Virus record (IMG/VR): IMGVR_UViG_3300020478_000007
Coordinates: 54 to 64,053 of that record
Direction: 5' to 3' (one strand)
From: a virus
Taxonomy: Duplodnaviria; Caudoviricetes
Length of the DNA stretch: 64,000 bases
Below the pieces are notes generated by a model, which saw only the letters and a list, made by a program, of their open reading frames with translations, was not told where the DNA came from and did no database searches. Positions 1 to 64,000 of the stretch are shown here, in pieces. A program made the position numbers and the translations under genes. Position 1 is the first letter of the stretch; each line of letters opens with the position of its first letter.

Positions 1-2
1 CG

Positions 3-584
3 CAGAATTCACTCGCAGCAACTGTCGTCCTCGCAGACGGAATTACTGCTACGACACAATCGGCTAGTGACAACTCCACGAAAGTGGCGACCACTGCTTA
101 TGTAGATACTGCCACTGGCAATATTGACACGACAATTATTCAAGACGCTGATAGTGACACCAAGGTTCAAGTTGAGGAATCTTCAGATGAGGACAAAATC
201 CGGTTTGACGTTGGTGGAACAGAAACAGCAGTTCTTGATAGTGACGGTTTTGACGTCACAGGTAACGTTCGTTACAGCCTCGATCTGAATGCCCAGTCGG
301 GGACTGCGTATACCCTGGTGATTGGGGACCGAGGCAAGTTGGTTACTACCAGCAACGCTTCCGCTCAATCAATAACAGTTCCACCTAACAGCAGTGTTGC
401 TTTCGCTGTTGGGGATTCTGTACAGGTCGCGCAAGTGGGTAGCGCCCAAGCAACAATAGTGGCAGGGTCTGGTGTGACTCTACGTTCAACTCCGGGGCTC
501 AAATTGCGAGCCCAATATTCGTCTTGCACAATCACAAAAATCGCCACAGATGAGTGGCTTGTGACAGGTGACTTGGACGACTAG
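3..584 (+). CDS. Tail fibre / virion structural protein, C-terminal part (5'-truncated)
   Basis: Frame open from base 3 (QNSLAATVVLADGITATTQSASDNSTKVATTAYVD); DNSTKVATTAY motif and C-terminal TAYTLVIGD...TDEWLVTGDL domain are typical of phage fibres. Confidence 0.75.
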   Translation, partial: QNSLAATVVLADGITATTQSASDNSTKVATTAYVDTATGNIDTTIIQDADSDTKVQVEESSDEDKIRFDVGGTETAVLDSDGFDVTGNVRYSLDLNAQSGTAYTLVIGDRGKLVTTSNASAQSITVPPNSSVAFAVGDSVQVAQVGSAQATIVAGSGVTLRSTPGLKLRAQYSSCTITKIATDEWLVTGDLDD

Positions 585-606
585 TAAGAAAAGGTAGGAT
601 AGAGAT

Positions 607-1050
607 ATGGCGCAGTCAGGTTCAGAACAAGATCTCCCACGTAAAGACGAGATCCCCAACATTGTTGGGCAGACGACCACTAACGCTGACTCTCAAATCG
701 TTTCCGCTGGGATGGTTGTAGGTACTAAAAGCACAACCAATACCGACAACAGCAGCCTTGAAAACACGGTCGCTAGTCAGGTAGATACTGCTGGGGATAT
801 CAAGTTGTTGGGGCATTCAATGGACTACACATATTACAGTCCGTTCTTCCCACCGTTTTTCCCGCCGTTCTTTCCACCGTTCTTTCCACCATTTTTCCCT
901 CCTCACTTCCCGCCGTTTTTCCCACCGTTCTTCCCACCTCATTTCCCGCCATTTTTCCCGCCATTTTTCCCTCCTCACTTCCCACCGTCCTTTATTCATT
1001 ATCAGGATCCTGGGTATGCGATGGAAGAAAAGGATACTGAAGAAGAGTAA
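607..1050 (+). CDS. PASTA-like domain protein with (PP[F/H]F)n repeat
   Basis: IPNIVGQTTTNADSQIVSAGMVVG...NTVASQ resembles PASTA; followed by 13 tetrapeptide units and an acidic tail; AAGGTAGGA RBS upstream. Confidence 0.75.
   Translation: MAQSGSEQDLPRKDEIPNIVGQTTTNADSQIVSAGMVVGTKSTTNTDNSSLENTVASQVDTAGDIKLLGHSMDYTYYSPFFPPFFPPFFPPFFPPFFPPHFPPFFPPFFPPHFPPFFPPFFPPHFPPSFIHYQDPGYAMEEKDTEEE
838..993 (+). repeat. Coding 12-bp tandem repeat, 13 units (SPFF, PPFF x8, PPHF x3, PPSF)
   Basis: Read directly; CCN-CCN-TTY/CAY-TTY with variable third positions. Confidence 0.95.
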
Positions 1051-1070
1051 CCAGGTGTACACTTGGCCAT

Positions 1071-1700
1071 ATGGAAGAATCCCTGATAGAACCCGGCCAT
1101 TTTGGGGACTCATCTGACAACATTCTTGTTCTCTATGATTTCGTAGACCCTGTCGATCTCAGAATCATTCAAAGGTTTTTACCTACGATCAACGAATGGG
1201 ATAACCCACGGGAGACCGAATACAACGAAGATGGTGAATGCATTTACGATGCTTCTTATTGGTGGGATCGCATGTGCAGCGCTTCAATTCTTGAAGAGAT
1301 CAACCCTGAGATTTTCAAGTTGATTGATAAATACATTTTAAAAATGCAGTTCGCTATTGAAGATAAGTTCAATCTCGCAGTTCATAAACGACCGCCGGTG
1401 CTTGTCCGTTGGCTACCAGGGAATGAGCAATTGCCGCATGCTGACAAACAGTTGAATGATGGCACCCCTAACCCGTTTCCCACTTACGACATAAATTCGA
1501 TTATCTATTGGAATGAAGATTTCGAAGGCGGCGATTTTTATTATCCCGAGCATGGCATGGTTTTACCAATCGAAGAAGGAATGGCTGTAGCCCACCCAGG
1601 GGACATCCACTATTTGCATGGGGTTCGCCCTGTTACTGATGGTGTCAGATGGACAACACCATCTTTCTACACAATCACCCAATTAGGAGGGGAAGAATGA
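1071..1700 (+). CDS. Fe(II)/2OG oxygenase, prolyl-4-hydroxylase-like
   Basis: HAD, YWNEDFEGGDFYY, YLHGV and RWT motifs. Confidence 0.9.
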   Translation: MEESLIEPGHFGDSSDNILVLYDFVDPVDLRIIQRFLPTINEWDNPRETEYNEDGECIYDASYWWDRMCSASILEEINPEIFKLIDKYILKMQFAIEDKFNLAVHKRPPVLVRWLPGNEQLPHADKQLNDGTPNPFPTYDINSIIYWNEDFEGGDFYYPEHGMVLPIEEGMAVAHPGDIHYLHGVRPVTDGVRWTTPSFYTITQLGGEE

Positions 1701-2422
1701 AAGACATTGAGGCTTATCAAATAGGGCAACCAGGTGCTTGTATGACTCTTTACAAGAATCTTTTCCCAAGTGACCAAACATACCCACAGCGGTTAGAAGC
1801 GATCTTGACTGAAGACGACCCGTTTTTCAGATGGAACAATGCCAGAGTTGGTTTCGTGGAGGAGATGCTGGATTACAGGGACTGCTCTGACTTCAAATAC
1901 GGTGGCACTAAAGGGATTAAGTTTGAACAGTTCACGAACCCTCCTGAAGAATTCGCTGACGCTCGAGAAATCTACGACGAAGTTATGGGACCAGTCCATG
2001 CTTGCGTGGAACATTATTGCGAAAACCTAAATCTTGGGACTTTGGAATACTTTGAAGCGCCTAATTTCGTTAGATACAAAGAAGGCCAACATTTTCAGGT
2101 TCATCCTGATTGCGGGTTCTCATACACTTGCACGACTTCTGTCGTGGCTTTCTTCAATACCTGTGGCGAAGACTACACAGGCGGCGAATTGGTGTTCCCT
2201 TACCAAGACATAAAATTCACGCCACATGCGGGGGACATGGTTGTCTTCCCATCTAATTACCCTTACGTCCACCAATCTTTGCCGATCGAGACAGGCACCA
2301 AATATTCCTTAGTGGTGATGTATGACTACAACGATTTAAATCACCGCTCAGACAACTTGACTCTTGAAACCCAAATAGGCATCGAAGACGCAACTGGACA
2401 GGTACAGTCAGCGAGTTCATGA
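1697..2422 (+). CDS. Fe(II)/2OG oxygenase, prolyl-4-hydroxylase-like
   Basis: RYKEGQHFQVHPD, DYTGGEL, FPSNYPYVH, GTKYS; start moved to the ATGA overlap at 1697 after GGAGG. Confidence 0.9.
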   Translation: MKDIEAYQIGQPGACMTLYKNLFPSDQTYPQRLEAILTEDDPFFRWNNARVGFVEEMLDYRDCSDFKYGGTKGIKFEQFTNPPEEFADAREIYDEVMGPVHACVEHYCENLNLGTLEYFEAPNFVRYKEGQHFQVHPDCGFSYTCTTSVVAFFNTCGEDYTGGELVFPYQDIKFTPHAGDMVVFPSNYPYVHQSLPIETGTKYSLVVMYDYNDLNHRSDNLTLETQIGIEDATGQVQSASS

Positions 2423-3138
2423 AAGTAACACTGACTCGGACCCACCAGAACCCTCCTCAAATAACTCAATGTCGCCCGCGACGAGAGTGGATGGACGCGA
2501 CATATAAAAAACATGCCTACAAGTGTCTGCCCTTAACCGCCGCCAATGTCAATGGTTGGGAGTTAAGACTCCAACAAGATGTAGTAGTTAAATGGGATGG
2601 AGGGAACACGGTCCCTAAAGTCTTAAGCGGTGAAAAGATCACACACACGTTAGAGAACGGCCACGAGTACGAACGCGATGTTGTTGTCCCGAGCATTATT
2701 AGCATCATGTCTTTCACTGTCGGGTGGGCCATAAACACACCACCAGGGCACAGTGTTCTGCTATCAGGCCCTCCTAATTATTTTATTGATGGCGCCGTTC
2801 CGTTAACTGCGATGGTTCCTGGTTGGTGGCCAGACGAAGTGAATATGAATTGGATGATGACCACTCCTGGCAAAGAAGTTGTCTTCCCTGAGGGTATGCC
2901 ATTTATGTTTTTTCAGATCGTTGAAGACGATTTTCAGTGCAATGTGGAATTAGATGTTAAGAACATTTGGGATGACGATCAATTGATGGCCTCCCGCCAA
3001 TCGTATGGGAATGCTAAAACGGCTAAAATGAGAGAACAGCCATGGTCATGGATGGGGAGTGTCAGAACTGGCCTAAACGAAAAGGGTGAGCAGATAGGCC
3101 CCAAACATGAGGGGCACCCAACGCTTCAGGAGCCATAA
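2419..3138 (+). CDS. DUF6065-like protein
   Basis: RREWMDAT..HAYKCLPLTAANVNGWE and SGPPNYFIDG motifs. Confidence 0.75.
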   Translation: MKVTLTRTHQNPPQITQCRPRREWMDATYKKHAYKCLPLTAANVNGWELRLQQDVVVKWDGGNTVPKVLSGEKITHTLENGHEYERDVVVPSIISIMSFTVGWAINTPPGHSVLLSGPPNYFIDGAVPLTAMVPGWWPDEVNMNWMMTTPGKEVVFPEGMPFMFFQIVEDDFQCNVELDVKNIWDDDQLMASRQSYGNAKTAKMREQPWSWMGSVRTGLNEKGEQIGPKHEGHPTLQEP

Positions 3139-4208
3139 TGATCCGTGTTCTAGACAACGTGACACTTGATGATCTGACTAGATACCCTGAGGATTTTGAA
3201 GGCATACTTAATCAGCACCCTCTTGTGCTTTTCCCGAAGTTGAATGCTACCGAAGAAGAAAAAGATGTTGTGGCTGACGTCTTTGGTTTGGTTTTGCCTA
3301 ATGATCATGTTTCACGATATGAAGTTACTTACAACCACATGTTCAAAGTCATGGAAGACATGGGTAAAACCTCATTGAAAGATGCTCTTCTAGAGTCAAG
3401 AGGTCCTAGCGGAGTTGACCCTCATTCATCTCCCAAAATGAATCCGTGGCACTACGAAAACAATGAGATGTTAAATCCACCCGTGCACGGGTTGTGGTCG
3501 ATGGACAAGTTCCCTAAAAAAAGAGGGGTTGGGAGGACTGGTTTCATTGACGGCGGGTTGATTTATGACAGGATGCCTGATCGTTTCCACGAGTTTTCCC
3601 ACAAAGTGCAAACTGTAAGTGTCCCAGGGTTTATGCCAGTGGACATGGACTGGTTTCGTAGTCAGGCTTACAGAACAGTTGCCGCAGGGGAACCGTTTTG
3701 GATCCCGGTTCCTGAAACATCTGATGCGATAGTGGTGGATCCTAAACCATTGGCAATGGGACACCCTGTCACGGGGCGATATGTGATTCGTTCGGTGACA
3801 CCCTTTCCCCCAGAAGATCCCGGTAAACGCCCTAAAGAGATGTGGCGTTTATGGCAAGAGTCAGAGATCACGAAAAGTAATACATGGGGAGAAACTTATG
3901 GGGCGGTTTATGAACACGATTTCGATATTTATGCCAACGGAGGGCAACAATTCCTAGAAGAAGAGTGTGATCCGCGACTTCTTTTTGATTTCAAAACGTG
4001 GTTGTATGAATACATAGAAACTGAAACAAATCAGTTTTGGTTGCAATGGAATGAGGGGGATTTGTTGGCTCTAGACATATTTTCTTTAATGCATGCAGTC
4101 GAAGGTGGGTTTAATAAAAATGAGAGGCTTCTAAGAGGGCGGTATTACTTCGGTATGGGTTTCAGAGGCGATCCACACGGGAAGCGCCCAGTCACGGAGT
4201 TCTTATGA
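3138..4208 (+). CDS. TauD/TfdA-like dioxygenase
   Basis: WHYE, GRTGFID, HPVTGR, WNEGDLLALD...MHA, ERLLR. Confidence 0.8.
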   Translation: MIRVLDNVTLDDLTRYPEDFEGILNQHPLVLFPKLNATEEEKDVVADVFGLVLPNDHVSRYEVTYNHMFKVMEDMGKTSLKDALLESRGPSGVDPHSSPKMNPWHYENNEMLNPPVHGLWSMDKFPKKRGVGRTGFIDGGLIYDRMPDRFHEFSHKVQTVSVPGFMPVDMDWFRSQAYRTVAAGEPFWIPVPETSDAIVVDPKPLAMGHPVTGRYVIRSVTPFPPEDPGKRPKEMWRLWQESEITKSNTWGETYGAVYEHDFDIYANGGQQFLEEECDPRLLFDFKTWLYEYIETETNQFWLQWNEGDLLALDIFSLMHAVEGGFNKNERLLRGRYYFGMGFRGDPHGKRPVTEFL

Positions 4209-5257
4209 AAATCCAAAACTTTTCGTATCTCCGAGTGGAAGACATTCTTGATGGTGCGGATGAATTCAGAGCGCTCCTATTTAAAGAAGGAGTTTTGGCG
4301 TTCAGGGGCTTAAACCTGACAGTTCAAGACTTTGCAGACATAACCCAAGCACTTTCTATATCTGAGAAGCCGCTAGAGGATTGGTCACGGGGTAAAGCCA
4401 CAACAGAAGCCTTTCTTACAGCCGACCGACGTTTTGGCCAACCGATGTATGACCTTGAAGAACTAGACCGTGGGGATCTGACTAAAACTACGCCTGTGGA
4501 AAGAGCCGGTATAGATGAATACACATTGAGTGGTTCATTCATTCGTAGAAACGAAAATTTTGCCACACGGTTCGAACAAATGGCTAAGGGTGTGGGGACA
4601 GGCGGTGAACCACCCGGTAAAGGAGATGTTCTTTACCCTGGGCAAGAAAAAGCGTCACGGCAAACAATGATTTTTTGGAATATGGATGATGCCTATAAAC
4701 AGCACTTGTTGAGAACAAATGCCATCCACATGCATACCTTCACTGCTCCGAAAGGGGCGGGTGGTTTGGGTTTTGTCGACATGTCTGAAGCATTTAAGGC
4801 TCTTCCATCTTCATGGGTTGATCCTTTAAAGAAAGCACACAAAAAAGAAACTCAAGTCTCTTACATGCCAGATGGGGTTACCCAATATCCTCACCCTGTT
4901 ATTAAGTTGCATTGGTATGCCTCGTACCCTGTTTTGCATTCCACGGGAACCAACCTTGGCAACCCTCAACTCCCATTTGAGTTTGAGGAAGAATGTATTG
5001 AACCTATGGAATTTTTTAAATGGGTGTTCGATTATGTTGTCGATCCTGATAACCAGCAGTGGTGGGATTGGGAACAAGGAGATCTTGTTATTTACGACGC
5101 CTACCGTTTGCAAACAGCGTGGGGTGCTGGGTTTGGTTTAGATGAACTTGTTTTTGATCACATCAAGTATCACGGAGGGAACCAATATGCTGTCCAAACT
5201 TTACCCCCACGAGATCAGCAGTACATAGTACCTGAAGGGCATTCATATCATGGTTGA
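4205..5257 (+). CDS. TauD-like protein with degenerate metal ligands
   Basis: EGVLAFRGLNL, LGFVDM, HPVI and WEQGDLVIYD are present, but the expected His ligands read N (WNMD) and T (LQTA). Confidence 0.7.
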   Translation: MKIQNFSYLRVEDILDGADEFRALLFKEGVLAFRGLNLTVQDFADITQALSISEKPLEDWSRGKATTEAFLTADRRFGQPMYDLEELDRGDLTKTTPVERAGIDEYTLSGSFIRRNENFATRFEQMAKGVGTGGEPPGKGDVLYPGQEKASRQTMIFWNMDDAYKQHLLRTNAIHMHTFTAPKGAGGLGFVDMSEAFKALPSSWVDPLKKAHKKETQVSYMPDGVTQYPHPVIKLHWYASYPVLHSTGTNLGNPQLPFEFEEECIEPMEFFKWVFDYVVDPDNQQWWDWEQGDLVIYDAYRLQTAWGAGFGLDELVFDHIKYHGGNQYAVQTLPPRDQQYIVPEGHSYHG

Positions 5258-6101
5258 ACACTACGGGAACGGGGTTTCTCATTATAAGAACATGATTGAT
5301 GTCCCTCAGTCGATCATTGATGAGTTGCTGTATTTACGGGATGCTGAATTTGACGCTCAATATAAAAAAGATGGGGATCGACTTATCAGCACACACACAG
5401 GGATAGTTGACAATATTGATGTGGTGCTCCAAAAGCCTGTTCGTGTACAAGTCCACCAACCCCCTGTTGAGGCTAGTGACGAACATCATGAATGGTGGAA
5501 GTATGCTTCTGATGTCTGTTGGAGTGTCTTACTTAAATATCTTGAGCGTTACCCACATTTAATGTCACAGATTTGGTGGTGTAGTCGGGGGCACTCATTG
5601 GTTTATGAACCTGGGGCACGGTTACTAGCCCATCATGACAATGATGTTGGTTATGCATGGCAAGTAAATGAAAAGATTGCAGGTTTCACAGAAGTTTCCG
5701 CACAGAATGTTGTAAGCACCACGATGCATCTTTGTGATTCGGAAGGGGGCAGTATGGTTTTCCCTTACTTAGACAATCTAGAAATAGAAACAAAGGCAGG
5801 GGATGTTTTAGTTTTCCCCGCTAATTATTTAGCCACTCACGGAATAACGCCTGTCCAGGAAGGCAGCAGAAGGATCTCATATCTAACGTTTTGGGGGCAG
5901 GGCTCGCATTTAATAGGTGGCGGGAACGTTCTCCCAATTAGAGATCGTGACCATCGTGTAGATAATTCATTAACGTGGGTCAAAACCCTCCATCAAGACT
6001 TCCTTGAATCGTCGGGGTGGGATCTTCAAACATTTTATGATCGTCATCCACAATGGCTATCAAGTAGAAACATCCCTGATCATTGGGGTGGCCATGTCTG
6101 A
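5250..6101 (+). CDS. Fe(II)/2OG oxygenase (WWxxRGH paralog family)
   Basis: WWCSRGH, HHD, FPANYLATH, RRISY. Confidence 0.85.
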   Translation: MVEHYGNGVSHYKNMIDVPQSIIDELLYLRDAEFDAQYKKDGDRLISTHTGIVDNIDVVLQKPVRVQVHQPPVEASDEHHEWWKYASDVCWSVLLKYLERYPHLMSQIWWCSRGHSLVYEPGARLLAHHDNDVGYAWQVNEKIAGFTEVSAQNVVSTTMHLCDSEGGSMVFPYLDNLEIETKAGDVLVFPANYLATHGITPVQEGSRRISYLTFWGQGSHLIGGGNVLPIRDRDHRVDNSLTWVKTLHQDFLESSGWDLQTFYDRHPQWLSSRNIPDHWGGHV

Positions 6102-6963
6102 GATTCAGCATTTCCAAAACGGGATTGCTCTTATTCGGGATGCTATGGAAATCCCTAAAGAGATAATTGATGAGTTGTTGGTTATTAGCAAAGGTCAATG
6201 GGAGCATCAGTATGTGGTTGAAGGGGATGAGGTTGTTAACAAAGCAACCGGTACCCGAACTCCTATCGAGTTCCATGGGCAGGATCCAATCAGAGTCCAG
6301 GTCCATGCTCCCCCAGTAACCCCACAAGTGGAATTCTGGGATGACTTTTGGCGACAAGCCGCAGATGTTTGTTATGCAGCACTTTTGCGGTACATCGAAA
6401 AATACCCGATGATTCTTTCTCAACTTTGGTGGTGCAACCGTGGGCATGCGCTTGTTTATGATGCCCCTATGGGGCACCTCTTTGGGCATCATGACAATGA
6501 TTGTGGGTATTCATTCGCTGCATGGGATGAAATCGTCGGGAAGTCAGAATTAACTACTCACAACGTGGTTAGTACAACCCTGCATTTGGTAGACACCCCC
6601 GACGGAGGGGGAGTGACTTTTCCTTATGCCGATAATCTTCATTTCCCTTGCAGGGCTGGTGACATTTTGTTGTTCCCCGCTAATTATTTAGGGGCGCATG
6701 AAATTGAATACGTTAATGAAGGACACCGTATGTCTTACTTGACGTTTTATTGCCAAGGTTCCAATGAACCTCTTCGGATACCTCCAAACGCTGACCAAGC
6801 AGAGATTTTTTTCAGAGAACATCAGACTGAGGCTTCTCTCACCTGGTGTGACACAATCGACACTGACTTTATGGAGTCATCCGGTTGGTCATTGGAGCGG
6901 TTAGATAAAGAGCATCCAAATTGGTTACAACGAGGACCAGGTGAGCCGTGGGGTCATGATTAA
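6094..6963 (+). CDS. Fe(II)/2OG oxygenase (WWxxRGH paralog family)
   Basis: Close paralog of the preceding gene; WWCNRGH, HHD, FPANYLGAH; start MSEIQHF at 6094. Confidence 0.85.
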   Translation: MSEIQHFQNGIALIRDAMEIPKEIIDELLVISKGQWEHQYVVEGDEVVNKATGTRTPIEFHGQDPIRVQVHAPPVTPQVEFWDDFWRQAADVCYAALLRYIEKYPMILSQLWWCNRGHALVYDAPMGHLFGHHDNDCGYSFAAWDEIVGKSELTTHNVVSTTLHLVDTPDGGGVTFPYADNLHFPCRAGDILLFPANYLGAHEIEYVNEGHRMSYLTFYCQGSNEPLRIPPNADQAEIFFREHQTEASLTWCDTIDTDFMESSGWSLERLDKEHPNWLQRGPGEPWGHD

Positions 6964-7810
6964 GGAGTATTTAGGTGGCGGTGTTGTTCTTTATAAAAAT
7001 GTTCTTGATCTTGATTTTGATCGTTTGCGTTCTTTCGCTTTAGAACAAGCAGAAGCCGAGATGGCTGAAATGTACACGCCAGGGAAAGACCCACGTACAG
7101 GTGAAGAGGGTTACCTAAACAGAAACGGATATTTCTTTGATGCTAAAGGAATAGAGTGCATGCCTCGGCATTGCGCTTTTGTTTACTCCGACCCTGATCC
7201 AGATATTAAAGAAATTTTAGAAACCATTGAAACGACAACTGACAAATGTGTGACTGATTACATTGATCAGTTCTCTATAGCCGCAATGTCAGTATGGTGG
7301 AAAATAAGAGGACATATTCTCGTCTATCCTCCTGATTCGTTTCTTGGGCTTCATGCTGATACCAGTACTGATTACGCTTATGGCTCACCTCACCCGCCAA
7401 ATCAAATAGCAACTCGAACGGTCGTTAGCACCATCACATTCTTTAATGATTCCGTAGATGATATGTCACAACTCGATGGCACAAATTTTATGGGTGGGTG
7501 GTTAGCGTTTAAGTATCTCGATATTAGGTATAAGCCACGCAAAGGTGATTTGATTGTGTTCCCCTCAAATTACATGGGGGCTCATGCTTGCGAGATGGTT
7601 AAAGGTGGCACAAGGTTTAGCCATGTCGGGTGGTATTGCCAAGGGACCCCAAATCCAGAAGTAGGAGAGAATGTAATTGACCCGACAGAAGCCACGGAAG
7701 AAATGTTGGGACGATCAACCAACGTCTATTTAACTAAGCCGTTAGGTCGAGCGATGACAGAAGTCTGGGCAGGTCAACAACCTGAACGTTGGGGTTACGG
7801 AGAAGACTAA
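6956..7810 (+). CDS. Fe(II)/2OG oxygenase (WWxxRGH paralog family)
   Basis: WWKIRGH, HAD, FPSNYMGAH, GTRFS; start MIKEYLGGG. Confidence 0.85.
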   Translation: MIKEYLGGGVVLYKNVLDLDFDRLRSFALEQAEAEMAEMYTPGKDPRTGEEGYLNRNGYFFDAKGIECMPRHCAFVYSDPDPDIKEILETIETTTDKCVTDYIDQFSIAAMSVWWKIRGHILVYPPDSFLGLHADTSTDYAYGSPHPPNQIATRTVVSTITFFNDSVDDMSQLDGTNFMGGWLAFKYLDIRYKPRKGDLIVFPSNYMGAHACEMVKGGTRFSHVGWYCQGTPNPEVGENVIDPTEATEEMLGRSTNVYLTKPLGRAMTEVWAGQQPERWGYGED

Positions 7811-8580
7811 GCAGTCTTTATAAGAATTGTGTAGCCAGCGTCGATTGGGTAGTGAACCACTTCAGCATTAGGGAGGTCTTTTAAATCCCAATTGGGTTCT
7901 ACATATTCATGTTGCAACATGACCGTGTTCCGGTACATCCCTTTGTTTGCCCCGGTGTTAATGACAACCATCACACCACCTGTATCGACCATGTCCCACA
8001 AAGCAGTTATCCATTTGCTGTCAGCACCGAAAAGTAACGCTGCTTGTGTCTCGACGTAATCAAATTTCTCGCTACTCGTGCCTTCGAAGATATCTAATTG
8101 GTCGATAACTTTGTATTGAGGGTTAGTTGCTTTCCACTCGTCATTGCCCGCTATAAAACGTTCCATGATGTTGAAATCAAGACCGTTTATAAACGTGACT
8201 TCTTTAGAACCATCGGCCATTAACTCTTGAAGCCATTTGTTTGGGTCTGCGAAATGCAGCAATGTCTTTGTCGGGTTAAAGAGTTTATGGAGCAAGATTC
8301 TTAATTCCATGTGCACCCATAAGTAGGCTTCCCATTCTGGGTGCCTGTTCCCTAAAAGTTCATACATATGGAAGTAAACGTCGTGCCCTCCTGCAATAGC
8401 GCGAAGGTCGGGGTTCCGTGCTTTTATGTAGTCAGAACCTGACTTGTAAAAATCATCACGGACACCTTCAGTGAAACCGTTTTCCATATCGGTGTAACCG
8501 GTTTTAGAAAGTGCTTTAGCGACAATGTTCTTACGAAAAAGATCTGTTACGCCGAAAGGCATGTATTTGATAGTTGCCAT
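7807..8580 (-). CDS. Hypothetical protein, possible divergent class I SAM-methyltransferase fold
   Basis: EKFDYVE and LWDMVDTGGVMVV resemble late MTase motifs; motif I not evident. Confidence 0.45.
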   Translation of the reverse strand: MATIKYMPFGVTDLFRKNIVAKALSKTGYTDMENGFTEGVRDDFYKSGSDYIKARNPDLRAIAGGHDVYFHMYELLGNRHPEWEAYLWVHMELRILLHKLFNPTKTLLHFADPNKWLQELMADGSKEVTFINGLDFNIMERFIAGNDEWKATNPQYKVIDQLDIFEGTSSEKFDYVETQAALLFGADSKWITALWDMVDTGGVMVVINTGANKGMYRNTVMLQHEYVEPNWDLKDLPNAEVVHYPIDAGYTILIKTA

Positions 8581-8948
8581 TATGCTGCCTCCGCTAGTTT
8601 CAATAGTCTGAAGTGGCGTCGGACTGCCTCTTGCAGCATTTCGCGCTTGTTGTTAAGCATCATTTCGGCAGCGCTATGGTAAGCCCTTCCGACTCGTAGA
8701 TCAGGGTTATCTCTCAGAACTATGGACCCATCTTTGTTGACCATAGGGCTTAATACTTGCGTTAATGATGTAAAAGGGAACATGTCCCGAGTGGCGCTTA
8801 CGATGTCATCAACTGTGGTGGAGTCAAATGAATCTAAATCCATGCCTAGTATTGCCATCACATAAGCGACTTCGCCTTCGAGATATGCAATATCAGCGGC
8901 TGCATCGTAAATGTTGCCTTCGGAACCGGTAAAAGATCGAGTACTCAT
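8580..8948 (-). CDS. Hypothetical protein
   Basis: Coupled ORF in reverse-strand operon. Confidence 0.7.
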   Translation of the reverse strand: MSTRSFTGSEGNIYDAAADIAYLEGEVAYVMAILGMDLDSFDSTTVDDIVSATRDMFPFTSLTQVLSPMVNKDGSIVLRDNPDLRVGRAYHSAAEMMLNNKREMLQEAVRRHFRLLKLAEAA

Positions 8949-9562
8949 TCTCCTAAATCATCCCATTCTGCGGACATGTCTACTTTTATATACCCGGCAT
9001 GTCCTGCTTCTGTAGTGGAGGGGTTCATAGGAGTAATCCCACCTAAACGGATACACCCCCAATAAAGAGAGTCGTGGCTTTCAGGCATATCTGGATCACC
9101 AACTGTGACTCCACCTGTTTTTGCTACACGCCCAATAAGTTCGGGGATCCATTCGATTGGATCATTATCATGTAACTCATTGTCCCATTCTCGTCTTCCG
9201 ACTTGGGCTTCTTTCCATTTTAATGGTGGGGTAACCCCATACCCTTTAACAGCGACGCGATCTTGGACATCCCCATCTACGGTTGTTTTGGCAGTGTCAG
9301 GGGCATCACCTTTGACCGCTTCAGATATCGTTCCGAGAGAGGAGAGTGTTTCATCGGTTATGGGTCGGACTCCTGAGAATCTGCCTTTAAGAGTATTTGT
9401 TGCTTCAAGGAGAGTATCTGACTGTCTTGCGTACTTATGTGGCTCGGCTCCTCCAAACATTTCTTTAAGGGCCTCGGAAGGTTCAGTATCTTGTTCCACA
9501 CCCAAGAGAGTCCCAGGTTGTGGCTTTGGTGTTGGGGCAGAGTCCTTATAATCGAACTTCAT
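8945..9562 (-). CDS. Hypothetical protein
   Basis: Coupled ORF in reverse-strand operon. Confidence 0.7.
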   Translation of the reverse strand: MKFDYKDSAPTPKPQPGTLLGVEQDTEPSEALKEMFGGAEPHKYARQSDTLLEATNTLKGRFSGVRPITDETLSSLGTISEAVKGDAPDTAKTTVDGDVQDRVAVKGYGVTPPLKWKEAQVGRREWDNELHDNDPIEWIPELIGRVAKTGGVTVGDPDMPESHDSLYWGCIRLGGITPMNPSTTEAGHAGYIKVDMSAEWDDLGE

Positions 9563-9565
9563 TGG

Positions 9566-9775
9566 TTACCCCAATGCTTCGTGAGCGGCGACCTGCTTCT
9601 TTAAACAGTCGTAGGCGTTATACAAGGCGTGATCTGAATCGACAGGGATAACGAAGGAACTATCAATGTCTTCAGGAGCCTCGGGCAGAGCGAGACAGAG
9701 TGTGTAAATGCAATACTCTAAATACTCTTTAGCCCGCGCTTTGGCGGTTGTTTTCTGAGCGTCGGTCAAGGCCAT
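9566..9775 (-). CDS. Hypothetical small helical protein
   Basis: ORF in operon; motif shared with neighbours. Confidence 0.7.
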   Translation of the reverse strand: MALTDAQKTTAKARAKEYLEYCIYTLCLALPEAPEDIDSSFVIPVDSDHALYNAYDCLKKQVAAHEALG

Positions 9776-9787
9776 GTCTACAGCCTA

Positions 9788-10027
9788 TTACAGTGAATCG
9801 AGTTTTGCTTTAGCGGCAGACCACTTTGAGAGTGTTCCTTCTAAGGCAACCTCATTCAGGTTCTTGTTACCGTACTCATCAGCGACTGCTTTAAAATCCA
9901 CTGAAAGATCATCGGGGTCAATACCTATACGCCATGATGCTTCGTGAATTTCGTTCTCGATAGCAGCAAGTGCTCGTTGCAGCATTGACCTTTTGTCTGC
10001 GTTACTAAATGTTGTTGAGAAATCCAT
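9788..10027 (-). CDS. Hypothetical small helical protein
   Basis: GAGGA RBS; first gene of the reverse operon. Confidence 0.7.
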   Translation of the reverse strand: MDFSTTFSNADKRSMLQRALAAIENEIHEASWRIGIDPDDLSVDFKAVADEYGNKNLNEVALEGTLSKWSAAKAKLDSL

Positions 10028-10196
10028 TCCTCATCCTTCGGCCAAATCGGGGTTTCTAACGGCTACGTTATCAGCGACTATTTAGTTTAGTTTAGAGGCT
10101 AAACGTATAGTCACTCTTTACCCTCTCTCACCCTTTACATATGGTGAGACAGAATAGTAATAACTAACAGGCCGACTATCCCGCAAGGAGTTACAC

Positions 10197-10763
10197 ATGG
10201 CCGCTTCACAAAGCGCAATTACCTTCGACGTGAAGGACTGCAAGGTCTACGAGATCACCGCTGACGCAAGCGGTAGTGCAACGACCTTCGGTACTGGCGT
10301 CGATGTCCCCGGTATCCAGGAAGTATCCCTGGAGCCAAACTTTATAACCAATGAGTTGAAAGGTGACGGCGGTGTTGTTCTTGCCAAGAAGGGTAAGATC
10401 GACCGTCTCAACTTCTCATGTACATACAGCGAACTTTCCATGACAGTTCTTTCTGTTCTACTTGGACAGACAATAACTGAGGCTGGAACAGGCACATCAG
10501 AAACAGCACTTTTGCCTATCGATGACACCTCGCTTCCGTACTTCAAGGTTGGTTTCCTGATTGACGATCTACAGACATCTGGAGATTCTCTTGCCACCGT
10601 TTTGGTGACATTGCAGAAATGCCAGTTGACTGGTGGTTCGTTGGTATCAGGTTCTACTGACACCTTCAACACTCCGAACTTCACCGCTGAGGCTATTAAG
10701 CCTGCCGGTACACCAGTTCGGTACGGAGCAATATCATTCGCTGAAACAGCAGAATCGCTCTAA
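10197..10763 (+). CDS. Major tail (tube) protein
   Basis: Beta-rich ~190 aa, NELKGDGG motif, AAGGAG RBS, upstream of chaperone and tape measure. Confidence 0.8.
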   Translation: MAASQSAITFDVKDCKVYEITADASGSATTFGTGVDVPGIQEVSLEPNFITNELKGDGGVVLAKKGKIDRLNFSCTYSELSMTVLSVLLGQTITEAGTGTSETALLPIDDTSLPYFKVGFLIDDLQTSGDSLATVLVTLQKCQLTGGSLVSGSTDTFNTPNFTAEAIKPAGTPVRYGAISFAETAESL

Positions 10764-10797
10764 ATAACTAAAAAACCGAATTAAAAGCGGGATTTTA

Positions 10798-10831
10798 AGA
10801 GGACGACAGCCTGTGAGGGCTGTCGTCCTCT
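10798..10831 (+). terminator. 14-bp perfect hairpin after the tail tube gene
   Basis: AGAGGACGACAGCC-TGTGAG-GGCTGTCGTCCTCT. Confidence 0.7.
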
Positions 10832-10855
10832 CGCGCTTGCGGTACATTAGTAAGT

Positions 10856-11395
10856 ATGGAATACACCGCTGAAATACTCAGGAATAAAGGTGTTCCCATT
10901 GAGGTAGCCGATGTAATCCACATCGATGGCGACTGGCCGCTCCAGTACACACCTGAAGGGGAACTAAAAACAGAAACCATCTACGTTAGATTCACACACA
11001 ATGTCATTGCTGATATTGAAGAATTATGGGGTGGGTTAGATAAATGGCAGGCACAAATGGAGACAAAGCCTGTTTCTACGTTACGGAGGATCCTTTCTCT
11101 TATAGAGAATGAGCCTTTAGAGGTAACTGGTGCCCGAATGATAGAAGGTCGTTTGCCCGAATACAGTAATGCGATTGGAGTAGCCTGGGCTATGGCAAAC
11201 GGCGTGGACCCCGAGATAGCGAGCCAACTTCTGGTAGAAGCGGAGATAGGGGTGGGCTCGCAGATACAGATGCTGAACGAGGAACTGAAGGAAAATCTCG
11301 TTGGGAATACCCTTGGGCAAGAGCCATCGCAGCCTGGTGCCAAACAGGACAAAGATACGGAGACTTCTGGGACGCCAGCCCAGCCCAAGTCATAG
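10856..11395 (+). CDS. Tail assembly chaperone (short form)
   Basis: Position between tube and tape measure. Confidence 0.75.
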   Translation: MEYTAEILRNKGVPIEVADVIHIDGDWPLQYTPEGELKTETIYVRFTHNVIADIEELWGGLDKWQAQMETKPVSTLRRILSLIENEPLEVTGARMIEGRLPEYSNAIGVAWAMANGVDPEIASQLLVEAEIGVGSQIQMLNEELKENLVGNTLGQEPSQPGAKQDKDTETSGTPAQPKS

Positions 11396-11526
11396 CCGCT
11401 GTTTCTGTTGAGGACAGTAAGACTAAAAAAACCAAGGATGTCACTGAGGTACAGAGATTCGCTGCCTCATTGGGCGGAGGATTGGTAAAAGACACGTTTG
11501 ACCCCAGCAACCCGTTTGGAGATTAG
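10856..11526 (+). CDS. Tail assembly chaperone, -1 frameshift long form
   Basis: -1 frame reads YPWARAIAAWCQTGQRYGDFWDASPAQV...NPFGD* to 11526; slippery candidates G-GAA-AAT (11290) or T-GGG-AAT (11302). Confidence 0.65.
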
Positions 11527-11550
11527 CGAAATCAGTAGAAGAATGGTGTA

Positions 11551-14500
11551 ATGGCCGTCCAGTTACCACCTCTTGTGCAAACTATTGTCCTTGACCCCAC
11601 TGGGGTTAAGGCAGGTGCTGGCGCATTCGCTAAATCGATGGGCAGTGTTAATAAAGCAACCGATGCCGCTAACACTGGCATGCTTGGTTTAGGGAACAAC
11701 TTAAGTACTGTTGCTTTCCGTGCCCAAACTGCGGGTAGAGCCCTCCGTAACAAATTAGGGTTGCCTCTCGTCGCGATAGGTGCTCTTGCGGCTAAGTCGT
11801 TTGCCGATTTTGAAGCGACTATGACTCGCATTGAGTCTTTGGTGGGCATTTCTGCTGCGGGTGTTTCTAAATTCGCTGACTCTGTTCAAGAGGTTTCACG
11901 GGAAACTGGTCGAGGCCCTAAAGAATTAGCAGAAGCCATGTTCTTTATTTCATCTGCTGGTTTGCGTGGTGCTGCGGCAACAGACGTTTTAAATAACTCT
12001 GCGAGAGCAGCGGCCCTCGGGCTTGGCCAAACAAAAGTAGTTGCTGATGCTGCTACTTCAGCGATTAACGCTTATGGCATTGAAAACTTAGGGGCTTCAC
12101 AAGCCACGGATGTTCTTGTTGCTGCTGTACGTGAAGGTAAAGTCGAAGCCGACCGTTTAGCGCCTGCTATTGGTAAAGCAATCCCGGTTGCTTCTGCTAT
12201 GGGAATCGAATTCCACGAAGTCGCAGCGGCTATTGCTTCTATGACCCGTACTGGTACTGACGCTAGAACGTCAGCCATTCAGTTGCGGCAGATTATGCAG
12301 TCACTTTTAGATCCTTCTAGGCAAGCAACAAAAGCCCTAAAAGAAATGGGTGTCGCTGAAGGCGAGTTGCGTAGACAAGCAGACGAAGAAGGTCTTTTAG
12401 CGGTTCTTAAACGGTTAAGAGATCTTTCAATAGAAAACGCTGATGCTTTCGCTGATGTGTTCCCTAACGTTCGTGCTTTGGCTGGTGCTTTGGATATCAC
12501 GGGTGCGAACTTGGAGGAAAACGAAGGCATTTTCCGTGCTTTGGCTAACTCCACTGGTGACACCGCAGAGGGTTATGCGAAAGTACAGAAAACCATAAGG
12601 CAACAGGTCCTTGAAGCGTTTGCCAAACTGCAAAACGCGATGATTGACCTTGGTAAAAGCATGGGGCCTTTGGTTGATGTGTTTGTTTTCTTCGTTGAAA
12701 AAGCCGCTGCGTTGATTCAGTTCTTCGCTGATAACAAATGGGCGACTGCGACAGTTGCTGTTTTTGCTGCTTTAGCAGTAACCGTAGGAACATTGGCTAC
12801 TGGTTTTGCTGTTGCGGCGCAAATGGTCATTGGGTTCAAAACAGTTATGACGTCGACAATCGCTACGGCTACCGTTTTGGGCACACAATTAACTGCTTTG
12901 AAACTTGCGATGATCTCAACTGGTATCGGGGCTTTGATTGTAGGACTTGGAACCGCTCTTGCTTTCGTTATGAAATTTGGGAAGGGTTCTAAATCTGCTG
13001 CTAAAGAAGCGGCTGAACTTCGGCTGGCGATAGATGACATCAGGATGGTCGCTGGTAGAGCAGTTAAACCTCTGATCGAGATGGGCGGTGCGTTACAAGG
13101 TCTTTCTAGTCACGCTGATCCGACTGTCAAAGCGTTCTTTGACACCTACGCAGATGCAATAAACGATGCTAAAAGTTTAGGCGACGACATTGCCCGACTC
13201 CAGGCTGAAGATTCACTTTTACAAATGTTCTTTGGCTCTGGGGACACTGAAGAGAATAGAAAAGCGTTGGACACGATTGTTAAGAATCTTCAATTGTCAC
13301 TGCGGGATTTCGAGTTATTCGACCGCTTGTTCGAAGGCGGAGATGTCAGTTTTGAGGAAGCCTTTACGGCTTTCCTTATTGGTGAAGATACAGCGGCGCA
13401 AACGAGGCGTGCTATAAGAACGATGACAGATCGTGTAATAGCAACAACAGATGATGTTTTCAAAGAAATGGGCGAGTCCCTTGCATTTGAGAGAGAAAAG
13501 AATCCTGCTTTTGATTCTGTAGAGTGGCTTAATTTACCTTCAGAAGAAGAGTTAGGTCAGGAACTCGCTGGGCTCAATGCCTTTATGGATAACGACCTTA
13601 CAGATGCGTTAGAAGTGCCAGCCAGAATATTGGATCAGGCTATGCGTTCAGGTAGAACTCAAGAGTTTTCGTCACTTTGGGAATCAATCATGACGCAAGC
13701 CGGTCAGCATGCTCACCTGTTTGGGTTGACCACAGAAGAGATGCGAATGATGGTCGAAACCAATCTGATGTCGGCAATCCATTTAATGGATGACTTCACG
13801 GAAGACACAGGTCGCGGTTTAGACACTCTTCAAGGCATGCTTTTAGCCATCGCTGGCTCAGACGCTGATACCCGTGACTTTTTATTAGCCAAATTTGATG
13901 AAAGTGGCGCCGAGTGGTGGACGCACATGGCCGAGGCTTACGAAAAAAGTCTAAGAATGTTAGAACGTGAAAGACATGAACATGAAGGCATGCTCGACCC
14001 TCTGAATAGACACAACGAGGCTTTGCGTTTAGCGGGTTGGGAAGTCGAGGGTGTGGCTAAAAAACAACAGGGGTTGAATAACGTCACAGAAAAGTACGAA
14101 GAGATAATGCAAGATGTTCTTGACGACATGGCTACCGGTTTCGAAACCGCCAACAAAAACATTAAAGAGTTCCAAAGACGATGGGACATGCTTATTGGGA
14201 CTTCAACCGATTTCAATGCTTTGCAAAGAGAATTTCGTCAAGGTCAAACAGATCTCAAAGAAGCATTTGACGCCCTCGGTGGGGCTTCTCTGTTCAACCA
14301 ATCTCCTGCTGCTGATGCAGCGAATGAGGCTTTAGAAGATCAAATTAACTTGGCTGGCGAATTCGCCGCTGAAGTTTTTGGTGCTACTAATGACATGGAA
14401 CAAGCCGAAGCAGCACTAATGAGTTACCTTGATGCAATTGCTCGTGTCGCTGCTGGCACTGGTGTGAACATGGATGAGTTCACTGAGATGATGGCTGGGC

Positions 14501-15873
14501 TTCAACTAACGCCTGAAAGTCTCCAAGTCATAACAGCAGATGCTAATGATCCTGCTACAGCGGCTCTCATTGAGAGAGCCAGTAATATGAAAAAACTTGG
14601 TGTTTCTCATTTCGGGCCAGCAGGTGAAGTTCTTGGTGAAGCACTGGGTGACGGTGTCTCGATGGGGATTTTCAATTCTGATGGGGAGTTGATTGACTCG
14701 GGTATCGGGTTGATGAACCGTCTAATCACACGTTTGATGGAATTCGCTGGTATATCTAGCCCCTCTCAATTGACTAAAAAAGAAATCGGTGAACCGATTG
14801 TTACTGGCATCATTCTTGGGATAGAAGAAAAACGACAAGATCTTGTTAATGCGACAAGAGAAGCAGTTGAGTTGGCTCTAAACGGGGCGAAACGTCGGGT
14901 GACGGCTGTGATGGCTGCTATCCGTGCTGAACTTGACATGCAAGACGCTCAAGCCAGAATTAACAAATTGACACGAGACACGGCTGGTTCAGGAATATCT
15001 AGGCGTGAAGAACTCATGGGCAAAATATTGGGTCGCCGTGTTAAAGAAGCGAAACGTGCGATGCGTTTAGGCCAAGGCCATTTAGATGAACTTCAATTGG
15101 CTGTTTTAGATGCCGAAAATGCTCAAGAAGACTTTGATCAAGAAGCACGTTCAGGTTCTGAACTCCAAAGAGCGCAGGTTGCGTTAATGCAATCTGGGTT
15201 TGATGCTGCGGAAGCCCAAGCGAAAATGAGGATGGAAGGCGAATCCGCTATAGGCATGTTTAAAGAGTTGGCTACCACTATGGGAATAGCGGTAGGTGGG
15301 ATCAACCAATTGTTAGATACTGGTTCTGACCCTAACGACATGTTGTCAAAGATTTTCAGTGAAGACATGATTGAAAAAATTGAATTCGCTGCGACAGAAA
15401 TGGCTTGGATCAAAGAAAAAGCAGAAGAACTTTCTAATGTGACACCGCCGTGGGCGAAATGGGCTTTCCCTGATTTCGCTTTCGAACTGGGCCAAGCAAA
15501 TGCACCAACTAATGTAAATAGCGGTGGGACTGGGCTGACTCAATCAGACTTACTAGGGGTAAACCCTGGTCAATCTTTAGCAATGACCGGCAGTGTAGAT
15601 TTCGCTGGGATGAGCGCTGGCACCGCAGGTCAGTACACGACACTGCCAGTTAATTCACAAACATCAAATGATGTAATTGTCCAAGGTGACCTCGTTAACA
15701 ACTTTGGCAGCGCTCCTGAAGATCCTGATGCCTGGGCATCGTCAATTAAGAACAAGGTAAGAGAGGGACACTTTAGCGACAGCCCAGAAGTACGAAGTGC
15801 TGTTGGCGCTGCTACCGGTGCTCAGGTTAGTAACCAGTGGGGTTGGGTTGATGGATTTGGAGGTTATGGATAA
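11551..15873 (+). CDS. Tail tape measure protein
   Basis: 1440 aa Ala-rich helical; TP901-type core (ADFEATMTRI, ELAEAMFFISSAG); GISSPS motif. Confidence 0.95.
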   Translation: MAVQLPPLVQTIVLDPTGVKAGAGAFAKSMGSVNKATDAANTGMLGLGNNLSTVAFRAQTAGRALRNKLGLPLVAIGALAAKSFADFEATMTRIESLVGISAAGVSKFADSVQEVSRETGRGPKELAEAMFFISSAGLRGAAATDVLNNSARAAALGLGQTKVVADAATSAINAYGIENLGASQATDVLVAAVREGKVEADRLAPAIGKAIPVASAMGIEFHEVAAAIASMTRTGTDARTSAIQLRQIMQSLLDPSRQATKALKEMGVAEGELRRQADEEGLLAVLKRLRDLSIENADAFADVFPNVRALAGALDITGANLEENEGIFRALANSTGDTAEGYAKVQKTIRQQVLEAFAKLQNAMIDLGKSMGPLVDVFVFFVEKAAALIQFFADNKWATATVAVFAALAVTVGTLATGFAVAAQMVIGFKTVMTSTIATATVLGTQLTALKLAMISTGIGALIVGLGTALAFVMKFGKGSKSAAKEAAELRLAIDDIRMVAGRAVKPLIEMGGALQGLSSHADPTVKAFFDTYADAINDAKSLGDDIARLQAEDSLLQMFFGSGDTEENRKALDTIVKNLQLSLRDFELFDRLFEGGDVSFEEAFTAFLIGEDTAAQTRRAIRTMTDRVIATTDDVFKEMGESLAFEREKNPAFDSVEWLNLPSEEELGQELAGLNAFMDNDLTDALEVPARILDQAMRSGRTQEFSSLWESIMTQAGQHAHLFGLTTEEMRMMVETNLMSAIHLMDDFTEDTGRGLDTLQGMLLAIAGSDADTRDFLLAKFDESGAEWWTHMAEAYEKSLRMLERERHEHEGMLDPLNRHNEALRLAGWEVEGVAKKQQGLNNVTEKYEEIMQDVLDDMATGFETANKNIKEFQRRWDMLIGTSTDFNALQREFRQGQTDLKEAFDALGGASLFNQSPAADAANEALEDQINLAGEFAAEVFGATNDMEQAEAALMSYLDAIARVAAGTGVNMDEFTEMMAGLQLTPESLQVITADANDPATAALIERASNMKKLGVSHFGPAGEVLGEALGDGVSMGIFNSDGELIDSGIGLMNRLITRLMEFAGISSPSQLTKKEIGEPIVTGIILGIEEKRQDLVNATREAVELALNGAKRRVTAVMAAIRAELDMQDAQARINKLTRDTAGSGISRREELMGKILGRRVKEAKRAMRLGQGHLDELQLAVLDAENAQEDFDQEARSGSELQRAQVALMQSGFDAAEAQAKMRMEGESAIGMFKELATTMGIAVGGINQLLDTGSDPNDMLSKIFSEDMIEKIEFAATEMAWIKEKAEELSNVTPPWAKWAFPDFAFELGQANAPTNVNSGGTGLTQSDLLGVNPGQSLAMTGSVDFAGMSAGTAGQYTTLPVNSQTSNDVIVQGDLVNNFGSAPEDPDAWASSIKNKVREGHFSDSPEVRSAVGAATGAQVSNQWGWVDGFGGYG

Positions 15874-16742
15874 TGCCTTTTAACGCGAACGGATATGTCG
15901 AGGCATACATGGTCAATGGCCAATCTATGGACACTTCACAATTCGCTATAGAAACAGTTCAAGAGTCACTACCTGTGATGCGGGGAGATAATGTCATCCC
16001 AGCAATGGATCACGGTGTTAGATGGCGTAGCAAAAGACTCGGCCCTCGAAGCGAAAATTGGGGTCTGTGGATTTGTGATGCAGAAACATCTAGTGGGCTA
16101 CCGCCATCTACAGAAGAAGGCAAACGGGCCCAATTCCACGCAAATTGGGATACCGTTATGGAAATCCTATTTACAACACATTTAGCCACAGGTTACGACG
16201 CCCCTCTGCAAGTCGTTCGGAAAATGAAGAAGGATACGTCAACACCTACGAATGCTTCTTACATGGTTAATTATGGTGAAGTGTTGGGCAGTATAAGCGT
16301 TGATGATTACCGTCCATGGGCTTGGGCTCGTTTTAACGTGAATGTCGGTTATATGGATCCCCGTTGGTATGAATGCAATTCGACTGGAACAAAAACTGAC
16401 ACTGCGATAAATGCTGGTACTACCAATGTGGGTGGAACAGCGTTGATGACAAAAATGACAATAAGATTGACAGCCGATAGTGGCGCAGTGACAGGTGCCT
16501 ATGCGGAGAACCAAACAACTGGAAGCAAAATAGGTATTGGGGATCTTGCTAGTGGGGAATATGTAGATATAAACACATCTACTTTTGTGGCTACTTCAAG
16601 CACTAATGGTGATGTCACAGGAAAGGTTGATCGAACGGGCTCAACGACCAGCGACTGGTTCCAGTTAAGGCCGAACGTAGATAACGTATTGGCCACTAAC
16701 GCAGGGACTCTTACGGTTACATATACCAAGGCGTTTATGTAA
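15873..16742 (+). CDS. Distal tail protein (Dit-like)
   Basis: Directly after tape measure; DPRWY and WFQLRPNVDN motifs. Confidence 0.8.
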   Translation: MPFNANGYVEAYMVNGQSMDTSQFAIETVQESLPVMRGDNVIPAMDHGVRWRSKRLGPRSENWGLWICDAETSSGLPPSTEEGKRAQFHANWDTVMEILFTTHLATGYDAPLQVVRKMKKDTSTPTNASYMVNYGEVLGSISVDDYRPWAWARFNVNVGYMDPRWYECNSTGTKTDTAINAGTTNVGGTALMTKMTIRLTADSGAVTGAYAENQTTGSKIGIGDLASGEYVDINTSTFVATSSTNGDVTGKVDRTGSTTSDWFQLRPNVDNVLATNAGTLTVTYTKAFM

Positions 16743-19700
16743 TGGCTGTCGACACACCGTGGGATATACGGATTGTCAACATAACAGATCTCACAACAGT
16801 TGCTTATGTCCCAGTTTGGGAGCAATGCAGTTGGAGTGACCTGGTTGATAACTTCGGAAGTGGGTCAATAACTTTCGACTTTGATGAGGATTGGGTCACT
16901 GCTTTTAAAACGGCGAATGGTGCTTACCCTTGGGAAAAGAATTACGGCGTTCAAATTCTTCGCAACGGCTCAGTAATTTTCACTTTCATAATCGAAGAAT
17001 CAGAAATCGAATATGCGGGTTTGAATAGACGCCGCGCAATCATGGGAGGCCGTTCTTTAGCGGCTTGCCTTGAATGGGCGATCGTTTTACCAGATGGTTT
17101 CGATGAATCTCTTTCGGATCCTGACGCAGATACTACGGCCATTGTTCTCAACCGTGGCTTCGGCGATGTTGGAACTGACGCAGAAATAGACGCAGGCGCA
17201 ACTATCGATAACCCGACTCACAAGGGTTATGGCGGTGGTGCTTTTGTTTACTTGTTCAATGAGGCAGACACAGGCAACGCTCAAACATGGACGGATGTCG
17301 CCACAGACACTGCAAGCCGTAACGGCTCTGCTGTCACATGGCCTCTTTCGCTTAATTCAAATCTGTCTCATACAAATGATTCGAATGGTAATGCGTGGAG
17401 TCACACGGGGATTTACCCGTCAATTGACACGACGTTTTTGTTCACCATCCCCGCTGGCCAACACATGTTGGATGTTCTCAAAGCATGTGCGGGTTTGCAG
17501 GCCAATTGCCAATGGTATGTTGGCCCAACTGGCGAAATCACTCTCGCTAAGTCGATTGGGACTGACAGAACAAGCACTGTTTTCTTAAGTATCCCGAATG
17601 CCGTTCGTTCCTCTAACTCTTTGAATCGCAATGATCTCCGCAGTCGTTTATATGCGTCTAATGGGTATCTTTTCGAACCAAGGACTGATTCAACAGCGAA
17701 TTCGACTTATGGCCGTCGCGAAGGCTACCTTCAAACTGATCAAAGCCAAGGGGAAACAGTTGGGGAAGCCGCTGGTCATGCTTTAAGCGAGGTCGCTAGC
17801 CAACTTGATGAATATTCCTTCGCTTATGTAGAGAGCGACAACACACAAGCATGGATCGATTTTCAAATTTCTGACACTGTTCGGATCGAATACGAACCAG
17901 GTGTCGCACAGAACAGGCAAATTACGGGCCTGTCAGGGCAAATCAGCCCTACTTCTCAAAGCATAGAAGTAACAGTCGGTGACATTATCGAGAACAAGAT
18001 CGGTCAGTTGGAACGAGAGCAGCAAAACAATGCTTTCTCTGATCGGATAACAAACACTGTCGCTGGGATGCTCTCTAAAGATAAGTCAAAGAAACCGAAG
18101 CCTGACACGCCTCGGAATCTGACTGCCACACCATTTGTTGAAGGCACCACTCGTGGTGTTTCGTTGGCATGGAAGCGTCCTCTTACTTGGGAAAACACGG
18201 TTACTGGCTATGAGGCTCGTGTTTGGAACACAACAACTAACAAAGTTTTTGTTGAAAGTCCGAATAATGACCCCTCTACTGAAAATCAGGGTGTTGATGT
18301 TCTTGGGTTAGGTATTAAGGGGGGCACCTATAAAGCCAAGGTTCGTTCTGTTGGCGAGAATGGTGTCAGTGATTGGACTGCTGAAGTTCAATTCACAATG
18401 ACCGCCGCTGATGAAGGCACTGCTACAGACCCTGAAAAGCCAGCAACGGTTACTGGGGTAACACTCCACGGGATGTTGAACGCAATTTATTTGACGTTCA
18501 ACGATGAAACTCTCGGCACTAAACAGTCGATGAGTGGTAACCGAGGCAAGTATGAGATCCAAGTCTCGAACGCTTCAGGTGGTTTCAATGAGACTACAGG
18601 CAACGAATGGTCTAAAAACATTGACAGTAACGGTGTCGCAGGTAACACGAGCACCGCTGCTCTAAAATTTATTGTCCCAACTGGGCAAGGGTTTATATGT
18701 ACGGGACTCCGGTCTGAAAGTGGGGGACGCACCCACTATGTGAGAGTTCGAGGTATCAACTGGGATGGCACTGAAGGCGATTGGTCTTCAACCATGTCAA
18801 TATCACTCGACACGGACAACAAGTCTCAGGTTGGTGTTTGGATTGGCGAAGAAGCCATTCACGCTAACCACATCAAGTCGGGCACGATCGAAACGACACA
18901 AATCAAAGCAGGAACGCTTCTTGCTAGCGATATTGACGCCGGTCAGGTCATGTCTTCCTCTATCAGGCTTCCTCAGCCCGCTGCGGCGGAAGCAGGTGAT
19001 GAGGTAGAGAGCGTTTGGTCTTTAAATATTGACCGTGAAGGCAACATTTGGGGCGGGGATTTCGCCACTTACGCTGACGCTGTTAGTGGAACACTTCGTT
19101 CTGGCGGTGCATCTGCTGATAACTGGCAGTTGCGTATCAAAGGCGATGGCACAGAATTCTTTGTTGGTCATCGGGATACTACGACTCCAGCCAATGAACA
19201 TTACCTGTGGTATGAAGGCAACGTTTATAACGCCACTGCCATTAAAGGTTCGTTGAGTCTTACTAACACTTCCCACTCCTTCACTGGCGGCGGTATGGAG
19301 TCAACAGACACCTACACGGCCTTCGGTAATGTCAACAAGATTGTTGTAACTTCCGCAGCAGACTCGAACATGGGTTACTCAGGTCACTCATTCCAGTTTG
19401 GTACTGCGACCAGTGGCGCAAGCGTGAACAGGTTCGGGGTCATTAAAGGTGGAAGCACCAGTATCGATATTGGCTTTGGTGCGATCACACGAGATGAACT
19501 TAGAATCGGTAGTCAAGACGCCAGCAACTATCTCGCGATTTACTCGGCTGCAAGCGGCGGCGCACCTAAATATGGTGCTCTGCTAATAGCAAAATCCTCA
19601 TCGTCTGCCTTAAACAGTATTGCGATAGAAGCCACAACTGATGTGGACATAAAAGCGACTGATGGCGAAGTCAAGATTGACGCCGATCAGGGCATTGAGG

Positions 19701-20926
19701 TTGTCGCTACAACAACTCCGTCCACAACTACGAACAAACTGTGGAACAACAGTGGGACTCTCACTTGGGGTACGACTGCTGTGGGTGGGGGTTCTGGCGC
19801 TAGTTGGTATTTCAAAGTCCAAAGCGATTCCGGCGAAGAGATCGCTGAAGCCGCTAACGATTTCATTGATTTGCAGTACCCAACTGCTAGCAGTACGAAA
19901 TCAATAACGATTACAAGATCTGGTAACACTGCGGTGTTCAGAAACGACGTTGCTAATCACACTGCTGCGAACTTGAACGCATTCTCTGGGGCTCCTTACA
20001 TGATTTGGGGTCTTGAATCTGGTGGCACTAACTACAACTGGAAAACCACAGTTAGTGCGATGATCACCTACATGACTGGGCTGGGTAACGGTGGCCTTAT
20101 GACTCAAAGCGGTGTTTATAACACTGCGAGTCTTGTAAACTACACCACTACTCCAAACATCTCGACCGTCGCTCACCCTGATAGTTACGCTGGTAGTTCT
20201 AACAATTCAGGTCAGACATTTATTCAAAGTTTGACGATTAACGGTCATGGACACGTAACAGGTATCAGCACCGGCGTAGCGTCTGGCGGCAGTTCGGGCA
20301 TAACATCAGTCACCGCTTCTAGTTCCTTTGGTTTATTCGCGACTACAACTGGCACGGCTGTGTCAATAGGTATCAACTGGGGCAGCATAAGCACGGCTGC
20401 TCCTGATTACACCAAAACCGTGCTGTACGACTATGGGTATGGGCTTACCTATAAATGTTCAATGCCCCAAGCCACAAGCGCAGGTATTTCTGCCAACTTA
20501 ACTATGGGAAGCACTACCTCATTCCCTTACTACATTACTTTTACTTCTGGCTCAATAAGGTATTACACCTCTCGTCTAGCCACGAAAGACCATATTACGA
20601 CGGTCGGCAAGGATGATGCCCTGGCACGTGTCAAAGCCTTGCGCCCTGTGAATTTTTTCTTTAATGATTCAATCGAGCCCGACAATGAAATGGCTAGATT
20701 CCATGCTCAACGAGGGTTTGTTGCAGAAGAAGTAGCGGCTGTTGACAAATCACTTGCTTCTTACGATTGGATTGACAGTAATGGTGAATCAATCAATGAC
20801 CCAGAAAAAGCCGGTAAAACACTCGATGATGCTGTCCCTGTTATGTATCAAATGCACGCGATATTGGCTGACGTAGTAGCAGCCTTACAACAAATGGAAA
20901 GCAGAATTGCTGCTTTGGAAGGATAG
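16742..20926 (+). CDS. Tail hub/host-recognition protein with FN3 domains and C-terminal S74 chaperone domain
   Basis: N-terminal hub (YGRREGY), PDTPRNLTA and YVRVRG FN3 motifs; C-terminal SRLATK...ALRPVNF...GFVAEEV...RIAALE. Confidence 0.85.
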   Translation: MAVDTPWDIRIVNITDLTTVAYVPVWEQCSWSDLVDNFGSGSITFDFDEDWVTAFKTANGAYPWEKNYGVQILRNGSVIFTFIIEESEIEYAGLNRRRAIMGGRSLAACLEWAIVLPDGFDESLSDPDADTTAIVLNRGFGDVGTDAEIDAGATIDNPTHKGYGGGAFVYLFNEADTGNAQTWTDVATDTASRNGSAVTWPLSLNSNLSHTNDSNGNAWSHTGIYPSIDTTFLFTIPAGQHMLDVLKACAGLQANCQWYVGPTGEITLAKSIGTDRTSTVFLSIPNAVRSSNSLNRNDLRSRLYASNGYLFEPRTDSTANSTYGRREGYLQTDQSQGETVGEAAGHALSEVASQLDEYSFAYVESDNTQAWIDFQISDTVRIEYEPGVAQNRQITGLSGQISPTSQSIEVTVGDIIENKIGQLEREQQNNAFSDRITNTVAGMLSKDKSKKPKPDTPRNLTATPFVEGTTRGVSLAWKRPLTWENTVTGYEARVWNTTTNKVFVESPNNDPSTENQGVDVLGLGIKGGTYKAKVRSVGENGVSDWTAEVQFTMTAADEGTATDPEKPATVTGVTLHGMLNAIYLTFNDETLGTKQSMSGNRGKYEIQVSNASGGFNETTGNEWSKNIDSNGVAGNTSTAALKFIVPTGQGFICTGLRSESGGRTHYVRVRGINWDGTEGDWSSTMSISLDTDNKSQVGVWIGEEAIHANHIKSGTIETTQIKAGTLLASDIDAGQVMSSSIRLPQPAAAEAGDEVESVWSLNIDREGNIWGGDFATYADAVSGTLRSGGASADNWQLRIKGDGTEFFVGHRDTTTPANEHYLWYEGNVYNATAIKGSLSLTNTSHSFTGGGMESTDTYTAFGNVNKIVVTSAADSNMGYSGHSFQFGTATSGASVNRFGVIKGGSTSIDIGFGAITRDELRIGSQDASNYLAIYSAASGGAPKYGALLIAKSSSSALNSIAIEATTDVDIKATDGEVKIDADQGIEVVATTTPSTTTNKLWNNSGTLTWGTTAVGGGSGASWYFKVQSDSGEEIAEAANDFIDLQYPTASSTKSITITRSGNTAVFRNDVANHTAANLNAFSGAPYMIWGLESGGTNYNWKTTVSAMITYMTGLGNGGLMTQSGVYNTASLVNYTTTPNISTVAHPDSYAGSSNNSGQTFIQSLTINGHGHVTGISTGVASGGSSGITSVTASSSFGLFATTTGTAVSIGINWGSISTAAPDYTKTVLYDYGYGLTYKCSMPQATSAGISANLTMGSTTSFPYYITFTSGSIRYYTSRLATKDHITTVGKDDALARVKALRPVNFFFNDSIEPDNEMARFHAQRGFVAEEVAAVDKSLASYDWIDSNGESINDPEKAGKTLDDAVPVMYQMHAILADVVAALQQMESRIAALEG

Positions 20927-20942
20927 GAGGTAGGATTTAACT

Positions 20943-21143
20943 ATGGCCGTAGATATGACAATCAGCATCCCTGATGCTCAACTAACAAACTTTGAGAAAT
21001 TTGTTAACCCCGCTGGTGGGAATGATTCCGATGCGGATAAAGAAGCGGCTATCAAAACATGGATTCAAAATTGGGTTAATGAACAACTCTGGATCATGGC
21101 TAGAAACAACGCCGTGGCTGCTGTTGATGATCCCACCGTGTAA
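20943..21143 (+). CDS. Hypothetical protein
   Basis: GGAGG RBS; follows the fibre gene. Confidence 0.65.
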   Translation: MAVDMTISIPDAQLTNFEKFVNPAGGNDSDADKEAAIKTWIQNWVNEQLWIMARNNAVAAVDDPTV

Positions 21144-21152
21144 CCTGTACAT

Positions 21153-21332
21153 ATGGAAGAAACACAAATAGACATACAGGTAGTCATCAATAAACTGACG
21201 AACACTATCGCTCAATTAACAGCCGACCTCGCCGTAAAAGACGCTCTGATAGAAGCCCTCCAAAAGAGTGATGAGGCCCCATCCTTAAGCGTGGTTGGCA
21301 ATGCGGAGGATACAGAAGAAGACGGGGCTTAA
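21153..21332 (+). CDS. Hypothetical 59-aa coiled-coil protein (not in ORF track)
   Basis: MEETQIDIQVVINKLTNTIAQLTADLAVKDALIEAL... Confidence 0.65.
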   Translation: MEETQIDIQVVINKLTNTIAQLTADLAVKDALIEALQKSDEAPSLSVVGNAEDTEEDGA

Positions 21333-21365
21333 TCCGGTTCTCGCCGTTTTAGGCAAGAATAGATT

Positions 21366-21608
21366 ATGTCTTCTTTCTCTTACAGGTTGGGTTGTGCGGT
21401 TCCTTCGTATGACAACGCCCAAGCATTAGCGGAAGGCATACGCCTCTTTGATGAAGATGCTTTCGTGCATATTAAAGAGTCCCAGGACGATGACTTTTGG
21501 GAGATCATCGCTCTCTTCAATCTCGTTAACGGAGGGAAGTTGCAGTTCGCAATAATATCCTTACTGTTTGCCAATTCTGTAAAAGAAATAGGTGGGCGAG
21601 AATTATAA
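21366..21608 (+). CDS. Hypothetical protein
   Basis: ORF fills the gap. Confidence 0.5.
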   Translation: MSSFSYRLGCAVPSYDNAQALAEGIRLFDEDAFVHIKESQDDDFWEIIALFNLVNGGKLQFAIISLLFANSVKEIGGREL

Positions 21609-21610
21609 GG

Positions 21611-21639
21611 TTGCAGTGGACGGAATACGGGTGTATAGT
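21611..21639 (+). promoter_or_regulatory. Sigma70-type promoter
   Basis: TTGCAG-N17-TATAGT upstream of the replication operon. Confidence 0.55.
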
Positions 21640-21676
21640 CGTCCTTGACGAAACAATTATTTAAGGAGTGGAAGAA

Positions 21677-22381
21677 ATGCCACAGATAGCAGAAGACTAT
21701 GTATCTCCATCTGTGCGCTGGGGCTTGCTGAAGCAAGACTACCCAGACGCCGTGGTGGAATTCACACACTCTCTTGGGGTTGACATTGGAATCCCTGAGA
21801 ACTTCGGAGGGAAAGACGAATATTGCGTCGCGCAAATTCTCCTACGCCCAACCGATGAACTACCTATTGTCGGGTATAAACCTGTATCCGATGCTCGGTC
21901 TAATAAGAACGACCATCCAAGTGATGCTTGGAATGTTCTCTGCACTAAAGCCTTGGGGCGTGCAGTTAAGCGAGCAGGGTACGACGACACAGCCAGCAAT
22001 TTGAAAATATTGGTTACCTACCAGCAACGCAAAGCCGAGCATGATGCAATATCAGGTGGGGGAAACCCAACCCCTGATGGTGATTATTTACACCGTGTTC
22101 AGGAGACTTCAAATGTGGTTGCCACTGAATCAGAAGAAGAGCAAGTCATTATCGAAGAAGATGACGAGTGGGATACAACAGAGCATCGCACAGAGGCTCA
22201 TTCTCTACTTAAGAATGCAGTCGCCGCATTGCCTACTGATTTACAAGATGAAGCACGTGCGATACATCAGAAACTCAACGGTCGCCAATGGCCGATAGAA
22301 AGCGTGAGCCAATATAACCATATGGTGAATGCAGTTGATGCTCTCCATGAGAAATGGCAAGAGCAAGAAGAGGAAGAGTGA
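21677..22381 (+). CDS. Putative single-strand annealing protein (Rad52/Sak-like)
   Basis: VRWGLLKQDYPD and CTKALGRAVKRAGY motifs; acidic C-terminal region. Confidence 0.5.
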   Translation: MPQIAEDYVSPSVRWGLLKQDYPDAVVEFTHSLGVDIGIPENFGGKDEYCVAQILLRPTDELPIVGYKPVSDARSNKNDHPSDAWNVLCTKALGRAVKRAGYDDTASNLKILVTYQQRKAEHDAISGGGNPTPDGDYLHRVQETSNVVATESEEEQVIIEEDDEWDTTEHRTEAHSLLKNAVAALPTDLQDEARAIHQKLNGRQWPIESVSQYNHMVNAVDALHEKWQEQEEEE

Positions 22382-22725
22382 GATCTCCGTTTGAGGTTTC
22401 TGTAGCAGGCGTCACATTTCGTTCTGACTACCCATCCAATGTTTGGGCTTTGAGTGCCCAATTAGTGATGGGGCCAGTGCCAGTGACTTTGGTTAGGGAA
22501 CCCGATAACGAGTTTGACAACAACGCAATCAAGGTTGTTGTTCGTGATGAGCAGGTAGGTTACATACCCTCCTCTGTCTCAAAACAATTGGCTAAAGAAA
22601 TAGATAGTGGGGGGAGATGGCATGGGGTTGTTGACCGTGTGCTTATGTCTCCTAACAACCCCGAACAACCAGGAATAAGGATAAAGGTGTTTGAAATTGA
22701 ACAACTTGAAAGACAAAGTTGCTGA
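22378..22725 (+). CDS. HIRAN domain protein
   Basis: VAGVTFR, LVREPDNEFDNNAIKV, VGYIP. Confidence 0.9.
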   Translation: MRSPFEVSVAGVTFRSDYPSNVWALSAQLVMGPVPVTLVREPDNEFDNNAIKVVVRDEQVGYIPSSVSKQLAKEIDSGGRWHGVVDRVLMSPNNPEQPGIRIKVFEIEQLERQSC

Positions 22726-23269
22726 AATAGAAGAGAAGAGATCAGAGTTAAGAGGTCTCATATCGTCGACAATCTCTGAGGCTCAAGATCTAGCCGAAGG
22801 CGGAGAGTTTGAAGACAGCGCTAATGGGCTTGTGGATTTACTTCAAGTCATTGCATGGGCGAAAGCAGATATCAGAGAGTTAGACAATGAGGCTAACCCC
22901 AGTCTTGTAACCGTCATGGATCAAATGGGCACAAGAAAATTCGATAGGGGCTCTTTAGAAATCGAGAGAAAAGTTTCTAATTACAGATCCAATTGGCAAA
23001 ACGACGTGCTGATTCGTTCAGTTGTCAATACCTGTTTAGATGAAATAGAACAACGCACTTATGTGGATCAGGACACAGGAGAAGTTGTAAAAGAGCGATC
23101 AATTGTTGGTCCATGGATGGAAGCAGTCATTGAACGCTTGCTGGAGTGTGCCGCATTTAGAGATTGGAGAGTAACCGCTCTAAGGGCCCATGTCCCAGGT
23201 TTGAATCCTGATGATTTTTGTGACGTGAAAAGGTCGACCAAGGCCGTTCTGTCTAGAAAGAAGGGCTGA
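22691..23269 (+). CDS. Hypothetical protein
   Basis: ORF in replication operon. Confidence 0.7.
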   Translation: MKLNNLKDKVAEIEEKRSELRGLISSTISEAQDLAEGGEFEDSANGLVDLLQVIAWAKADIRELDNEANPSLVTVMDQMGTRKFDRGSLEIERKVSNYRSNWQNDVLIRSVVNTCLDEIEQRTYVDQDTGEVVKERSIVGPWMEAVIERLLECAAFRDWRVTALRAHVPGLNPDDFCDVKRSTKAVLSRKKG

Positions 23270-23451
23270 TGATTCATCGAGTGCACATTCACCAGCAACG
23301 CCTTCGTAAGGGGTTACCTGCTGTGATCCATCGCACATATAAGGGGAGTGAGTACCACATGGAATTCGAAATCCCTAAAGGTGCGAAAGTGATCCAGTCA
23401 GACAAGCCTCTTTCTTGTGGTGCACGTGCGTGGATCGAATGGAGTGACTAA
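23269..23451 (+). CDS. Conserved small phage protein
   Basis: PLSCGARAWIE motif; coupled on both sides. Confidence 0.7.
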   Translation: MIHRVHIHQQRLRKGLPAVIHRTYKGSEYHMEFEIPKGAKVIQSDKPLSCGARAWIEWSD

Positions 23452-24215
23452 TGGCTATTGAATGCATGGTGTGGGTTTTAGATTTAACAGGGGACATAAA
23501 TACCAATGAGAAGTTTGTCTTGTTGGGGATTGCGAATCATTCGAGTCCTGATGGGACTGGTTCATGGCCTTCAGTAGACACGTTATGCCGCTACACGAGG
23601 CTCTCACGTTCGACAGTACAAAGGTGCATAAAGAGTCTTGTTGAAAAGGGTTATTTAAGTAAAGAAGAAGGCGGTGGGCGACGTTCAAATCGGTACACAT
23701 TGCTTATGGAAAAGGAATTAGCAGAGGTTGTTGAACTAACCCTGGTCACAGAGGACCTGCCTCAGAGTGACACCCCTGATGGTGCAGAGGGACACCCCTC
23801 CAGCCTCCCAGTGCTACCCCAGCAGTCTCAAGCCTTGACACAGGAACCGTCATATAACCGTAATAGAAACGAAATAGAAACACGCGACAAAAAACGCAAA
23901 CAAGATCTCGTATGGGATTCCATTATGGAGGCTTGTGGTGTTAACAGCACCAAACTCAATTCCAATGAGCGAGGACGCTATAACAAAGCAGTCAAACTTC
24001 TAAAAGAGTCGGGCGCTACGCCAGCCGAAATTCACGCGAGGGTTCAAGTCTATAGACGTAAATTCAAAGGGGCGGCTTGCACGCCGATCGCTGTTGCCAA
24101 TCATTGGTCAGAGTTAGATCCGAACACTGTTCCCCTTGAAGAAGTTCATTCAGTGCCTAAAGGTTTTGATGCCATTAGGCAAGCGAGGGAGGAAAGAGGC
24201 GATGGTCCAAATTAA
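23451..24215 (+). CDS. Replication initiator, N-terminal wHTH (HTH_36-like)
   Basis: EKFVLLGIANH, SWPSVDTL, LSRSTVQRCIKSLVEKGYL, SNRYTL. Confidence 0.85.
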   Translation: MAIECMVWVLDLTGDINTNEKFVLLGIANHSSPDGTGSWPSVDTLCRYTRLSRSTVQRCIKSLVEKGYLSKEEGGGRRSNRYTLLMEKELAEVVELTLVTEDLPQSDTPDGAEGHPSSLPVLPQQSQALTQEPSYNRNRNEIETRDKKRKQDLVWDSIMEACGVNSTKLNSNERGRYNKAVKLLKESGATPAEIHARVQVYRRKFKGAACTPIAVANHWSELDPNTVPLEEVHSVPKGFDAIRQAREERGDGPN

Positions 24216-24329
24216 AGACTGGAGCCATGACCAGCCCACTCGTGGGGAGTTGGAGAAGATCAGGGGGAAAGATTTGAAACCAGTTAAGACAAAAGCAAAG
24301 TGGGCTTTTCTGAAGAAGGCGCAAGGTCA

Positions 24330-24674
24330 ATGACTCCTGATCAAGCGGATTATGTGTTGGCTCAGATGTCTGTCTGTTGGCCAGGTAAACCTTTGAGTGT
24401 GCCAGAGGTTAAGTTTTGGGTTTCCAAATTGGAGGCTTACGAATTTGATGATGCTCATACTGCATTAACGAAGATCGCCGATCGGGCAAAGTTCTGGCCT
24501 TCTTGGGCAGAGTTCAAAGAGTTTGTTGATATCGAAAAAAGAAACAATATGCCAGCCTTAACGAGGGCTCCAGAAGCGCCGCCTTTGTCAGATGAGGAGT
24601 TCAAGCAGCGCATACAGGAATGTCGAGACGCTCTAAATGAAAAAAGGGCAGGGGAGAAAGTGGAAGAGGTATAG
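24330..24674 (+). CDS. Putative helicase loader/inhibitor (G39P-like)
   Basis: MTPDQA...WVSKL...KFWPSWAEF pattern after the initiator. Confidence 0.6.
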   Translation: MTPDQADYVLAQMSVCWPGKPLSVPEVKFWVSKLEAYEFDDAHTALTKIADRAKFWPSWAEFKEFVDIEKRNNMPALTRAPEAPPLSDEEFKQRIQECRDALNEKRAGEKVEEV

Positions 24675-24683
24675 GATGGGTAT

Positions 24684-25061
24684 GTGCCTAATAGAACGTG
24701 GACTCTCAGCATCTCAGGGAAACTATTTACTCTCAACACCGAGAGAGGTTGGCATCACCACAAACGAGCAAAGTTTGTCAAGGAGTGGAGACAAGCGGCA
24801 TATGAAGAAGCAATTAAAGCAAAGGTTCCAAAGATGAGATCGCTAGAGGTTATCTTTGTCCCGTGTCGTAAGGACCGACGACACATGGCGGACACGGGTG
24901 GCCATTTTCCTGTAGCCAAGGCGTGCATAGACGGGTTGGTAGATGCAGGGGTAATACCAGATGACGGTCCAGAGTTCGTAACGTCGTTAACTTTTAAGGC
25001 GCCGCAAGTAGATGGTGGTGTTGATAGAGCCTTATTAGTTATCAACGAAACGGGGAAGTGA
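24684..25061 (+). CDS. rusA: RusA-like Holliday junction resolvase
   Basis: AKACIDGLVDAGVIPDD. Confidence 0.8.
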   Translation: MPNRTWTLSISGKLFTLNTERGWHHHKRAKFVKEWRQAAYEEAIKAKVPKMRSLEVIFVPCRKDRRHMADTGGHFPVAKACIDGLVDAGVIPDDGPEFVTSLTFKAPQVDGGVDRALLVINETGK

Positions 25062-25064
25062 GAG

Positions 25065-25352
25065 ATGGCAGAAGTGCAACAGTTATTGAGCCAAGCATTG
25101 GCTACGGAGGATCCGTTAGAAAGAGCGCGCATTCTTAATGAGGACGTTCTCCCGGCGGTGACAGAATTAAGGCAAACGATTATTAAGCAAAGAGCATTGT
25201 CAGTTAAAGAGGCATGCGACTTTGGGGCTGGGGGAGACGGGCTTACCTATTCTCAAGTGGCAAACGAGTTGGGTGTTTCGAAACCGCTGATACAGCAAAT
25301 GGTTGCTTTGGCAAGAGAGATCCACAGCATGAGGGTGGCTAAGAATAATTGA
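25065..25352 (+). CDS. HTH DNA-binding protein
   Basis: GLTYSQVANELGVSKPLIQQM. Confidence 0.8.
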   Translation: MAEVQQLLSQALATEDPLERARILNEDVLPAVTELRQTIIKQRALSVKEACDFGAGGDGLTYSQVANELGVSKPLIQQMVALAREIHSMRVAKNN

Positions 25353-25488
25353 TAGAAACATATGATCGGTTAATGGTCGGTGGGGTGAGTGGTCTTATTG
25401 GATTAGAGCACCTTGGGTTTTTCAGTCTCTTTCTGATTTCTTGTGTGTGTATGGTTTTTTATAAGAACATGATAAAAAAAAGATGAGG

Positions 25489-25516
25489 TTGTCATAACGT
25501 CAAGTGGGGGTATACT
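25489..25516 (+). promoter_or_regulatory. Promoter with internal GTCAA
   Basis: TTGTCA-taacGTCAAgtggggg-TATACT. Confidence 0.6.
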
Positions 25517-25522
25517 GAAATC

Positions 25523-25711
25523 ATGTTAAGAAATCTTCCATTGATGAATGACAAACAAGTTCCGAAAGGTGGGGACATCAGGCGCCTCGGCAGTGGCCGC
25601 GATTATGTGGTCAATGCCGAGGGCCTTGTTGTTGGACGCTACGACCCTTGGATGGAATACATCGGGATGGAAATTCACATAGAGCCCCGAGATCCGAGGG
25701 ACTACCTATAA
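25523..25711 (+). CDS. Hypothetical protein
   Basis: ORF after promoter; start uncertain. Confidence 0.5.
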   Translation: MLRNLPLMNDKQVPKGGDIRRLGSGRDYVVNAEGLVVGRYDPWMEYIGMEIHIEPRDPRDYL

Positions 25712-25726
25712 AGAAAGAAGCAAGCC

Positions 25727-26170
25727 ATGAAGACAGTTACGCAAGTAGAGATATACCACGAAGCATTTAAAGATTACGGCCCTGCATACGAGACCCTGGT
25801 TGAAGTATTTGGTGATCCAACAAGGGACGGCCCTGCATACACATACTTATTGGAGGACCTCCCTGAGTCATATCGCTGGCTTGAGGAACACGAACCACAC
25901 AGTGGTTGTTTCCGTGTGAACAATGCGGTGGATGGAACTGGCGGTTGGGAAGGCGGTTGGGAATATCCAATGGTCTTTAAGACTCGTTCGCTCTCTGTTG
26001 GAGATGTGGTTGTAGTGAAGATATATAAGGCAGAAGATCTCCTTGGGTTCGACCCAGGTGAAGGTGAACATCTATTTGATGGGTATCCATTGCGATCCGT
26101 TGCATGGAGATGTTGCCCAATAGGTTGGGAAACTATTGATCATAATGTTCGTGTGGTAGTTGATTTCTAG
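25727..26170 (+). CDS. YodL-like domain protein
   Basis: RSLSVGDVVVV...AWRCCPIGWE. Confidence 0.65.
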   Translation: MKTVTQVEIYHEAFKDYGPAYETLVEVFGDPTRDGPAYTYLLEDLPESYRWLEEHEPHSGCFRVNNAVDGTGGWEGGWEYPMVFKTRSLSVGDVVVVKIYKAEDLLGFDPGEGEHLFDGYPLRSVAWRCCPIGWETIDHNVRVVVDF

Positions 26171-26214
26171 TCAACTGGCTGTAGAATACTAATATACGGA
26201 TTAAGGAAAGACCT

Positions 26215-28440
26215 ATGAGCACAAAGACTTACTCAGAACAAGAAACCAAAGAAGCCATCCACGCAGCAGTCGCATCTATTGCGGCACGCTGTGACGGAGC
26301 CAACACTGAAGATGGAATCGGCTTCAACGGTTCAGACACAAAGTTCGGCAGGCGAGCGGCAATGCTACCTCCCGAAGACTGGACTGATGGCATCACTTGG
26401 GCGGCATACAAGATGCTCGTTAAGTATCAAGGCCAGTTGGAATCTTATGGGCACCCCTACGAAAACTTGCCAACACCTGTAGAGGTTGCTGACGACGGAC
26501 GTGACGAAGCACGGCAAAAAGCACGTGAAGCCGAAGCCCTTCTTTCACGGGTCATCACATGGAACAATGATCACTACGAAGTTCGGTTCACTTATGATGC
26601 ACAACTAGTTTCAGCAGTCCGCAAATTCAGTGGGGCTAAATGGAACGCAGAAGACAAGTTCTGGAGTTTCGATGAAGCAGCGGCAAAGCAACTAGAAGAC
26701 TTCGCTGCTCGATATGGGTTCACCACAGAATGCACATTCAAGACCAACGGCCCAGTTGAAGAAGTAATCGAGGAGGGAGCCACAAAGCGTGTCCTCTTCC
26801 GTGAAGGCAACACTTTGGTCTTTGACTTTGAATTCGATGAGTACCTACTGCAAGCGGTAAAGCAAATCAGGGGACGCAAATGGGATTCGAAACGCAAAGT
26901 ATGGATCGCCCCACAAACATCTTTGGAGGAAGCAGTTGATCTTGCTTACGCATGGGATTTCACTTTCAACGAAGACATGATTCGCGAAATCGACGCTGTT
27001 GTAGATGACGGTTATCGCCGAGAAGATCTTTCGTCTGCTCAGGAAGCAGTTTTGGAAATCCCAGGGTTAGCGACAGAGCACCCTGAAAGTGGGGCATCTC
27101 TTGAATTACGCCCATTCCAAAAAGCAGGTGTCGCTTACGCAGTAGACACGAAGCGATGCTTTATCGCCGATGAGATGGGTCTTGGTAAAACAGTTCAAGC
27201 ATTAGCGGCGGTTCAACATCAGAAGGCGTATCCCTCATTAGTTGTTTGCCCTGCTTCCCTGAAGACAAACTGGCAACGTGAAGTGCGGACATGGCTCCCA
27301 GGTAAGACAACCCACATTGTCGATAATCAAATCGGAGTCAAGAATGCTGATGTTGTCATTATCAATTACGACATTTTGAACAAGCAAAAAGATGCTTTAG
27401 CCAAAGTCGGTTTCCAGTCTCTAGTTTTCGATGAGAGCCACTATGCAAAAAACGGAAACGCACAGCGCACTAAGGCACTCAAGTCTTTAGCAGCCACGAT
27501 CCCTGAGTCAGGAATGGTGTTGGCTTTGACTGGAACCCCAGTCTTGAACAGACCAATTGAACTTGTCTCACAGTTAGAGATAATCGATCGCATAGAAGAA
27601 TTCGGTGGCTCATGGAGTTTCCGTAAGCGCTACTGCGATGCCAATTACAACGGTTATGGATGGGACTTTAACGGTTGCTCAAATGCAGAGGAACTAAACG
27701 AGTTGCTGCGTAGGACTTGTTATGTTCGACGCAACAAAGAAGACGTTCTTAAAGAACTCCCTGAAAAGGGTCGGTATCGTATCGAAACTGAATTGTCAGG
27801 TCAGTCTTTGAAGAACTATCGCACAGCGGAAGCAGACATGCTTGCGTGGCTACAGAGCGAGGGTAAGGGGAGCACATCCGCAGAGCACCTCTCTCGGATC
27901 ACCGTGCTTAAGCGTTTGGCAGGCGAAGGCAAATTAGAAGCGGCTACGGAATGGATTGAAACATTCCTTGATAGTACTGGTCGCAAATTAGTTGTTTTCG
28001 CTCACCACATTTCAGTGGTTGATGCCCTCGCTGAAAGATTCGGTGGTCTGAGGGTGGCAGGAAAGGACTCTGCGGAAGCACGTCAGGCGGCGGTTGATAA
28101 GTTTCAAAACGATCCTGATGCCAAGGTCATCGTGTTAAACATGAAGGCAGGTGGCGTCGGGCTCACACTTACAGCCGCCTCTGATGTGCTGTTCGTTGAA
28201 CAAGGTTGGACACCAGCAGAACACAGTCAGGCAGAAGACAGGTGCCACCGTATTGGTCAAGACGCAGACAATGTCTCAGCGTGGTATCTCCTAGCCGAGA
28301 AGACAATCGATGACGATATTTACGATCTCATTGAAAAGAAAAGAATCACTGTTGATGCAGTGACAGAGGGTGAAGACGATTCGCAGGACAGTGTCTTAAA
28401 AGACCTTGTTAAAACATTGATAGAGAGAACAAATGTCTGA
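26215..28440 (+). CDS. SNF2-family helicase, SMARCAL1/HARP-like
   Basis: IADEMGLGKT, FDESH, LTGTP, AGGVGLTL, QAEDRCHRIGQ; two HARP-like repeats. Confidence 0.92.
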   Translation: MSTKTYSEQETKEAIHAAVASIAARCDGANTEDGIGFNGSDTKFGRRAAMLPPEDWTDGITWAAYKMLVKYQGQLESYGHPYENLPTPVEVADDGRDEARQKAREAEALLSRVITWNNDHYEVRFTYDAQLVSAVRKFSGAKWNAEDKFWSFDEAAAKQLEDFAARYGFTTECTFKTNGPVEEVIEEGATKRVLFREGNTLVFDFEFDEYLLQAVKQIRGRKWDSKRKVWIAPQTSLEEAVDLAYAWDFTFNEDMIREIDAVVDDGYRREDLSSAQEAVLEIPGLATEHPESGASLELRPFQKAGVAYAVDTKRCFIADEMGLGKTVQALAAVQHQKAYPSLVVCPASLKTNWQREVRTWLPGKTTHIVDNQIGVKNADVVIINYDILNKQKDALAKVGFQSLVFDESHYAKNGNAQRTKALKSLAATIPESGMVLALTGTPVLNRPIELVSQLEIIDRIEEFGGSWSFRKRYCDANYNGYGWDFNGCSNAEELNELLRRTCYVRRNKEDVLKELPEKGRYRIETELSGQSLKNYRTAEADMLAWLQSEGKGSTSAEHLSRITVLKRLAGEGKLEAATEWIETFLDSTGRKLVVFAHHISVVDALAERFGGLRVAGKDSAEARQAAVDKFQNDPDAKVIVLNMKAGGVGLTLTAASDVLFVEQGWTPAEHSQAEDRCHRIGQDADNVSAWYLLAEKTIDDDIYDLIEKKRITVDAVTEGEDDSQDSVLKDLVKTLIERTNV

Positions 28441-28870
28441 TGTAGTTAGAGGTTTCAAAAGTTGGACTAAGGAGAGTAGTGAATTCTCTACTGTTTATCC
28501 CTGGGCTGATTGGTTTGATGGTCAGCAACATCGGATAAGTAAAGAAGATCTTTCTGATATGCCATTCGATGATTTAGCCAGGTATGCCCATGCGAAAGCA
28601 CGGCGCGAAGGTATCTCGGTAAAGACAAAACGTATCGAGAGAGATCGTAGAACAGGTAAATATAAGTACTTAATTCTTGAAGCGACTTGCCCACTTTGCA
28701 AAGCAATACATAGTGATTTGGCAATAAGCGACAAAGCAAATAAGGGGGAGGATTGTTTTTTAAATGGGTTCTCTCCCCGTTACGAGGACGAAGATTTCGT
28801 TGCTCAAAGAAAAGAATATTTAGCAAGAGCAATTACCGGCTTTGGCTATAAACTAGTGGTTGACCACTGA
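28433..28870 (+). CDS. Hypothetical protein
   Basis: YPWADWFDG motif, CxxC. Confidence 0.65.
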   Translation: MSDVVRGFKSWTKESSEFSTVYPWADWFDGQQHRISKEDLSDMPFDDLARYAHAKARREGISVKTKRIERDRRTGKYKYLILEATCPLCKAIHSDLAISDKANKGEDCFLNGFSPRYEDEDFVAQRKEYLARAITGFGYKLVVDH

Positions 28871-28883
28871 GAGAGGAAATAAA

Positions 28884-29135
28884 ATGCCCAGAAGGCGAAC
28901 ACCTGCACAAGATGCAGTAATACAAAGAGTTCTTGACTCTGACAAACTAATGAAGGAAGCACACAAGACATACAAGGAAGCACAAGATGCTCACCTGTCT
29001 GCATTGCGTGAAGCACGTAATGAAGGCGAGACGCTAGAAAATCTCGCTGATGCTTTGAACGTGTCGAAACAGTGGATCCACAAGTGGACTACTTTCGGTC
29101 ATGAGCACAACAAAGTTGGTCGTATAACAGTATGA
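28884..29135 (+). CDS. HTH DNA-binding protein
   Basis: GETLENLADALNVSKQWIHKW. Confidence 0.8.
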   Translation: MPRRRTPAQDAVIQRVLDSDKLMKEAHKTYKEAQDAHLSALREARNEGETLENLADALNVSKQWIHKWTTFGHEHNKVGRITV

Positions 29136-30448
29136 CCAACATTGCCGTAGATCTTCAGGATTCGGCAATCCCAATTGATGAAATCCAATCTCATCCGAAT
29201 AACCCTCGGAAGGGAGACATCCAAGGCATCGCAGATAGCCTTAGGGTGAACGGGCAGTACTCACCTATTGTTGTTGATTCTCGCAATGGAAACATCCTTG
29301 CAGGGAACCACACATGGAGGGCCGCTAAATCACTCGGTTGGGAAAAGATCGCCGTGGTTCATGTGGACGTCGATGATCAGCAGGCTAAACGCATCTTGTT
29401 GTCTGACAACAGGACTTCTGATCTCGCTACATATGACAGACCGAACTTGATTGCCTTAATAGAAACATTGCGACCAGATCTTGATGGTTCTGGTTGGGAT
29501 GTTCGTTCATTGGAAAAGTTGCACCAACTCGAAGATGAAGACGGCGACATTTTCGGAGGCGGGGATACTGACACTGGGAGTGGCACCACAACAACGTCAA
29601 CAAAGAAAATCCATGTCGGTAAAAATCTTTTACTGGTAAACGGATCGTATTTTGATGAATGGCTTGAATCACTGGGGGAAACAAAAGAAGCCCTCTTGAA
29701 GATAAGAGCCATGTTGGGTTTAACGGATGACCCGGCACCTAAGCCTGTTAAGGGCGGTAAGAAATGGGAGCACATATCAGGGGAGACTCCGGTTCACTCT
29801 GGTTTGGATTCCTGCATCTGGGTGCCTGTTGATGCGATTGAACCGCATCCAGAAAACGCTCGTCAGGGTGATATCGGAGTGATATCAGAATCGCTGAGGG
29901 TTAATGGGGTTTACAGGCCACTTATTGTTCAGGAGTCAAGCAATTTGATTCTTAAAGGGAACAACACGTGGCAAGCGATCAAATCACTCGGGTGGGATAC
30001 ATGCCCTGTTGTGTTTTTGGATGTTGATGATGAGGAAGCCCGACGAGTCATGCTGGCAGATAATCGGCTTGCAGACAAAGCGGGTTACTACAACGCCGTT
30101 CTAGCAGAGGTTCTTTTAGATCTTGATAGTTTAGATGGCACAGGGTTTACCCCAACAGACATAGATGATGTCTTAAAAGACTTACCGCAAGAGCGTGACC
30201 CCTCAGCAGTGATTGGCGCTCCAGGTGATGTGAAGAGAGTCGCCACAGTAAAGATAGGACCGTTGAGGGTTTCGACCTGTGGCAAGCAATACGCCGACTG
30301 GGAACAAGGTCTTATCGCAGACGGTTATATGACTAAAGAAGAAAGAGGGTTACGGATCGGTGAGTTACTTCAACTTGAATCATCACAGTTTGAGGTTTGG
30401 GCGTCGGTCGCTGACCCAACGACAGGAAACAAGGAGTTCGGTGGATGA
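29132..30448 (+). CDS. Tandem ParB/Srx-domain protein
   Basis: Two repeats: HPNNPRKGD..ILAGNHT..LSDNR and HPENARQGD..ILKGNNT..LADNR. Confidence 0.9.
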   Translation: MTNIAVDLQDSAIPIDEIQSHPNNPRKGDIQGIADSLRVNGQYSPIVVDSRNGNILAGNHTWRAAKSLGWEKIAVVHVDVDDQQAKRILLSDNRTSDLATYDRPNLIALIETLRPDLDGSGWDVRSLEKLHQLEDEDGDIFGGGDTDTGSGTTTTSTKKIHVGKNLLLVNGSYFDEWLESLGETKEALLKIRAMLGLTDDPAPKPVKGGKKWEHISGETPVHSGLDSCIWVPVDAIEPHPENARQGDIGVISESLRVNGVYRPLIVQESSNLILKGNNTWQAIKSLGWDTCPVVFLDVDDEEARRVMLADNRLADKAGYYNAVLAEVLLDLDSLDGTGFTPTDIDDVLKDLPQERDPSAVIGAPGDVKRVATVKIGPLRVSTCGKQYADWEQGLIADGYMTKEERGLRIGELLQLESSQFEVWASVADPTTGNKEFGG

Positions 30449-31290
30449 AATTATTAGTAGCAGCGGCTGTAATGGGAGGGGTTTTAGCGGCGGCTCCTGC
30501 TAATGCTCATCATGACAAGATATACACGCCATGTGACACGACAACAGGTCACGTTCACATGTCGTTCGAGGAAGTGTCGGCTCGTGTTTCGATAATGGAA
30601 CAAGAAGGCGTAATCCCTCCTGGGATGATTTCTCGGTATGTCGAAGCACGTGATGGGGGTAAGGGCAACGAAGATCCTCGGTTTGTTTGGGCACGAAACC
30701 TACAAGAAGGGCAAATACTTTCTTTGGGTAACTGGGCAAACGGAGAGCATCCTGAGTTAGAGCAGTTGATGTTCAACTCTGGGTTAGTTGCTGAATGGCA
30801 ATTAGATGCCAACAAACAAGTGCGGCGGTTTGATGATCCTTATTGGCGACAAGCCAATCCGCTATCGCCAGCATTCACAGTGTGGCAATCGTTGTGCATG
30901 GCGAACCTTGGTTATTCAATTCCAATGTTCGAAGTAGACGGTGAAGGCCAATGGGTTTCGAATGTTCCAAGCACTACGACTACAACACCACCAGTGACTA
31001 CAACTACTCAATTAGAAGAAGAGGTACAAAGTGATCCTGTTAGGGAGCCCGAAGAGGCATTGCCTGTATTCAGTGGCGAAACAAAAGATGTGGGATCGAC
31101 ACCAAAGGGCAGTTACGATCTTTTCGATGCCGAGTGGGATGGATACCCGTTCGAAGCCACGGTTAGACTCTTAGAAGATAGATATCCGCCTGGGACACCA
31201 GGGAAGAACCATTTCCGTTTGTCAGCGGCAGTGGAGTTTCTAAGAGGAGGCGGAATGATTAGAGGGTTAGATAATTTGTGGCATGAGTGA
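30445..31290 (+). CDS. Secreted hypothetical protein with Thr-rich linker
   Basis: Signal peptide MKLLVAAAVMGGVLAAAPANA; STTTTTPPVTTTT. Confidence 0.7.
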   Translation: MKLLVAAAVMGGVLAAAPANAHHDKIYTPCDTTTGHVHMSFEEVSARVSIMEQEGVIPPGMISRYVEARDGGKGNEDPRFVWARNLQEGQILSLGNWANGEHPELEQLMFNSGLVAEWQLDANKQVRRFDDPYWRQANPLSPAFTVWQSLCMANLGYSIPMFEVDGEGQWVSNVPSTTTTTPPVTTTTQLEEEVQSDPVREPEEALPVFSGETKDVGSTPKGSYDLFDAEWDGYPFEATVRLLEDRYPPGTPGKNHFRLSAAVEFLRGGGMIRGLDNLWHE

Positions 31291-32866
31291 TAGGAAACCT
31301 AAGTTTGTAAGCGTTCAGTTGATGGGGATCAATGAATTACAAGGAGCCCCTTACAACCCTCGGAAGAGAGACCCTGAGCGTTTCAAACTTGTTACTACCT
31401 CACTCAAGAAACTTGGGTGGTTGCTACCCATGTATGTTACGGATAGAGGCGAGATACTATCCGGCCACCAAAGATTCGATGCCGCTAAGAAATTAGGGGC
31501 AGAACAAGTACCTGTAGTCGTTCTTAAAGATTTAGATCTCGAAAGAAGACGAGGCGCAAACATCGTTTTTAACAGGGCTACCAATGACATGCATAAAACT
31601 GATTCGGGAGGGGAATTGGTTCAAAAGATGCCGATGAGTATCGTGCAAGAAGCCGCAGACGGTTTGCCTGATGTAGAAGTTAAGTCCAACAACTTTTTCC
31701 CGTGTTTAAAAATGGAAGAAGTCGATACTCGTGAACTTATGGGTAAGAACATCACTTCCTTTCTCTCACATGCAATCAGACAAGCGGAGAGTCTCTACCA
31801 CTGGGCTAACACTTCGATACCGATAGTCGCGACGACTAGCGACAAGGTCGTCAATGGCATTGGGAGACTCCAACATGCTTCCGAGGTGGGCATCCCGAAA
31901 GTTCAAGTTCTTCGTGTCGAGGACGAGAAAGCAGAGTTCGCAAAGATAATGCTGAACCAATTGTCAATGGATTTTGATTTAGAAGACAAGTATGCGGACG
32001 TTCTTAGGTACAACTCTTTTAGAAGGGCATCTAACCGACAAGAGTTTCTTATGCCGACGATGTGTTGTGATCTGATTATGGCTACATCTAAATCCGGTAA
32101 GACTCAACGCCCAGCATCGACGTTTAATCCTGAGAACCAAAAGCATGTCATGGCTTGGAAACGTTGGTACGGGGAAACCGTTTTAGATTTTGGGGCGGGG
32201 CTTTTAGACAAGTCAATCATTATGCGCGACGTGATGAATGTAGATTGCGTTGCCTTTGAGCCGTACTACACAGGTGGGAAGGACTCTGGATTTGATGTAG
32301 AGGCAGCGAGGTATATTACTGATGTCTTTCTTCAAAGGGTCGCTGAAGGCACTGAATTCGATGCGATTTTCCTTGCGTCTGTTTTAAACTCAGTTCCTTT
32401 TTCAACTGATAGAGAACATATAGTGAGGCTCGTAAGCGCTTTGTCGTCCCCTGGCACAGTGGTATACGCAGGAGCCATATCGAGGGCCTCAGATCGCTTC
32501 CTTGCGGCTACAGGGGCGAAAGACAACGTATCTAACCATGAAACACAGTTTGATTCCTCATTTTCGGCTGGTTATGAGGACGGAGTGGTTGTTTCTGACC
32601 TAATGAAGCACCCGAAGGCTCAAAAATATTTCACTGTGGATGAATGGCAAGAGTTGTGGAGTTTAGGTTTCTCTCATGTGGAGTCATATCTTTATAAACC
32701 AAATCAGTTGGTTCAGATGATCGCCCGTGATCCATTGCCCATTGATTCATTGAAATTGGTAGAAGCGATCAAGTTCGAATTTGATCTTCCATACCCTGAA
32801 GGGTCATTGGATCGAGTCGAGCAGGCATTGGATGCCTTCTCAGCCAGACTTGAAATGGCGCTCTAG
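31283..32866 (+). CDS. ParB-domain / SAM-dependent transferase fusion
   Basis: APYNPRK..ILSGHQR, second ParB-like VVNGIGRL; VLDFGAG, AFEPY, FLASVLNSV. Confidence 0.85.
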   Translation: MSDRKPKFVSVQLMGINELQGAPYNPRKRDPERFKLVTTSLKKLGWLLPMYVTDRGEILSGHQRFDAAKKLGAEQVPVVVLKDLDLERRRGANIVFNRATNDMHKTDSGGELVQKMPMSIVQEAADGLPDVEVKSNNFFPCLKMEEVDTRELMGKNITSFLSHAIRQAESLYHWANTSIPIVATTSDKVVNGIGRLQHASEVGIPKVQVLRVEDEKAEFAKIMLNQLSMDFDLEDKYADVLRYNSFRRASNRQEFLMPTMCCDLIMATSKSGKTQRPASTFNPENQKHVMAWKRWYGETVLDFGAGLLDKSIIMRDVMNVDCVAFEPYYTGGKDSGFDVEAARYITDVFLQRVAEGTEFDAIFLASVLNSVPFSTDREHIVRLVSALSSPGTVVYAGAISRASDRFLAATGAKDNVSNHETQFDSSFSAGYEDGVVVSDLMKHPKAQKYFTVDEWQELWSLGFSHVESYLYKPNQLVQMIARDPLPIDSLKLVEAIKFEFDLPYPEGSLDRVEQALDAFSARLEMAL

Positions 32867-32875
32867 GATAAGGGT

Positions 32876-33514
32876 ATGCCTTACCGAATAACAGAAAGCC
32901 ATCCGAAGTGTTCGGGTTATGCCGTCGTGAAGAAAGACGGCGGTCGTTTAATGGGCTGCCATAAGACAAAGAAGAAAGCGCAAGCACAATTAACAGCGCT
33001 TAATCTCAATGAAGGTGGCCCAGGGTATAAAGGTGAAGTCGTGTTCGGACCTAGTGGTCGGATAATTCTTCAAGATCTCAATGTCGCTTTGTCTAGCAAT
33101 TTCAAAGAGATGCAAAAGAACCGGCCAATGTCGAATTTCGTGCAGAACGTCGAAGAATACCGCCCGTGGATCGTTGACCTTTTGAAAAACGAGCATGTGG
33201 TTCTAGTCACAGCACGCTCTATTGCTTATGAAGACATGACTTTAGAGCGCATTAAAAGCCAGACAGGCTGGATGCCAGATGATTGGTGTTTTAACCCATG
33301 GGAAGACCCAGGTGGTAAAGGCGCATTAAGGGCACACCGTGCAAAAGCCAAATATTTGAAGGAAATAATTTTCCCGAAATATGGAGACGACCCGTCAATG
33401 TATTTCGCTATTGAGTCAAACAAGTTCTCTCGGGCAATGTACAAAGCAAATGGGATTGAGTGTCGTGACGCAAATCGTGACGATTCGCAACCCTGGAAGA
33501 CTTTATTGCCGTAA
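32876..33514 (+). CDS. HAD-like phosphatase-fold protein with small N-terminal phage domain
   Basis: ILQDLNVAL, VVLVTAR, KAKYL, AIES; N-terminal GCH..KKAQAQLTAL domain. Confidence 0.55.
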   Translation: MPYRITESHPKCSGYAVVKKDGGRLMGCHKTKKKAQAQLTALNLNEGGPGYKGEVVFGPSGRIILQDLNVALSSNFKEMQKNRPMSNFVQNVEEYRPWIVDLLKNEHVVLVTARSIAYEDMTLERIKSQTGWMPDDWCFNPWEDPGGKGALRAHRAKAKYLKEIIFPKYGDDPSMYFAIESNKFSRAMYKANGIECRDANRDDSQPWKTLLP

Positions 33515-33523
33515 ACTCGTCCT

Positions 33524-34234
33524 ATGCGGGATGAGACAATGCCAGAGGGGCCGTGGGAATTTGATAAGGGGGTTACTGAAGTGTTTGAGGACATGCTCGA
33601 ACGCAGCATTCCTGACTATGAGAAGATGCGGAATGCGTCGTCGGCTTTAGCGTTTGCTTCGGGCCCTGTTGACCGTGTCTTAGATATTGGTTGTTCTAAT
33701 GGCTTGGCTTTAAGGCGACTAGACAAGTATGCAGAGGTGGAAGGGCACAAGATAAACCGTTTGATAGGGCTAGATGTATCAGAGCCGATGCTTGAAAAAG
33801 CGGCAGAAGAGTGTCCCGATAATAACCGTTATTATTTTCTTAACCATGATTTGAGAGAACACTTTCCTTTCCCGCATGATTCTTTTGACGTGGTTTTAAG
33901 CGTTTTAACGCTCCAGTTTGTGCCGATTGTTCATAGGTTGAGGATCATGGATGAGGTGCACAGGATTTTGACACCTGGCGGAAGACTGATATTTGTAGAG
34001 AAGGTGCTCGGGAACGGGGTATTGCAAGACAACATGGTAGAGGTGTACCACGACCATAAAAGAGAGATGGGGTACACAGAGGAACAAATAGAGCGGAAAA
34101 AGTTAAGTTTGGAAGGCGTCATGGTCCCAATAACATCCTCATGGAATGAAGAATTACTGGATAAGGCGGGCTTTGCTGTCCGTGATTGTTTCTGGCGGTG
34201 GATGAACTTCTCTGGATGGGTGGCAATAAAGTGA
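33524..34234 (+). CDS. cmoA: CmoA-like (carboxy-SAM synthase family) protein
   Basis: WEFDKGVTEVFEDMLERSIPDY, LDIGCSNG, LTLQF, FVEK, SLEGVMVP, WMNF. Confidence 0.8.
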   Translation: MRDETMPEGPWEFDKGVTEVFEDMLERSIPDYEKMRNASSALAFASGPVDRVLDIGCSNGLALRRLDKYAEVEGHKINRLIGLDVSEPMLEKAAEECPDNNRYYFLNHDLREHFPFPHDSFDVVLSVLTLQFVPIVHRLRIMDEVHRILTPGGRLIFVEKVLGNGVLQDNMVEVYHDHKREMGYTEEQIERKKLSLEGVMVPITSSWNEELLDKAGFAVRDCFWRWMNFSGWVAIK

Positions 34235-34878
34235 AAGATCCAGCACGTCCAGCAGGCAAATTGATATTGCCTAAAGAAAAACGAGAGATGCTTCTCAAAT
34301 TGATTTCAGCAGGGAATTACCAACGGACTGCTTGTCGAGCAGCAGGGGTTTCTGAATGGACGTTTAACGATTGGCGTAAAAAGGGGGAACAGGCACGTGA
34401 AGACAAAGACAATGGGATTGCGCTCTCAGAAACGCAAGAAGAATTACTCTGGTTCGTTGACGAACTTGACGAAGCCCGTGCAAAAGCCGAAGCAGCACTC
34501 GTTGCACGTTGGTATAACGAAGCCGCAGACGGAGACTGGAGGGCGGCTGAAAGGTTCTTGGCAAAAGCATTCCCAGAAAGATGGGCAGATCCTGCGACTC
34601 GTTTGGAAGTTACAGGCGCACAAGGAGGGCCAGTAGCGCAACTTTCTGCCCATATGCATGTTCTTACTGAAGCAGATGGTGAGAAACAGCGTAAAGTATT
34701 AGAAGCGCTAGTTGAATCAGGCGATTTGCCAGAAAATGTTTTGGAGGCATGGGATGGAGAAGACGGAGACGAGGGACAAATTATCGACGCTGATGTCGTA
34801 CAAGACCCCGTGCAATCTCCTGATTCCGCACACTCCTCACCCGAAACAGCAAGCCTTCCTGACGTGGAACACGACTAG
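34231..34878 (+). CDS. terS: Terminase small subunit
   Basis: ACRAAGVSEWTFNDW HTH, GDWRAAERFL, LEVTGAQGGPV; upstream of terL. Confidence 0.85.
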   Translation: MKDPARPAGKLILPKEKREMLLKLISAGNYQRTACRAAGVSEWTFNDWRKKGEQAREDKDNGIALSETQEELLWFVDELDEARAKAEAALVARWYNEAADGDWRAAERFLAKAFPERWADPATRLEVTGAQGGPVAQLSAHMHVLTEADGEKQRKVLEALVESGDLPENVLEAWDGEDGDEGQIIDADVVQDPVQSPDSAHSSPETASLPDVEHD

Positions 34879-36088
34879 GGAAGCACTATTTGGGGGAGCG
34901 GCAGGTGGTGGAAAATCTGACACGCTACTATTCGCTGCTCTCCAGTACGTTTGTGTTCCTGGTTACTCAGCCCTCCTCCTTAGGCAGACGTTTCCTCAAC
35001 TTTCCGGTCCTGATGGTTTTATCGACAGAACTACAGAGTGGTTAAAGTCAGTATCTGATTACAACGTAACTAACAAACGGTGGACATTCGATTCTGGGGC
35101 CACGCTGACATTAGGGCACTGCGAAAGAGACGAAGATAGGTATAACTTCCAGTCTTTCGCTTATCAATTTGTTGGCGTTGACGAGTTAACTCAGTGGGGA
35201 ACAGACCGAGTGTATTTGTATGTCGGGTTCTCTCGTGTGCGTAAACCTAATCCCGATCCTTCTTTAAGAGCATGCCCGCATTGTGGGATGACACTTGCGG
35301 ACGTCCCATTAAGAGTTAGGGCTGCTACGAACCCTGGAGGTAGAGGAAACGATTGGGTCTATGACCGTTTTGTTTTGAACAACACGAACGACAGAAAGTT
35401 CATGCCAGCAAGGATCACGGATAACCCCTCATTAGACAGAGAAGCCTACGAAGCAAGCCTTATGGAGTTAGACGCTGTGGAGCGTGCACGCTTATTGGAA
35501 GGCAATTGGGAGGTATCTGAAAAAGGAGGCATGTTTGAGCATGACTGGTTTGAAACTGTTGACAGAGTGCCAGAACTAGATGACATGAAAAAAATTCGTT
35601 TCTGGGATTTAGCAGCAACAGCAAACGCTAAAGGCAAAGACCCTGACTGGACAGTTGGTGCACTAGTCGGCATATCCGATGGAAGGTATTACGTTCTAGA
35701 CATACAGCGGTTAAGGGGAACCCCAGCAGAGGTAGAGCGACGAATTCTTATGACAGCGCAACAAGACGATACGAAAACAGATATTTGGATGGAGCAAGAA
35801 CCAGGGGCGAGTGGCGTGAACACGATTGATTATTACGCAAGAAGAGTGCTCGTTGGTTACCCGTTTAAAGGGATTAGGTCGTCTGGTAGCAAAGAAGAAC
35901 GTGCCCGAGTGTTTTCGACCGCATGCGAAATGGGCAATGTTAAACTGTTGAGAGGACGTTGGACAAAAACGCTTATAGATGAGTGTGTCCAATTTCCGAA
36001 GGGGAGTCATGACGATCAGGTTGATGCCGTATCAGGGGCGATCAATCATTTGTCAAAGAGGAAAGCCAAAGTGAGATTGATTTTATGA
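34754..36088 (+). CDS. terL: Terminase large subunit
   Basis: PHPKQ, GGAAGGGKS, VDELTQ, ATNPGG, WDLA, PDWTVG, HDDQVDA. Confidence 0.96.
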   Translation: MEKTETRDKLSTLMSYKTPCNLLIPHTPHPKQQAFLTWNTTREALFGGAAGGGKSDTLLFAALQYVCVPGYSALLLRQTFPQLSGPDGFIDRTTEWLKSVSDYNVTNKRWTFDSGATLTLGHCERDEDRYNFQSFAYQFVGVDELTQWGTDRVYLYVGFSRVRKPNPDPSLRACPHCGMTLADVPLRVRAATNPGGRGNDWVYDRFVLNNTNDRKFMPARITDNPSLDREAYEASLMELDAVERARLLEGNWEVSEKGGMFEHDWFETVDRVPELDDMKKIRFWDLAATANAKGKDPDWTVGALVGISDGRYYVLDIQRLRGTPAEVERRILMTAQQDDTKTDIWMEQEPGASGVNTIDYYARRVLVGYPFKGIRSSGSKEERARVFSTACEMGNVKLLRGRWTKTLIDECVQFPKGSHDDQVDAVSGAINHLSKRKAKVRLIL

Positions 36089-36525
36089 ACCCATATGAAA
36101 TACAAAGACGGATGGTTAAAGCATGTGCTTTGGTGGACAAAGCAGAGGAACTCGGATTTTTGCCAGATGAGTTAGCGAAAGAACATCCTAAAGCCAGAGA
36201 AACATTAGCCAAGATGTGTGGCGTTAAACCACCTTCGTTGGAAACGTGGGAGATGGTCGTAGATCTATTGGATAAACGTGTCTCTTATGAAGGGGAAGGC
36301 GGTTTAGATGATCCTCGGTTTATCCAACATCTGGGCTCTATGGCTGTTGAGATAACTGAAACACTTATCAAGCACAACGTTGACAGCGGTGAAGCAGCGA
36401 ACCTTTCAAAGAGCGAAAAACGCCGTGTAGCGAGGATGTCGAAGGCTAGCGATGATGAAAGAACATTTGAGTTGGGGCAGAAGTTCTTAGAGATGCGTGA
36501 AGAGCATAGGCTTAAAGGGACATGA
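36085..36525 (+). CDS. Hypothetical protein
   Basis: Coupled to terL. Confidence 0.7.
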   Translation: MNPYEIQRRMVKACALVDKAEELGFLPDELAKEHPKARETLAKMCGVKPPSLETWEMVVDLLDKRVSYEGEGGLDDPRFIQHLGSMAVEITETLIKHNVDSGEAANLSKSEKRRVARMSKASDDERTFELGQKFLEMREEHRLKGT

Positions 36526-37055
36526 ATACTTTCGTTTCGGTTCCCTTTTGGTCTGCTGAGAAATGTGATGCGATTGTGGAGCGGGTAGGGAAAACCGCTG
36601 GGCATGAAGTGTTGACTAGCGTTAAAGGGGAAGCCCCTGTAGTTGATAAGTCGGTGCGTCAAGCCGATATGCATGGGATGAATGATCCATCAATAAACGA
36701 CGAAATATTGGAGTGGGTGTTAAGTAACAACGAATGGGGATTCGAGTTAGGTGGAGGGTTGCCTTCTGTCGAAGTCCTCCATTATGTAGAGGGCGGTTTC
36801 CAACAAGCGCACACCGACTGGGGTGGCACTCATAATAAAAGAAAATTGTCCTTTTCTATCCAATTGTCGCCGCCTGCCAGTTATGAAGGTGGGGAGTTGA
36901 TCCTGCATGATGGTCCTCGGCCTTGGATGGCTGATATGACGCAGGGTTCTATCACTTTGTTTCCTTCGTGGACATTGCATTCAGTTCAAGAGGTAACGGC
37001 AGGTGAGAGATGGTCTGCTGTTGGGTGGCTTCTTGGTGGGAGTTCTTATGTCTAG
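36522..37055 (+). CDS. PKHD-type Fe(II)/2OG oxygenase
   Basis: HTD, RKLSFSIQLS, YEGGEL, FPSWTLH, GERWS. Confidence 0.92.
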   Translation: MNTFVSVPFWSAEKCDAIVERVGKTAGHEVLTSVKGEAPVVDKSVRQADMHGMNDPSINDEILEWVLSNNEWGFELGGGLPSVEVLHYVEGGFQQAHTDWGGTHNKRKLSFSIQLSPPASYEGGELILHDGPRPWMADMTQGSITLFPSWTLHSVQEVTAGERWSAVGWLLGGSSYV

Positions 37056-37635
37056 TGTTTTTGTGACAGAACCAATATTCTCACCTAGCGAGTGCAACGA
37101 AATTATTGAGTCAGTTAATAAGAAAAAAAACATTGAGTTTCAAAATTGCTGTCCTCCTGGTGTTTGCCGTTACGCAGAAACAGAGGGGTTAGAAGAGTTC
37201 CACGGTCAATGTGGTTACAACCTGAGACAGTCTCTTAGTTTGCAATATGATCAATTCCCTTTTGTGTTCCAAAAGTTTTACGACGTTGCAGAGTATTACA
37301 ACGACAAGTATTACGGTTTTGAAATTGAGAGCGTGTCAGAAATCCATATAAATAAGTACGCAGCAAGTGACAGACAATTAGAGGCTCATATTGATTGGGG
37401 ACATGTTTTACCAACTAAACGGAAAATCACGGTCTCTATGTCACTGTCGCCTTTAAGCGCTTATGAAGGTGGCATTCTAAGTTGTTATGAAACTGATCAA
37501 CCTGTCATAGGTGCTATCGAGCAAGGTGCTGCGACGGTATTCCCTTCTTGGACACTCCATGAGTTGTCTCGGATTACCTCAGGCGAACGTTATTCCGCTG
37601 TGGGATGGATTGTTGGGACTAACTCATTTAGATAG
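37048..37635 (+). CDS. PKHD-type Fe(II)/2OG oxygenase
   Basis: HID, RKITVS, YEGG, FPSWTLH, GERYS. Confidence 0.9.
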   Translation: MSSVFVTEPIFSPSECNEIIESVNKKKNIEFQNCCPPGVCRYAETEGLEEFHGQCGYNLRQSLSLQYDQFPFVFQKFYDVAEYYNDKYYGFEIESVSEIHINKYAASDRQLEAHIDWGHVLPTKRKITVSMSLSPLSAYEGGILSCYETDQPVIGAIEQGAATVFPSWTLHELSRITSGERYSAVGWIVGTNSFR

Positions 37636-38715
37636 CGAGTAGCCTTGTTTCTCGAACACTTCGTCGCCTTCTTTAAACCTGTCGCCGCCTGATTTGTTTA
37701 ATCCTTCACCTTCTAAGGGCCGGTTTTGGGCTATTGGGTTGTAATAAAAAGGCTGGTTGTCCCATTGGGGGGATTTTTTGAAGACTTCAGTGTAGTCATC
37801 GTGGAGGGTGTTTAACCAAACTGGTTGCGTCCATGAGTTGGTCATGTGTGGTTCTGCAACGTCGGGATCTGGGAGGCCATTGGTGCCTTGCCCGAAAGCA
37901 CATAGGTAGGCGTGACGGTCCCCACTTTCGACTGTTGTAATTTCGTGCATTCCCATAAAGTTCGCAGGAAAGATTATGACGTCCCCAGCGTCTAGATCGA
38001 GATCTAGGTCAAAGTACGGGAATTTGAAAACACCGCCTGTGTAATCTCGGCCTGATTGACTTAAGTTGCAAGTAACGGAGATTGTCTGTCTGGAGGGGAA
38101 TTCACTCATTGGGTGGTACCGTTTCCCGTTTACAGTTCGGTAGTTGGTGTCGCAATCAGCGTGTGCGCCTATGTGTCCTGTCGTCCTGTAGCGCATGAAG
38201 TGTCCACGTGTACGCCACCAGAGTTGGTTGACGATATAAGGGTACTTATCGATGTAAAGCATTAAACACTTGTACACCGTGTCTTCCCAGTCATGGAATA
38301 TGTCTGTAAATTCTTTTGGTGTCCCGTCGTGCCCTTCTCTGGCTATGTCAGTGATGCAGTGCAGCATCCGTATCGGGGCAGTTTCAACTTGCTCAGGAGT
38401 GAACTTGTTGTCGTCTTCATTAAGGGCATAGGGTTTCCCGGCTTCGTCTTCGAAGTATCGCCAGCGTCTACCGTGCGCTATTTCTGATTGTTCGTTAAGC
38501 CATGGTTCCAAAGCGTCCCATTTGCTCATGTCGAGAGCCCCGTGGAATACGGAGATACCGCCTACATGGTGGGTGGAAGGCCATTGAAGTATGTCTTCGG
38601 CTATCTCAGCGGTTATTTGGGGGGTGCGCCCATAAAAAAAATTATGCGTGTTCCCATCCTGGGCCTGCTTTCCAGCCTCTGGCCCGTTTAAGTTCGGCGA
38701 GGGTGAAAGTGTCAT
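37624..38715 (-). CDS. Fe(II)/2OG oxygenase (WWxxRGH paralog family)
   Basis: QLWWRTRGH, HAD, FPANFMGMH, FGQG. Confidence 0.88.
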   Translation of the reverse strand: MTLSPSPNLNGPEAGKQAQDGNTHNFFYGRTPQITAEIAEDILQWPSTHHVGGISVFHGALDMSKWDALEPWLNEQSEIAHGRRWRYFEDEAGKPYALNEDDNKFTPEQVETAPIRMLHCITDIAREGHDGTPKEFTDIFHDWEDTVYKCLMLYIDKYPYIVNQLWWRTRGHFMRYRTTGHIGAHADCDTNYRTVNGKRYHPMSEFPSRQTISVTCNLSQSGRDYTGGVFKFPYFDLDLDLDAGDVIIFPANFMGMHEITTVESGDRHAYLCAFGQGTNGLPDPDVAEPHMTNSWTQPVWLNTLHDDYTEVFKKSPQWDNQPFYYNPIAQNRPLEGEGLNKSGGDRFKEGDEVFEKQGYSLSK

Positions 38716-38899
38716 GTTCTGATCTTACCTTCCCTCTGACGGCATTCTTGAAATTCTCTGTTTTAGTCTCGATCGTTTGTTCTTCGGCGCGCTTTTTCTT
38801 ACGGCGCATCCTCTCATTGAACGAATGTGCGGCTTTGCAGTCAACGCATCTACAGCCGCGCATATACGACGATTCAGTCCCTGTACATTTGATTGTCAA
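38642..38899 (-). CDS. Zinc-finger protein
   Basis: GTESSYMRGCRCVDC. Confidence 0.65.
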   Translation of the reverse strand: MTIKCTGTESSYMRGCRCVDCKAAHSFNERMRRKKKRAEEQTIETKTENFKNAVRGKVRSEHDTFTLAELKRARGWKAGPGWEHA

Positions 38900-38907
38900 T
38901 TCTTCCC

Positions 38908-39174
38908 CTAGAGCATTCGGGCTATGGACTCTGCCTTTGCAGCAAGTTCGAACATACCATGCTCTTCGAAAGTAGTGCTGATATTTCCCAGTAAATCTTT
39001 CAAGTTTTTGATGGTTGTCTTGGGAACGGTTACGAATTCTGGGGCGACTGGTTTGTCGGGTGTACGACGAGGGGTGGCGAAAGCGAATGGTGTGTTTATC
39101 GGGTTGTTGCTGTCAGCGGGGTTGTTCATTCTCCCACCTTGTTCGCTTCCAGGGCTAAAAGGGTTGTTTCGCAT
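38908..39174 (-). CDS. Hypothetical protein
   Basis: ORF in reverse operon. Confidence 0.6.
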   Translation of the reverse strand: MRNNPFSPGSEQGGRMNNPADSNNPINTPFAFATPRRTPDKPVAPEFVTVPKTTIKNLKDLLGNISTTFEEHGMFELAAKAESIARML

Positions 39175-39176
39175 AT

Positions 39177-39560
39177 TTAAATGGCCTTTTCGAGTTCTAA
39201 AGTAATCACTTGGGCTACTTGCCCAGTGTTTGTATATAAAGAATTGTGGTGGATGGTCCCGACTCGGAGAAGTTCTAGTTGTTCCTTGGTGGTTATTTCA
39301 ACTATTTTGCCTTTCCAAGCAATCACGGGGGAGCCAGGGCGAGTGCTGAACGTCGCGTATTCTGGTTGTTCTCCCCACGAGTTATGTGAGTAACGCCCGA
39401 ACATTGCCGCTGTTTTTCGGGTGGCGTTGGGTAGGTGAAGCAGGCGAGCGACTTTCACTATGCGACGTCTGCCGTCTGCCTCTCTAAGCGAAGCGTGGAT
39501 TGCCACAGCCTCGGGTTCGATCGTATATTTCATTGTGACCTCCGTATAGGATGTCTTCAC
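39177..39560 (-). CDS. Hypothetical protein
   Basis: ORF in reverse operon; start possibly at MKYTIEP. Confidence 0.6.
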   Translation of the reverse strand: MKTSYTEVTMKYTIEPEAVAIHASLREADGRRRIVKVARLLHLPNATRKTAAMFGRYSHNSWGEQPEYATFSTRPGSPVIAWKGKIVEITTKEQLELLRVGTIHHNSLYTNTGQVAQVITLELEKAI

Positions 39561-39687
39561 CTTTAAGTATAAGCGAAAATTTTAGTTTGCAAGCGATGGT
39601 TAAGTCTTCATATCCGAAAAAGTGTGGGAATCTATTAAACCGGCGAGTGTCCAGGGGGCTACATGTCTGACGTAAAAGAAGGTAAAT

Positions 39688-39891
39688 GTGACTACTGTCA
39701 ATGCGAATCCTGTCCTTGTGACTGCAACCACTGCGACTGTTGCGGACATCGAGACGGCCATCAAGCGGTTTGAATCTCTGTTAAACGATATCGAAGCAGA
39801 GTTAGAAATTCGGGAACCCATAGAGCCTGAAAAAACAGCGGTTAGTCAACATATTCGCCGTGCTCCCTCATTACGCCGCCGATTCGAGTAG
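39688..39891 (+). CDS. Hypothetical protein
   Basis: GAAGG RBS, GTG start. Confidence 0.5.
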   Translation: MTTVNANPVLVTATTATVADIETAIKRFESLLNDIEAELEIREPIEPEKTAVSQHIRRAPSLRRRFE

Positions 39892-39940
39892 GCTAACTCT
39901 TACGGCCCTAGTGGCCATTAAATCGATATAGGAGCAGGGG

Positions 39941-40801
39941 ATGGCAGACGAACTCTGGATAGTAAGCGATGAGGAATCTCACGCATGGGGCGTGGATGCG
40001 AAAGGGAAAGTTACTACCAACGACGATTACCCGATTGACGGCGAAAGAGTCGTTATCGGTGTCGCTGACAGTCCCCTAACACAGAAACAAGCCGACGGTA
40101 TTCGTGGTTTGATTTGTGATCTCCGAAAGGACGGGGTTTTAGATTTTAACCCTGCTGTAGGCGTTCAATACCCCCAAAGAACAACGGTTTTGAATGTTGA
40201 ACAAGCGATGCGTTACCTCCACGCTTGGCCAGATGATTGTGACGAAGAATGGCACACATCTGCTGACGCAGGGCTTTGTAGTGAAATACCTTGGGAGGAC
40301 GGCGAAGTGGTTGAACCACCCGACCAGTCCATTCACCAACAGCAAGTAACTGATGATCTCACAAGTAGTGCCGAAGTTAAGCGGGAAAGAGCCCGCAACG
40401 AAAAAGGGCACTTTATAGCCGATGACCCTGACACCCCTGAAAATGAAGCATGGGTGGAGGTGGACGGTGTACCTCAAGCAATTGAGGAGAAGCCCGCCGC
40501 AGGCGATTCACAAGAACAACAGGGGGGAGAAGCAACACATGGGGGGGATAGCACAGAAGACAGGCCAGTTATGCAGATTTTGTGTGCCCCTGGGGAGAAG
40601 AACCAGGCAGTAGAGACGTGGCAGGCGGTTTGTAATGAGATCGTGATGGCTAATGACTCTATTGACATGGAACCTATTGGTGTTGACGGATCTTTCGGTG
40701 AGCAAACAGAAGCGCTCACTAGGGTTGTTCAGGAGGCTCTTGGTGTCCCAGTTACTGGTGTTTGTGACCAGGCAACTTGGGACGCTGTAGCAAATGGTTA
40801 A
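39941..40801 (+). CDS. Acidic protein with C-terminal peptidoglycan-binding domain
   Basis: IGVDGSFGEQT...VQEALGVPVTGVCDQATW; internal RARNEKGHFIADDPDTPENEAW motif. Confidence 0.75.
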   Translation: MADELWIVSDEESHAWGVDAKGKVTTNDDYPIDGERVVIGVADSPLTQKQADGIRGLICDLRKDGVLDFNPAVGVQYPQRTTVLNVEQAMRYLHAWPDDCDEEWHTSADAGLCSEIPWEDGEVVEPPDQSIHQQQVTDDLTSSAEVKRERARNEKGHFIADDPDTPENEAWVEVDGVPQAIEEKPAAGDSQEQQGGEATHGGDSTEDRPVMQILCAPGEKNQAVETWQAVCNEIVMANDSIDMEPIGVDGSFGEQTEALTRVVQEALGVPVTGVCDQATWDAVANG

Positions 40802-41066
40802 TCCAGGGCCCGGTGACGAGCAGGTACTACAGGTAGGTAGCGAGGATTCGAATGTTCCAGGCGGTGTGGATTGGGTTACACGCTGGCAGGAATTAGCGAA
40901 CGACATGTTGAACTCTGAGGGGCATGTTTTGCGTTTGAAAATAGACGGGGTGTACGGCCCTTACACAGAACAAGCAACCTGTGAGGTACAACAGTTAATT
41001 GGAGTTCCCGTAACAGGGATAGTAAACGGACACCTTTGGGCGGAATGCTATGGCAGAACAATCTAA
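40794..41066 (+). CDS. Stand-alone peptidoglycan-binding domain protein
   Basis: LQVGS...WQ..L...LKIDGVYGPYT...VQQLIGVPVTGIV. Confidence 0.75.
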   Translation: MVNPGPGDEQVLQVGSEDSNVPGGVDWVTRWQELANDMLNSEGHVLRLKIDGVYGPYTEQATCEVQQLIGVPVTGIVNGHLWAECYGRTI

Positions 41067-41298
41067 TGAAAACCCTTGGACAGCGGCAGGTAGTCAAGTG
41101 GCTATAACGCTCGCTGTTTTAAACGAACGGTTAGAAGGAATCGAAGAGAAACTGGACGCCATAGTTTTAACCCAAGGGCGTAAAACTGATGATCTAGAAC
41201 AAAGAATAAGAATGGTTGAAAGATGGATGTATGCGGTTCCAGCGTCGATAGTGACTGCTGTGGTGGCAGTAGTGGTAACAATCACTAATAACACCTAA
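41050..41298 (+). CDS. Coiled-coil membrane protein (lysis-associated)
   Basis: Coiled coil plus C-terminal TM; upstream of holin. Confidence 0.7.
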   Translation: MAEQSNENPWTAAGSQVAITLAVLNERLEGIEEKLDAIVLTQGRKTDDLEQRIRMVERWMYAVPASIVTAVVAVVVTITNNT

Positions 41299-41445
41299 CA
41301 GTAGACGCTTCTACCAGGGACTTCACAAAGACCACAAACAGAACACCTATACGAAAAGAAGCAACATACAGGAGACAAAACACACAAAAGAGCCCACTCA
41401 CGTGCCTGCTGGCGCTGGAGTTTTTTTAACGTCAACCTTAGGAGG

Positions 41446-41661
41446 ATGACTATTATGATAACCAAGGATCTGGTTGAGCGAGTAGTAGCAACTTTCGTTC
41501 AAGCAGCAATCGGAGCCATGTCTTCGAACTCGATGTTCGATCTCGGCGTGGACCAATGGAAGATGATGGCCGGTGCTGGTGTTGCCGCAGCCGTCTCAGT
41601 AATAAAGGGTGCCCTTGCAACAAAGATCGGCACACCTGGTACAGCATCTCTGGCTGACTAA
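41446..41661 (+). CDS. Holin (actinophage r1t-like)
   Basis: KDLVERVVATFVQA...AAAVSVIKG...GTASL. Confidence 0.85.
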   Translation: MTIMITKDLVERVVATFVQAAIGAMSSNSMFDLGVDQWKMMAGAGVAAAVSVIKGALATKIGTPGTASLAD

Positions 41662-41940
41662 TCCCCTGTCTTGCCAGTAGCCGGGGGGCAGATTCACACT
41701 TGTGGTCTGTCTCCCGGTTGCATACCAGATTCACACTCACCCCAAATTCACACACTGTGTCACAGATTCGGTTGTCTCCCAGATTCACACACCGGAGGCA
41801 AATTCACACTGTGTCCCAGATTCACACACCGGGAGCACCGGAGCGTTGTCTCCCAGATTTTTGACCGGGTGTCTTTACCGGAGAGCGCTGACCGGAGACC
41901 GGAGTGCACCGGAGTTTGCCGGACAGTTTTGCCTTTTTGG
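41662..41940 (+). repeat. Intergenic module 1: 6x ATTCACAC + CCGG-rich tract
   Basis: ATTCACAC at 41692, 41729, 41746, 41783, 41802, 41820. Confidence 0.85.
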
Positions 41941-41978
41941 GGTGTGACAAAAGTCACAAAGATATCGTCAATTGGGTG

Positions 41979-42006
41979 TTGACTTTTGCTGTCAAAGTCC
42001 TAGAAT
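41979..42006 (+). promoter_or_regulatory. Promoter
   Basis: TTGACT-N16-TAGAAT; contains a TTGAC-N7-GTCAA inverted repeat. Confidence 0.65.
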
Positions 42007-42127
42007 TGTTCTTGTGATGAAGAAGACACCCCTATTAACGGAGGGGGAGTGCAAAGGGTTACCGTTATCGCCGAGCAATCGGATGCTTTCCCTGCACTCA
42101 CTAACACTAAAGAAAGAAGTAATCCCT

Positions 42128-42328
42128 ATGAGATTAGAACAGTCAATAAGAGAATCGGTTTTCCTCCTCGGAGAAGTTCACCGAACTCTTTCAACCCATC
42201 CTTACAAAGATCACGACATTGATCTTTTCGAGGACATGCTCTTGGAGGTCGAGATGCAAATCGATCGCCTCAAGTTGGAAGCCAAAACCCTTGCGGATGG
42301 CACTCACCCAATAATGGTGCAGCCATGA
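42128..42328 (+). CDS. Hypothetical protein
   Basis: Start MRLEQSI after promoter. Confidence 0.6.
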   Translation: MRLEQSIRESVFLLGEVHRTLSTHPYKDHDIDLFEDMLLEVEMQIDRLKLEAKTLADGTHPIMVQP

Positions 42329-42519
42329 CCGAGCCTAACGAGACAACAGTTGAGTACTGGAACGAGATGATCTGCAACGACTCTCTTAGTAGAGGCGACT
42401 CACCGGAGCAGTTCACCGCTGACTGCCAGTCATTGATAAGCATGCTTGAAGCACACATCGATTCGACTAGGAAATTTAAAAAAGCCCTACTTGACGATAT
42501 TTCAGGGAGGGAACTGTGA
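42325..42519 (+). CDS. Hypothetical protein
   Basis: ATGA coupling. Confidence 0.65.
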   Translation: MTEPNETTVEYWNEMICNDSLSRGDSPEQFTADCQSLISMLEAHIDSTRKFKKALLDDISGREL

Positions 42520-42746
42520 GCCGGACAGATGAACTAATTGACTTTGTTAAGTCTTGCGCTCTGTACCATCCTGACGAAACCCCTGAATGGTTTCTTGAGG
42601 AATTGAAACACGACGGCGACGACATGGACGATGCTTACGACTCGTTTAGAGTTAGATACGGTTCTGACGCTGACATGGACACCATTAGAGCAGTCTGCGA
42701 AGAAGCAAGGCGACTACTTAAAGACTTGGGGGAAAGTAAATGTTAA
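42516..42746 (+). CDS. Hypothetical acidic protein
   Basis: GTGA coupling, GGAGG RBS. Confidence 0.65.
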   Translation: MSRTDELIDFVKSCALYHPDETPEWFLEELKHDGDDMDDAYDSFRVRYGSDADMDTIRAVCEEARRLLKDLGESKC

Positions 42747-42925
42747 AAGACCATTGGGAAGAGTACGAAGACACGGAAAGCCGTGGGGACATTTTTGTAG
42801 AAGGTGAATTACCTGACGGAACAAAAGTCGAGTTTCACTTCTATCACGAGATGGGATCTGAAAAGTACGATGTTGACGTTTATGACCCCACCAGCAACCG
42901 AATTATTGGACGACTCGCAGAGTAA
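42740..42925 (+). CDS. Hypothetical protein
   Basis: Coupled ORF. Confidence 0.6.
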   Translation: MLKDHWEEYEDTESRGDIFVEGELPDGTKVEFHFYHEMGSEKYDVDVYDPTSNRIIGRLAE

Positions 42926-43302
42926 TGAAGTCTTACGTTATTAAAGACGCCATGACGATCATCGATCCTTGCGTTCATTGCGGAGAGTCAACTGCATTCG
43001 GTTATGGCAAGTTTGTTAACAGGCTTGGTTGGGATGACGGTTGGTCATGCGCTGAGTGTGCCAGTTTCGACTGCGACATCTGTGACGAGAAGATAACTCT
43101 TGACGAGGAACGAAGGTGGAACGAGAGCCTATTTGCTTGCCATGAGGAATGTCTCACCGAAGATCAGAACACGATCTATGAGTTGTGGTTTGAACACGAC
43201 GGCGCACCGGATTATCCCGAACGTTGGTTTACCGAAGTTATGAAGGCAGTTAACGATAAAGAGATGAGAGATGGATACTTTCTACTCGGAGAGGGGTTCT
43301 AA
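42925..43302 (+). CDS. Zn-binding hypothetical protein
   Basis: Three CxxC plus CHxxC. Confidence 0.65.
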   Translation: MKSYVIKDAMTIIDPCVHCGESTAFGYGKFVNRLGWDDGWSCAECASFDCDICDEKITLDEERRWNESLFACHEECLTEDQNTIYELWFEHDGAPDYPERWFTEVMKAVNDKEMRDGYFLLGEGF

Positions 43303-43481
43303 TGCCTGAGTTGAAAATAGGTGACCGTGTGAAGGTCATCGATCAAGATATATGGGGCGTGATTGTCAGAATGGATGGGGTTAAAGCCGTTGTCCTTGAC
43401 GATGATCGTGCCGACTGGATAGAAGAAGACGAAGAAGGGACATTGATCTTCCCTCCGTCTGAACTAGCAAAGGAGGGCTAA
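43302..43481 (+). CDS. 59-aa SH3/KOW-like hypothetical protein (not in ORF track)
   Basis: MPELKIGDRVKVIDQDIWGVIV...; TAATG coupling at both ends. Confidence 0.65.
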   Translation: MPELKIGDRVKVIDQDIWGVIVRMDGVKAVVLDDDRADWIEEDEEGTLIFPPSELAKEG

Positions 43482-43711
43482 TGCCGGACATAGAGACACG
43501 TTGGACAGAAACGGCTTGGACAGTTCTGAAAGGTAGGACTATCGAAGACGTTCGCTACATGACACAAGCGGAAGCAGATGCTGAAGGGTGGAGTAAACGC
43601 CCACTCGTCATGTTCCTCGATAGTGGGGACTGGATTGTCCCAATGCAAGATGACGAAGGTAACAACGGAGGTTCGTTGGCTCACCTTAGTGGAGTCCTGC
43701 CAGTCATATAG
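43481..43711 (+). CDS. Conserved small phage protein
   Basis: IEDVRYMTQAEA...PMQDDEGNNGGSL. Confidence 0.7.
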   Translation: MPDIETRWTETAWTVLKGRTIEDVRYMTQAEADAEGWSKRPLVMFLDSGDWIVPMQDDEGNNGGSLAHLSGVLPVI

Positions 43712-43729
43712 ATCGTCATGGGGATGACA

Positions 43730-43872
43730 CGCCGGAGGGGTTAACGCTCCTCCGGCGAAATTCACACACCCAAATTCACACGCCGTTGTGTTCCCAGATT
43801 TGTGTTCCCAGATTTACCGGGAGCACTTTTCTTTTTTTCGCCAGGGACCGGGAGCCGGAGGTGCCGGAGCCC
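43730..43872 (+). repeat. Intergenic module 2: hairpin + 2x ATTCACAC + CCGG tract
   Basis: CGCCGGAGGGG/CTCCTCCGGCG stem; ATTCACAC at 43760 and 43774. Confidence 0.8.
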
Positions 43873-43931
43873 TTTCGGAATAGTTCAAATAGGTCGTTGT
43901 GTTTAGGGTCAAGTGACGGTAGACTCTAGTC

Positions 43932-44732
43932 ATGATTGAAATTAAACGTAAGCCATCCCTATCCCAATACCTAAAGAGCCAGACACCGGACCTTGTCGAT
44001 TACGACACCGCCCGCCAAGCATGGTATGACCACCGACCGGACGTCGGCAAACAGCCCTATCTCTCTTTACCCAATAAGAAGATCAAGAAGAATGAGATCT
44101 ATACAGTTTCGTTTACCGGAGCGCCTCATCGGCTCGGCGAATTCAACGCATGTACAGCATCGACGCCGGAGTGTAGACGTGTTTGCATAAGACACACCGG
44201 ACGCCTACAGATGCCCACTCAAATGAAAGTAGGGCTTGACCGGATGGAGTTCATGCGACTCTTCCCATCTGAGGCTCTATCTCTCATTCATTGGGAAACC
44301 ATCAAGATGTCTAAGAAGTTCGACCGGATCGCTCGTCGGCTCAATGTTGTGACTGATCTCCATTTCGAAAATTTCGCACCTTGGTTATTTGAGGAAGCGC
44401 CGGAGAACTGCATCACCTACGACTACACGAAGCACTGGAACCGGGCGGAGTTTCCTGCTGATCGGTACCGTCTCACCTACTCGGCAACCGAGAACCACAA
44501 CTATGACCGAATCAAAGAACAGGTAGCCGGGGGCGTTAACGTCGCTGTCATCTTCCCGAATGAACACAAGGACACCGGGTACTCTCCACGCTGGCATGGT
44601 ATGCCTGTAATCGATGGGGACATAACTGATCTCCGCTATAACGACCCTGCCGGACATGTTGTGGCTCTGTATGCAAAAGGTCAGGCGAGGAAGATCACAC
44701 CGGGGGAAAACGCTTTCGTAAAGGTTTTCTAG
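43932..44732 (+). CDS. Mycobacteriophage gp88-like protein
   Basis: C..S...C...C, RLNVVTDL, YDYTK, LTYS, NVAVIF, VIDGDITDLR, LYAKG. Confidence 0.75.
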   Translation: MIEIKRKPSLSQYLKSQTPDLVDYDTARQAWYDHRPDVGKQPYLSLPNKKIKKNEIYTVSFTGAPHRLGEFNACTASTPECRRVCIRHTGRLQMPTQMKVGLDRMEFMRLFPSEALSLIHWETIKMSKKFDRIARRLNVVTDLHFENFAPWLFEEAPENCITYDYTKHWNRAEFPADRYRLTYSATENHNYDRIKEQVAGGVNVAVIFPNEHKDTGYSPRWHGMPVIDGDITDLRYNDPAGHVVALYAKGQARKITPGENAFVKVF

Positions 44733-44836
44733 TGCGGGCCGGGGGCCCAAACAAATCTGGGTTAAATCCGTTGAAAGACATCAAAACCTGGTACACTAGC
44801 AGTAGACGGAAATACCGTCGGAAAGGGGATCCAGAA

Positions 44837-45241
44837 GTGGATTCAATAACCAACCTCCTTAAGGCACTGGCGGAAGCCATCAAGCCTTACCTAGGACTGC
44901 CGGAGGAAGATGAGCAGTTCAACCCCAATGACATCCGTGCTGAAGTAGAGACAGCGTTAGAAGAAATTGATCTTCATGATGCAGTCCACGATGCGCTTGA
45001 CCGACTTGACTACCCAAACGAAGACCGGGTGAATCGCATGATCCAAGATTATGTCGACTTCGAAACCGACTTCATAACCAACGATGACTTCGACCCATCA
45101 TCTCACTACTTGGTGACCCATGATGAACTTGACGAAGCCGTCACTGACACCATTGATCGCCTACTAACAACCGAGTTCCTCATTGAGAAACTTGCTGGCG
45201 ACGGGTACACAGTCACCCGCAAATCTGCGGAGGCAGCATAG
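44837..45241 (+). CDS. Hypothetical acidic protein
   Basis: GTG start after GAAAGGGG. Confidence 0.65.
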   Translation: MDSITNLLKALAEAIKPYLGLPEEDEQFNPNDIRAEVETALEEIDLHDAVHDALDRLDYPNEDRVNRMIQDYVDFETDFITNDDFDPSSHYLVTHDELDEAVTDTIDRLLTTEFLIEKLAGDGYTVTRKSAEAA

Positions 45242-45554
45242 CCTCCCGGAGGGGTTGGGTTATCCAATCTCAGATCACGGTCCCTCACTGGTTCACAACA
45301 AAATCAGTTGAGGGATTCGTGGTCCGAGATTCGGATCTTCCCTTTTGCCCCCACCCATACTTTCGGATCGCCCCCAGGATTTACTTAACGCCGGAGCGTC
45401 AGTTTGCCAGCGTTTGGATTTATGAAAAGGCAGTATTGACCTTTCTGACTAAATCACAAATCAATGGGATCATTCTGGGAGTGGAAGCATTACCAACACA
45501 TAGAACTACTAACGATGGCCGGACACTGTATGTCGCGGCTTAGAAAGAAATGAT

Positions 45555-45917
45555 ATGAAATACAGCAAGATGCAGGCGCTCTATGATGACCGTCAGCAAT
45601 TAGCAGCAGCATTCCGAGACTTACGCCGGAAGGGCTGGTGGGCACGCATGAACTATATGTGCTGCCAGAGTTGCGCTACAGCAATGACCGATGACGATAA
45701 GCCGTATATCGGTTTCCATAATCAGGACAACGACAATATCGAGTGGTATGGGTACACGTACCTGTTTCACGGCCCTCCAGAAGGGAAGCGTGAAGAAGGA
45801 CAGGCGTTGTCAAAAGAGGCGGTGGCTGTTATTGAGTCACATGGCCTCAATGTCGAATGGGATGGCGACATGGGTTCCCGTATCAAAGTGTTGATGGGGC
45901 CACAAGACTCTGATTAG
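45555..45917 (+). CDS. DUF6891-like protein
   Basis: LAAAFRDL...ARMNYMCCQSCA...GLNVEWDG...RIKV. Confidence 0.65.
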   Translation: MKYSKMQALYDDRQQLAAAFRDLRRKGWWARMNYMCCQSCATAMTDDDKPYIGFHNQDNDNIEWYGYTYLFHGPPEGKREEGQALSKEAVAVIESHGLNVEWDGDMGSRIKVLMGPQDSD

Positions 45918-45943
45918 CATCTAGTCAACCCTCCCTAGGTTAT

Positions 45944-46160
45944 GAAGCCCCGTCAGGAAACTGGCGGGGTTTCTCTATTCAGATTCACACTCCCAGATTC
46001 ACACTCCGCTGTGGATTCACACCTGTGCCGGAGAAGGCGGTTGTGCCGGAGGGCCGGGGGCTCTGGGATGGGGACACCGGGGGACCGGGGGCTAACCGGA
46101 GGCTGGGAGAAACCGGGGGTCGCCGGAGAAATCGGGTGCCGGGAGGCGTTGAAATATTTC
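45944..46160 (+). repeat. Intergenic module 3: terminator-like hairpin + 3x ATTCACAC + CCGG tract
   Basis: GAAGCCCCGTCAG-GAAA-CTGGCGGGGTTTC; ATTCACAC at 45983, 45997, 46015. Confidence 0.85.
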
Positions 46161-46249
46161 TGAAGAAATCGGTGCTAAATGCGTATGAAGTCAACTATTA
46201 GGTGATATCGTGAAGGGTATACATAAACGAGTGGAAGTGAGGTTCCATA

Positions 46250-47155
46250 ATGAGTAAGCCGGACGCAATCATCACCAAGATGACTGAAGCCATAGTTAAA
46301 GCCATGAAGGACGAGCCGGAGGCTTGGACAAAGCCTTGGGCTGGAAATTCAGAATTACCAAACAACCCTGCTACCGGGACAATCTATTCAGGTGGCAATG
46401 CATTCATGCTGATGTTGTTCTCGCCGGACGCATCTGATCCACGCTGGTCAACATATAAAGGGTGGGAGAAGTTAGGCGCACAAGTTAGGAAAGGTGAGAA
46501 GGGTACCGGGATACTCTTCTTCAATCCTTCTTGGAAGAATGACAAAACTGGCAAATGGTCAAAGACCATGCCGGAGGGTCCTATTAACGTGATCAAAGAA
46601 GAGGGATGGAGCCAAGTAGGTGTGCTCCGGGGGTACGCAGTATTCCACGCTTCCCAATGTGATGGTGTTGAGCCATTCGAACAGCCGGAGGTGTCTGACT
46701 TCAATGTTGACGATCATCGTGAATGGTTCCAAAGCGCCGGAGCGGATTGGGAAGAGAAGCCATCGGACATGGCTTACTACTCCCCTAGCGTGGACAAGAT
46801 AGTGACGCCGGAGGCTTCTCAATTCCACACTCTTGAAGGATGGTTTGGGACTGTCGCTCATGAGTTCACACACTGGACCGGACACAGTTCACGTCTAGAT
46901 CGTGCCCAGTACAACATGTTCGACCGGAGCGGTTATGCGTTCGAAGAATTGGTTGCGGAACTAGGCGCTACTTTCCTATGCAAGATGCGAGGAGTAGAGA
47001 TAGAGACCAGACCGGACCACGTTCGCTATATCAAATCTTGGTTGAAGGCTCTTGACAATGATCCCAAGTTTATATGGGACGCCGCCGGGAAAGCCTCTAA
47101 AGCCATGAACTACATACTAGATAACACAACTGACCGGAAGGAGGTCAAGGTATGA
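46250..47155 (+). CDS. ardC: ArdC-like antirestriction protein (ssDNA-binding N domain + MPTase)
   Basis: WTKPW, YSGGN, W.TYKGW, QVRKGEKG, AYYSPSVD, HEFTHWTGH, YAFEELVAELG. Confidence 0.92.
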   Translation: MSKPDAIITKMTEAIVKAMKDEPEAWTKPWAGNSELPNNPATGTIYSGGNAFMLMLFSPDASDPRWSTYKGWEKLGAQVRKGEKGTGILFFNPSWKNDKTGKWSKTMPEGPINVIKEEGWSQVGVLRGYAVFHASQCDGVEPFEQPEVSDFNVDDHREWFQSAGADWEEKPSDMAYYSPSVDKIVTPEASQFHTLEGWFGTVAHEFTHWTGHSSRLDRAQYNMFDRSGYAFEELVAELGATFLCKMRGVEIETRPDHVRYIKSWLKALDNDPKFIWDAAGKASKAMNYILDNTTDRKEVKV

Positions 47156-47367
47156 GGGAGATAGTGAAGAACGACGCCGGAGAAGTCATCGGTGTTGAAT
47201 ATACATATGAGCGCTCCCCCGGAGACATTGCGGATGACTGGTACTCATCTTGGGAAGACGAAGAAGTAATGGATCTACCGGAGGACTGAGAAATAGTGCC
47301 CCTATGCGTGTGATTGTTGTATAGGGGCGCTATACTCATATATAAGCAAATGGAAGTGAGGTTCCAA

Positions 47368-47583
47368 ATGAAAGATACAAACCGGAGGGCTCTAACCCTC
47401 GAAGAAGCCATAGCCAAATTGGATGACTCTATTAGAGAACTCAATGAGGCAACTAGGGAGTACCGGAGCGCTAATCCGTTCTTGGATTGGTCTGCTTGGG
47501 ATGCTTTGGAAGAACAACGAGCATTAAACCAACTGCCGGACCCCATGGACGAAGCCAAATACAACAATGAGGAGGTTCTATAA
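47368..47583 (+). CDS. Hypothetical protein
   Basis: Leader TGGAAGTGAGGTTCC identical to that of ardC; start MKDTN. Confidence 0.6.
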   Translation: MKDTNRRALTLEEAIAKLDDSIRELNEATREYRSANPFLDWSAWDALEEQRALNQLPDPMDEAKYNNEEVL

Positions 47584-47750
47584 TGAGTATGGATCCCTAC
47601 TACGTGCCGGACCAAGGCTTAGAGCCACCGGACTTTGAACCCTGCCCTGAATGCGGTGGGGAGTGCCCGGACGCCATCAGGTGGGACGACCTTGATTATG
47701 TCTGTGCCGAGTTGAAACAGAAACTCGGCTGGGACATCCTCACGGTATGA
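47583..47750 (+). CDS. Small Cys-containing hypothetical protein (not in ORF track)
   Basis: TAATG coupling, GGAGG RBS, CPECGGEC. Confidence 0.5.
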   Translation: MSMDPYYVPDQGLEPPDFEPCPECGGECPDAIRWDDLDYVCAELKQKLGWDILTV

Positions 47751-47799
47751 CAACCTAGCGATGGGTAACATAGGTTTGCCGGAGCCTCACATCCGGTAA

Positions 47800-47987
47800 G
47801 AGACTCTGGGAGGGTGGGTACTTTCCCTCCTTTCGACTCAACCCTCTCAGGGTCTCGCTAAATTCACACTCCTAGATTCACACGCTATTGTGCCGGAGCC
47901 ATTGTACCGGAGCACCGGGGGCTGCCCGGAGACACCTGGTACCGGGGAAAGCCCGGAGGGGTTTTGGGGCCCGAAGGCCCCGCTGCC
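47800..47987 (+). repeat. Intergenic module 4: hairpin + 2x ATTCACAC + CCGG tract
   Basis: ATTCACAC at 47862 and 47876. Confidence 0.8.
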
Positions 47988-48230
47988 CTAGAAAGCGTGG
48001 TTAATCGCAAACTCTAACTCGACATCACAGGCTTCGAAAAACTCGTGAAAGTCGAAGTTGTCATTCGCTTCCCAGCAGATCTTCGCTAGATGCCCCGCTA
48101 GTTGATTCTTCACAAATGAAATATCAACTACTGCCAACTCGTTCTTATGTAGAACTTTTGCGCTCACAGTCTCGGGGAATTCTGCAACAACCTCCGCTAG
48201 TTGGTTGAAGTGTTTTTTTGAAAGTGCCAT
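47988..48230 (-). CDS. Conserved small phage protein
   Basis: LSKKHFNQLA...NDNFDFHEFFEAC; AAAGGAG RBS. Confidence 0.7.
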   Translation of the reverse strand: MALSKKHFNQLAEVVAEFPETVSAKVLHKNELAVVDISFVKNQLAGHLAKICWEANDNFDFHEFFEACDVELEFAINHAF

Positions 48231-48299
48231 TTTAATCTCCTTTGCGGCATCTGGTAATAGTTAACTATACCACTAGTAGTGGACGTTTCCTCACTTTTA

Positions 48300-48470
48300 T
48301 TCAAAAAAATCCACACCCAGATTCACACGCCAAAATTCACACAGCGCTGTCCCGGAGGCATTGTCCCGGAGGGCGCCTGGGACCGGGGGACCGGAGGCCA
48401 AATTCACACCTATAAGGTCGATACGGTTTGTACCGGAGGACCGGAGGAGACCGGAGGCTGTATCTGGGCG
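48300..48470 (+). repeat. Intergenic module 5: 3x ATTCACAC + CCGG tract
   Basis: ATTCACAC at 48321, 48335, 48402. Confidence 0.8.
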
Positions 48471-48481
48471 AAAAAAATGGA

Positions 48482-48512
48482 TCGAACGTTTGTTCGACGA
48501 ACGTTTGTTCGA
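48482..48512. promoter_or_regulatory. Tandem LexA (SOS/Cheo) boxes
   Basis: TCGAACGTTTGTTCGA followed by CGAACGTTTGTTCGA. Confidence 0.8.
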
Positions 48513-48585
48513 CCCTTGGAGGGTGGCGGATTCTGTTGCCAAGTTCCGCCGAACTCCGAGTCTTACTCGCTATGCCATGGGCTGG

Positions 48586-48975
48586 CTAGTCCTTGAGTGG
48601 CTCGACATCTACCGAGTTTCGATTCTCGATATCTGCCAAGTAGGCGCCTAGGTCCTCAGCGCATCGTACCGTCACTTGACGTTCGACAACTTGAGTACCT
48701 TCAGCCTCACCGGTGCGACCCTTCGGGCGATGCCATGAAACTCGATACAAATCGTTTCCGAGTTTGGCAACGTGGATCAAAGTTTTGCCACCAGCCCAAG
48801 CGACATGCCATCCACTAGTACGAGTTTCGACTAGTGGGGACAACCCTTCGACTGCCGTACCTTTGACTGCATCGCCAAAGTACTTCAAGAATGAAGCACG
48901 CTGACCGACTGCACTCATTGGTTTGCCAGTCTTTTTGTTGGCTTTGTTGTGAGTGATCTCTGCCATTTTTTTCAC
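48586..48975 (-). CDS. Hypothetical protein (paralog of 52318..52764)
   Basis: SFLKYFGDAVKG, LGNDLYRVSW, RQVTVRC. Confidence 0.75.
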   Translation of the reverse strand: MKKMAEITHNKANKKTGKPMSAVGQRASFLKYFGDAVKGTAVEGLSPLVETRTSGWHVAWAGGKTLIHVAKLGNDLYRVSWHRPKGRTGEAEGTQVVERQVTVRCAEDLGAYLADIENRNSVDVEPLKD

Positions 48976-49078
48976 CTCCTTTTTTGCCTCGTTTTGTATA
49001 CCCTTAGTTTACAGTATGGGAGTGACAAAATGACAACTTTAGGTGGACAATTTGACAAATTTCTTAGATTTTTTTTAG

Positions 49079-49094
49079 TCGAACGTTTGTTCGA
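49079..49094. promoter_or_regulatory. LexA box
   Basis: TCGAACGTTTGTTCGA. Confidence 0.8.
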
Positions 49095-49282
49095 TTGCAT
49101 GAAAATTTTTTCTACTTTGACTTGCAATTAAAGTCAATACCTAGTAGACTGTTTACAAACCAGGCTCATCGCCCCGGGGGCCGGAGGCCCCAAAAAAGCG
49201 AGACCGCCGAGCGAAGCCAACACGCCCGACGGTCTCTATAGCCTTGTGCCTAGGAAAGGAGATAACTAGGTGGCTATTAAAT

Positions 49283-49594
49283 CTATTCTTCTAGTTCTTT
49301 TTGTTTGGCTTCGAATTTCTCGGCGAACCTTTTCGCCTTCTCCTTTTTCGCTTGGTTGTGTCCGTCTATCATTCTCAACTTGTAGGAATCATAATCGGCT
49401 TTGTTGAAATTGTCCGGCTTTCTTTTACCGCTGACCCGTACGGCATTGATTCCGTTACTCCAAATATGGTCTATGCGACCTGAGTGGATGCCATCGAATA
49501 AACAATCTTCGGGCGTGTCATGTAAAACGTTTTCATAATCTCCCGTTCCGTTTGCTTCTTCAATTGTCCAATCTTTCCATTCTCTGTCTTCCAT
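49283..49594 (-). CDS. Hypothetical protein
   Basis: AAGGAG RBS. Confidence 0.65.
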   Translation of the reverse strand: MEDREWKDWTIEEANGTGDYENVLHDTPEDCLFDGIHSGRIDHIWSNGINAVRVSGKRKPDNFNKADYDSYKLRMIDGHNQAKKEKAKRFAEKFEAKQKELEE

Positions 49595-49655
49595 TTTTTC
49601 TCCTTGTTTGTTTTGACTTTTGGTTGGGGGAGAGCCGAAGCCCTCCCCCGTTATT

Positions 49656-50066
49656 TTAAACTGTCGCCCTCATTGCTTGCATCCGTGAGACACAAGTTTC
49701 GACGGTCAGTATTTCGCCTTTTCCGAAGACGTCCATATCGGCAGTTTGCTTTTTGCTCCATGCTTCAGGGACTGGCAAAGTGTTGCCTTCTCCGTCGTGG
49801 CTGGTGAACACAACTGGTCCTACCAACTGGTAGCCACCGTGTCCGTTTTCTCCATTGACGACGAACGTTCCGAGCAAGTTAAAAACAAAGTCGCCTTTGA
49901 TTAATCCTTCCTCGTTGACCCATGCATCAATCTCTGGAGTGACTCGGACACATTCGATGTATCCACCGACGAGTGCTTGAAGATCTGCTAACGAGTTTTC
50001 CGTTGGCTTTACTTTGTAGACACTCGCATCGTCATCTATCACTAGATAGTGTTCCATCCTTTTCAC
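49656..50066 (-). CDS. DUF3846-like protein
   Basis: LADLQALVGGYIE, WVNEEG, LVGPVVF. Confidence 0.8.
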   Translation of the reverse strand: MKRMEHYLVIDDDASVYKVKPTENSLADLQALVGGYIECVRVTPEIDAWVNEEGLIKGDFVFNLLGTFVVNGENGHGGYQLVGPVVFTSHDGEGNTLPVPEAWSKKQTADMDVFGKGEILTVETCVSRMQAMRATV

Positions 50067-50150
50067 CTCCTTTTTTGGCTTATCGGATAGTTCCAGTATA
50101 CAGGTTGGGCATGTGCTGTCAACTGTTTATTTAAGAAATCTTTTCACTCA

Positions 50151-50166
50151 TCGAACGTATGTTCGA
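50151..50166. promoter_or_regulatory. LexA box between divergent promoters
   Basis: TCGAACGTATGTTCGA; TTGACA-N16-TATACT on minus strand (~50095-50122) and TTGCTT-N17-TACAAT on plus (50222-50250). Confidence 0.8.
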
Positions 50167-50284
50167 CTGGCCCGGAGGGAACTACGCTGAGAAATTTCTC
50201 GATATTTCTCGGTTTAAATGGTTGCTTTCTACTATTAGTTGATATACAATTTTAGGTATAGCCAAAACCGAAAAGGGGATAGAT

Positions 50285-50599
50285 ATGAAAACAGCAATGA
50301 AGAACTACTGGGCAAGAGTAAAAGATGCGAAAGATCTTTGCTCAGGTTGTCAAGTTGACGGGCACGTTGAATGTGGTCGTGAATACTGGACACATCGCCT
50401 AACCGAAACCATCACCTGCGAGTGCTGTGTCGAAACAGATTCTTTCAGCAGAGAAACCGAAAACTACTGGAAAGAAATTCAGCGGGCAGTGTGTCATGAG
50501 ATAGTTGAGGGCCTGCAAGAAGACCTTGATAGTGATTACTTCTTTGTCGGGTTCGATACCAAAACCCAAAATTGGGTAGTCGTTAGGAGGGGGGCATGA
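50285..50599 (+). CDS. Cys-containing hypothetical protein
   Basis: AAAGGGG RBS after promoter. Confidence 0.65.
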   Translation: MKTAMKNYWARVKDAKDLCSGCQVDGHVECGREYWTHRLTETITCECCVETDSFSRETENYWKEIQRAVCHEIVEGLQEDLDSDYFFVGFDTKTQNWVVVRRGA

Positions 50600-50856
50600 A
50601 AAAGATTCTGACCATCCTCCTGATGGTTGGGGTGGGGATCTTATTGATCCTTACCCTGGCCCGAAGCAATGAACGAGCCGCACGGTTCGAATGTCATTGG
50701 CCAAGTCACATCGTTAAGTCAGGTGACACGATGTGGATGATCGCAGGGACTTACTGTTCAGGCAATATCGAGAACGCTGTCTATCACATGATCGAACTTA
50801 ATGGGGGCTCAAGTCTTCAGATCGGTCAGAGGGTGGTGATCCCAAATGCCAGTTAA
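50596..50856 (+). CDS. Membrane-anchored LysM protein (YneA/ChiZ-like architecture)
   Basis: N-terminal TM; HIVKSGDTMWMIA...IELNG..LQIGQRVVIP. Confidence 0.85.
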   Translation: MKKILTILLMVGVGILLILTLARSNERAARFECHWPSHIVKSGDTMWMIAGTYCSGNIENAVYHMIELNGGSSLQIGQRVVIPNAS

Positions 50857-51706
50857 GAAAGTGGCTGGAAGTAATCCCTGTGTGGATGGGTGCACCTGTG
50901 CCCGACACCCGGAGGGTTATCCATTCGATGCAAGTTTGACTTACGGGGAGAGAAAGAGAGTCAACGAAACTGAAGAACAGCGGGAACATCGCCTAGCCCG
51001 TGGAAAGGAATATTACGAAGCCAACAAAGATTCGCTTAGGAAAAAGGCCAAGGAGTATCACCATAAGAATAGGGATGCCGTCCTCGCTAGGAACAAGATC
51101 AGGTATGACAGTGACCCTGAGCGTTATCGCGAACAAGCGAAAAGATACCGCTTAGAGAATCCTGAGGCAAAGAGAGAGTCTGATCGGCGATCACGTTTGA
51201 AGCACATAGATAGAGCCAAAAAGCGTGACCGTGAATACAGATTAGAAAATTTAGAAAAAGTTAAGGCTTACGCTGAGTGGTACAGAAACCAACCAGAGAA
51301 CCAAAAGAAAAAGAAAGAGTACCAAACTAATTATTACAAGACTAATAAAGAGCAGTTCAAGGAGAAGGGTCGGCAGTATCGCGAGAACAATTTAGAAAAG
51401 GTTAGAGCAAGCGAGAACCTTAAAAACCGACGCAGGAAGGCTGTGGAATCTGATGGTCACACCCAAAAGGAGTTACACGATTACTGGAGAGCGATCGGCA
51501 TAGATCCTAAGCGGTGTACCTACTGCGATGCGTGGCATACCAAATGGGACAACAACTGGAAAACCTCAGCAGGTGATCATGTGGTTCCGCTTTCAAAGGG
51601 AGGCAAAGACTTTTTGGAAAATATCGTGCCATGTTGTTTCTCTTGTAACGGATCTAAATCAGCCAAGATTCTTTACGAGGAATGGACACCACCCAATCGA
51701 CGATGA
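50846..51706 (+). CDS. HNH endonuclease with charged helical repeats
   Basis: CTYC, DHVVPLSKGG, NIVPCCFSCNGSK. Confidence 0.9.
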   Translation: MPVKKVAGSNPCVDGCTCARHPEGYPFDASLTYGERKRVNETEEQREHRLARGKEYYEANKDSLRKKAKEYHHKNRDAVLARNKIRYDSDPERYREQAKRYRLENPEAKRESDRRSRLKHIDRAKKRDREYRLENLEKVKAYAEWYRNQPENQKKKKEYQTNYYKTNKEQFKEKGRQYRENNLEKVRASENLKNRRRKAVESDGHTQKELHDYWRAIGIDPKRCTYCDAWHTKWDNNWKTSAGDHVVPLSKGGKDFLENIVPCCFSCNGSKSAKILYEEWTPPNRR

Positions 51707-51714
51707 CCTGTCGC

Positions 51715-51850
51715 CTAAGTCGTCTAAATTCACACGCCAAATTCACACCTACCCGGTCACCCGGAGAGCGCCGGGGGCGCTCACGCTGAACTCAACGCCT
51801 GGACCGGAGGCAAAATTCACAGGTAATTTTCGAGTTCCGGCTGTGTGAGG
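51715..51850 (+). repeat. Intergenic module 6: 2x ATTCACAC + CCGG tract
   Basis: ATTCACAC at 51728 and 51741; variant ATTCACAG at 51815. Confidence 0.75.
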
Positions 51851-51938
51851 GTTCGGGGTCGACCATCATCGCTCTCCTCCCTCAATCGAACATATGTTTG
51901 CCCATGGATACGGGCGTATATGGGCACAAATAAAGAAA

Positions 51939-51973
51939 GCCCCTCAGACCGCCACAGCGACGATCTGAGGGGC
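51939..51973 (-). terminator. Intrinsic terminator
   Basis: GCCCCTCAGA...TCTGAGGGGC stem with T-rich tail on minus strand. Confidence 0.6.
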
Positions 51974-51980
51974 GTTCGCC

Positions 51981-52280
51981 CTATTCAGGTAGTACTACAC
52001 CTAGAGCGGTGAGTTCTGCGTCTCTCTCGGCTCTCTCGGCTGCGAGACGGGCGACCCTTTCGGCTCTCTCTTTCTTCTCAATCCTTGCGAACGCTATCCC
52101 CTCGGTTACGTGTACCAGTATGGCGTGAAGTGTCAGACCGATCGCCATTGCTGCAAGAACCACCACCACCATGGTGGTGGTCTCGTGGTGAAGTATTCCA
52201 TAAAGTGTTTCTGCTATTGCTTCCATTGATTCATTCCTTTCTGTTGGCTTATTGAATCGTGGGCGCTGTGAGCCTTGCAC
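51981..52280 (-). CDS. Membrane hypothetical protein
   Basis: One TM; probable start MEAIAET. Confidence 0.6.
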   Translation of the reverse strand: MQGSQRPRFNKPTERNESMEAIAETLYGILHHETTTMVVVVLAAMAIGLTLHAILVHVTEGIAFARIEKKERAERVARLAAERAERDAELTALGVVLPE

Positions 52281-52317
52281 TCACTCGGTGGCTTGGGTAC
52301 CACTTGCGCCCGACCTG

Positions 52318-52764
52318 TTAGACAGGCTGCACCGTGAGAGTCTGACCGACTCGGTTATCGATGTTGGCTAGGAACTCGGCTGGATCCTCTGGGCACCTGA
52401 CGGTTACCTGTCGGGCTACTGCTGTAGTTGCTTCTGCCTCGTGGTAAGAGTTAGTCCGCTTCTCAGGTCGTAGCCATGAGATGCGATATAGATCGTTGCC
52501 TAGAGCGTGGATCCAAACTTCAACAGGTGCGCCGGCGAATACTGTGAACTTCCCGCCCTTGCGTATCTCGGTTAATGGTGAGACACCCTCAACGCTGTGA
52601 CCCTTAACGGCATCTCCGAGGTACTTAAGGAATGATCCTTGCATTCCTTTCTTCCCCATCTCTTTACCGTCTTTCACTCGGTGAGTGTTGAACTTAACCT
52701 CGTGTGATTCATTCATAATTTCCTTTCGTGTGCCCTGTTGGCTTATGTTGTGTTTGATGGGCAC
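52318..52764 (-). CDS. Hypothetical protein (paralog of 48586..48975)
   Basis: SFLKYLGDAVKG, LGNDLYRISW, RQVTVRC; probable start MNESHE. Confidence 0.75.
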   Translation of the reverse strand: MPIKHNISQQGTRKEIMNESHEVKFNTHRVKDGKEMGKKGMQGSFLKYLGDAVKGHSVEGVSPLTEIRKGGKFTVFAGAPVEVWIHALGNDLYRISWLRPEKRTNSYHEAEATTAVARQVTVRCPEDPAEFLANIDNRVGQTLTVQPV

Positions 52765-53110
52765 ATAGTCATCTTATAGGTGACGCAACCCTTTCGTGCG
52801 GATACTTGCAAAGAAATTTAAATTTCTCATTACACGAATGTAATTTGAAATCAGATCATGACGGTAGGCGGTCACCACATGGCGCCATGAGATGGCACAC
52901 CTAGGCACCCGACCACGTGACCCGACGACCACACCCGACGACCTCAACAGGTAGGCGTCACACCCTCGGCAGATCCACACGACCACACGACAGACCCGAC
53001 CACGTGAGAGACGCTCTCAGACAGGGGTAGGCGTAGGTTCAGAAAGGGAAAGGGGGGCGGGGTCTCGCTTTGTTAGACAGTTTCTGCATTTTTGTAACAC
53101 TTTTGTAGGG

Positions 53111-53242
53111 TCAACTGCGGATGGACTGTTGCCACCAGTGTGCTAGTAGTGTGATGTAGCCGACGGCGAGTGCTATCCAGATGTCTGTTCCTAGGTGGAG
53201 TGTGATGTCGAGGTTTTCTGGTATGAGGTTTGTTAAGTCCAT
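53111..53242 (-). CDS. 43-aa membrane peptide (not in ORF track)
   Basis: MDLTNLIPENLDITLHLGTDIWIALAVGYITLLAHWWQQSIRS. Confidence 0.4.
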   Translation of the reverse strand: MDLTNLIPENLDITLHLGTDIWIALAVGYITLLAHWWQQSIRS

Positions 53243-53319
53243 ACCTGGGAGTGTAGGGGGTAGGGGGTTGTTTTTTACTTTGGTTCGGTTAGGAGTCCCG
53301 TGTTTTGTAGGGTGGGGGT

Positions 53320-54501
53320 ATGAGGTATCCGTTGGTGTCGGTTGATTGTCATGCTGGTTTGTCTATTGATGGGTATAGGGAGTATTTGGATCCTGTGTGG
53401 CGGGGTCCTTTTGATGAGTGGCGGGAGGGTTTTGTTAACCGGTCTGCTCGTTCGGTGGCCGGGGATCGGTCTAGGAATTGGGATAGTGCCCGTAGGGTGG
53501 CGGATTTGGATTATGAGGGGGTGGCTGTTGAGGTTGTTTTCCCTAATACGATCACTCCTTTCGCTTTGGGTAACTCGATTACGGGCCGTTTGCCTGTGAC
53601 TAGGGCTGATTATGCTCGTGGGTTGGCTGGTATACGGGCTCATAACAGGTGGTTGAAGGAGTTTTGTGATGATTTGCCGGAAAGAAGGTGTGGTTTACCT
53701 CTGGTTTTCTTAAATGACCTGGATGACACGTTGGATGACTTGGATTGGATAGCGGAGAATGGGTTTACGTCGTTCATGTTGCCTCCTGTACCTCCAGACG
53801 GGGGTGTACCTGGGCTATACGACCCTATTTATGACCGTATATGGAAGGTAATCGAAGATTATGACCTCACAATCACCCAACATTCAGGCGCAGGAACCCC
53901 AAATTACGGAAATGTGCCCTCCGCGACGATACTTTTCCTCATGGAATCCGCATATTTCGCCCACAGGCACCTCTCACACATGATTTTGTCAGGAGTATTC
54001 GAAAGATTCCCCCAATTACGGTACGTCATGACCGAACAAGACGTCTCCTGGGTCATAAAAGAACTCGAATACATGGACGAATACCACCTATGGGCCACAG
54101 CAGGCGTAATCCCACAACTAGGAGACTTCCAAAACACCCTCCCCGACCAACCATCCGACTACTTCCACCAAAACGTATGGATAGGAGCAAGTTTCCCAAC
54201 CCCCTCAGAAGCAGACGCCATGCAACAAGTCGGCGTAGACCGAATGATGTGGGGAAACGACTACCCACACAAAGAAGGAACCTTCCCCTACACACGCCAA
54301 CACCTACAACGCACATTCCACAACTGGAAAGAAGCCGATCTCAGAAAAATTTTTTTCGAAAACGCCTGCGGCGTTTATCGGATTGACATTAACCAAGTAG
54401 AGGATGTTGTTGAACGTATAGGCCCCACTGTTAAAGAAGTCGCTACACGTTTAAAAGAGATCCCACCAGACACATTGAGCGTCGCCTTCATAAGACCGTA
54501 A
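53320..54501 (+). CDS. Amidohydrolase_2 family protein
   Basis: VSVDCHA, RAHNRWL, SGVFERFPQL, MWGNDYPHKEGT. Confidence 0.92.
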   Translation: MRYPLVSVDCHAGLSIDGYREYLDPVWRGPFDEWREGFVNRSARSVAGDRSRNWDSARRVADLDYEGVAVEVVFPNTITPFALGNSITGRLPVTRADYARGLAGIRAHNRWLKEFCDDLPERRCGLPLVFLNDLDDTLDDLDWIAENGFTSFMLPPVPPDGGVPGLYDPIYDRIWKVIEDYDLTITQHSGAGTPNYGNVPSATILFLMESAYFAHRHLSHMILSGVFERFPQLRYVMTEQDVSWVIKELEYMDEYHLWATAGVIPQLGDFQNTLPDQPSDYFHQNVWIGASFPTPSEADAMQQVGVDRMMWGNDYPHKEGTFPYTRQHLQRTFHNWKEADLRKIFFENACGVYRIDINQVEDVVERIGPTVKEVATRLKEIPPDTLSVAFIRP

Positions 54502-54795
54502 AATAGTGTCAGAATTCACACCGGTTCTAGGTGTCCTATCCACTTCATTCACGTATTGTTGATCCTTGGCCCAATACAAAAATGAAGGTGATAATTAATG
54601 TTAAAACGAATTGCAAAGTTGTTCCGTAGGGGAGACCACTACCACTACTACTACCACGGACAGCAATTGTCTGACTCTCTCGAAAGAGAGATTCTTAAAA
54701 CACGTTTTCGCCTGTATTAAGTCAACCACCGTTGCATGCATTAAAAGTTGAATATAAAGCCTTTGCGGCTTGACAACACGTGATAACGTTGGGTT

Positions 54796-55545
54796 ATGAC
54801 CAATCTGCCTACTACTTCTCAATGGGTGGATTTGTCGTTGCTTCATCCCGAGTTCAAAAGAAGACTCGAAGCGTATTTCGCTGACCCACGGATAAAAGGG
54901 AAAGTAAAAATCTGCTCAGGGGGAAGAACGTACAACCAGCAGAAAGAGTTGTACACGAAATACAAAAACGGGAAAGGCAACCTCGCAGCGAACCCAGATA
55001 GACGTTTCGGTCCCAAAGGATTAGACGGAAAAGGGATATGGCGAGGGTCATGGCACATGCAGCAAGTGGATTCCTATGTTTATGCCGTCGACATCCGGTT
55101 AACAGGACGAATCTCATGGGCAGTGGCACACGACGTCGCCGAAGATTACGGGATACGCAAAACAGTGCCTTCAGAGAACTGGCACATGCAACCCCGGTAC
55201 ACAAGCGAATGGTTCCCAGCGCCAGCGTTCGACAAAGATTACTCTGCGCCACCAACCCCACCCGCTGAACCTGTCTTACCTGACTTCAACGCCATATTGA
55301 TGTACATCAGACAAGTCGGGGACGCTATCTCAATCCGGCCATTGCGTCGCAAGTCAGAAGGCAGACCAGTAGAGATGCTTCAGCGACGTTTAGCGGACTT
55401 AGATTTCAAGGTAGGGAACCCAGATGGCAAATTCGGATGGAAAACACTTTTCGCAGTCAGAAACTTCCAACGTGTAGAACGCCTAACCGTAGACGGTGTG
55501 GTAGGAAAGAACACCTGGCTAAAAATGTGGGAAGTAGACGACTGA
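54796..55545 (+). CDS. Endolysin: M15 (VanY-like) peptidase + PG-binding domain
   Basis: GGRTYNQQ, SWH...AVD, ENWH; DGKFGWKT..AVRNFQ..L.VDGVVG. Confidence 0.88.
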   Translation: MTNLPTTSQWVDLSLLHPEFKRRLEAYFADPRIKGKVKICSGGRTYNQQKELYTKYKNGKGNLAANPDRRFGPKGLDGKGIWRGSWHMQQVDSYVYAVDIRLTGRISWAVAHDVAEDYGIRKTVPSENWHMQPRYTSEWFPAPAFDKDYSAPPTPPAEPVLPDFNAILMYIRQVGDAISIRPLRRKSEGRPVEMLQRRLADLDFKVGNPDGKFGWKTLFAVRNFQRVERLTVDGVVGKNTWLKMWEVDD

Positions 55546-55552
55546 GGTGACC

Positions 55553-55699
55553 ATGCCGACGATGTATCCAGACCGATTGCAAGAATTACCTGAAGAGATG
55601 TTGGGTGAACGCCCAGACATAGACCCTTTTCTGGATGACACACCGATAGAGGCATCATGCTCACTAGAGAACCCCGAGACTTGCGAGTCTTGCCAGTAG
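55553..55699 (+). CDS. 48-aa peptide ending CSLENPETCESCQ (not in ORF track)
   Basis: GAGGTG RBS; MPTMYPDRLQELPEEMLGERPDIDPFLDDTPIEASCSLENPETCESCQ. Confidence 0.7.
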   Translation: MPTMYPDRLQELPEEMLGERPDIDPFLDDTPIEASCSLENPETCESCQ

Positions 55700-55803
55700 T
55701 CGTTTCACTGCTCACAGCGTTAGTGGCAACAGTCGGGTGTATAGGTGTACTGTTTGGTATGGCCTTTATCCGAGAAATAAAAGAGATGCTCAGGTTATGA
55801 CCC

Positions 55804-56001
55804 ATGAGTACCACGCTCTCGGATCCTGACGACGAATTCATCCAATACCTTCACGATGAATGGGCTATGCGTACAGACGACCCAGACTCCGAAGACGAGT
55901 TCGGGAAATTCTTAAAAGCGTTTGTTGACATAGCGGGGGCCTGGGAAAAAGGAGACGATGAAGAGCCACCCAACGATCCGCTTGGCATAATGGGAGTCTG
56001 A
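55804..56001 (+). CDS. Hypothetical acidic protein
   Basis: TGATG coupling to the next gene. Confidence 0.6.
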   Translation: MSTTLSDPDDEFIQYLHDEWAMRTDDPDSEDEFGKFLKAFVDIAGAWEKGDDEEPPNDPLGIMGV

Positions 56002-56831
56002 TGCTACGGATTAGCCCTTATTCTCATGGCGGCGTAGATCAAATTATTGAAGACATGCAAGGATGGGCTTGGGAGTTTGTCCACCACAAAGCAATCGGCT
56101 TTGAAGATTTACACCCGAGTAAAACAGAACAGCAAGCAATCATGAGAGCGCTTTACGACAGGTTCGACACACGGTGCACAGAATGCAACGAAGCGCCTCG
56201 TCCGAGCCTGATAACACAGTTAGGGATTCATGACCAAGGGTTCTTCCACGGTGAGATTGAAGAAGTCGAAGAACGCAATTGGCATATGGATGACGCTACC
56301 TTTGAAAAAACGACAGCGATTATTGGTTTGCATCTAATCGAGTTTGCTCATCCCCCTGGGCCAGTCGGTAACACCGTGTTCTGTGACATGGAGCGGCTTT
56401 TCCAACAAGCCCCTGAAGAGACACAAAGGTATGCACAACAAACACGAATGTGGCACACAGAGCCGGAAGGTGCATCTGATGGTGTCGAAGAAAGAGATTA
56501 CGCAATCTCAGGCGCAGTTCATGACGGTGTCCGTATCCACCCTGCGACTAAACAAATGAGTTTCTACGTTCCTAATTTTTGGTTTGAACCAGAAGAAGGG
56601 AGCACGCCAGAGTTCGTTGAGTACATCGAATACATAAAAGAACAGGTTTATGATCCCTCGAATCAAGAAAGATGGATTTGGAACGAAGGCGACTTTCTTA
56701 TTTGGGACAACAGAAACCTGATGCACACAATGAGCGGAGGGTGGGCTGCTGGGGAACGAGTTTTTAATCGTTCCTCGATAGGGCACGAAAAACCAATCGG
56801 GGTTTCTCAAGATCTGTTACTCTTTCAGTAA
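56001..56831 (+). CDS. TauD/TfdA-like dioxygenase
   Basis: NWHMD, GNTVFCDM, RIHPAT, WNEGDFLIWDNRNLMH. Confidence 0.9.
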   Translation: MLRISPYSHGGVDQIIEDMQGWAWEFVHHKAIGFEDLHPSKTEQQAIMRALYDRFDTRCTECNEAPRPSLITQLGIHDQGFFHGEIEEVEERNWHMDDATFEKTTAIIGLHLIEFAHPPGPVGNTVFCDMERLFQQAPEETQRYAQQTRMWHTEPEGASDGVEERDYAISGAVHDGVRIHPATKQMSFYVPNFWFEPEEGSTPEFVEYIEYIKEQVYDPSNQERWIWNEGDFLIWDNRNLMHTMSGGWAAGERVFNRSSIGHEKPIGVSQDLLLFQ

Positions 56832-56855
56832 GCCTCACCGCTTTCTGGAGTTCCC

Positions 56856-57761
56856 ATGCAATCTGTCCCAATCAAGGACGCCCCTAACAAGATCTATTCG
56901 GGTAAAACTAATAACGCCCGAGGTATCGTCGTCCACCACACTGCGTCTTCAAAAAAATCTAAAGACGAGAACGTCATCCAAATGTGTATCCGTGGCGTTA
57001 ACAAAGTCCCAGGGCCTCTCTACAATTTTCTCATCTCTGGTGATGGGACGATCTGGGCTCTCACGGCAGAAAACATAAAAGCCAATCACGCTGGCCGAGG
57101 TAACAAGTCGGTTCTTAATGATGTGATGAATGGGGTGCCCGCAAAAGGTAAAGCGACGACACCAGGAACGATTTCCGCTAACAGCCGTTTCTTCGGCGTG
57201 TCGATCATCAATGATGGATTAGGTCAAGAAATCCCCTCGGCTCAATACGACGCTTGTGTGGCGGTCTGCGCGTATCTCTGTGACAAGTATGGAATCAATC
57301 CCCTCTCAGGGGTGATAGGTCACTCTGAATGGACGTCAAGAAAGGTGGACCCAACTTTCGATATGGGTCAGTTCCGTCAAGCAGTTGTTTCTCGAACTTC
57401 GCAGGTGCCTGAAGTGGCTCGACTAGTAATCGCTGAGAAGCCAGATGAAGAACCAGCGCTTGTTGCTGCGCTCACTGCTGAGAAACCACCAGAGACAAAT
57501 ATGAGATTCCCTGGCACGATGCGTCGAGGGTCAAGATCCCAAAGTGTCAAGTTGGTCCAAAGAAGAGTCGGCGCTAAGGCTGACGGCATCTACGGGAGAG
57601 GCACCGCTTGGAAAGTGAAACAGTGGCAGCGCAACTACAACAGGCAACGCGCTGTGACCACGAACCCTCTTTCAGTTGATGGTGTGGTCGGCCCCCTGAC
57701 ATGGAGGGCAATGGACCTCTTTCCGAAGGATATTGAAGAGACATCAGCAGGCTTCTTTTAA
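56856..57761 (+). CDS. Endolysin: N-acetylmuramoyl-L-alanine amidase + PG-binding domain
   Basis: GIVVHHTA, ANHAG, IGHSEW..RKVDP; ADGIYG..VDGVVGPLTW. Confidence 0.92.
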   Translation: MQSVPIKDAPNKIYSGKTNNARGIVVHHTASSKKSKDENVIQMCIRGVNKVPGPLYNFLISGDGTIWALTAENIKANHAGRGNKSVLNDVMNGVPAKGKATTPGTISANSRFFGVSIINDGLGQEIPSAQYDACVAVCAYLCDKYGINPLSGVIGHSEWTSRKVDPTFDMGQFRQAVVSRTSQVPEVARLVIAEKPDEEPALVAALTAEKPPETNMRFPGTMRRGSRSQSVKLVQRRVGAKADGIYGRGTAWKVKQWQRNYNRQRAVTTNPLSVDGVVGPLTWRAMDLFPKDIEETSAGFF

Positions 57762-57854
57762 ATTAAAGTTGCAATTGACTCCTAACCCTGTATACTAGGG
57801 GTAGACGATAAGTCATCGTCTTACATAAGAAATAACAATTTAGGAGCAAGAAAT

Positions 57855-58232
57855 ATGTCCCCAAGACAGAAATATGCACAACGAATCCACTTAGAGCGTG
57901 CGATGAAGTTCGCTCAAAGGTTGGAGGACGGTTGGGAGTACCATGAAGAACTCCGCCTCGAAGGAAGGCTCCCTTTAATAAAAGGGCGACGCTTTCAATT
58001 GCAGGGCGAGTCCGGTTGGTTTATCTTCCACTCCGTTTACTTCGATCCCCGTCATGGAGAGAACGGCGTAAGAATTATCGAATGCTATGGCCCTCTTACC
58101 AAAGCCGGTGATCCGAAGGCAGGTTGCCATCGCCATGACTTCCCAATAGACGAAGGATTGGAATGGAACAAAAGAAAACTCGTATACACAGTCAAGCGTG
58201 TTGAAGCAAAGAAAGAAAGAGAGGTCAGGTAA
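57855..58232 (+). CDS. Hypothetical protein
   Basis: AGGAG RBS; promoter TTGCAA-N16-TATACT near 57769-57796. Confidence 0.65.
   Translation: MSPRQKYAQRIHLERAMKFAQRLEDGWEYHEELRLEGRLPLIKGRRFQLQGESGWFIFHSVYFDPRHGENGVRIIECYGPLTKAGDPKAGCHRHDFPIDEGLEWNKRKLVYTVKRVEAKKEREVR

Positions 58233-64000: not shown

Follow-up and report, generated by a model that had tools for sequence, protein, structure and literature searches.

Is a second, polar code written over the genes of this phage, and if so, what reads it? Only a few codes laid over genes are known, among them Chi, KOPS, stoperators and one-strand restriction-site bias. A preliminary description of the 64-kb window (the whole stretch of DNA analysed here, 64,000 nucleotides) had proposed another, an RCCGGR signal running through coding sequence, on the strength of hand counts of CCGG in three genes. 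Our recount was identical: 15 CCGG in ardC (all 15 with a purine 3′, 14 with a purine 5′), 13 in the gp88-like gene (13/13 with a purine on either side) and five in the tape-measure gene (11551–15873), none of which has a purine 3′. Over the span 43730–48470, 72 of 74 CCGG are followed by a purine. The core motif is CCGGR, which in arrays is lengthened to CCGGRGG.

A one-strand pile-up behind the holin gene

The + strand of the window carries 99 CCGGR, 88 of them inside 41.6–49.3 kb, directly behind the holin gene. This 7.5-kb arm, in which the + orientation is enriched 40–100-fold, holds 88 copies on the + strand versus 12 on the − strand, while the main body holds 6 on the + versus 32 on the − strand, the latter at random spacing (CV 0.87). 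The longer RCCGGR shows the bias as well: 79 of the 84 + strand copies, but only three of the 35 − strand copies, lie within 41.6–49.3 kb. The total on both strands of the window is ordinary (119 versus 95.7 ± 10 in shuffles); the signal is one of placement and strand. The enriched region is broader than the span 43730–48470: it sets in 19 bp past the holin stop codon (41661) and ends at about 49.2 kb, with one further module at 51.7–51.8 kb. In agreement with the peak in density previously claimed for 46–48.5 kb, CCGGR density rises toward 46–48 kb.

Copies are grouped in modules (Table 1), and every cassette examined in the window has a module at its left edge. Every CCGGR array is preceded by ATTCACAC iterons, of which there are 21 on the + strand and none on the − strand. 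The iteron is about 18 bp long, has the form TGCA..CCAGATTCACAC, and is followed by short repeats and an AT-rich stretch; this arrangement recurs at every cassette edge. In + cassettes the module lies upstream of a sigma-70-like promoter, and in − cassettes (M4, M5 and M6) it lies at the 3′ end. No phage repressor was identified, and the palindromic operators at 48.48–48.51 and 49.08 kb are unlike the word in sequence. An Rfam search of the modules returned no family and three sub-threshold matches only, a tRNA gene search found none, and a scan with a gapped iteron pattern gave mostly chance hits among the matches listed.

Table 1. Location of the main body, the modules and the genes discussed in the text
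Feature	Coordinates	Strand	Remarks
Main body: tail, replication, ParB_N, terminase and lysis genes	1..41660	+	+ strand CCGGR purged; − strand at background
Module M1: 6 ATTCACAC iterons, then 10 CCGGR	41662..41960	+	Directly behind holin stop codon
Predicted sigma-70-like promoter of first cassette: TTGACT, 16-nt spacer, TAGAAT	41979..42006	+	Consensus match 10/12
Module M2: hairpin, 2 ATTCACAC iterons, 5 CCGGR	43731..43870	+	
gp88-like gene (801 bp)	43932..44732	+	Pfam GP88; 13 evenly spaced RCCGGR
Terminator-like hairpin, then module M3: 3 ATTCACAC iterons, 9 CCGGR	45944..46143	+	Upstream of ardC
ardC (906 bp)	46250..47155	+	ArdcN and zincin MPTase-PolyVal domains; 15 evenly spaced CCGGR
Small ORFs 3′ of ardC	47152..47750	+	Even CCGGR spacing carries on
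Module M4: 2 iterons, 6 CCGGR	47862..47960	+	3′ end of minus-strand gene; no + gene after
Module M5: 3 iterons, 7 CCGGR	48321..48455	+	Left of minus-strand gene 48586–48975 and its palindromic operators
Module M6: 2 iterons, 3 CCGGR	51728..51808	+	Behind HNH endonuclease gene, left of minus-strand gene block

More than spacer DNA is involved: 48 of the 88 + copies in the arm are inside genes, in all three reading frames and only in the sense of + cassettes. The arm's four minus-strand genes (47988–50066) contain no + copies and zero to one copy in their own sense. In 1000 synonymous shuffles per gene, the 13 RCCGGR of the gp88-like gene compare with a mean of 2.68 (maximum 8) and the 14 of ardC with a mean of 3.97 (maximum 9); nine other arm ORFs treated in the same way have zero to three RCCGGR apiece, none of them individually significant. 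The copies are evenly spaced both in the gp88-like gene (mean 60 bp, CV 0.31, P = 0.00005) and in ardC (mean 62 bp, CV 0.20, P < 0.00005), and the stretch 46250–47750 has 24 copies altogether. Density in these two genes is about 16 CCGGR per kb; the in-gene interval is about 50–75 bp, with a largest gap of at most 127 bp in 9/9 gene tests.

The ardC product has both an ArdcN and a zincin metallopeptidase domain (PF08401, 6.8e-25; PF18818, 5.2e-38) and matches phrog_7245 (3e-70). Across the family the in-gene copies are concentrated in ardC (4/4 genomes) and the gp88-like gene (4/5), and between orthologues the copies in the anti-restriction gene shift position with density and spacing kept. 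We rejected the motif load as a general property of ardC, as six homologues from other phages (35–38% identity) hold zero to four sense and zero to three antisense copies.

Purge of the word from the + strand of the main body

In the window, the CCGG flank classes over 1–40 kb are RR 0, YR 1, YY 21 and RY 17. The 51 + ORFs outside the arm, those at 52–64 kb included, contain three RCCGGR versus 25.8 expected and one YCCGGR versus 25.2 expected. We extended this comparison to the bodies of eight related genomes, using greedy ORF calls of at least 70 aa and 300 synonymous shuffles. In 190 + ORFs (163 kb) there are 16 sense CCGGR versus 306 expected, and 218 antisense copies versus 298 expected. 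In 49 − ORFs (23.8 kb) the + strand carries two copies versus 37.0 expected (lowest shuffle 22), whereas the 26 copies in the genes' own sense are at background level (37.7 expected). Since the + strand is nearly devoid of CCGGR in + and − genes alike, the exclusion tracks DNA strand and not gene sense. It amounts to about 95%, or about 20-fold, and is near-absolute across more than 160 kb of related genomes.

Chance and base composition are ruled out by the synonymous shuffles together with an unbiased 5-mer scan, in which only AGCT-containing words ranked under CCGGA and CCGGG in three of the genomes (G000, G001 and G004). An effect on codons or translation is ruled out as well, given that three frames are used and that the purge extends to the antisense strand of minus-strand genes. 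We dropped a mirror-image, bidirectional polarity about the holin junction, since the arms of GC-rich relatives carry − copies at background level and those of the body are spaced at random. The earlier proposal of a polar second code over coding sequence stands: the pattern survives synonymous shuffling, is strand-exclusive and is kept in relatives. The signal is in fact stronger than was first described, and the exclusion from the + strand, the iterons ahead of the arrays, the siting of arrays at cassette boundaries and the regular spacing within the two genes are additions to that description. As to its type, the same description suggested that the code may resemble KOPS- or Chi-type signals or terminase-binding arrays, or may be a modification or decoy array in first-injected DNA.

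CCGGR is invariant in 8/8 family genomes with GC contents of 43–62%, and the module architecture (iterons, then CCGGR) is found behind the holin gene in 7/7 genomes that reach that point, the first iteron or CCGGR copy lying 19–220 bp past the holin stop codon. Avoided palindromes vary by lineage (AGCT in G000, G001 and G004, GATAT and GAATT words in G002; AGCT occurs 0 times in the window versus 247 expected). A word that stays invariant while avoided palindromes vary points to a conserved reader and not to a strain-specific restriction enzyme. Sequence searches of solved structures with three unknown proteins gave nothing below E = 0.009 and no candidate reader. Terminase and replication genes are kept across the family. 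Cassette order varies among relatives, with one block inverted in the window, and array copy number differs between strains; in module M5, for instance, other strains lack one 10-bp array unit at 48439. Contigs of four sequencing runs show no change in the CCGGR core among 40 of 262 substitutions listed, with about 2.4 expected, which is too few to serve as evidence; one of the 40 swaps the −1 purine for the other purine. Relatives were found in two MAG bins only, with conflicting bin labels. A phage nucleotide search returned no near relative, a gp88 alignment scan of viral contigs one distant locus only, and a full-text literature search on the two words primer lists only.

A possible brake on rightward transcription

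Nearly all genes run rightward, and the arm begins where the last late gene ends. From the observed counts, polarity, conservation, placement and spacing we infer a direction of reading, a traveller and an effect of the single copy. CCGGR would be a strand-specific control word with a rightward-moving reader, one that responds to the + orientation alone and is slightly slowed or stopped by each copy. The word would be purged from the + strand wherever crossing is needed, i.e. in late, structural, replication and terminase genes and in opposite-strand small-gene stretches, and built up where stopping might help, at the left edges of accessory cassettes beside iterons and evenly within ardC and the gp88-like gene. 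A small cost per copy on a long obligatory rightward path would give exactly such a strand-tracking purge.

The likeliest traveller would be the transcription elongation complex, which might sense the word on the non-template strand, on nascent RNA, or via a bound phage protein acting as a polar roadblock. Arrays would shield each cassette from late-operon read-through, and the copies within the anti-restriction genes would slow or silence them. Our preferred but tentative reading is that CCGGR may act in a polar manner on rightward transcription, as a pause, a stop or a roadblock, and would insulate and time the anti-defence cassettes. A more novel reading, a family-specific code of speed bumps, has a smaller chance of being right: a phage-encoded or polymerase-bound reader would sense CCGGR on one strand, and word density would set the speed and reach of a one-way machine, most likely transcription, which might be linked with genome entry. 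Delay and insulation would apply to the anti-restriction arm, and at least 55 kb elsewhere would stay free of the word. In that case, cassette timing and insulation would be written as a graded, evenly spaced code inside coding DNA.

Promoter-like hexamer pairs are depleted over 1–20 kb (9 versus 28.9 ± 4.8), which fits long operons. A transcriptional brake presumes rightward transcription across minus-strand gene blocks, which may be counted against it. The major tail gene, preceded by a gap of 635 bp, might have its own promoter there; this, together with the equal purge in minus-strand genes, would argue for a DNA motor instead. As minus-strand genes are at background in their own sense, either a single copy is weak or the response is confined to one form of polymerase. 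A core of 5–7 nt is short for a protein roadblock, and dense stops in ardC would damp its own expression unless ignored by the early polymerase. A reading at the level of each gene's mRNA is disfavoured, given the purge in minus-strand genes, unless rightward transcripts cross everything.

The precedent for a transcriptional brake is provided by the stoperators of cluster A mycobacteriophages, described as polar, orientation-dependent blocks to elongation (PMC9283540). Like CCGGR, they are asymmetric sites present in many copies between genes, and they work in one orientation only. However, stoperators are 13-mers in some 20–30 copies whereas the core here has 5–7 nt, and they are intergenic in that account whereas more than half of the arm's copies are in genes (PMC9283540). 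Stoperator orientation also flips with local transcription (PMC9283540), whereas minus-strand genes here are not mirrored, neither across the family nor in the arm's four.

The one-strand purge over more than 160 kb, the same-orientation pile-up in an anti-defence arm and the evenly spaced copies in an anti-restriction gene form a combination that no single known system explains. Through this pattern, the control, protection or timing of first-acting genes becomes open to a clean test in an uncultured marine phage family, and the CCGGR arm would serve as a sequence signature by which such arms may be found in metagenomes. The arm resembles two early anti-defence arms, the T5 first-step-transfer region and the left end of T7 with its short polar repeats, in having many short repeats of one orientation ahead of host-type early promoters. 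In T5 and T7 the physical ends at which the repeats are found are known, the repeats do not run evenly through coding sequence, and we know of no genome-wide purge described for them.

Motors, nucleases and binding arrays as alternatives

The same one-way path could be travelled by a DNA motor, namely the terminase during packaging, a rolling-circle fork, or staged, T5-like tail entry, with the arm as a braking or termination zone or as the zone that enters first. A purge as strong in minus-strand genes (2/37) as in + genes (16/306) is what a machine crossing all DNA would leave; the conservation of terminase and replication genes means that the reader could be phage-encoded and invariant, and the density of the word rises toward the right of the arm. 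Short direct-repeat arrays beside iterons may also resemble pac or terminal-repeat regions. We nevertheless consider a DNA motor rather unlikely. It accounts neither for the copies within ardC and the gp88-like gene while the arm's minus-strand cassettes are spared, nor for the siting of modules along cassette edges; a terminal repeat and portal and capsid genes are absent from the record, and we know of no packaging, replication or ejection motor that reads a 5-nt word.

A Chi-like role has a similarly low probability. CCGGR would be the word of a host helicase-nuclease of the RecBCD or AddAB class, and its cluster near an end would halt degradation within about 100 bp and start recombination, the protected end being the entering or the concatemer end. 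Published precedent exists in the lambdoid phages LLS, with 23 terminally clustered Chi sites (20 actively oriented, the majority close to the right end), and MD8, with 32 in one orientation and none in the other (PMC12315714). As in these phages, a short asymmetric word is written through genes in tens of one-orientation copies, gathered in a terminal or accessory portion of a siphophage genome (PMC12315714). Chi words are short, asymmetric and kept across related hosts, in agreement with the invariance of CCGGR; the arm contains anti-restriction genes, and dense, even spacing suits protection everywhere. Three related contigs stop 9.6–9.8 kb past the holin gene and could mark a true end, although these contig ends coincide with repeat modules, which break assemblies. 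The strongest signal, the purge, is not accounted for, as protection of an end gives no reason to strip the same orientation elsewhere, and iterons and cassette-edge placement are left unexplained. The copies in ardC would be redundant given at least 20 copies to its right. Moreover, the phage has its own exonuclease (59561–60343) and SSB (60693–61118), both with PHROG matches, whereas the LLS class is characterised in that source as being without Rec modules (PMC12315714). Chi has 8 nt (PMC12315714); the word here has 5–7 nt, some 90 copies, even spacing, iterons and a purge elsewhere.

It is improbable that CCGGR is the site of a restriction or defence system sensitive to orientation, be it Type III, Type ISP or MANTIS/BREX-like. 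In that case, depletion on one strand would rid the body of inverted pairs open to cleavage, and the arm, whose sites point the other way, would serve as a tail-to-tail partner that does no harm on linear DNA, or as an enzyme sink during ardC expression. One-strand depletion is a known escape from such systems, with all 36 EcoP15I sites of T7 sharing one orientation (PMC3874151), and both single-strand depletion and single-strand enrichment are reported for phages in a preprint (10.64898/2026.09.23.753747). As in T7/EcoP15I and the MANTIS site bias, an asymmetric 5–6-bp word is nearly missing from one strand over tens of kb; here, unlike there, one arm is massively enriched for the opposite orientation, so that inverted pairs arise, and the word is invariant across a family of widely differing GC content (PMC3874151; 10.64898/2026.09.23.753747). 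The absence of AGCT does signal heavy restriction pressure, and ArdC is encoded in the arm. But avoidance predicts depletion and not enrichment, specificities vary by strain where CCGGR does not, and sites do not all point the same way along the genome, as they would for a Type III enzyme. Every site left in the body is in inverted orientation to the 88 of the arm. For an enzyme that acts on inverted pairs no layout could be worse, unless the genome remains linear and both ends lie at the point of convergence. In addition, CCGGG lacks an adenine for the usual N6-adenine hemimethylation.

Lastly, plain arrays for a phage DNA-binding protein (an iteron-binding initiator, partition protein or repressor), or joints for cassette-shuffling recombination like the PeSL cassettes of T4-type phages, with no one-way reading, are very improbable: the strand-exclusive iterons at every cassette edge, the shuffled and inverted cassettes and the strain-to-strain differences in array copy number speak for them, but a protein on double-stranded DNA treats an isolated site alike both ways, and the strand-specific purge and the evenly spaced copies inside two genes refute them as a full explanation. 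They could still hold for the iterons alone. The modules differ from PeSL cassettes in consisting of iterons and CCGGR arrays, and in being tied to a genome-wide strand rule.

Strand and placement of the CCGGR word

The preliminary description had claimed, from hand counts, that a polar RCCGGR word is written into ardC and a gp88-like gene, and our recount agrees exactly: ardC holds 15 CCGG, followed by a purine in 15 cases and preceded by one in 14; all 13 CCGG of the gp88-like gene have a purine on both sides; and none of the five in the tape-measure gene has one on its 3' side. The enrichment survives synonymous shuffling, with 14 copies observed in ardC (mean 3.97, maximum 9 in 1000 shuffles) and 13 in the gp88-like gene (mean 2.68, maximum 8). 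The proposed strand bias is equally borne out, since 84 RCCGGR lie on the + strand, 79 of them at 41.6-49.3 kb behind the holin gene (hereafter the arm, the rest of the genome being the body), versus 35 on the - strand, three of them in the arm. From 1 to 40 kb the + strand carries no RCCGGR and one YCCGGR, along with 21 YCCGGY and 17 RCCGGY. Over the whole window the both-strand RCCGGR total is ordinary (119 vs 95.7 +/- 10 in shuffles); the signal is placement and strand, not total number. When all 5-mers and 6-mers were compared without bias, CCGGA and CCGGG came out as the top arm-enriched words in the window and one relative, and the core word is therefore CCGGR.

The phage collection contained no near relative. 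A TerL search of viral contigs yielded 37 loci (77-99% identity, GC 43-62%). Eight sequences, each a genome or a large fragment (the window, G001-G006 and L177), were compared; they share synteny between the tail genes and the holin gene. Their bodies all carry 0-0.23 CCGGR per kb on the + strand and 0.3-2.8 on the - strand; behind the holin gene the + strand carries 4.7-12.6 per kb. The 37 TerL loci (293 kb), which were cut 3 kb past TerL and overlap partly with the eight genomes, contain 21 copies on the + strand versus 434 on the - strand, with zero + copies in 23 of the 37.

We then pooled the bodies of the eight genomes, using ORFs of 70 aa or more, called greedily and mechanically rather than curated, and 300 synonymous shuffles. 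In 190 + ORFs (163 kb) CCGGR was observed 16 times against 306 expected on the + strand and 218 against 298 on the - strand, while 49 - ORFs (23.8 kb) gave 2 against 37.0 (lowest shuffle 22) and 26 against 37.7, respectively; the genomes being related, these are not eight independent events, though site positions have turned over. Because the + strand is depleted in both ORF classes, the exclusion tracks the DNA strand and not each gene's sense. The - strand copies are background: their spacing is random (CV 0.81-1.10) and the extended consensus is missing from them.

When under-represented 5-mers were scanned without bias, AGCT-containing words alone ranked alongside CCGGA and CCGGG. The avoided palindromes vary by lineage, but CCGGR avoidance does not. 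AGCT is absent from window positions 1-64000 (247 expected from base composition), and CGCG is scarce there (40 copies, 203 expected); G001 and G004 are also nearly devoid of 5-mers that contain AGCT, and G002 avoids GATAT and GAATT words instead. The absence of the palindrome AGCT is classic restriction avoidance.

Modules and in-gene copies of the arm

Gene order and arm features of the window
Feature	Position	Strand	Remark
Tail-fibre-like end, many Fe(II)/2OG oxygenase paralogues		+	first in gene order
Major tail, tape measure, tail tip		+	second
Replication initiator, RusA, SNF2 helicase		+	third
Two ParB_N proteins, methyltransferase		+	fourth
TerS, TerL	34186-36088	+	fifth
Lysis cassette	41446-41661 (last gene)	+	sixth; last gene r1t-type holin
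Arm of small cassettes	behind holin gene
Sigma-70-like promoter (predicted)	41979-42006	+	TTGACT, 16 nt, TAGAAT
gp88-like gene	43932-44732	+	Pfam GP88
ArdC gene (ardC)	46250-47155	+
Minus-strand genes	after ardC part of arm	-	flanking palindromic operator (putative)
Module M4	47862-47960
Module M5	48321-48455
TCGAACGTTTGTTCGA, two tandem copies	48480-48511		16-bp palindrome; 3' side of 129-aa gene
129-aa gene	48586-48975	-	no family
TCGAACGTTTGTTCGA, near-copy	49081-49096		promoter side of 129-aa gene
Module M6	51728-51808

Nearly all genes of the window lie on the + strand. Six intergenic modules share one grammar, namely two to six iterons ending ATTCACAC followed by three to ten CCGGR; the + strand of the window has 21 copies of ATTCACAC and the - strand none, and relatives show a visibly longer form of the iteron (TGCA..CCAGATTCACAC). 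The array word extends to CCGGRGG, the next base being G in 34 of 40 module copies versus 22 of 48 in-gene copies. Lineages differ in its 5' neighbour: the window and G002 have a purine, L177 has C, and G003, G005 and G006 have either. The first module begins 19 bp past the holin stop codon, and the module architecture behind the holin gene is kept in seven of seven genomes. In the window, modules are placed at the left edge of cassettes; they lie upstream of a sigma-70-like promoter in + cassettes and, as M4, M5 and M6, at the 3' end of minus-strand cassettes.

The in-gene load is gene-specific. The ardC gene has 11-20 copies of CCGGR in all four genomes and the gp88-like gene 11-15 in four of five (the exception, G003, has one); other arm genes mostly have 0-3 each, none is present on the + strand of the four minus-strand arm genes in the window, and six unrelated ardC homologues have 0-4 sense and 0-3 antisense copies. 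Spacing within genes is even (mean 51-74 bp, CV 0.20-0.40 vs ~0.9 for random placement; P <=0.003 in nine of nine gene tests), with a largest gap of at most 127 bp. When the window is aligned with G001, only 4 of 13 sites in the gp88-like gene and 5 of 14 in ardC fall in the same column; the others have moved, with density and spacing kept.

Possible readers of the word

The ~95% purge blind to gene orientation, the neutral - copies and the same-orientation pile-up in one arm lead us to infer that something running one way along the genome reads CCGGR in a single orientation, and that each copy costs something wherever that one-way path must be completed. Tentatively, we favour transcription, as the arm starts exactly at the end of the last late gene, modules sit at cassette edges and in-gene copies occur only in the sense of + cassettes. 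A + oriented CCGGR might then act with polarity on transcription complexes moving rightward, as a word for pausing, termination or a roadblock. The role of the arrays would be to insulate cassettes, and that of the copies inside genes to slow or switch off the anti-restriction genes. This logic resembles that of stoperators, known from the literature (PMC9283540). It presupposes that rightward transcription crosses the body's minus-strand blocks; otherwise a DNA motor engaged in packaging, replication or entry becomes the better choice, a reading that we currently regard as rather unlikely.

Polar Chi clusters are also known, and PMC12315714 offers direct precedent in LLS and MD8 for a Chi-like terminal array, which would fit the word length, polarity and dense cover; however, it leaves the purge without a reason and the phage encodes its own exonuclease and SSB, and we consider such an array likewise rather unlikely. 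Orientation-dependent restriction could account for one-strand depletion, in line with the strand bias of restriction sites described in PMC3874151 and preprint 10.64898/2026.09.23.753747, but enrichment runs counter to avoidance, the body's leftover sites are all inverted relative to those of the arm, and CCGGR is invariant where other avoided sites vary, making this explanation quite unlikely. The iterons may be plain binding or recombination arrays, but such arrays could not produce a strand-specific purge and are a very unlikely account of the word.

In the texts that our literature search covered, we found no description of the CCGGR word or of this feature combination. If its reader proves new, the mechanism could also be new.

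The record, its ends and strain variation

The window spans positions 54-64053 of a virus record 64,053 bp long, which has no terminal repeat and is present in marine and seawater metagenome runs; two MAG bins with relatives carry conflicting labels. Neither a portal nor a major capsid gene could be recognised in any part of the record, which is therefore probably incomplete. The independent contigs L012, L170 and L174 (of G001, G002 and G003) stop 9.6-9.8 kb past the holin gene, in or close to a repeat module, and three contigs, the window's record included, start within ~1.3 kb of a common point near the tail-fibre-like gene. Either the assemblies broke at repeats or variable genes, or these shared starts and stops mark the true ends of genomes.

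TerS and TerL lie between replication and lysis genes, probably an unusual gene order. About 11 Fe(II)/2OG oxygenase or TauD paralogues occur in this one 64-kb record (1071-7810, 36522-38715, 56001-56831), together with one amidohydrolase, one short-chain dehydrogenase and one class I methyltransferase. Sigma-70-like hexamer pairs are depleted at 1-20000 (9 vs 28.9 +/- 4.8 in shuffles).

Strains differ by whole array units, one unit of 10 bp being missing at 48439 in contigs of four of four runs from other samples; a 34-nt insertion at 47284-47286 is found in contigs from three of four such runs. The TCGAACGTTTGTTCGA palindromes and the 129-aa gene look like an operator and repressor pair. That gene and a DUF3846 gene are minus-strand genes in the window (47988-50066) but lie on the opposite strand relative to TerL in G001 (L011/L012) and G002 (L170-L172), and cassette order also differs in L177; the arm is a shuffled mosaic, inverted in part.
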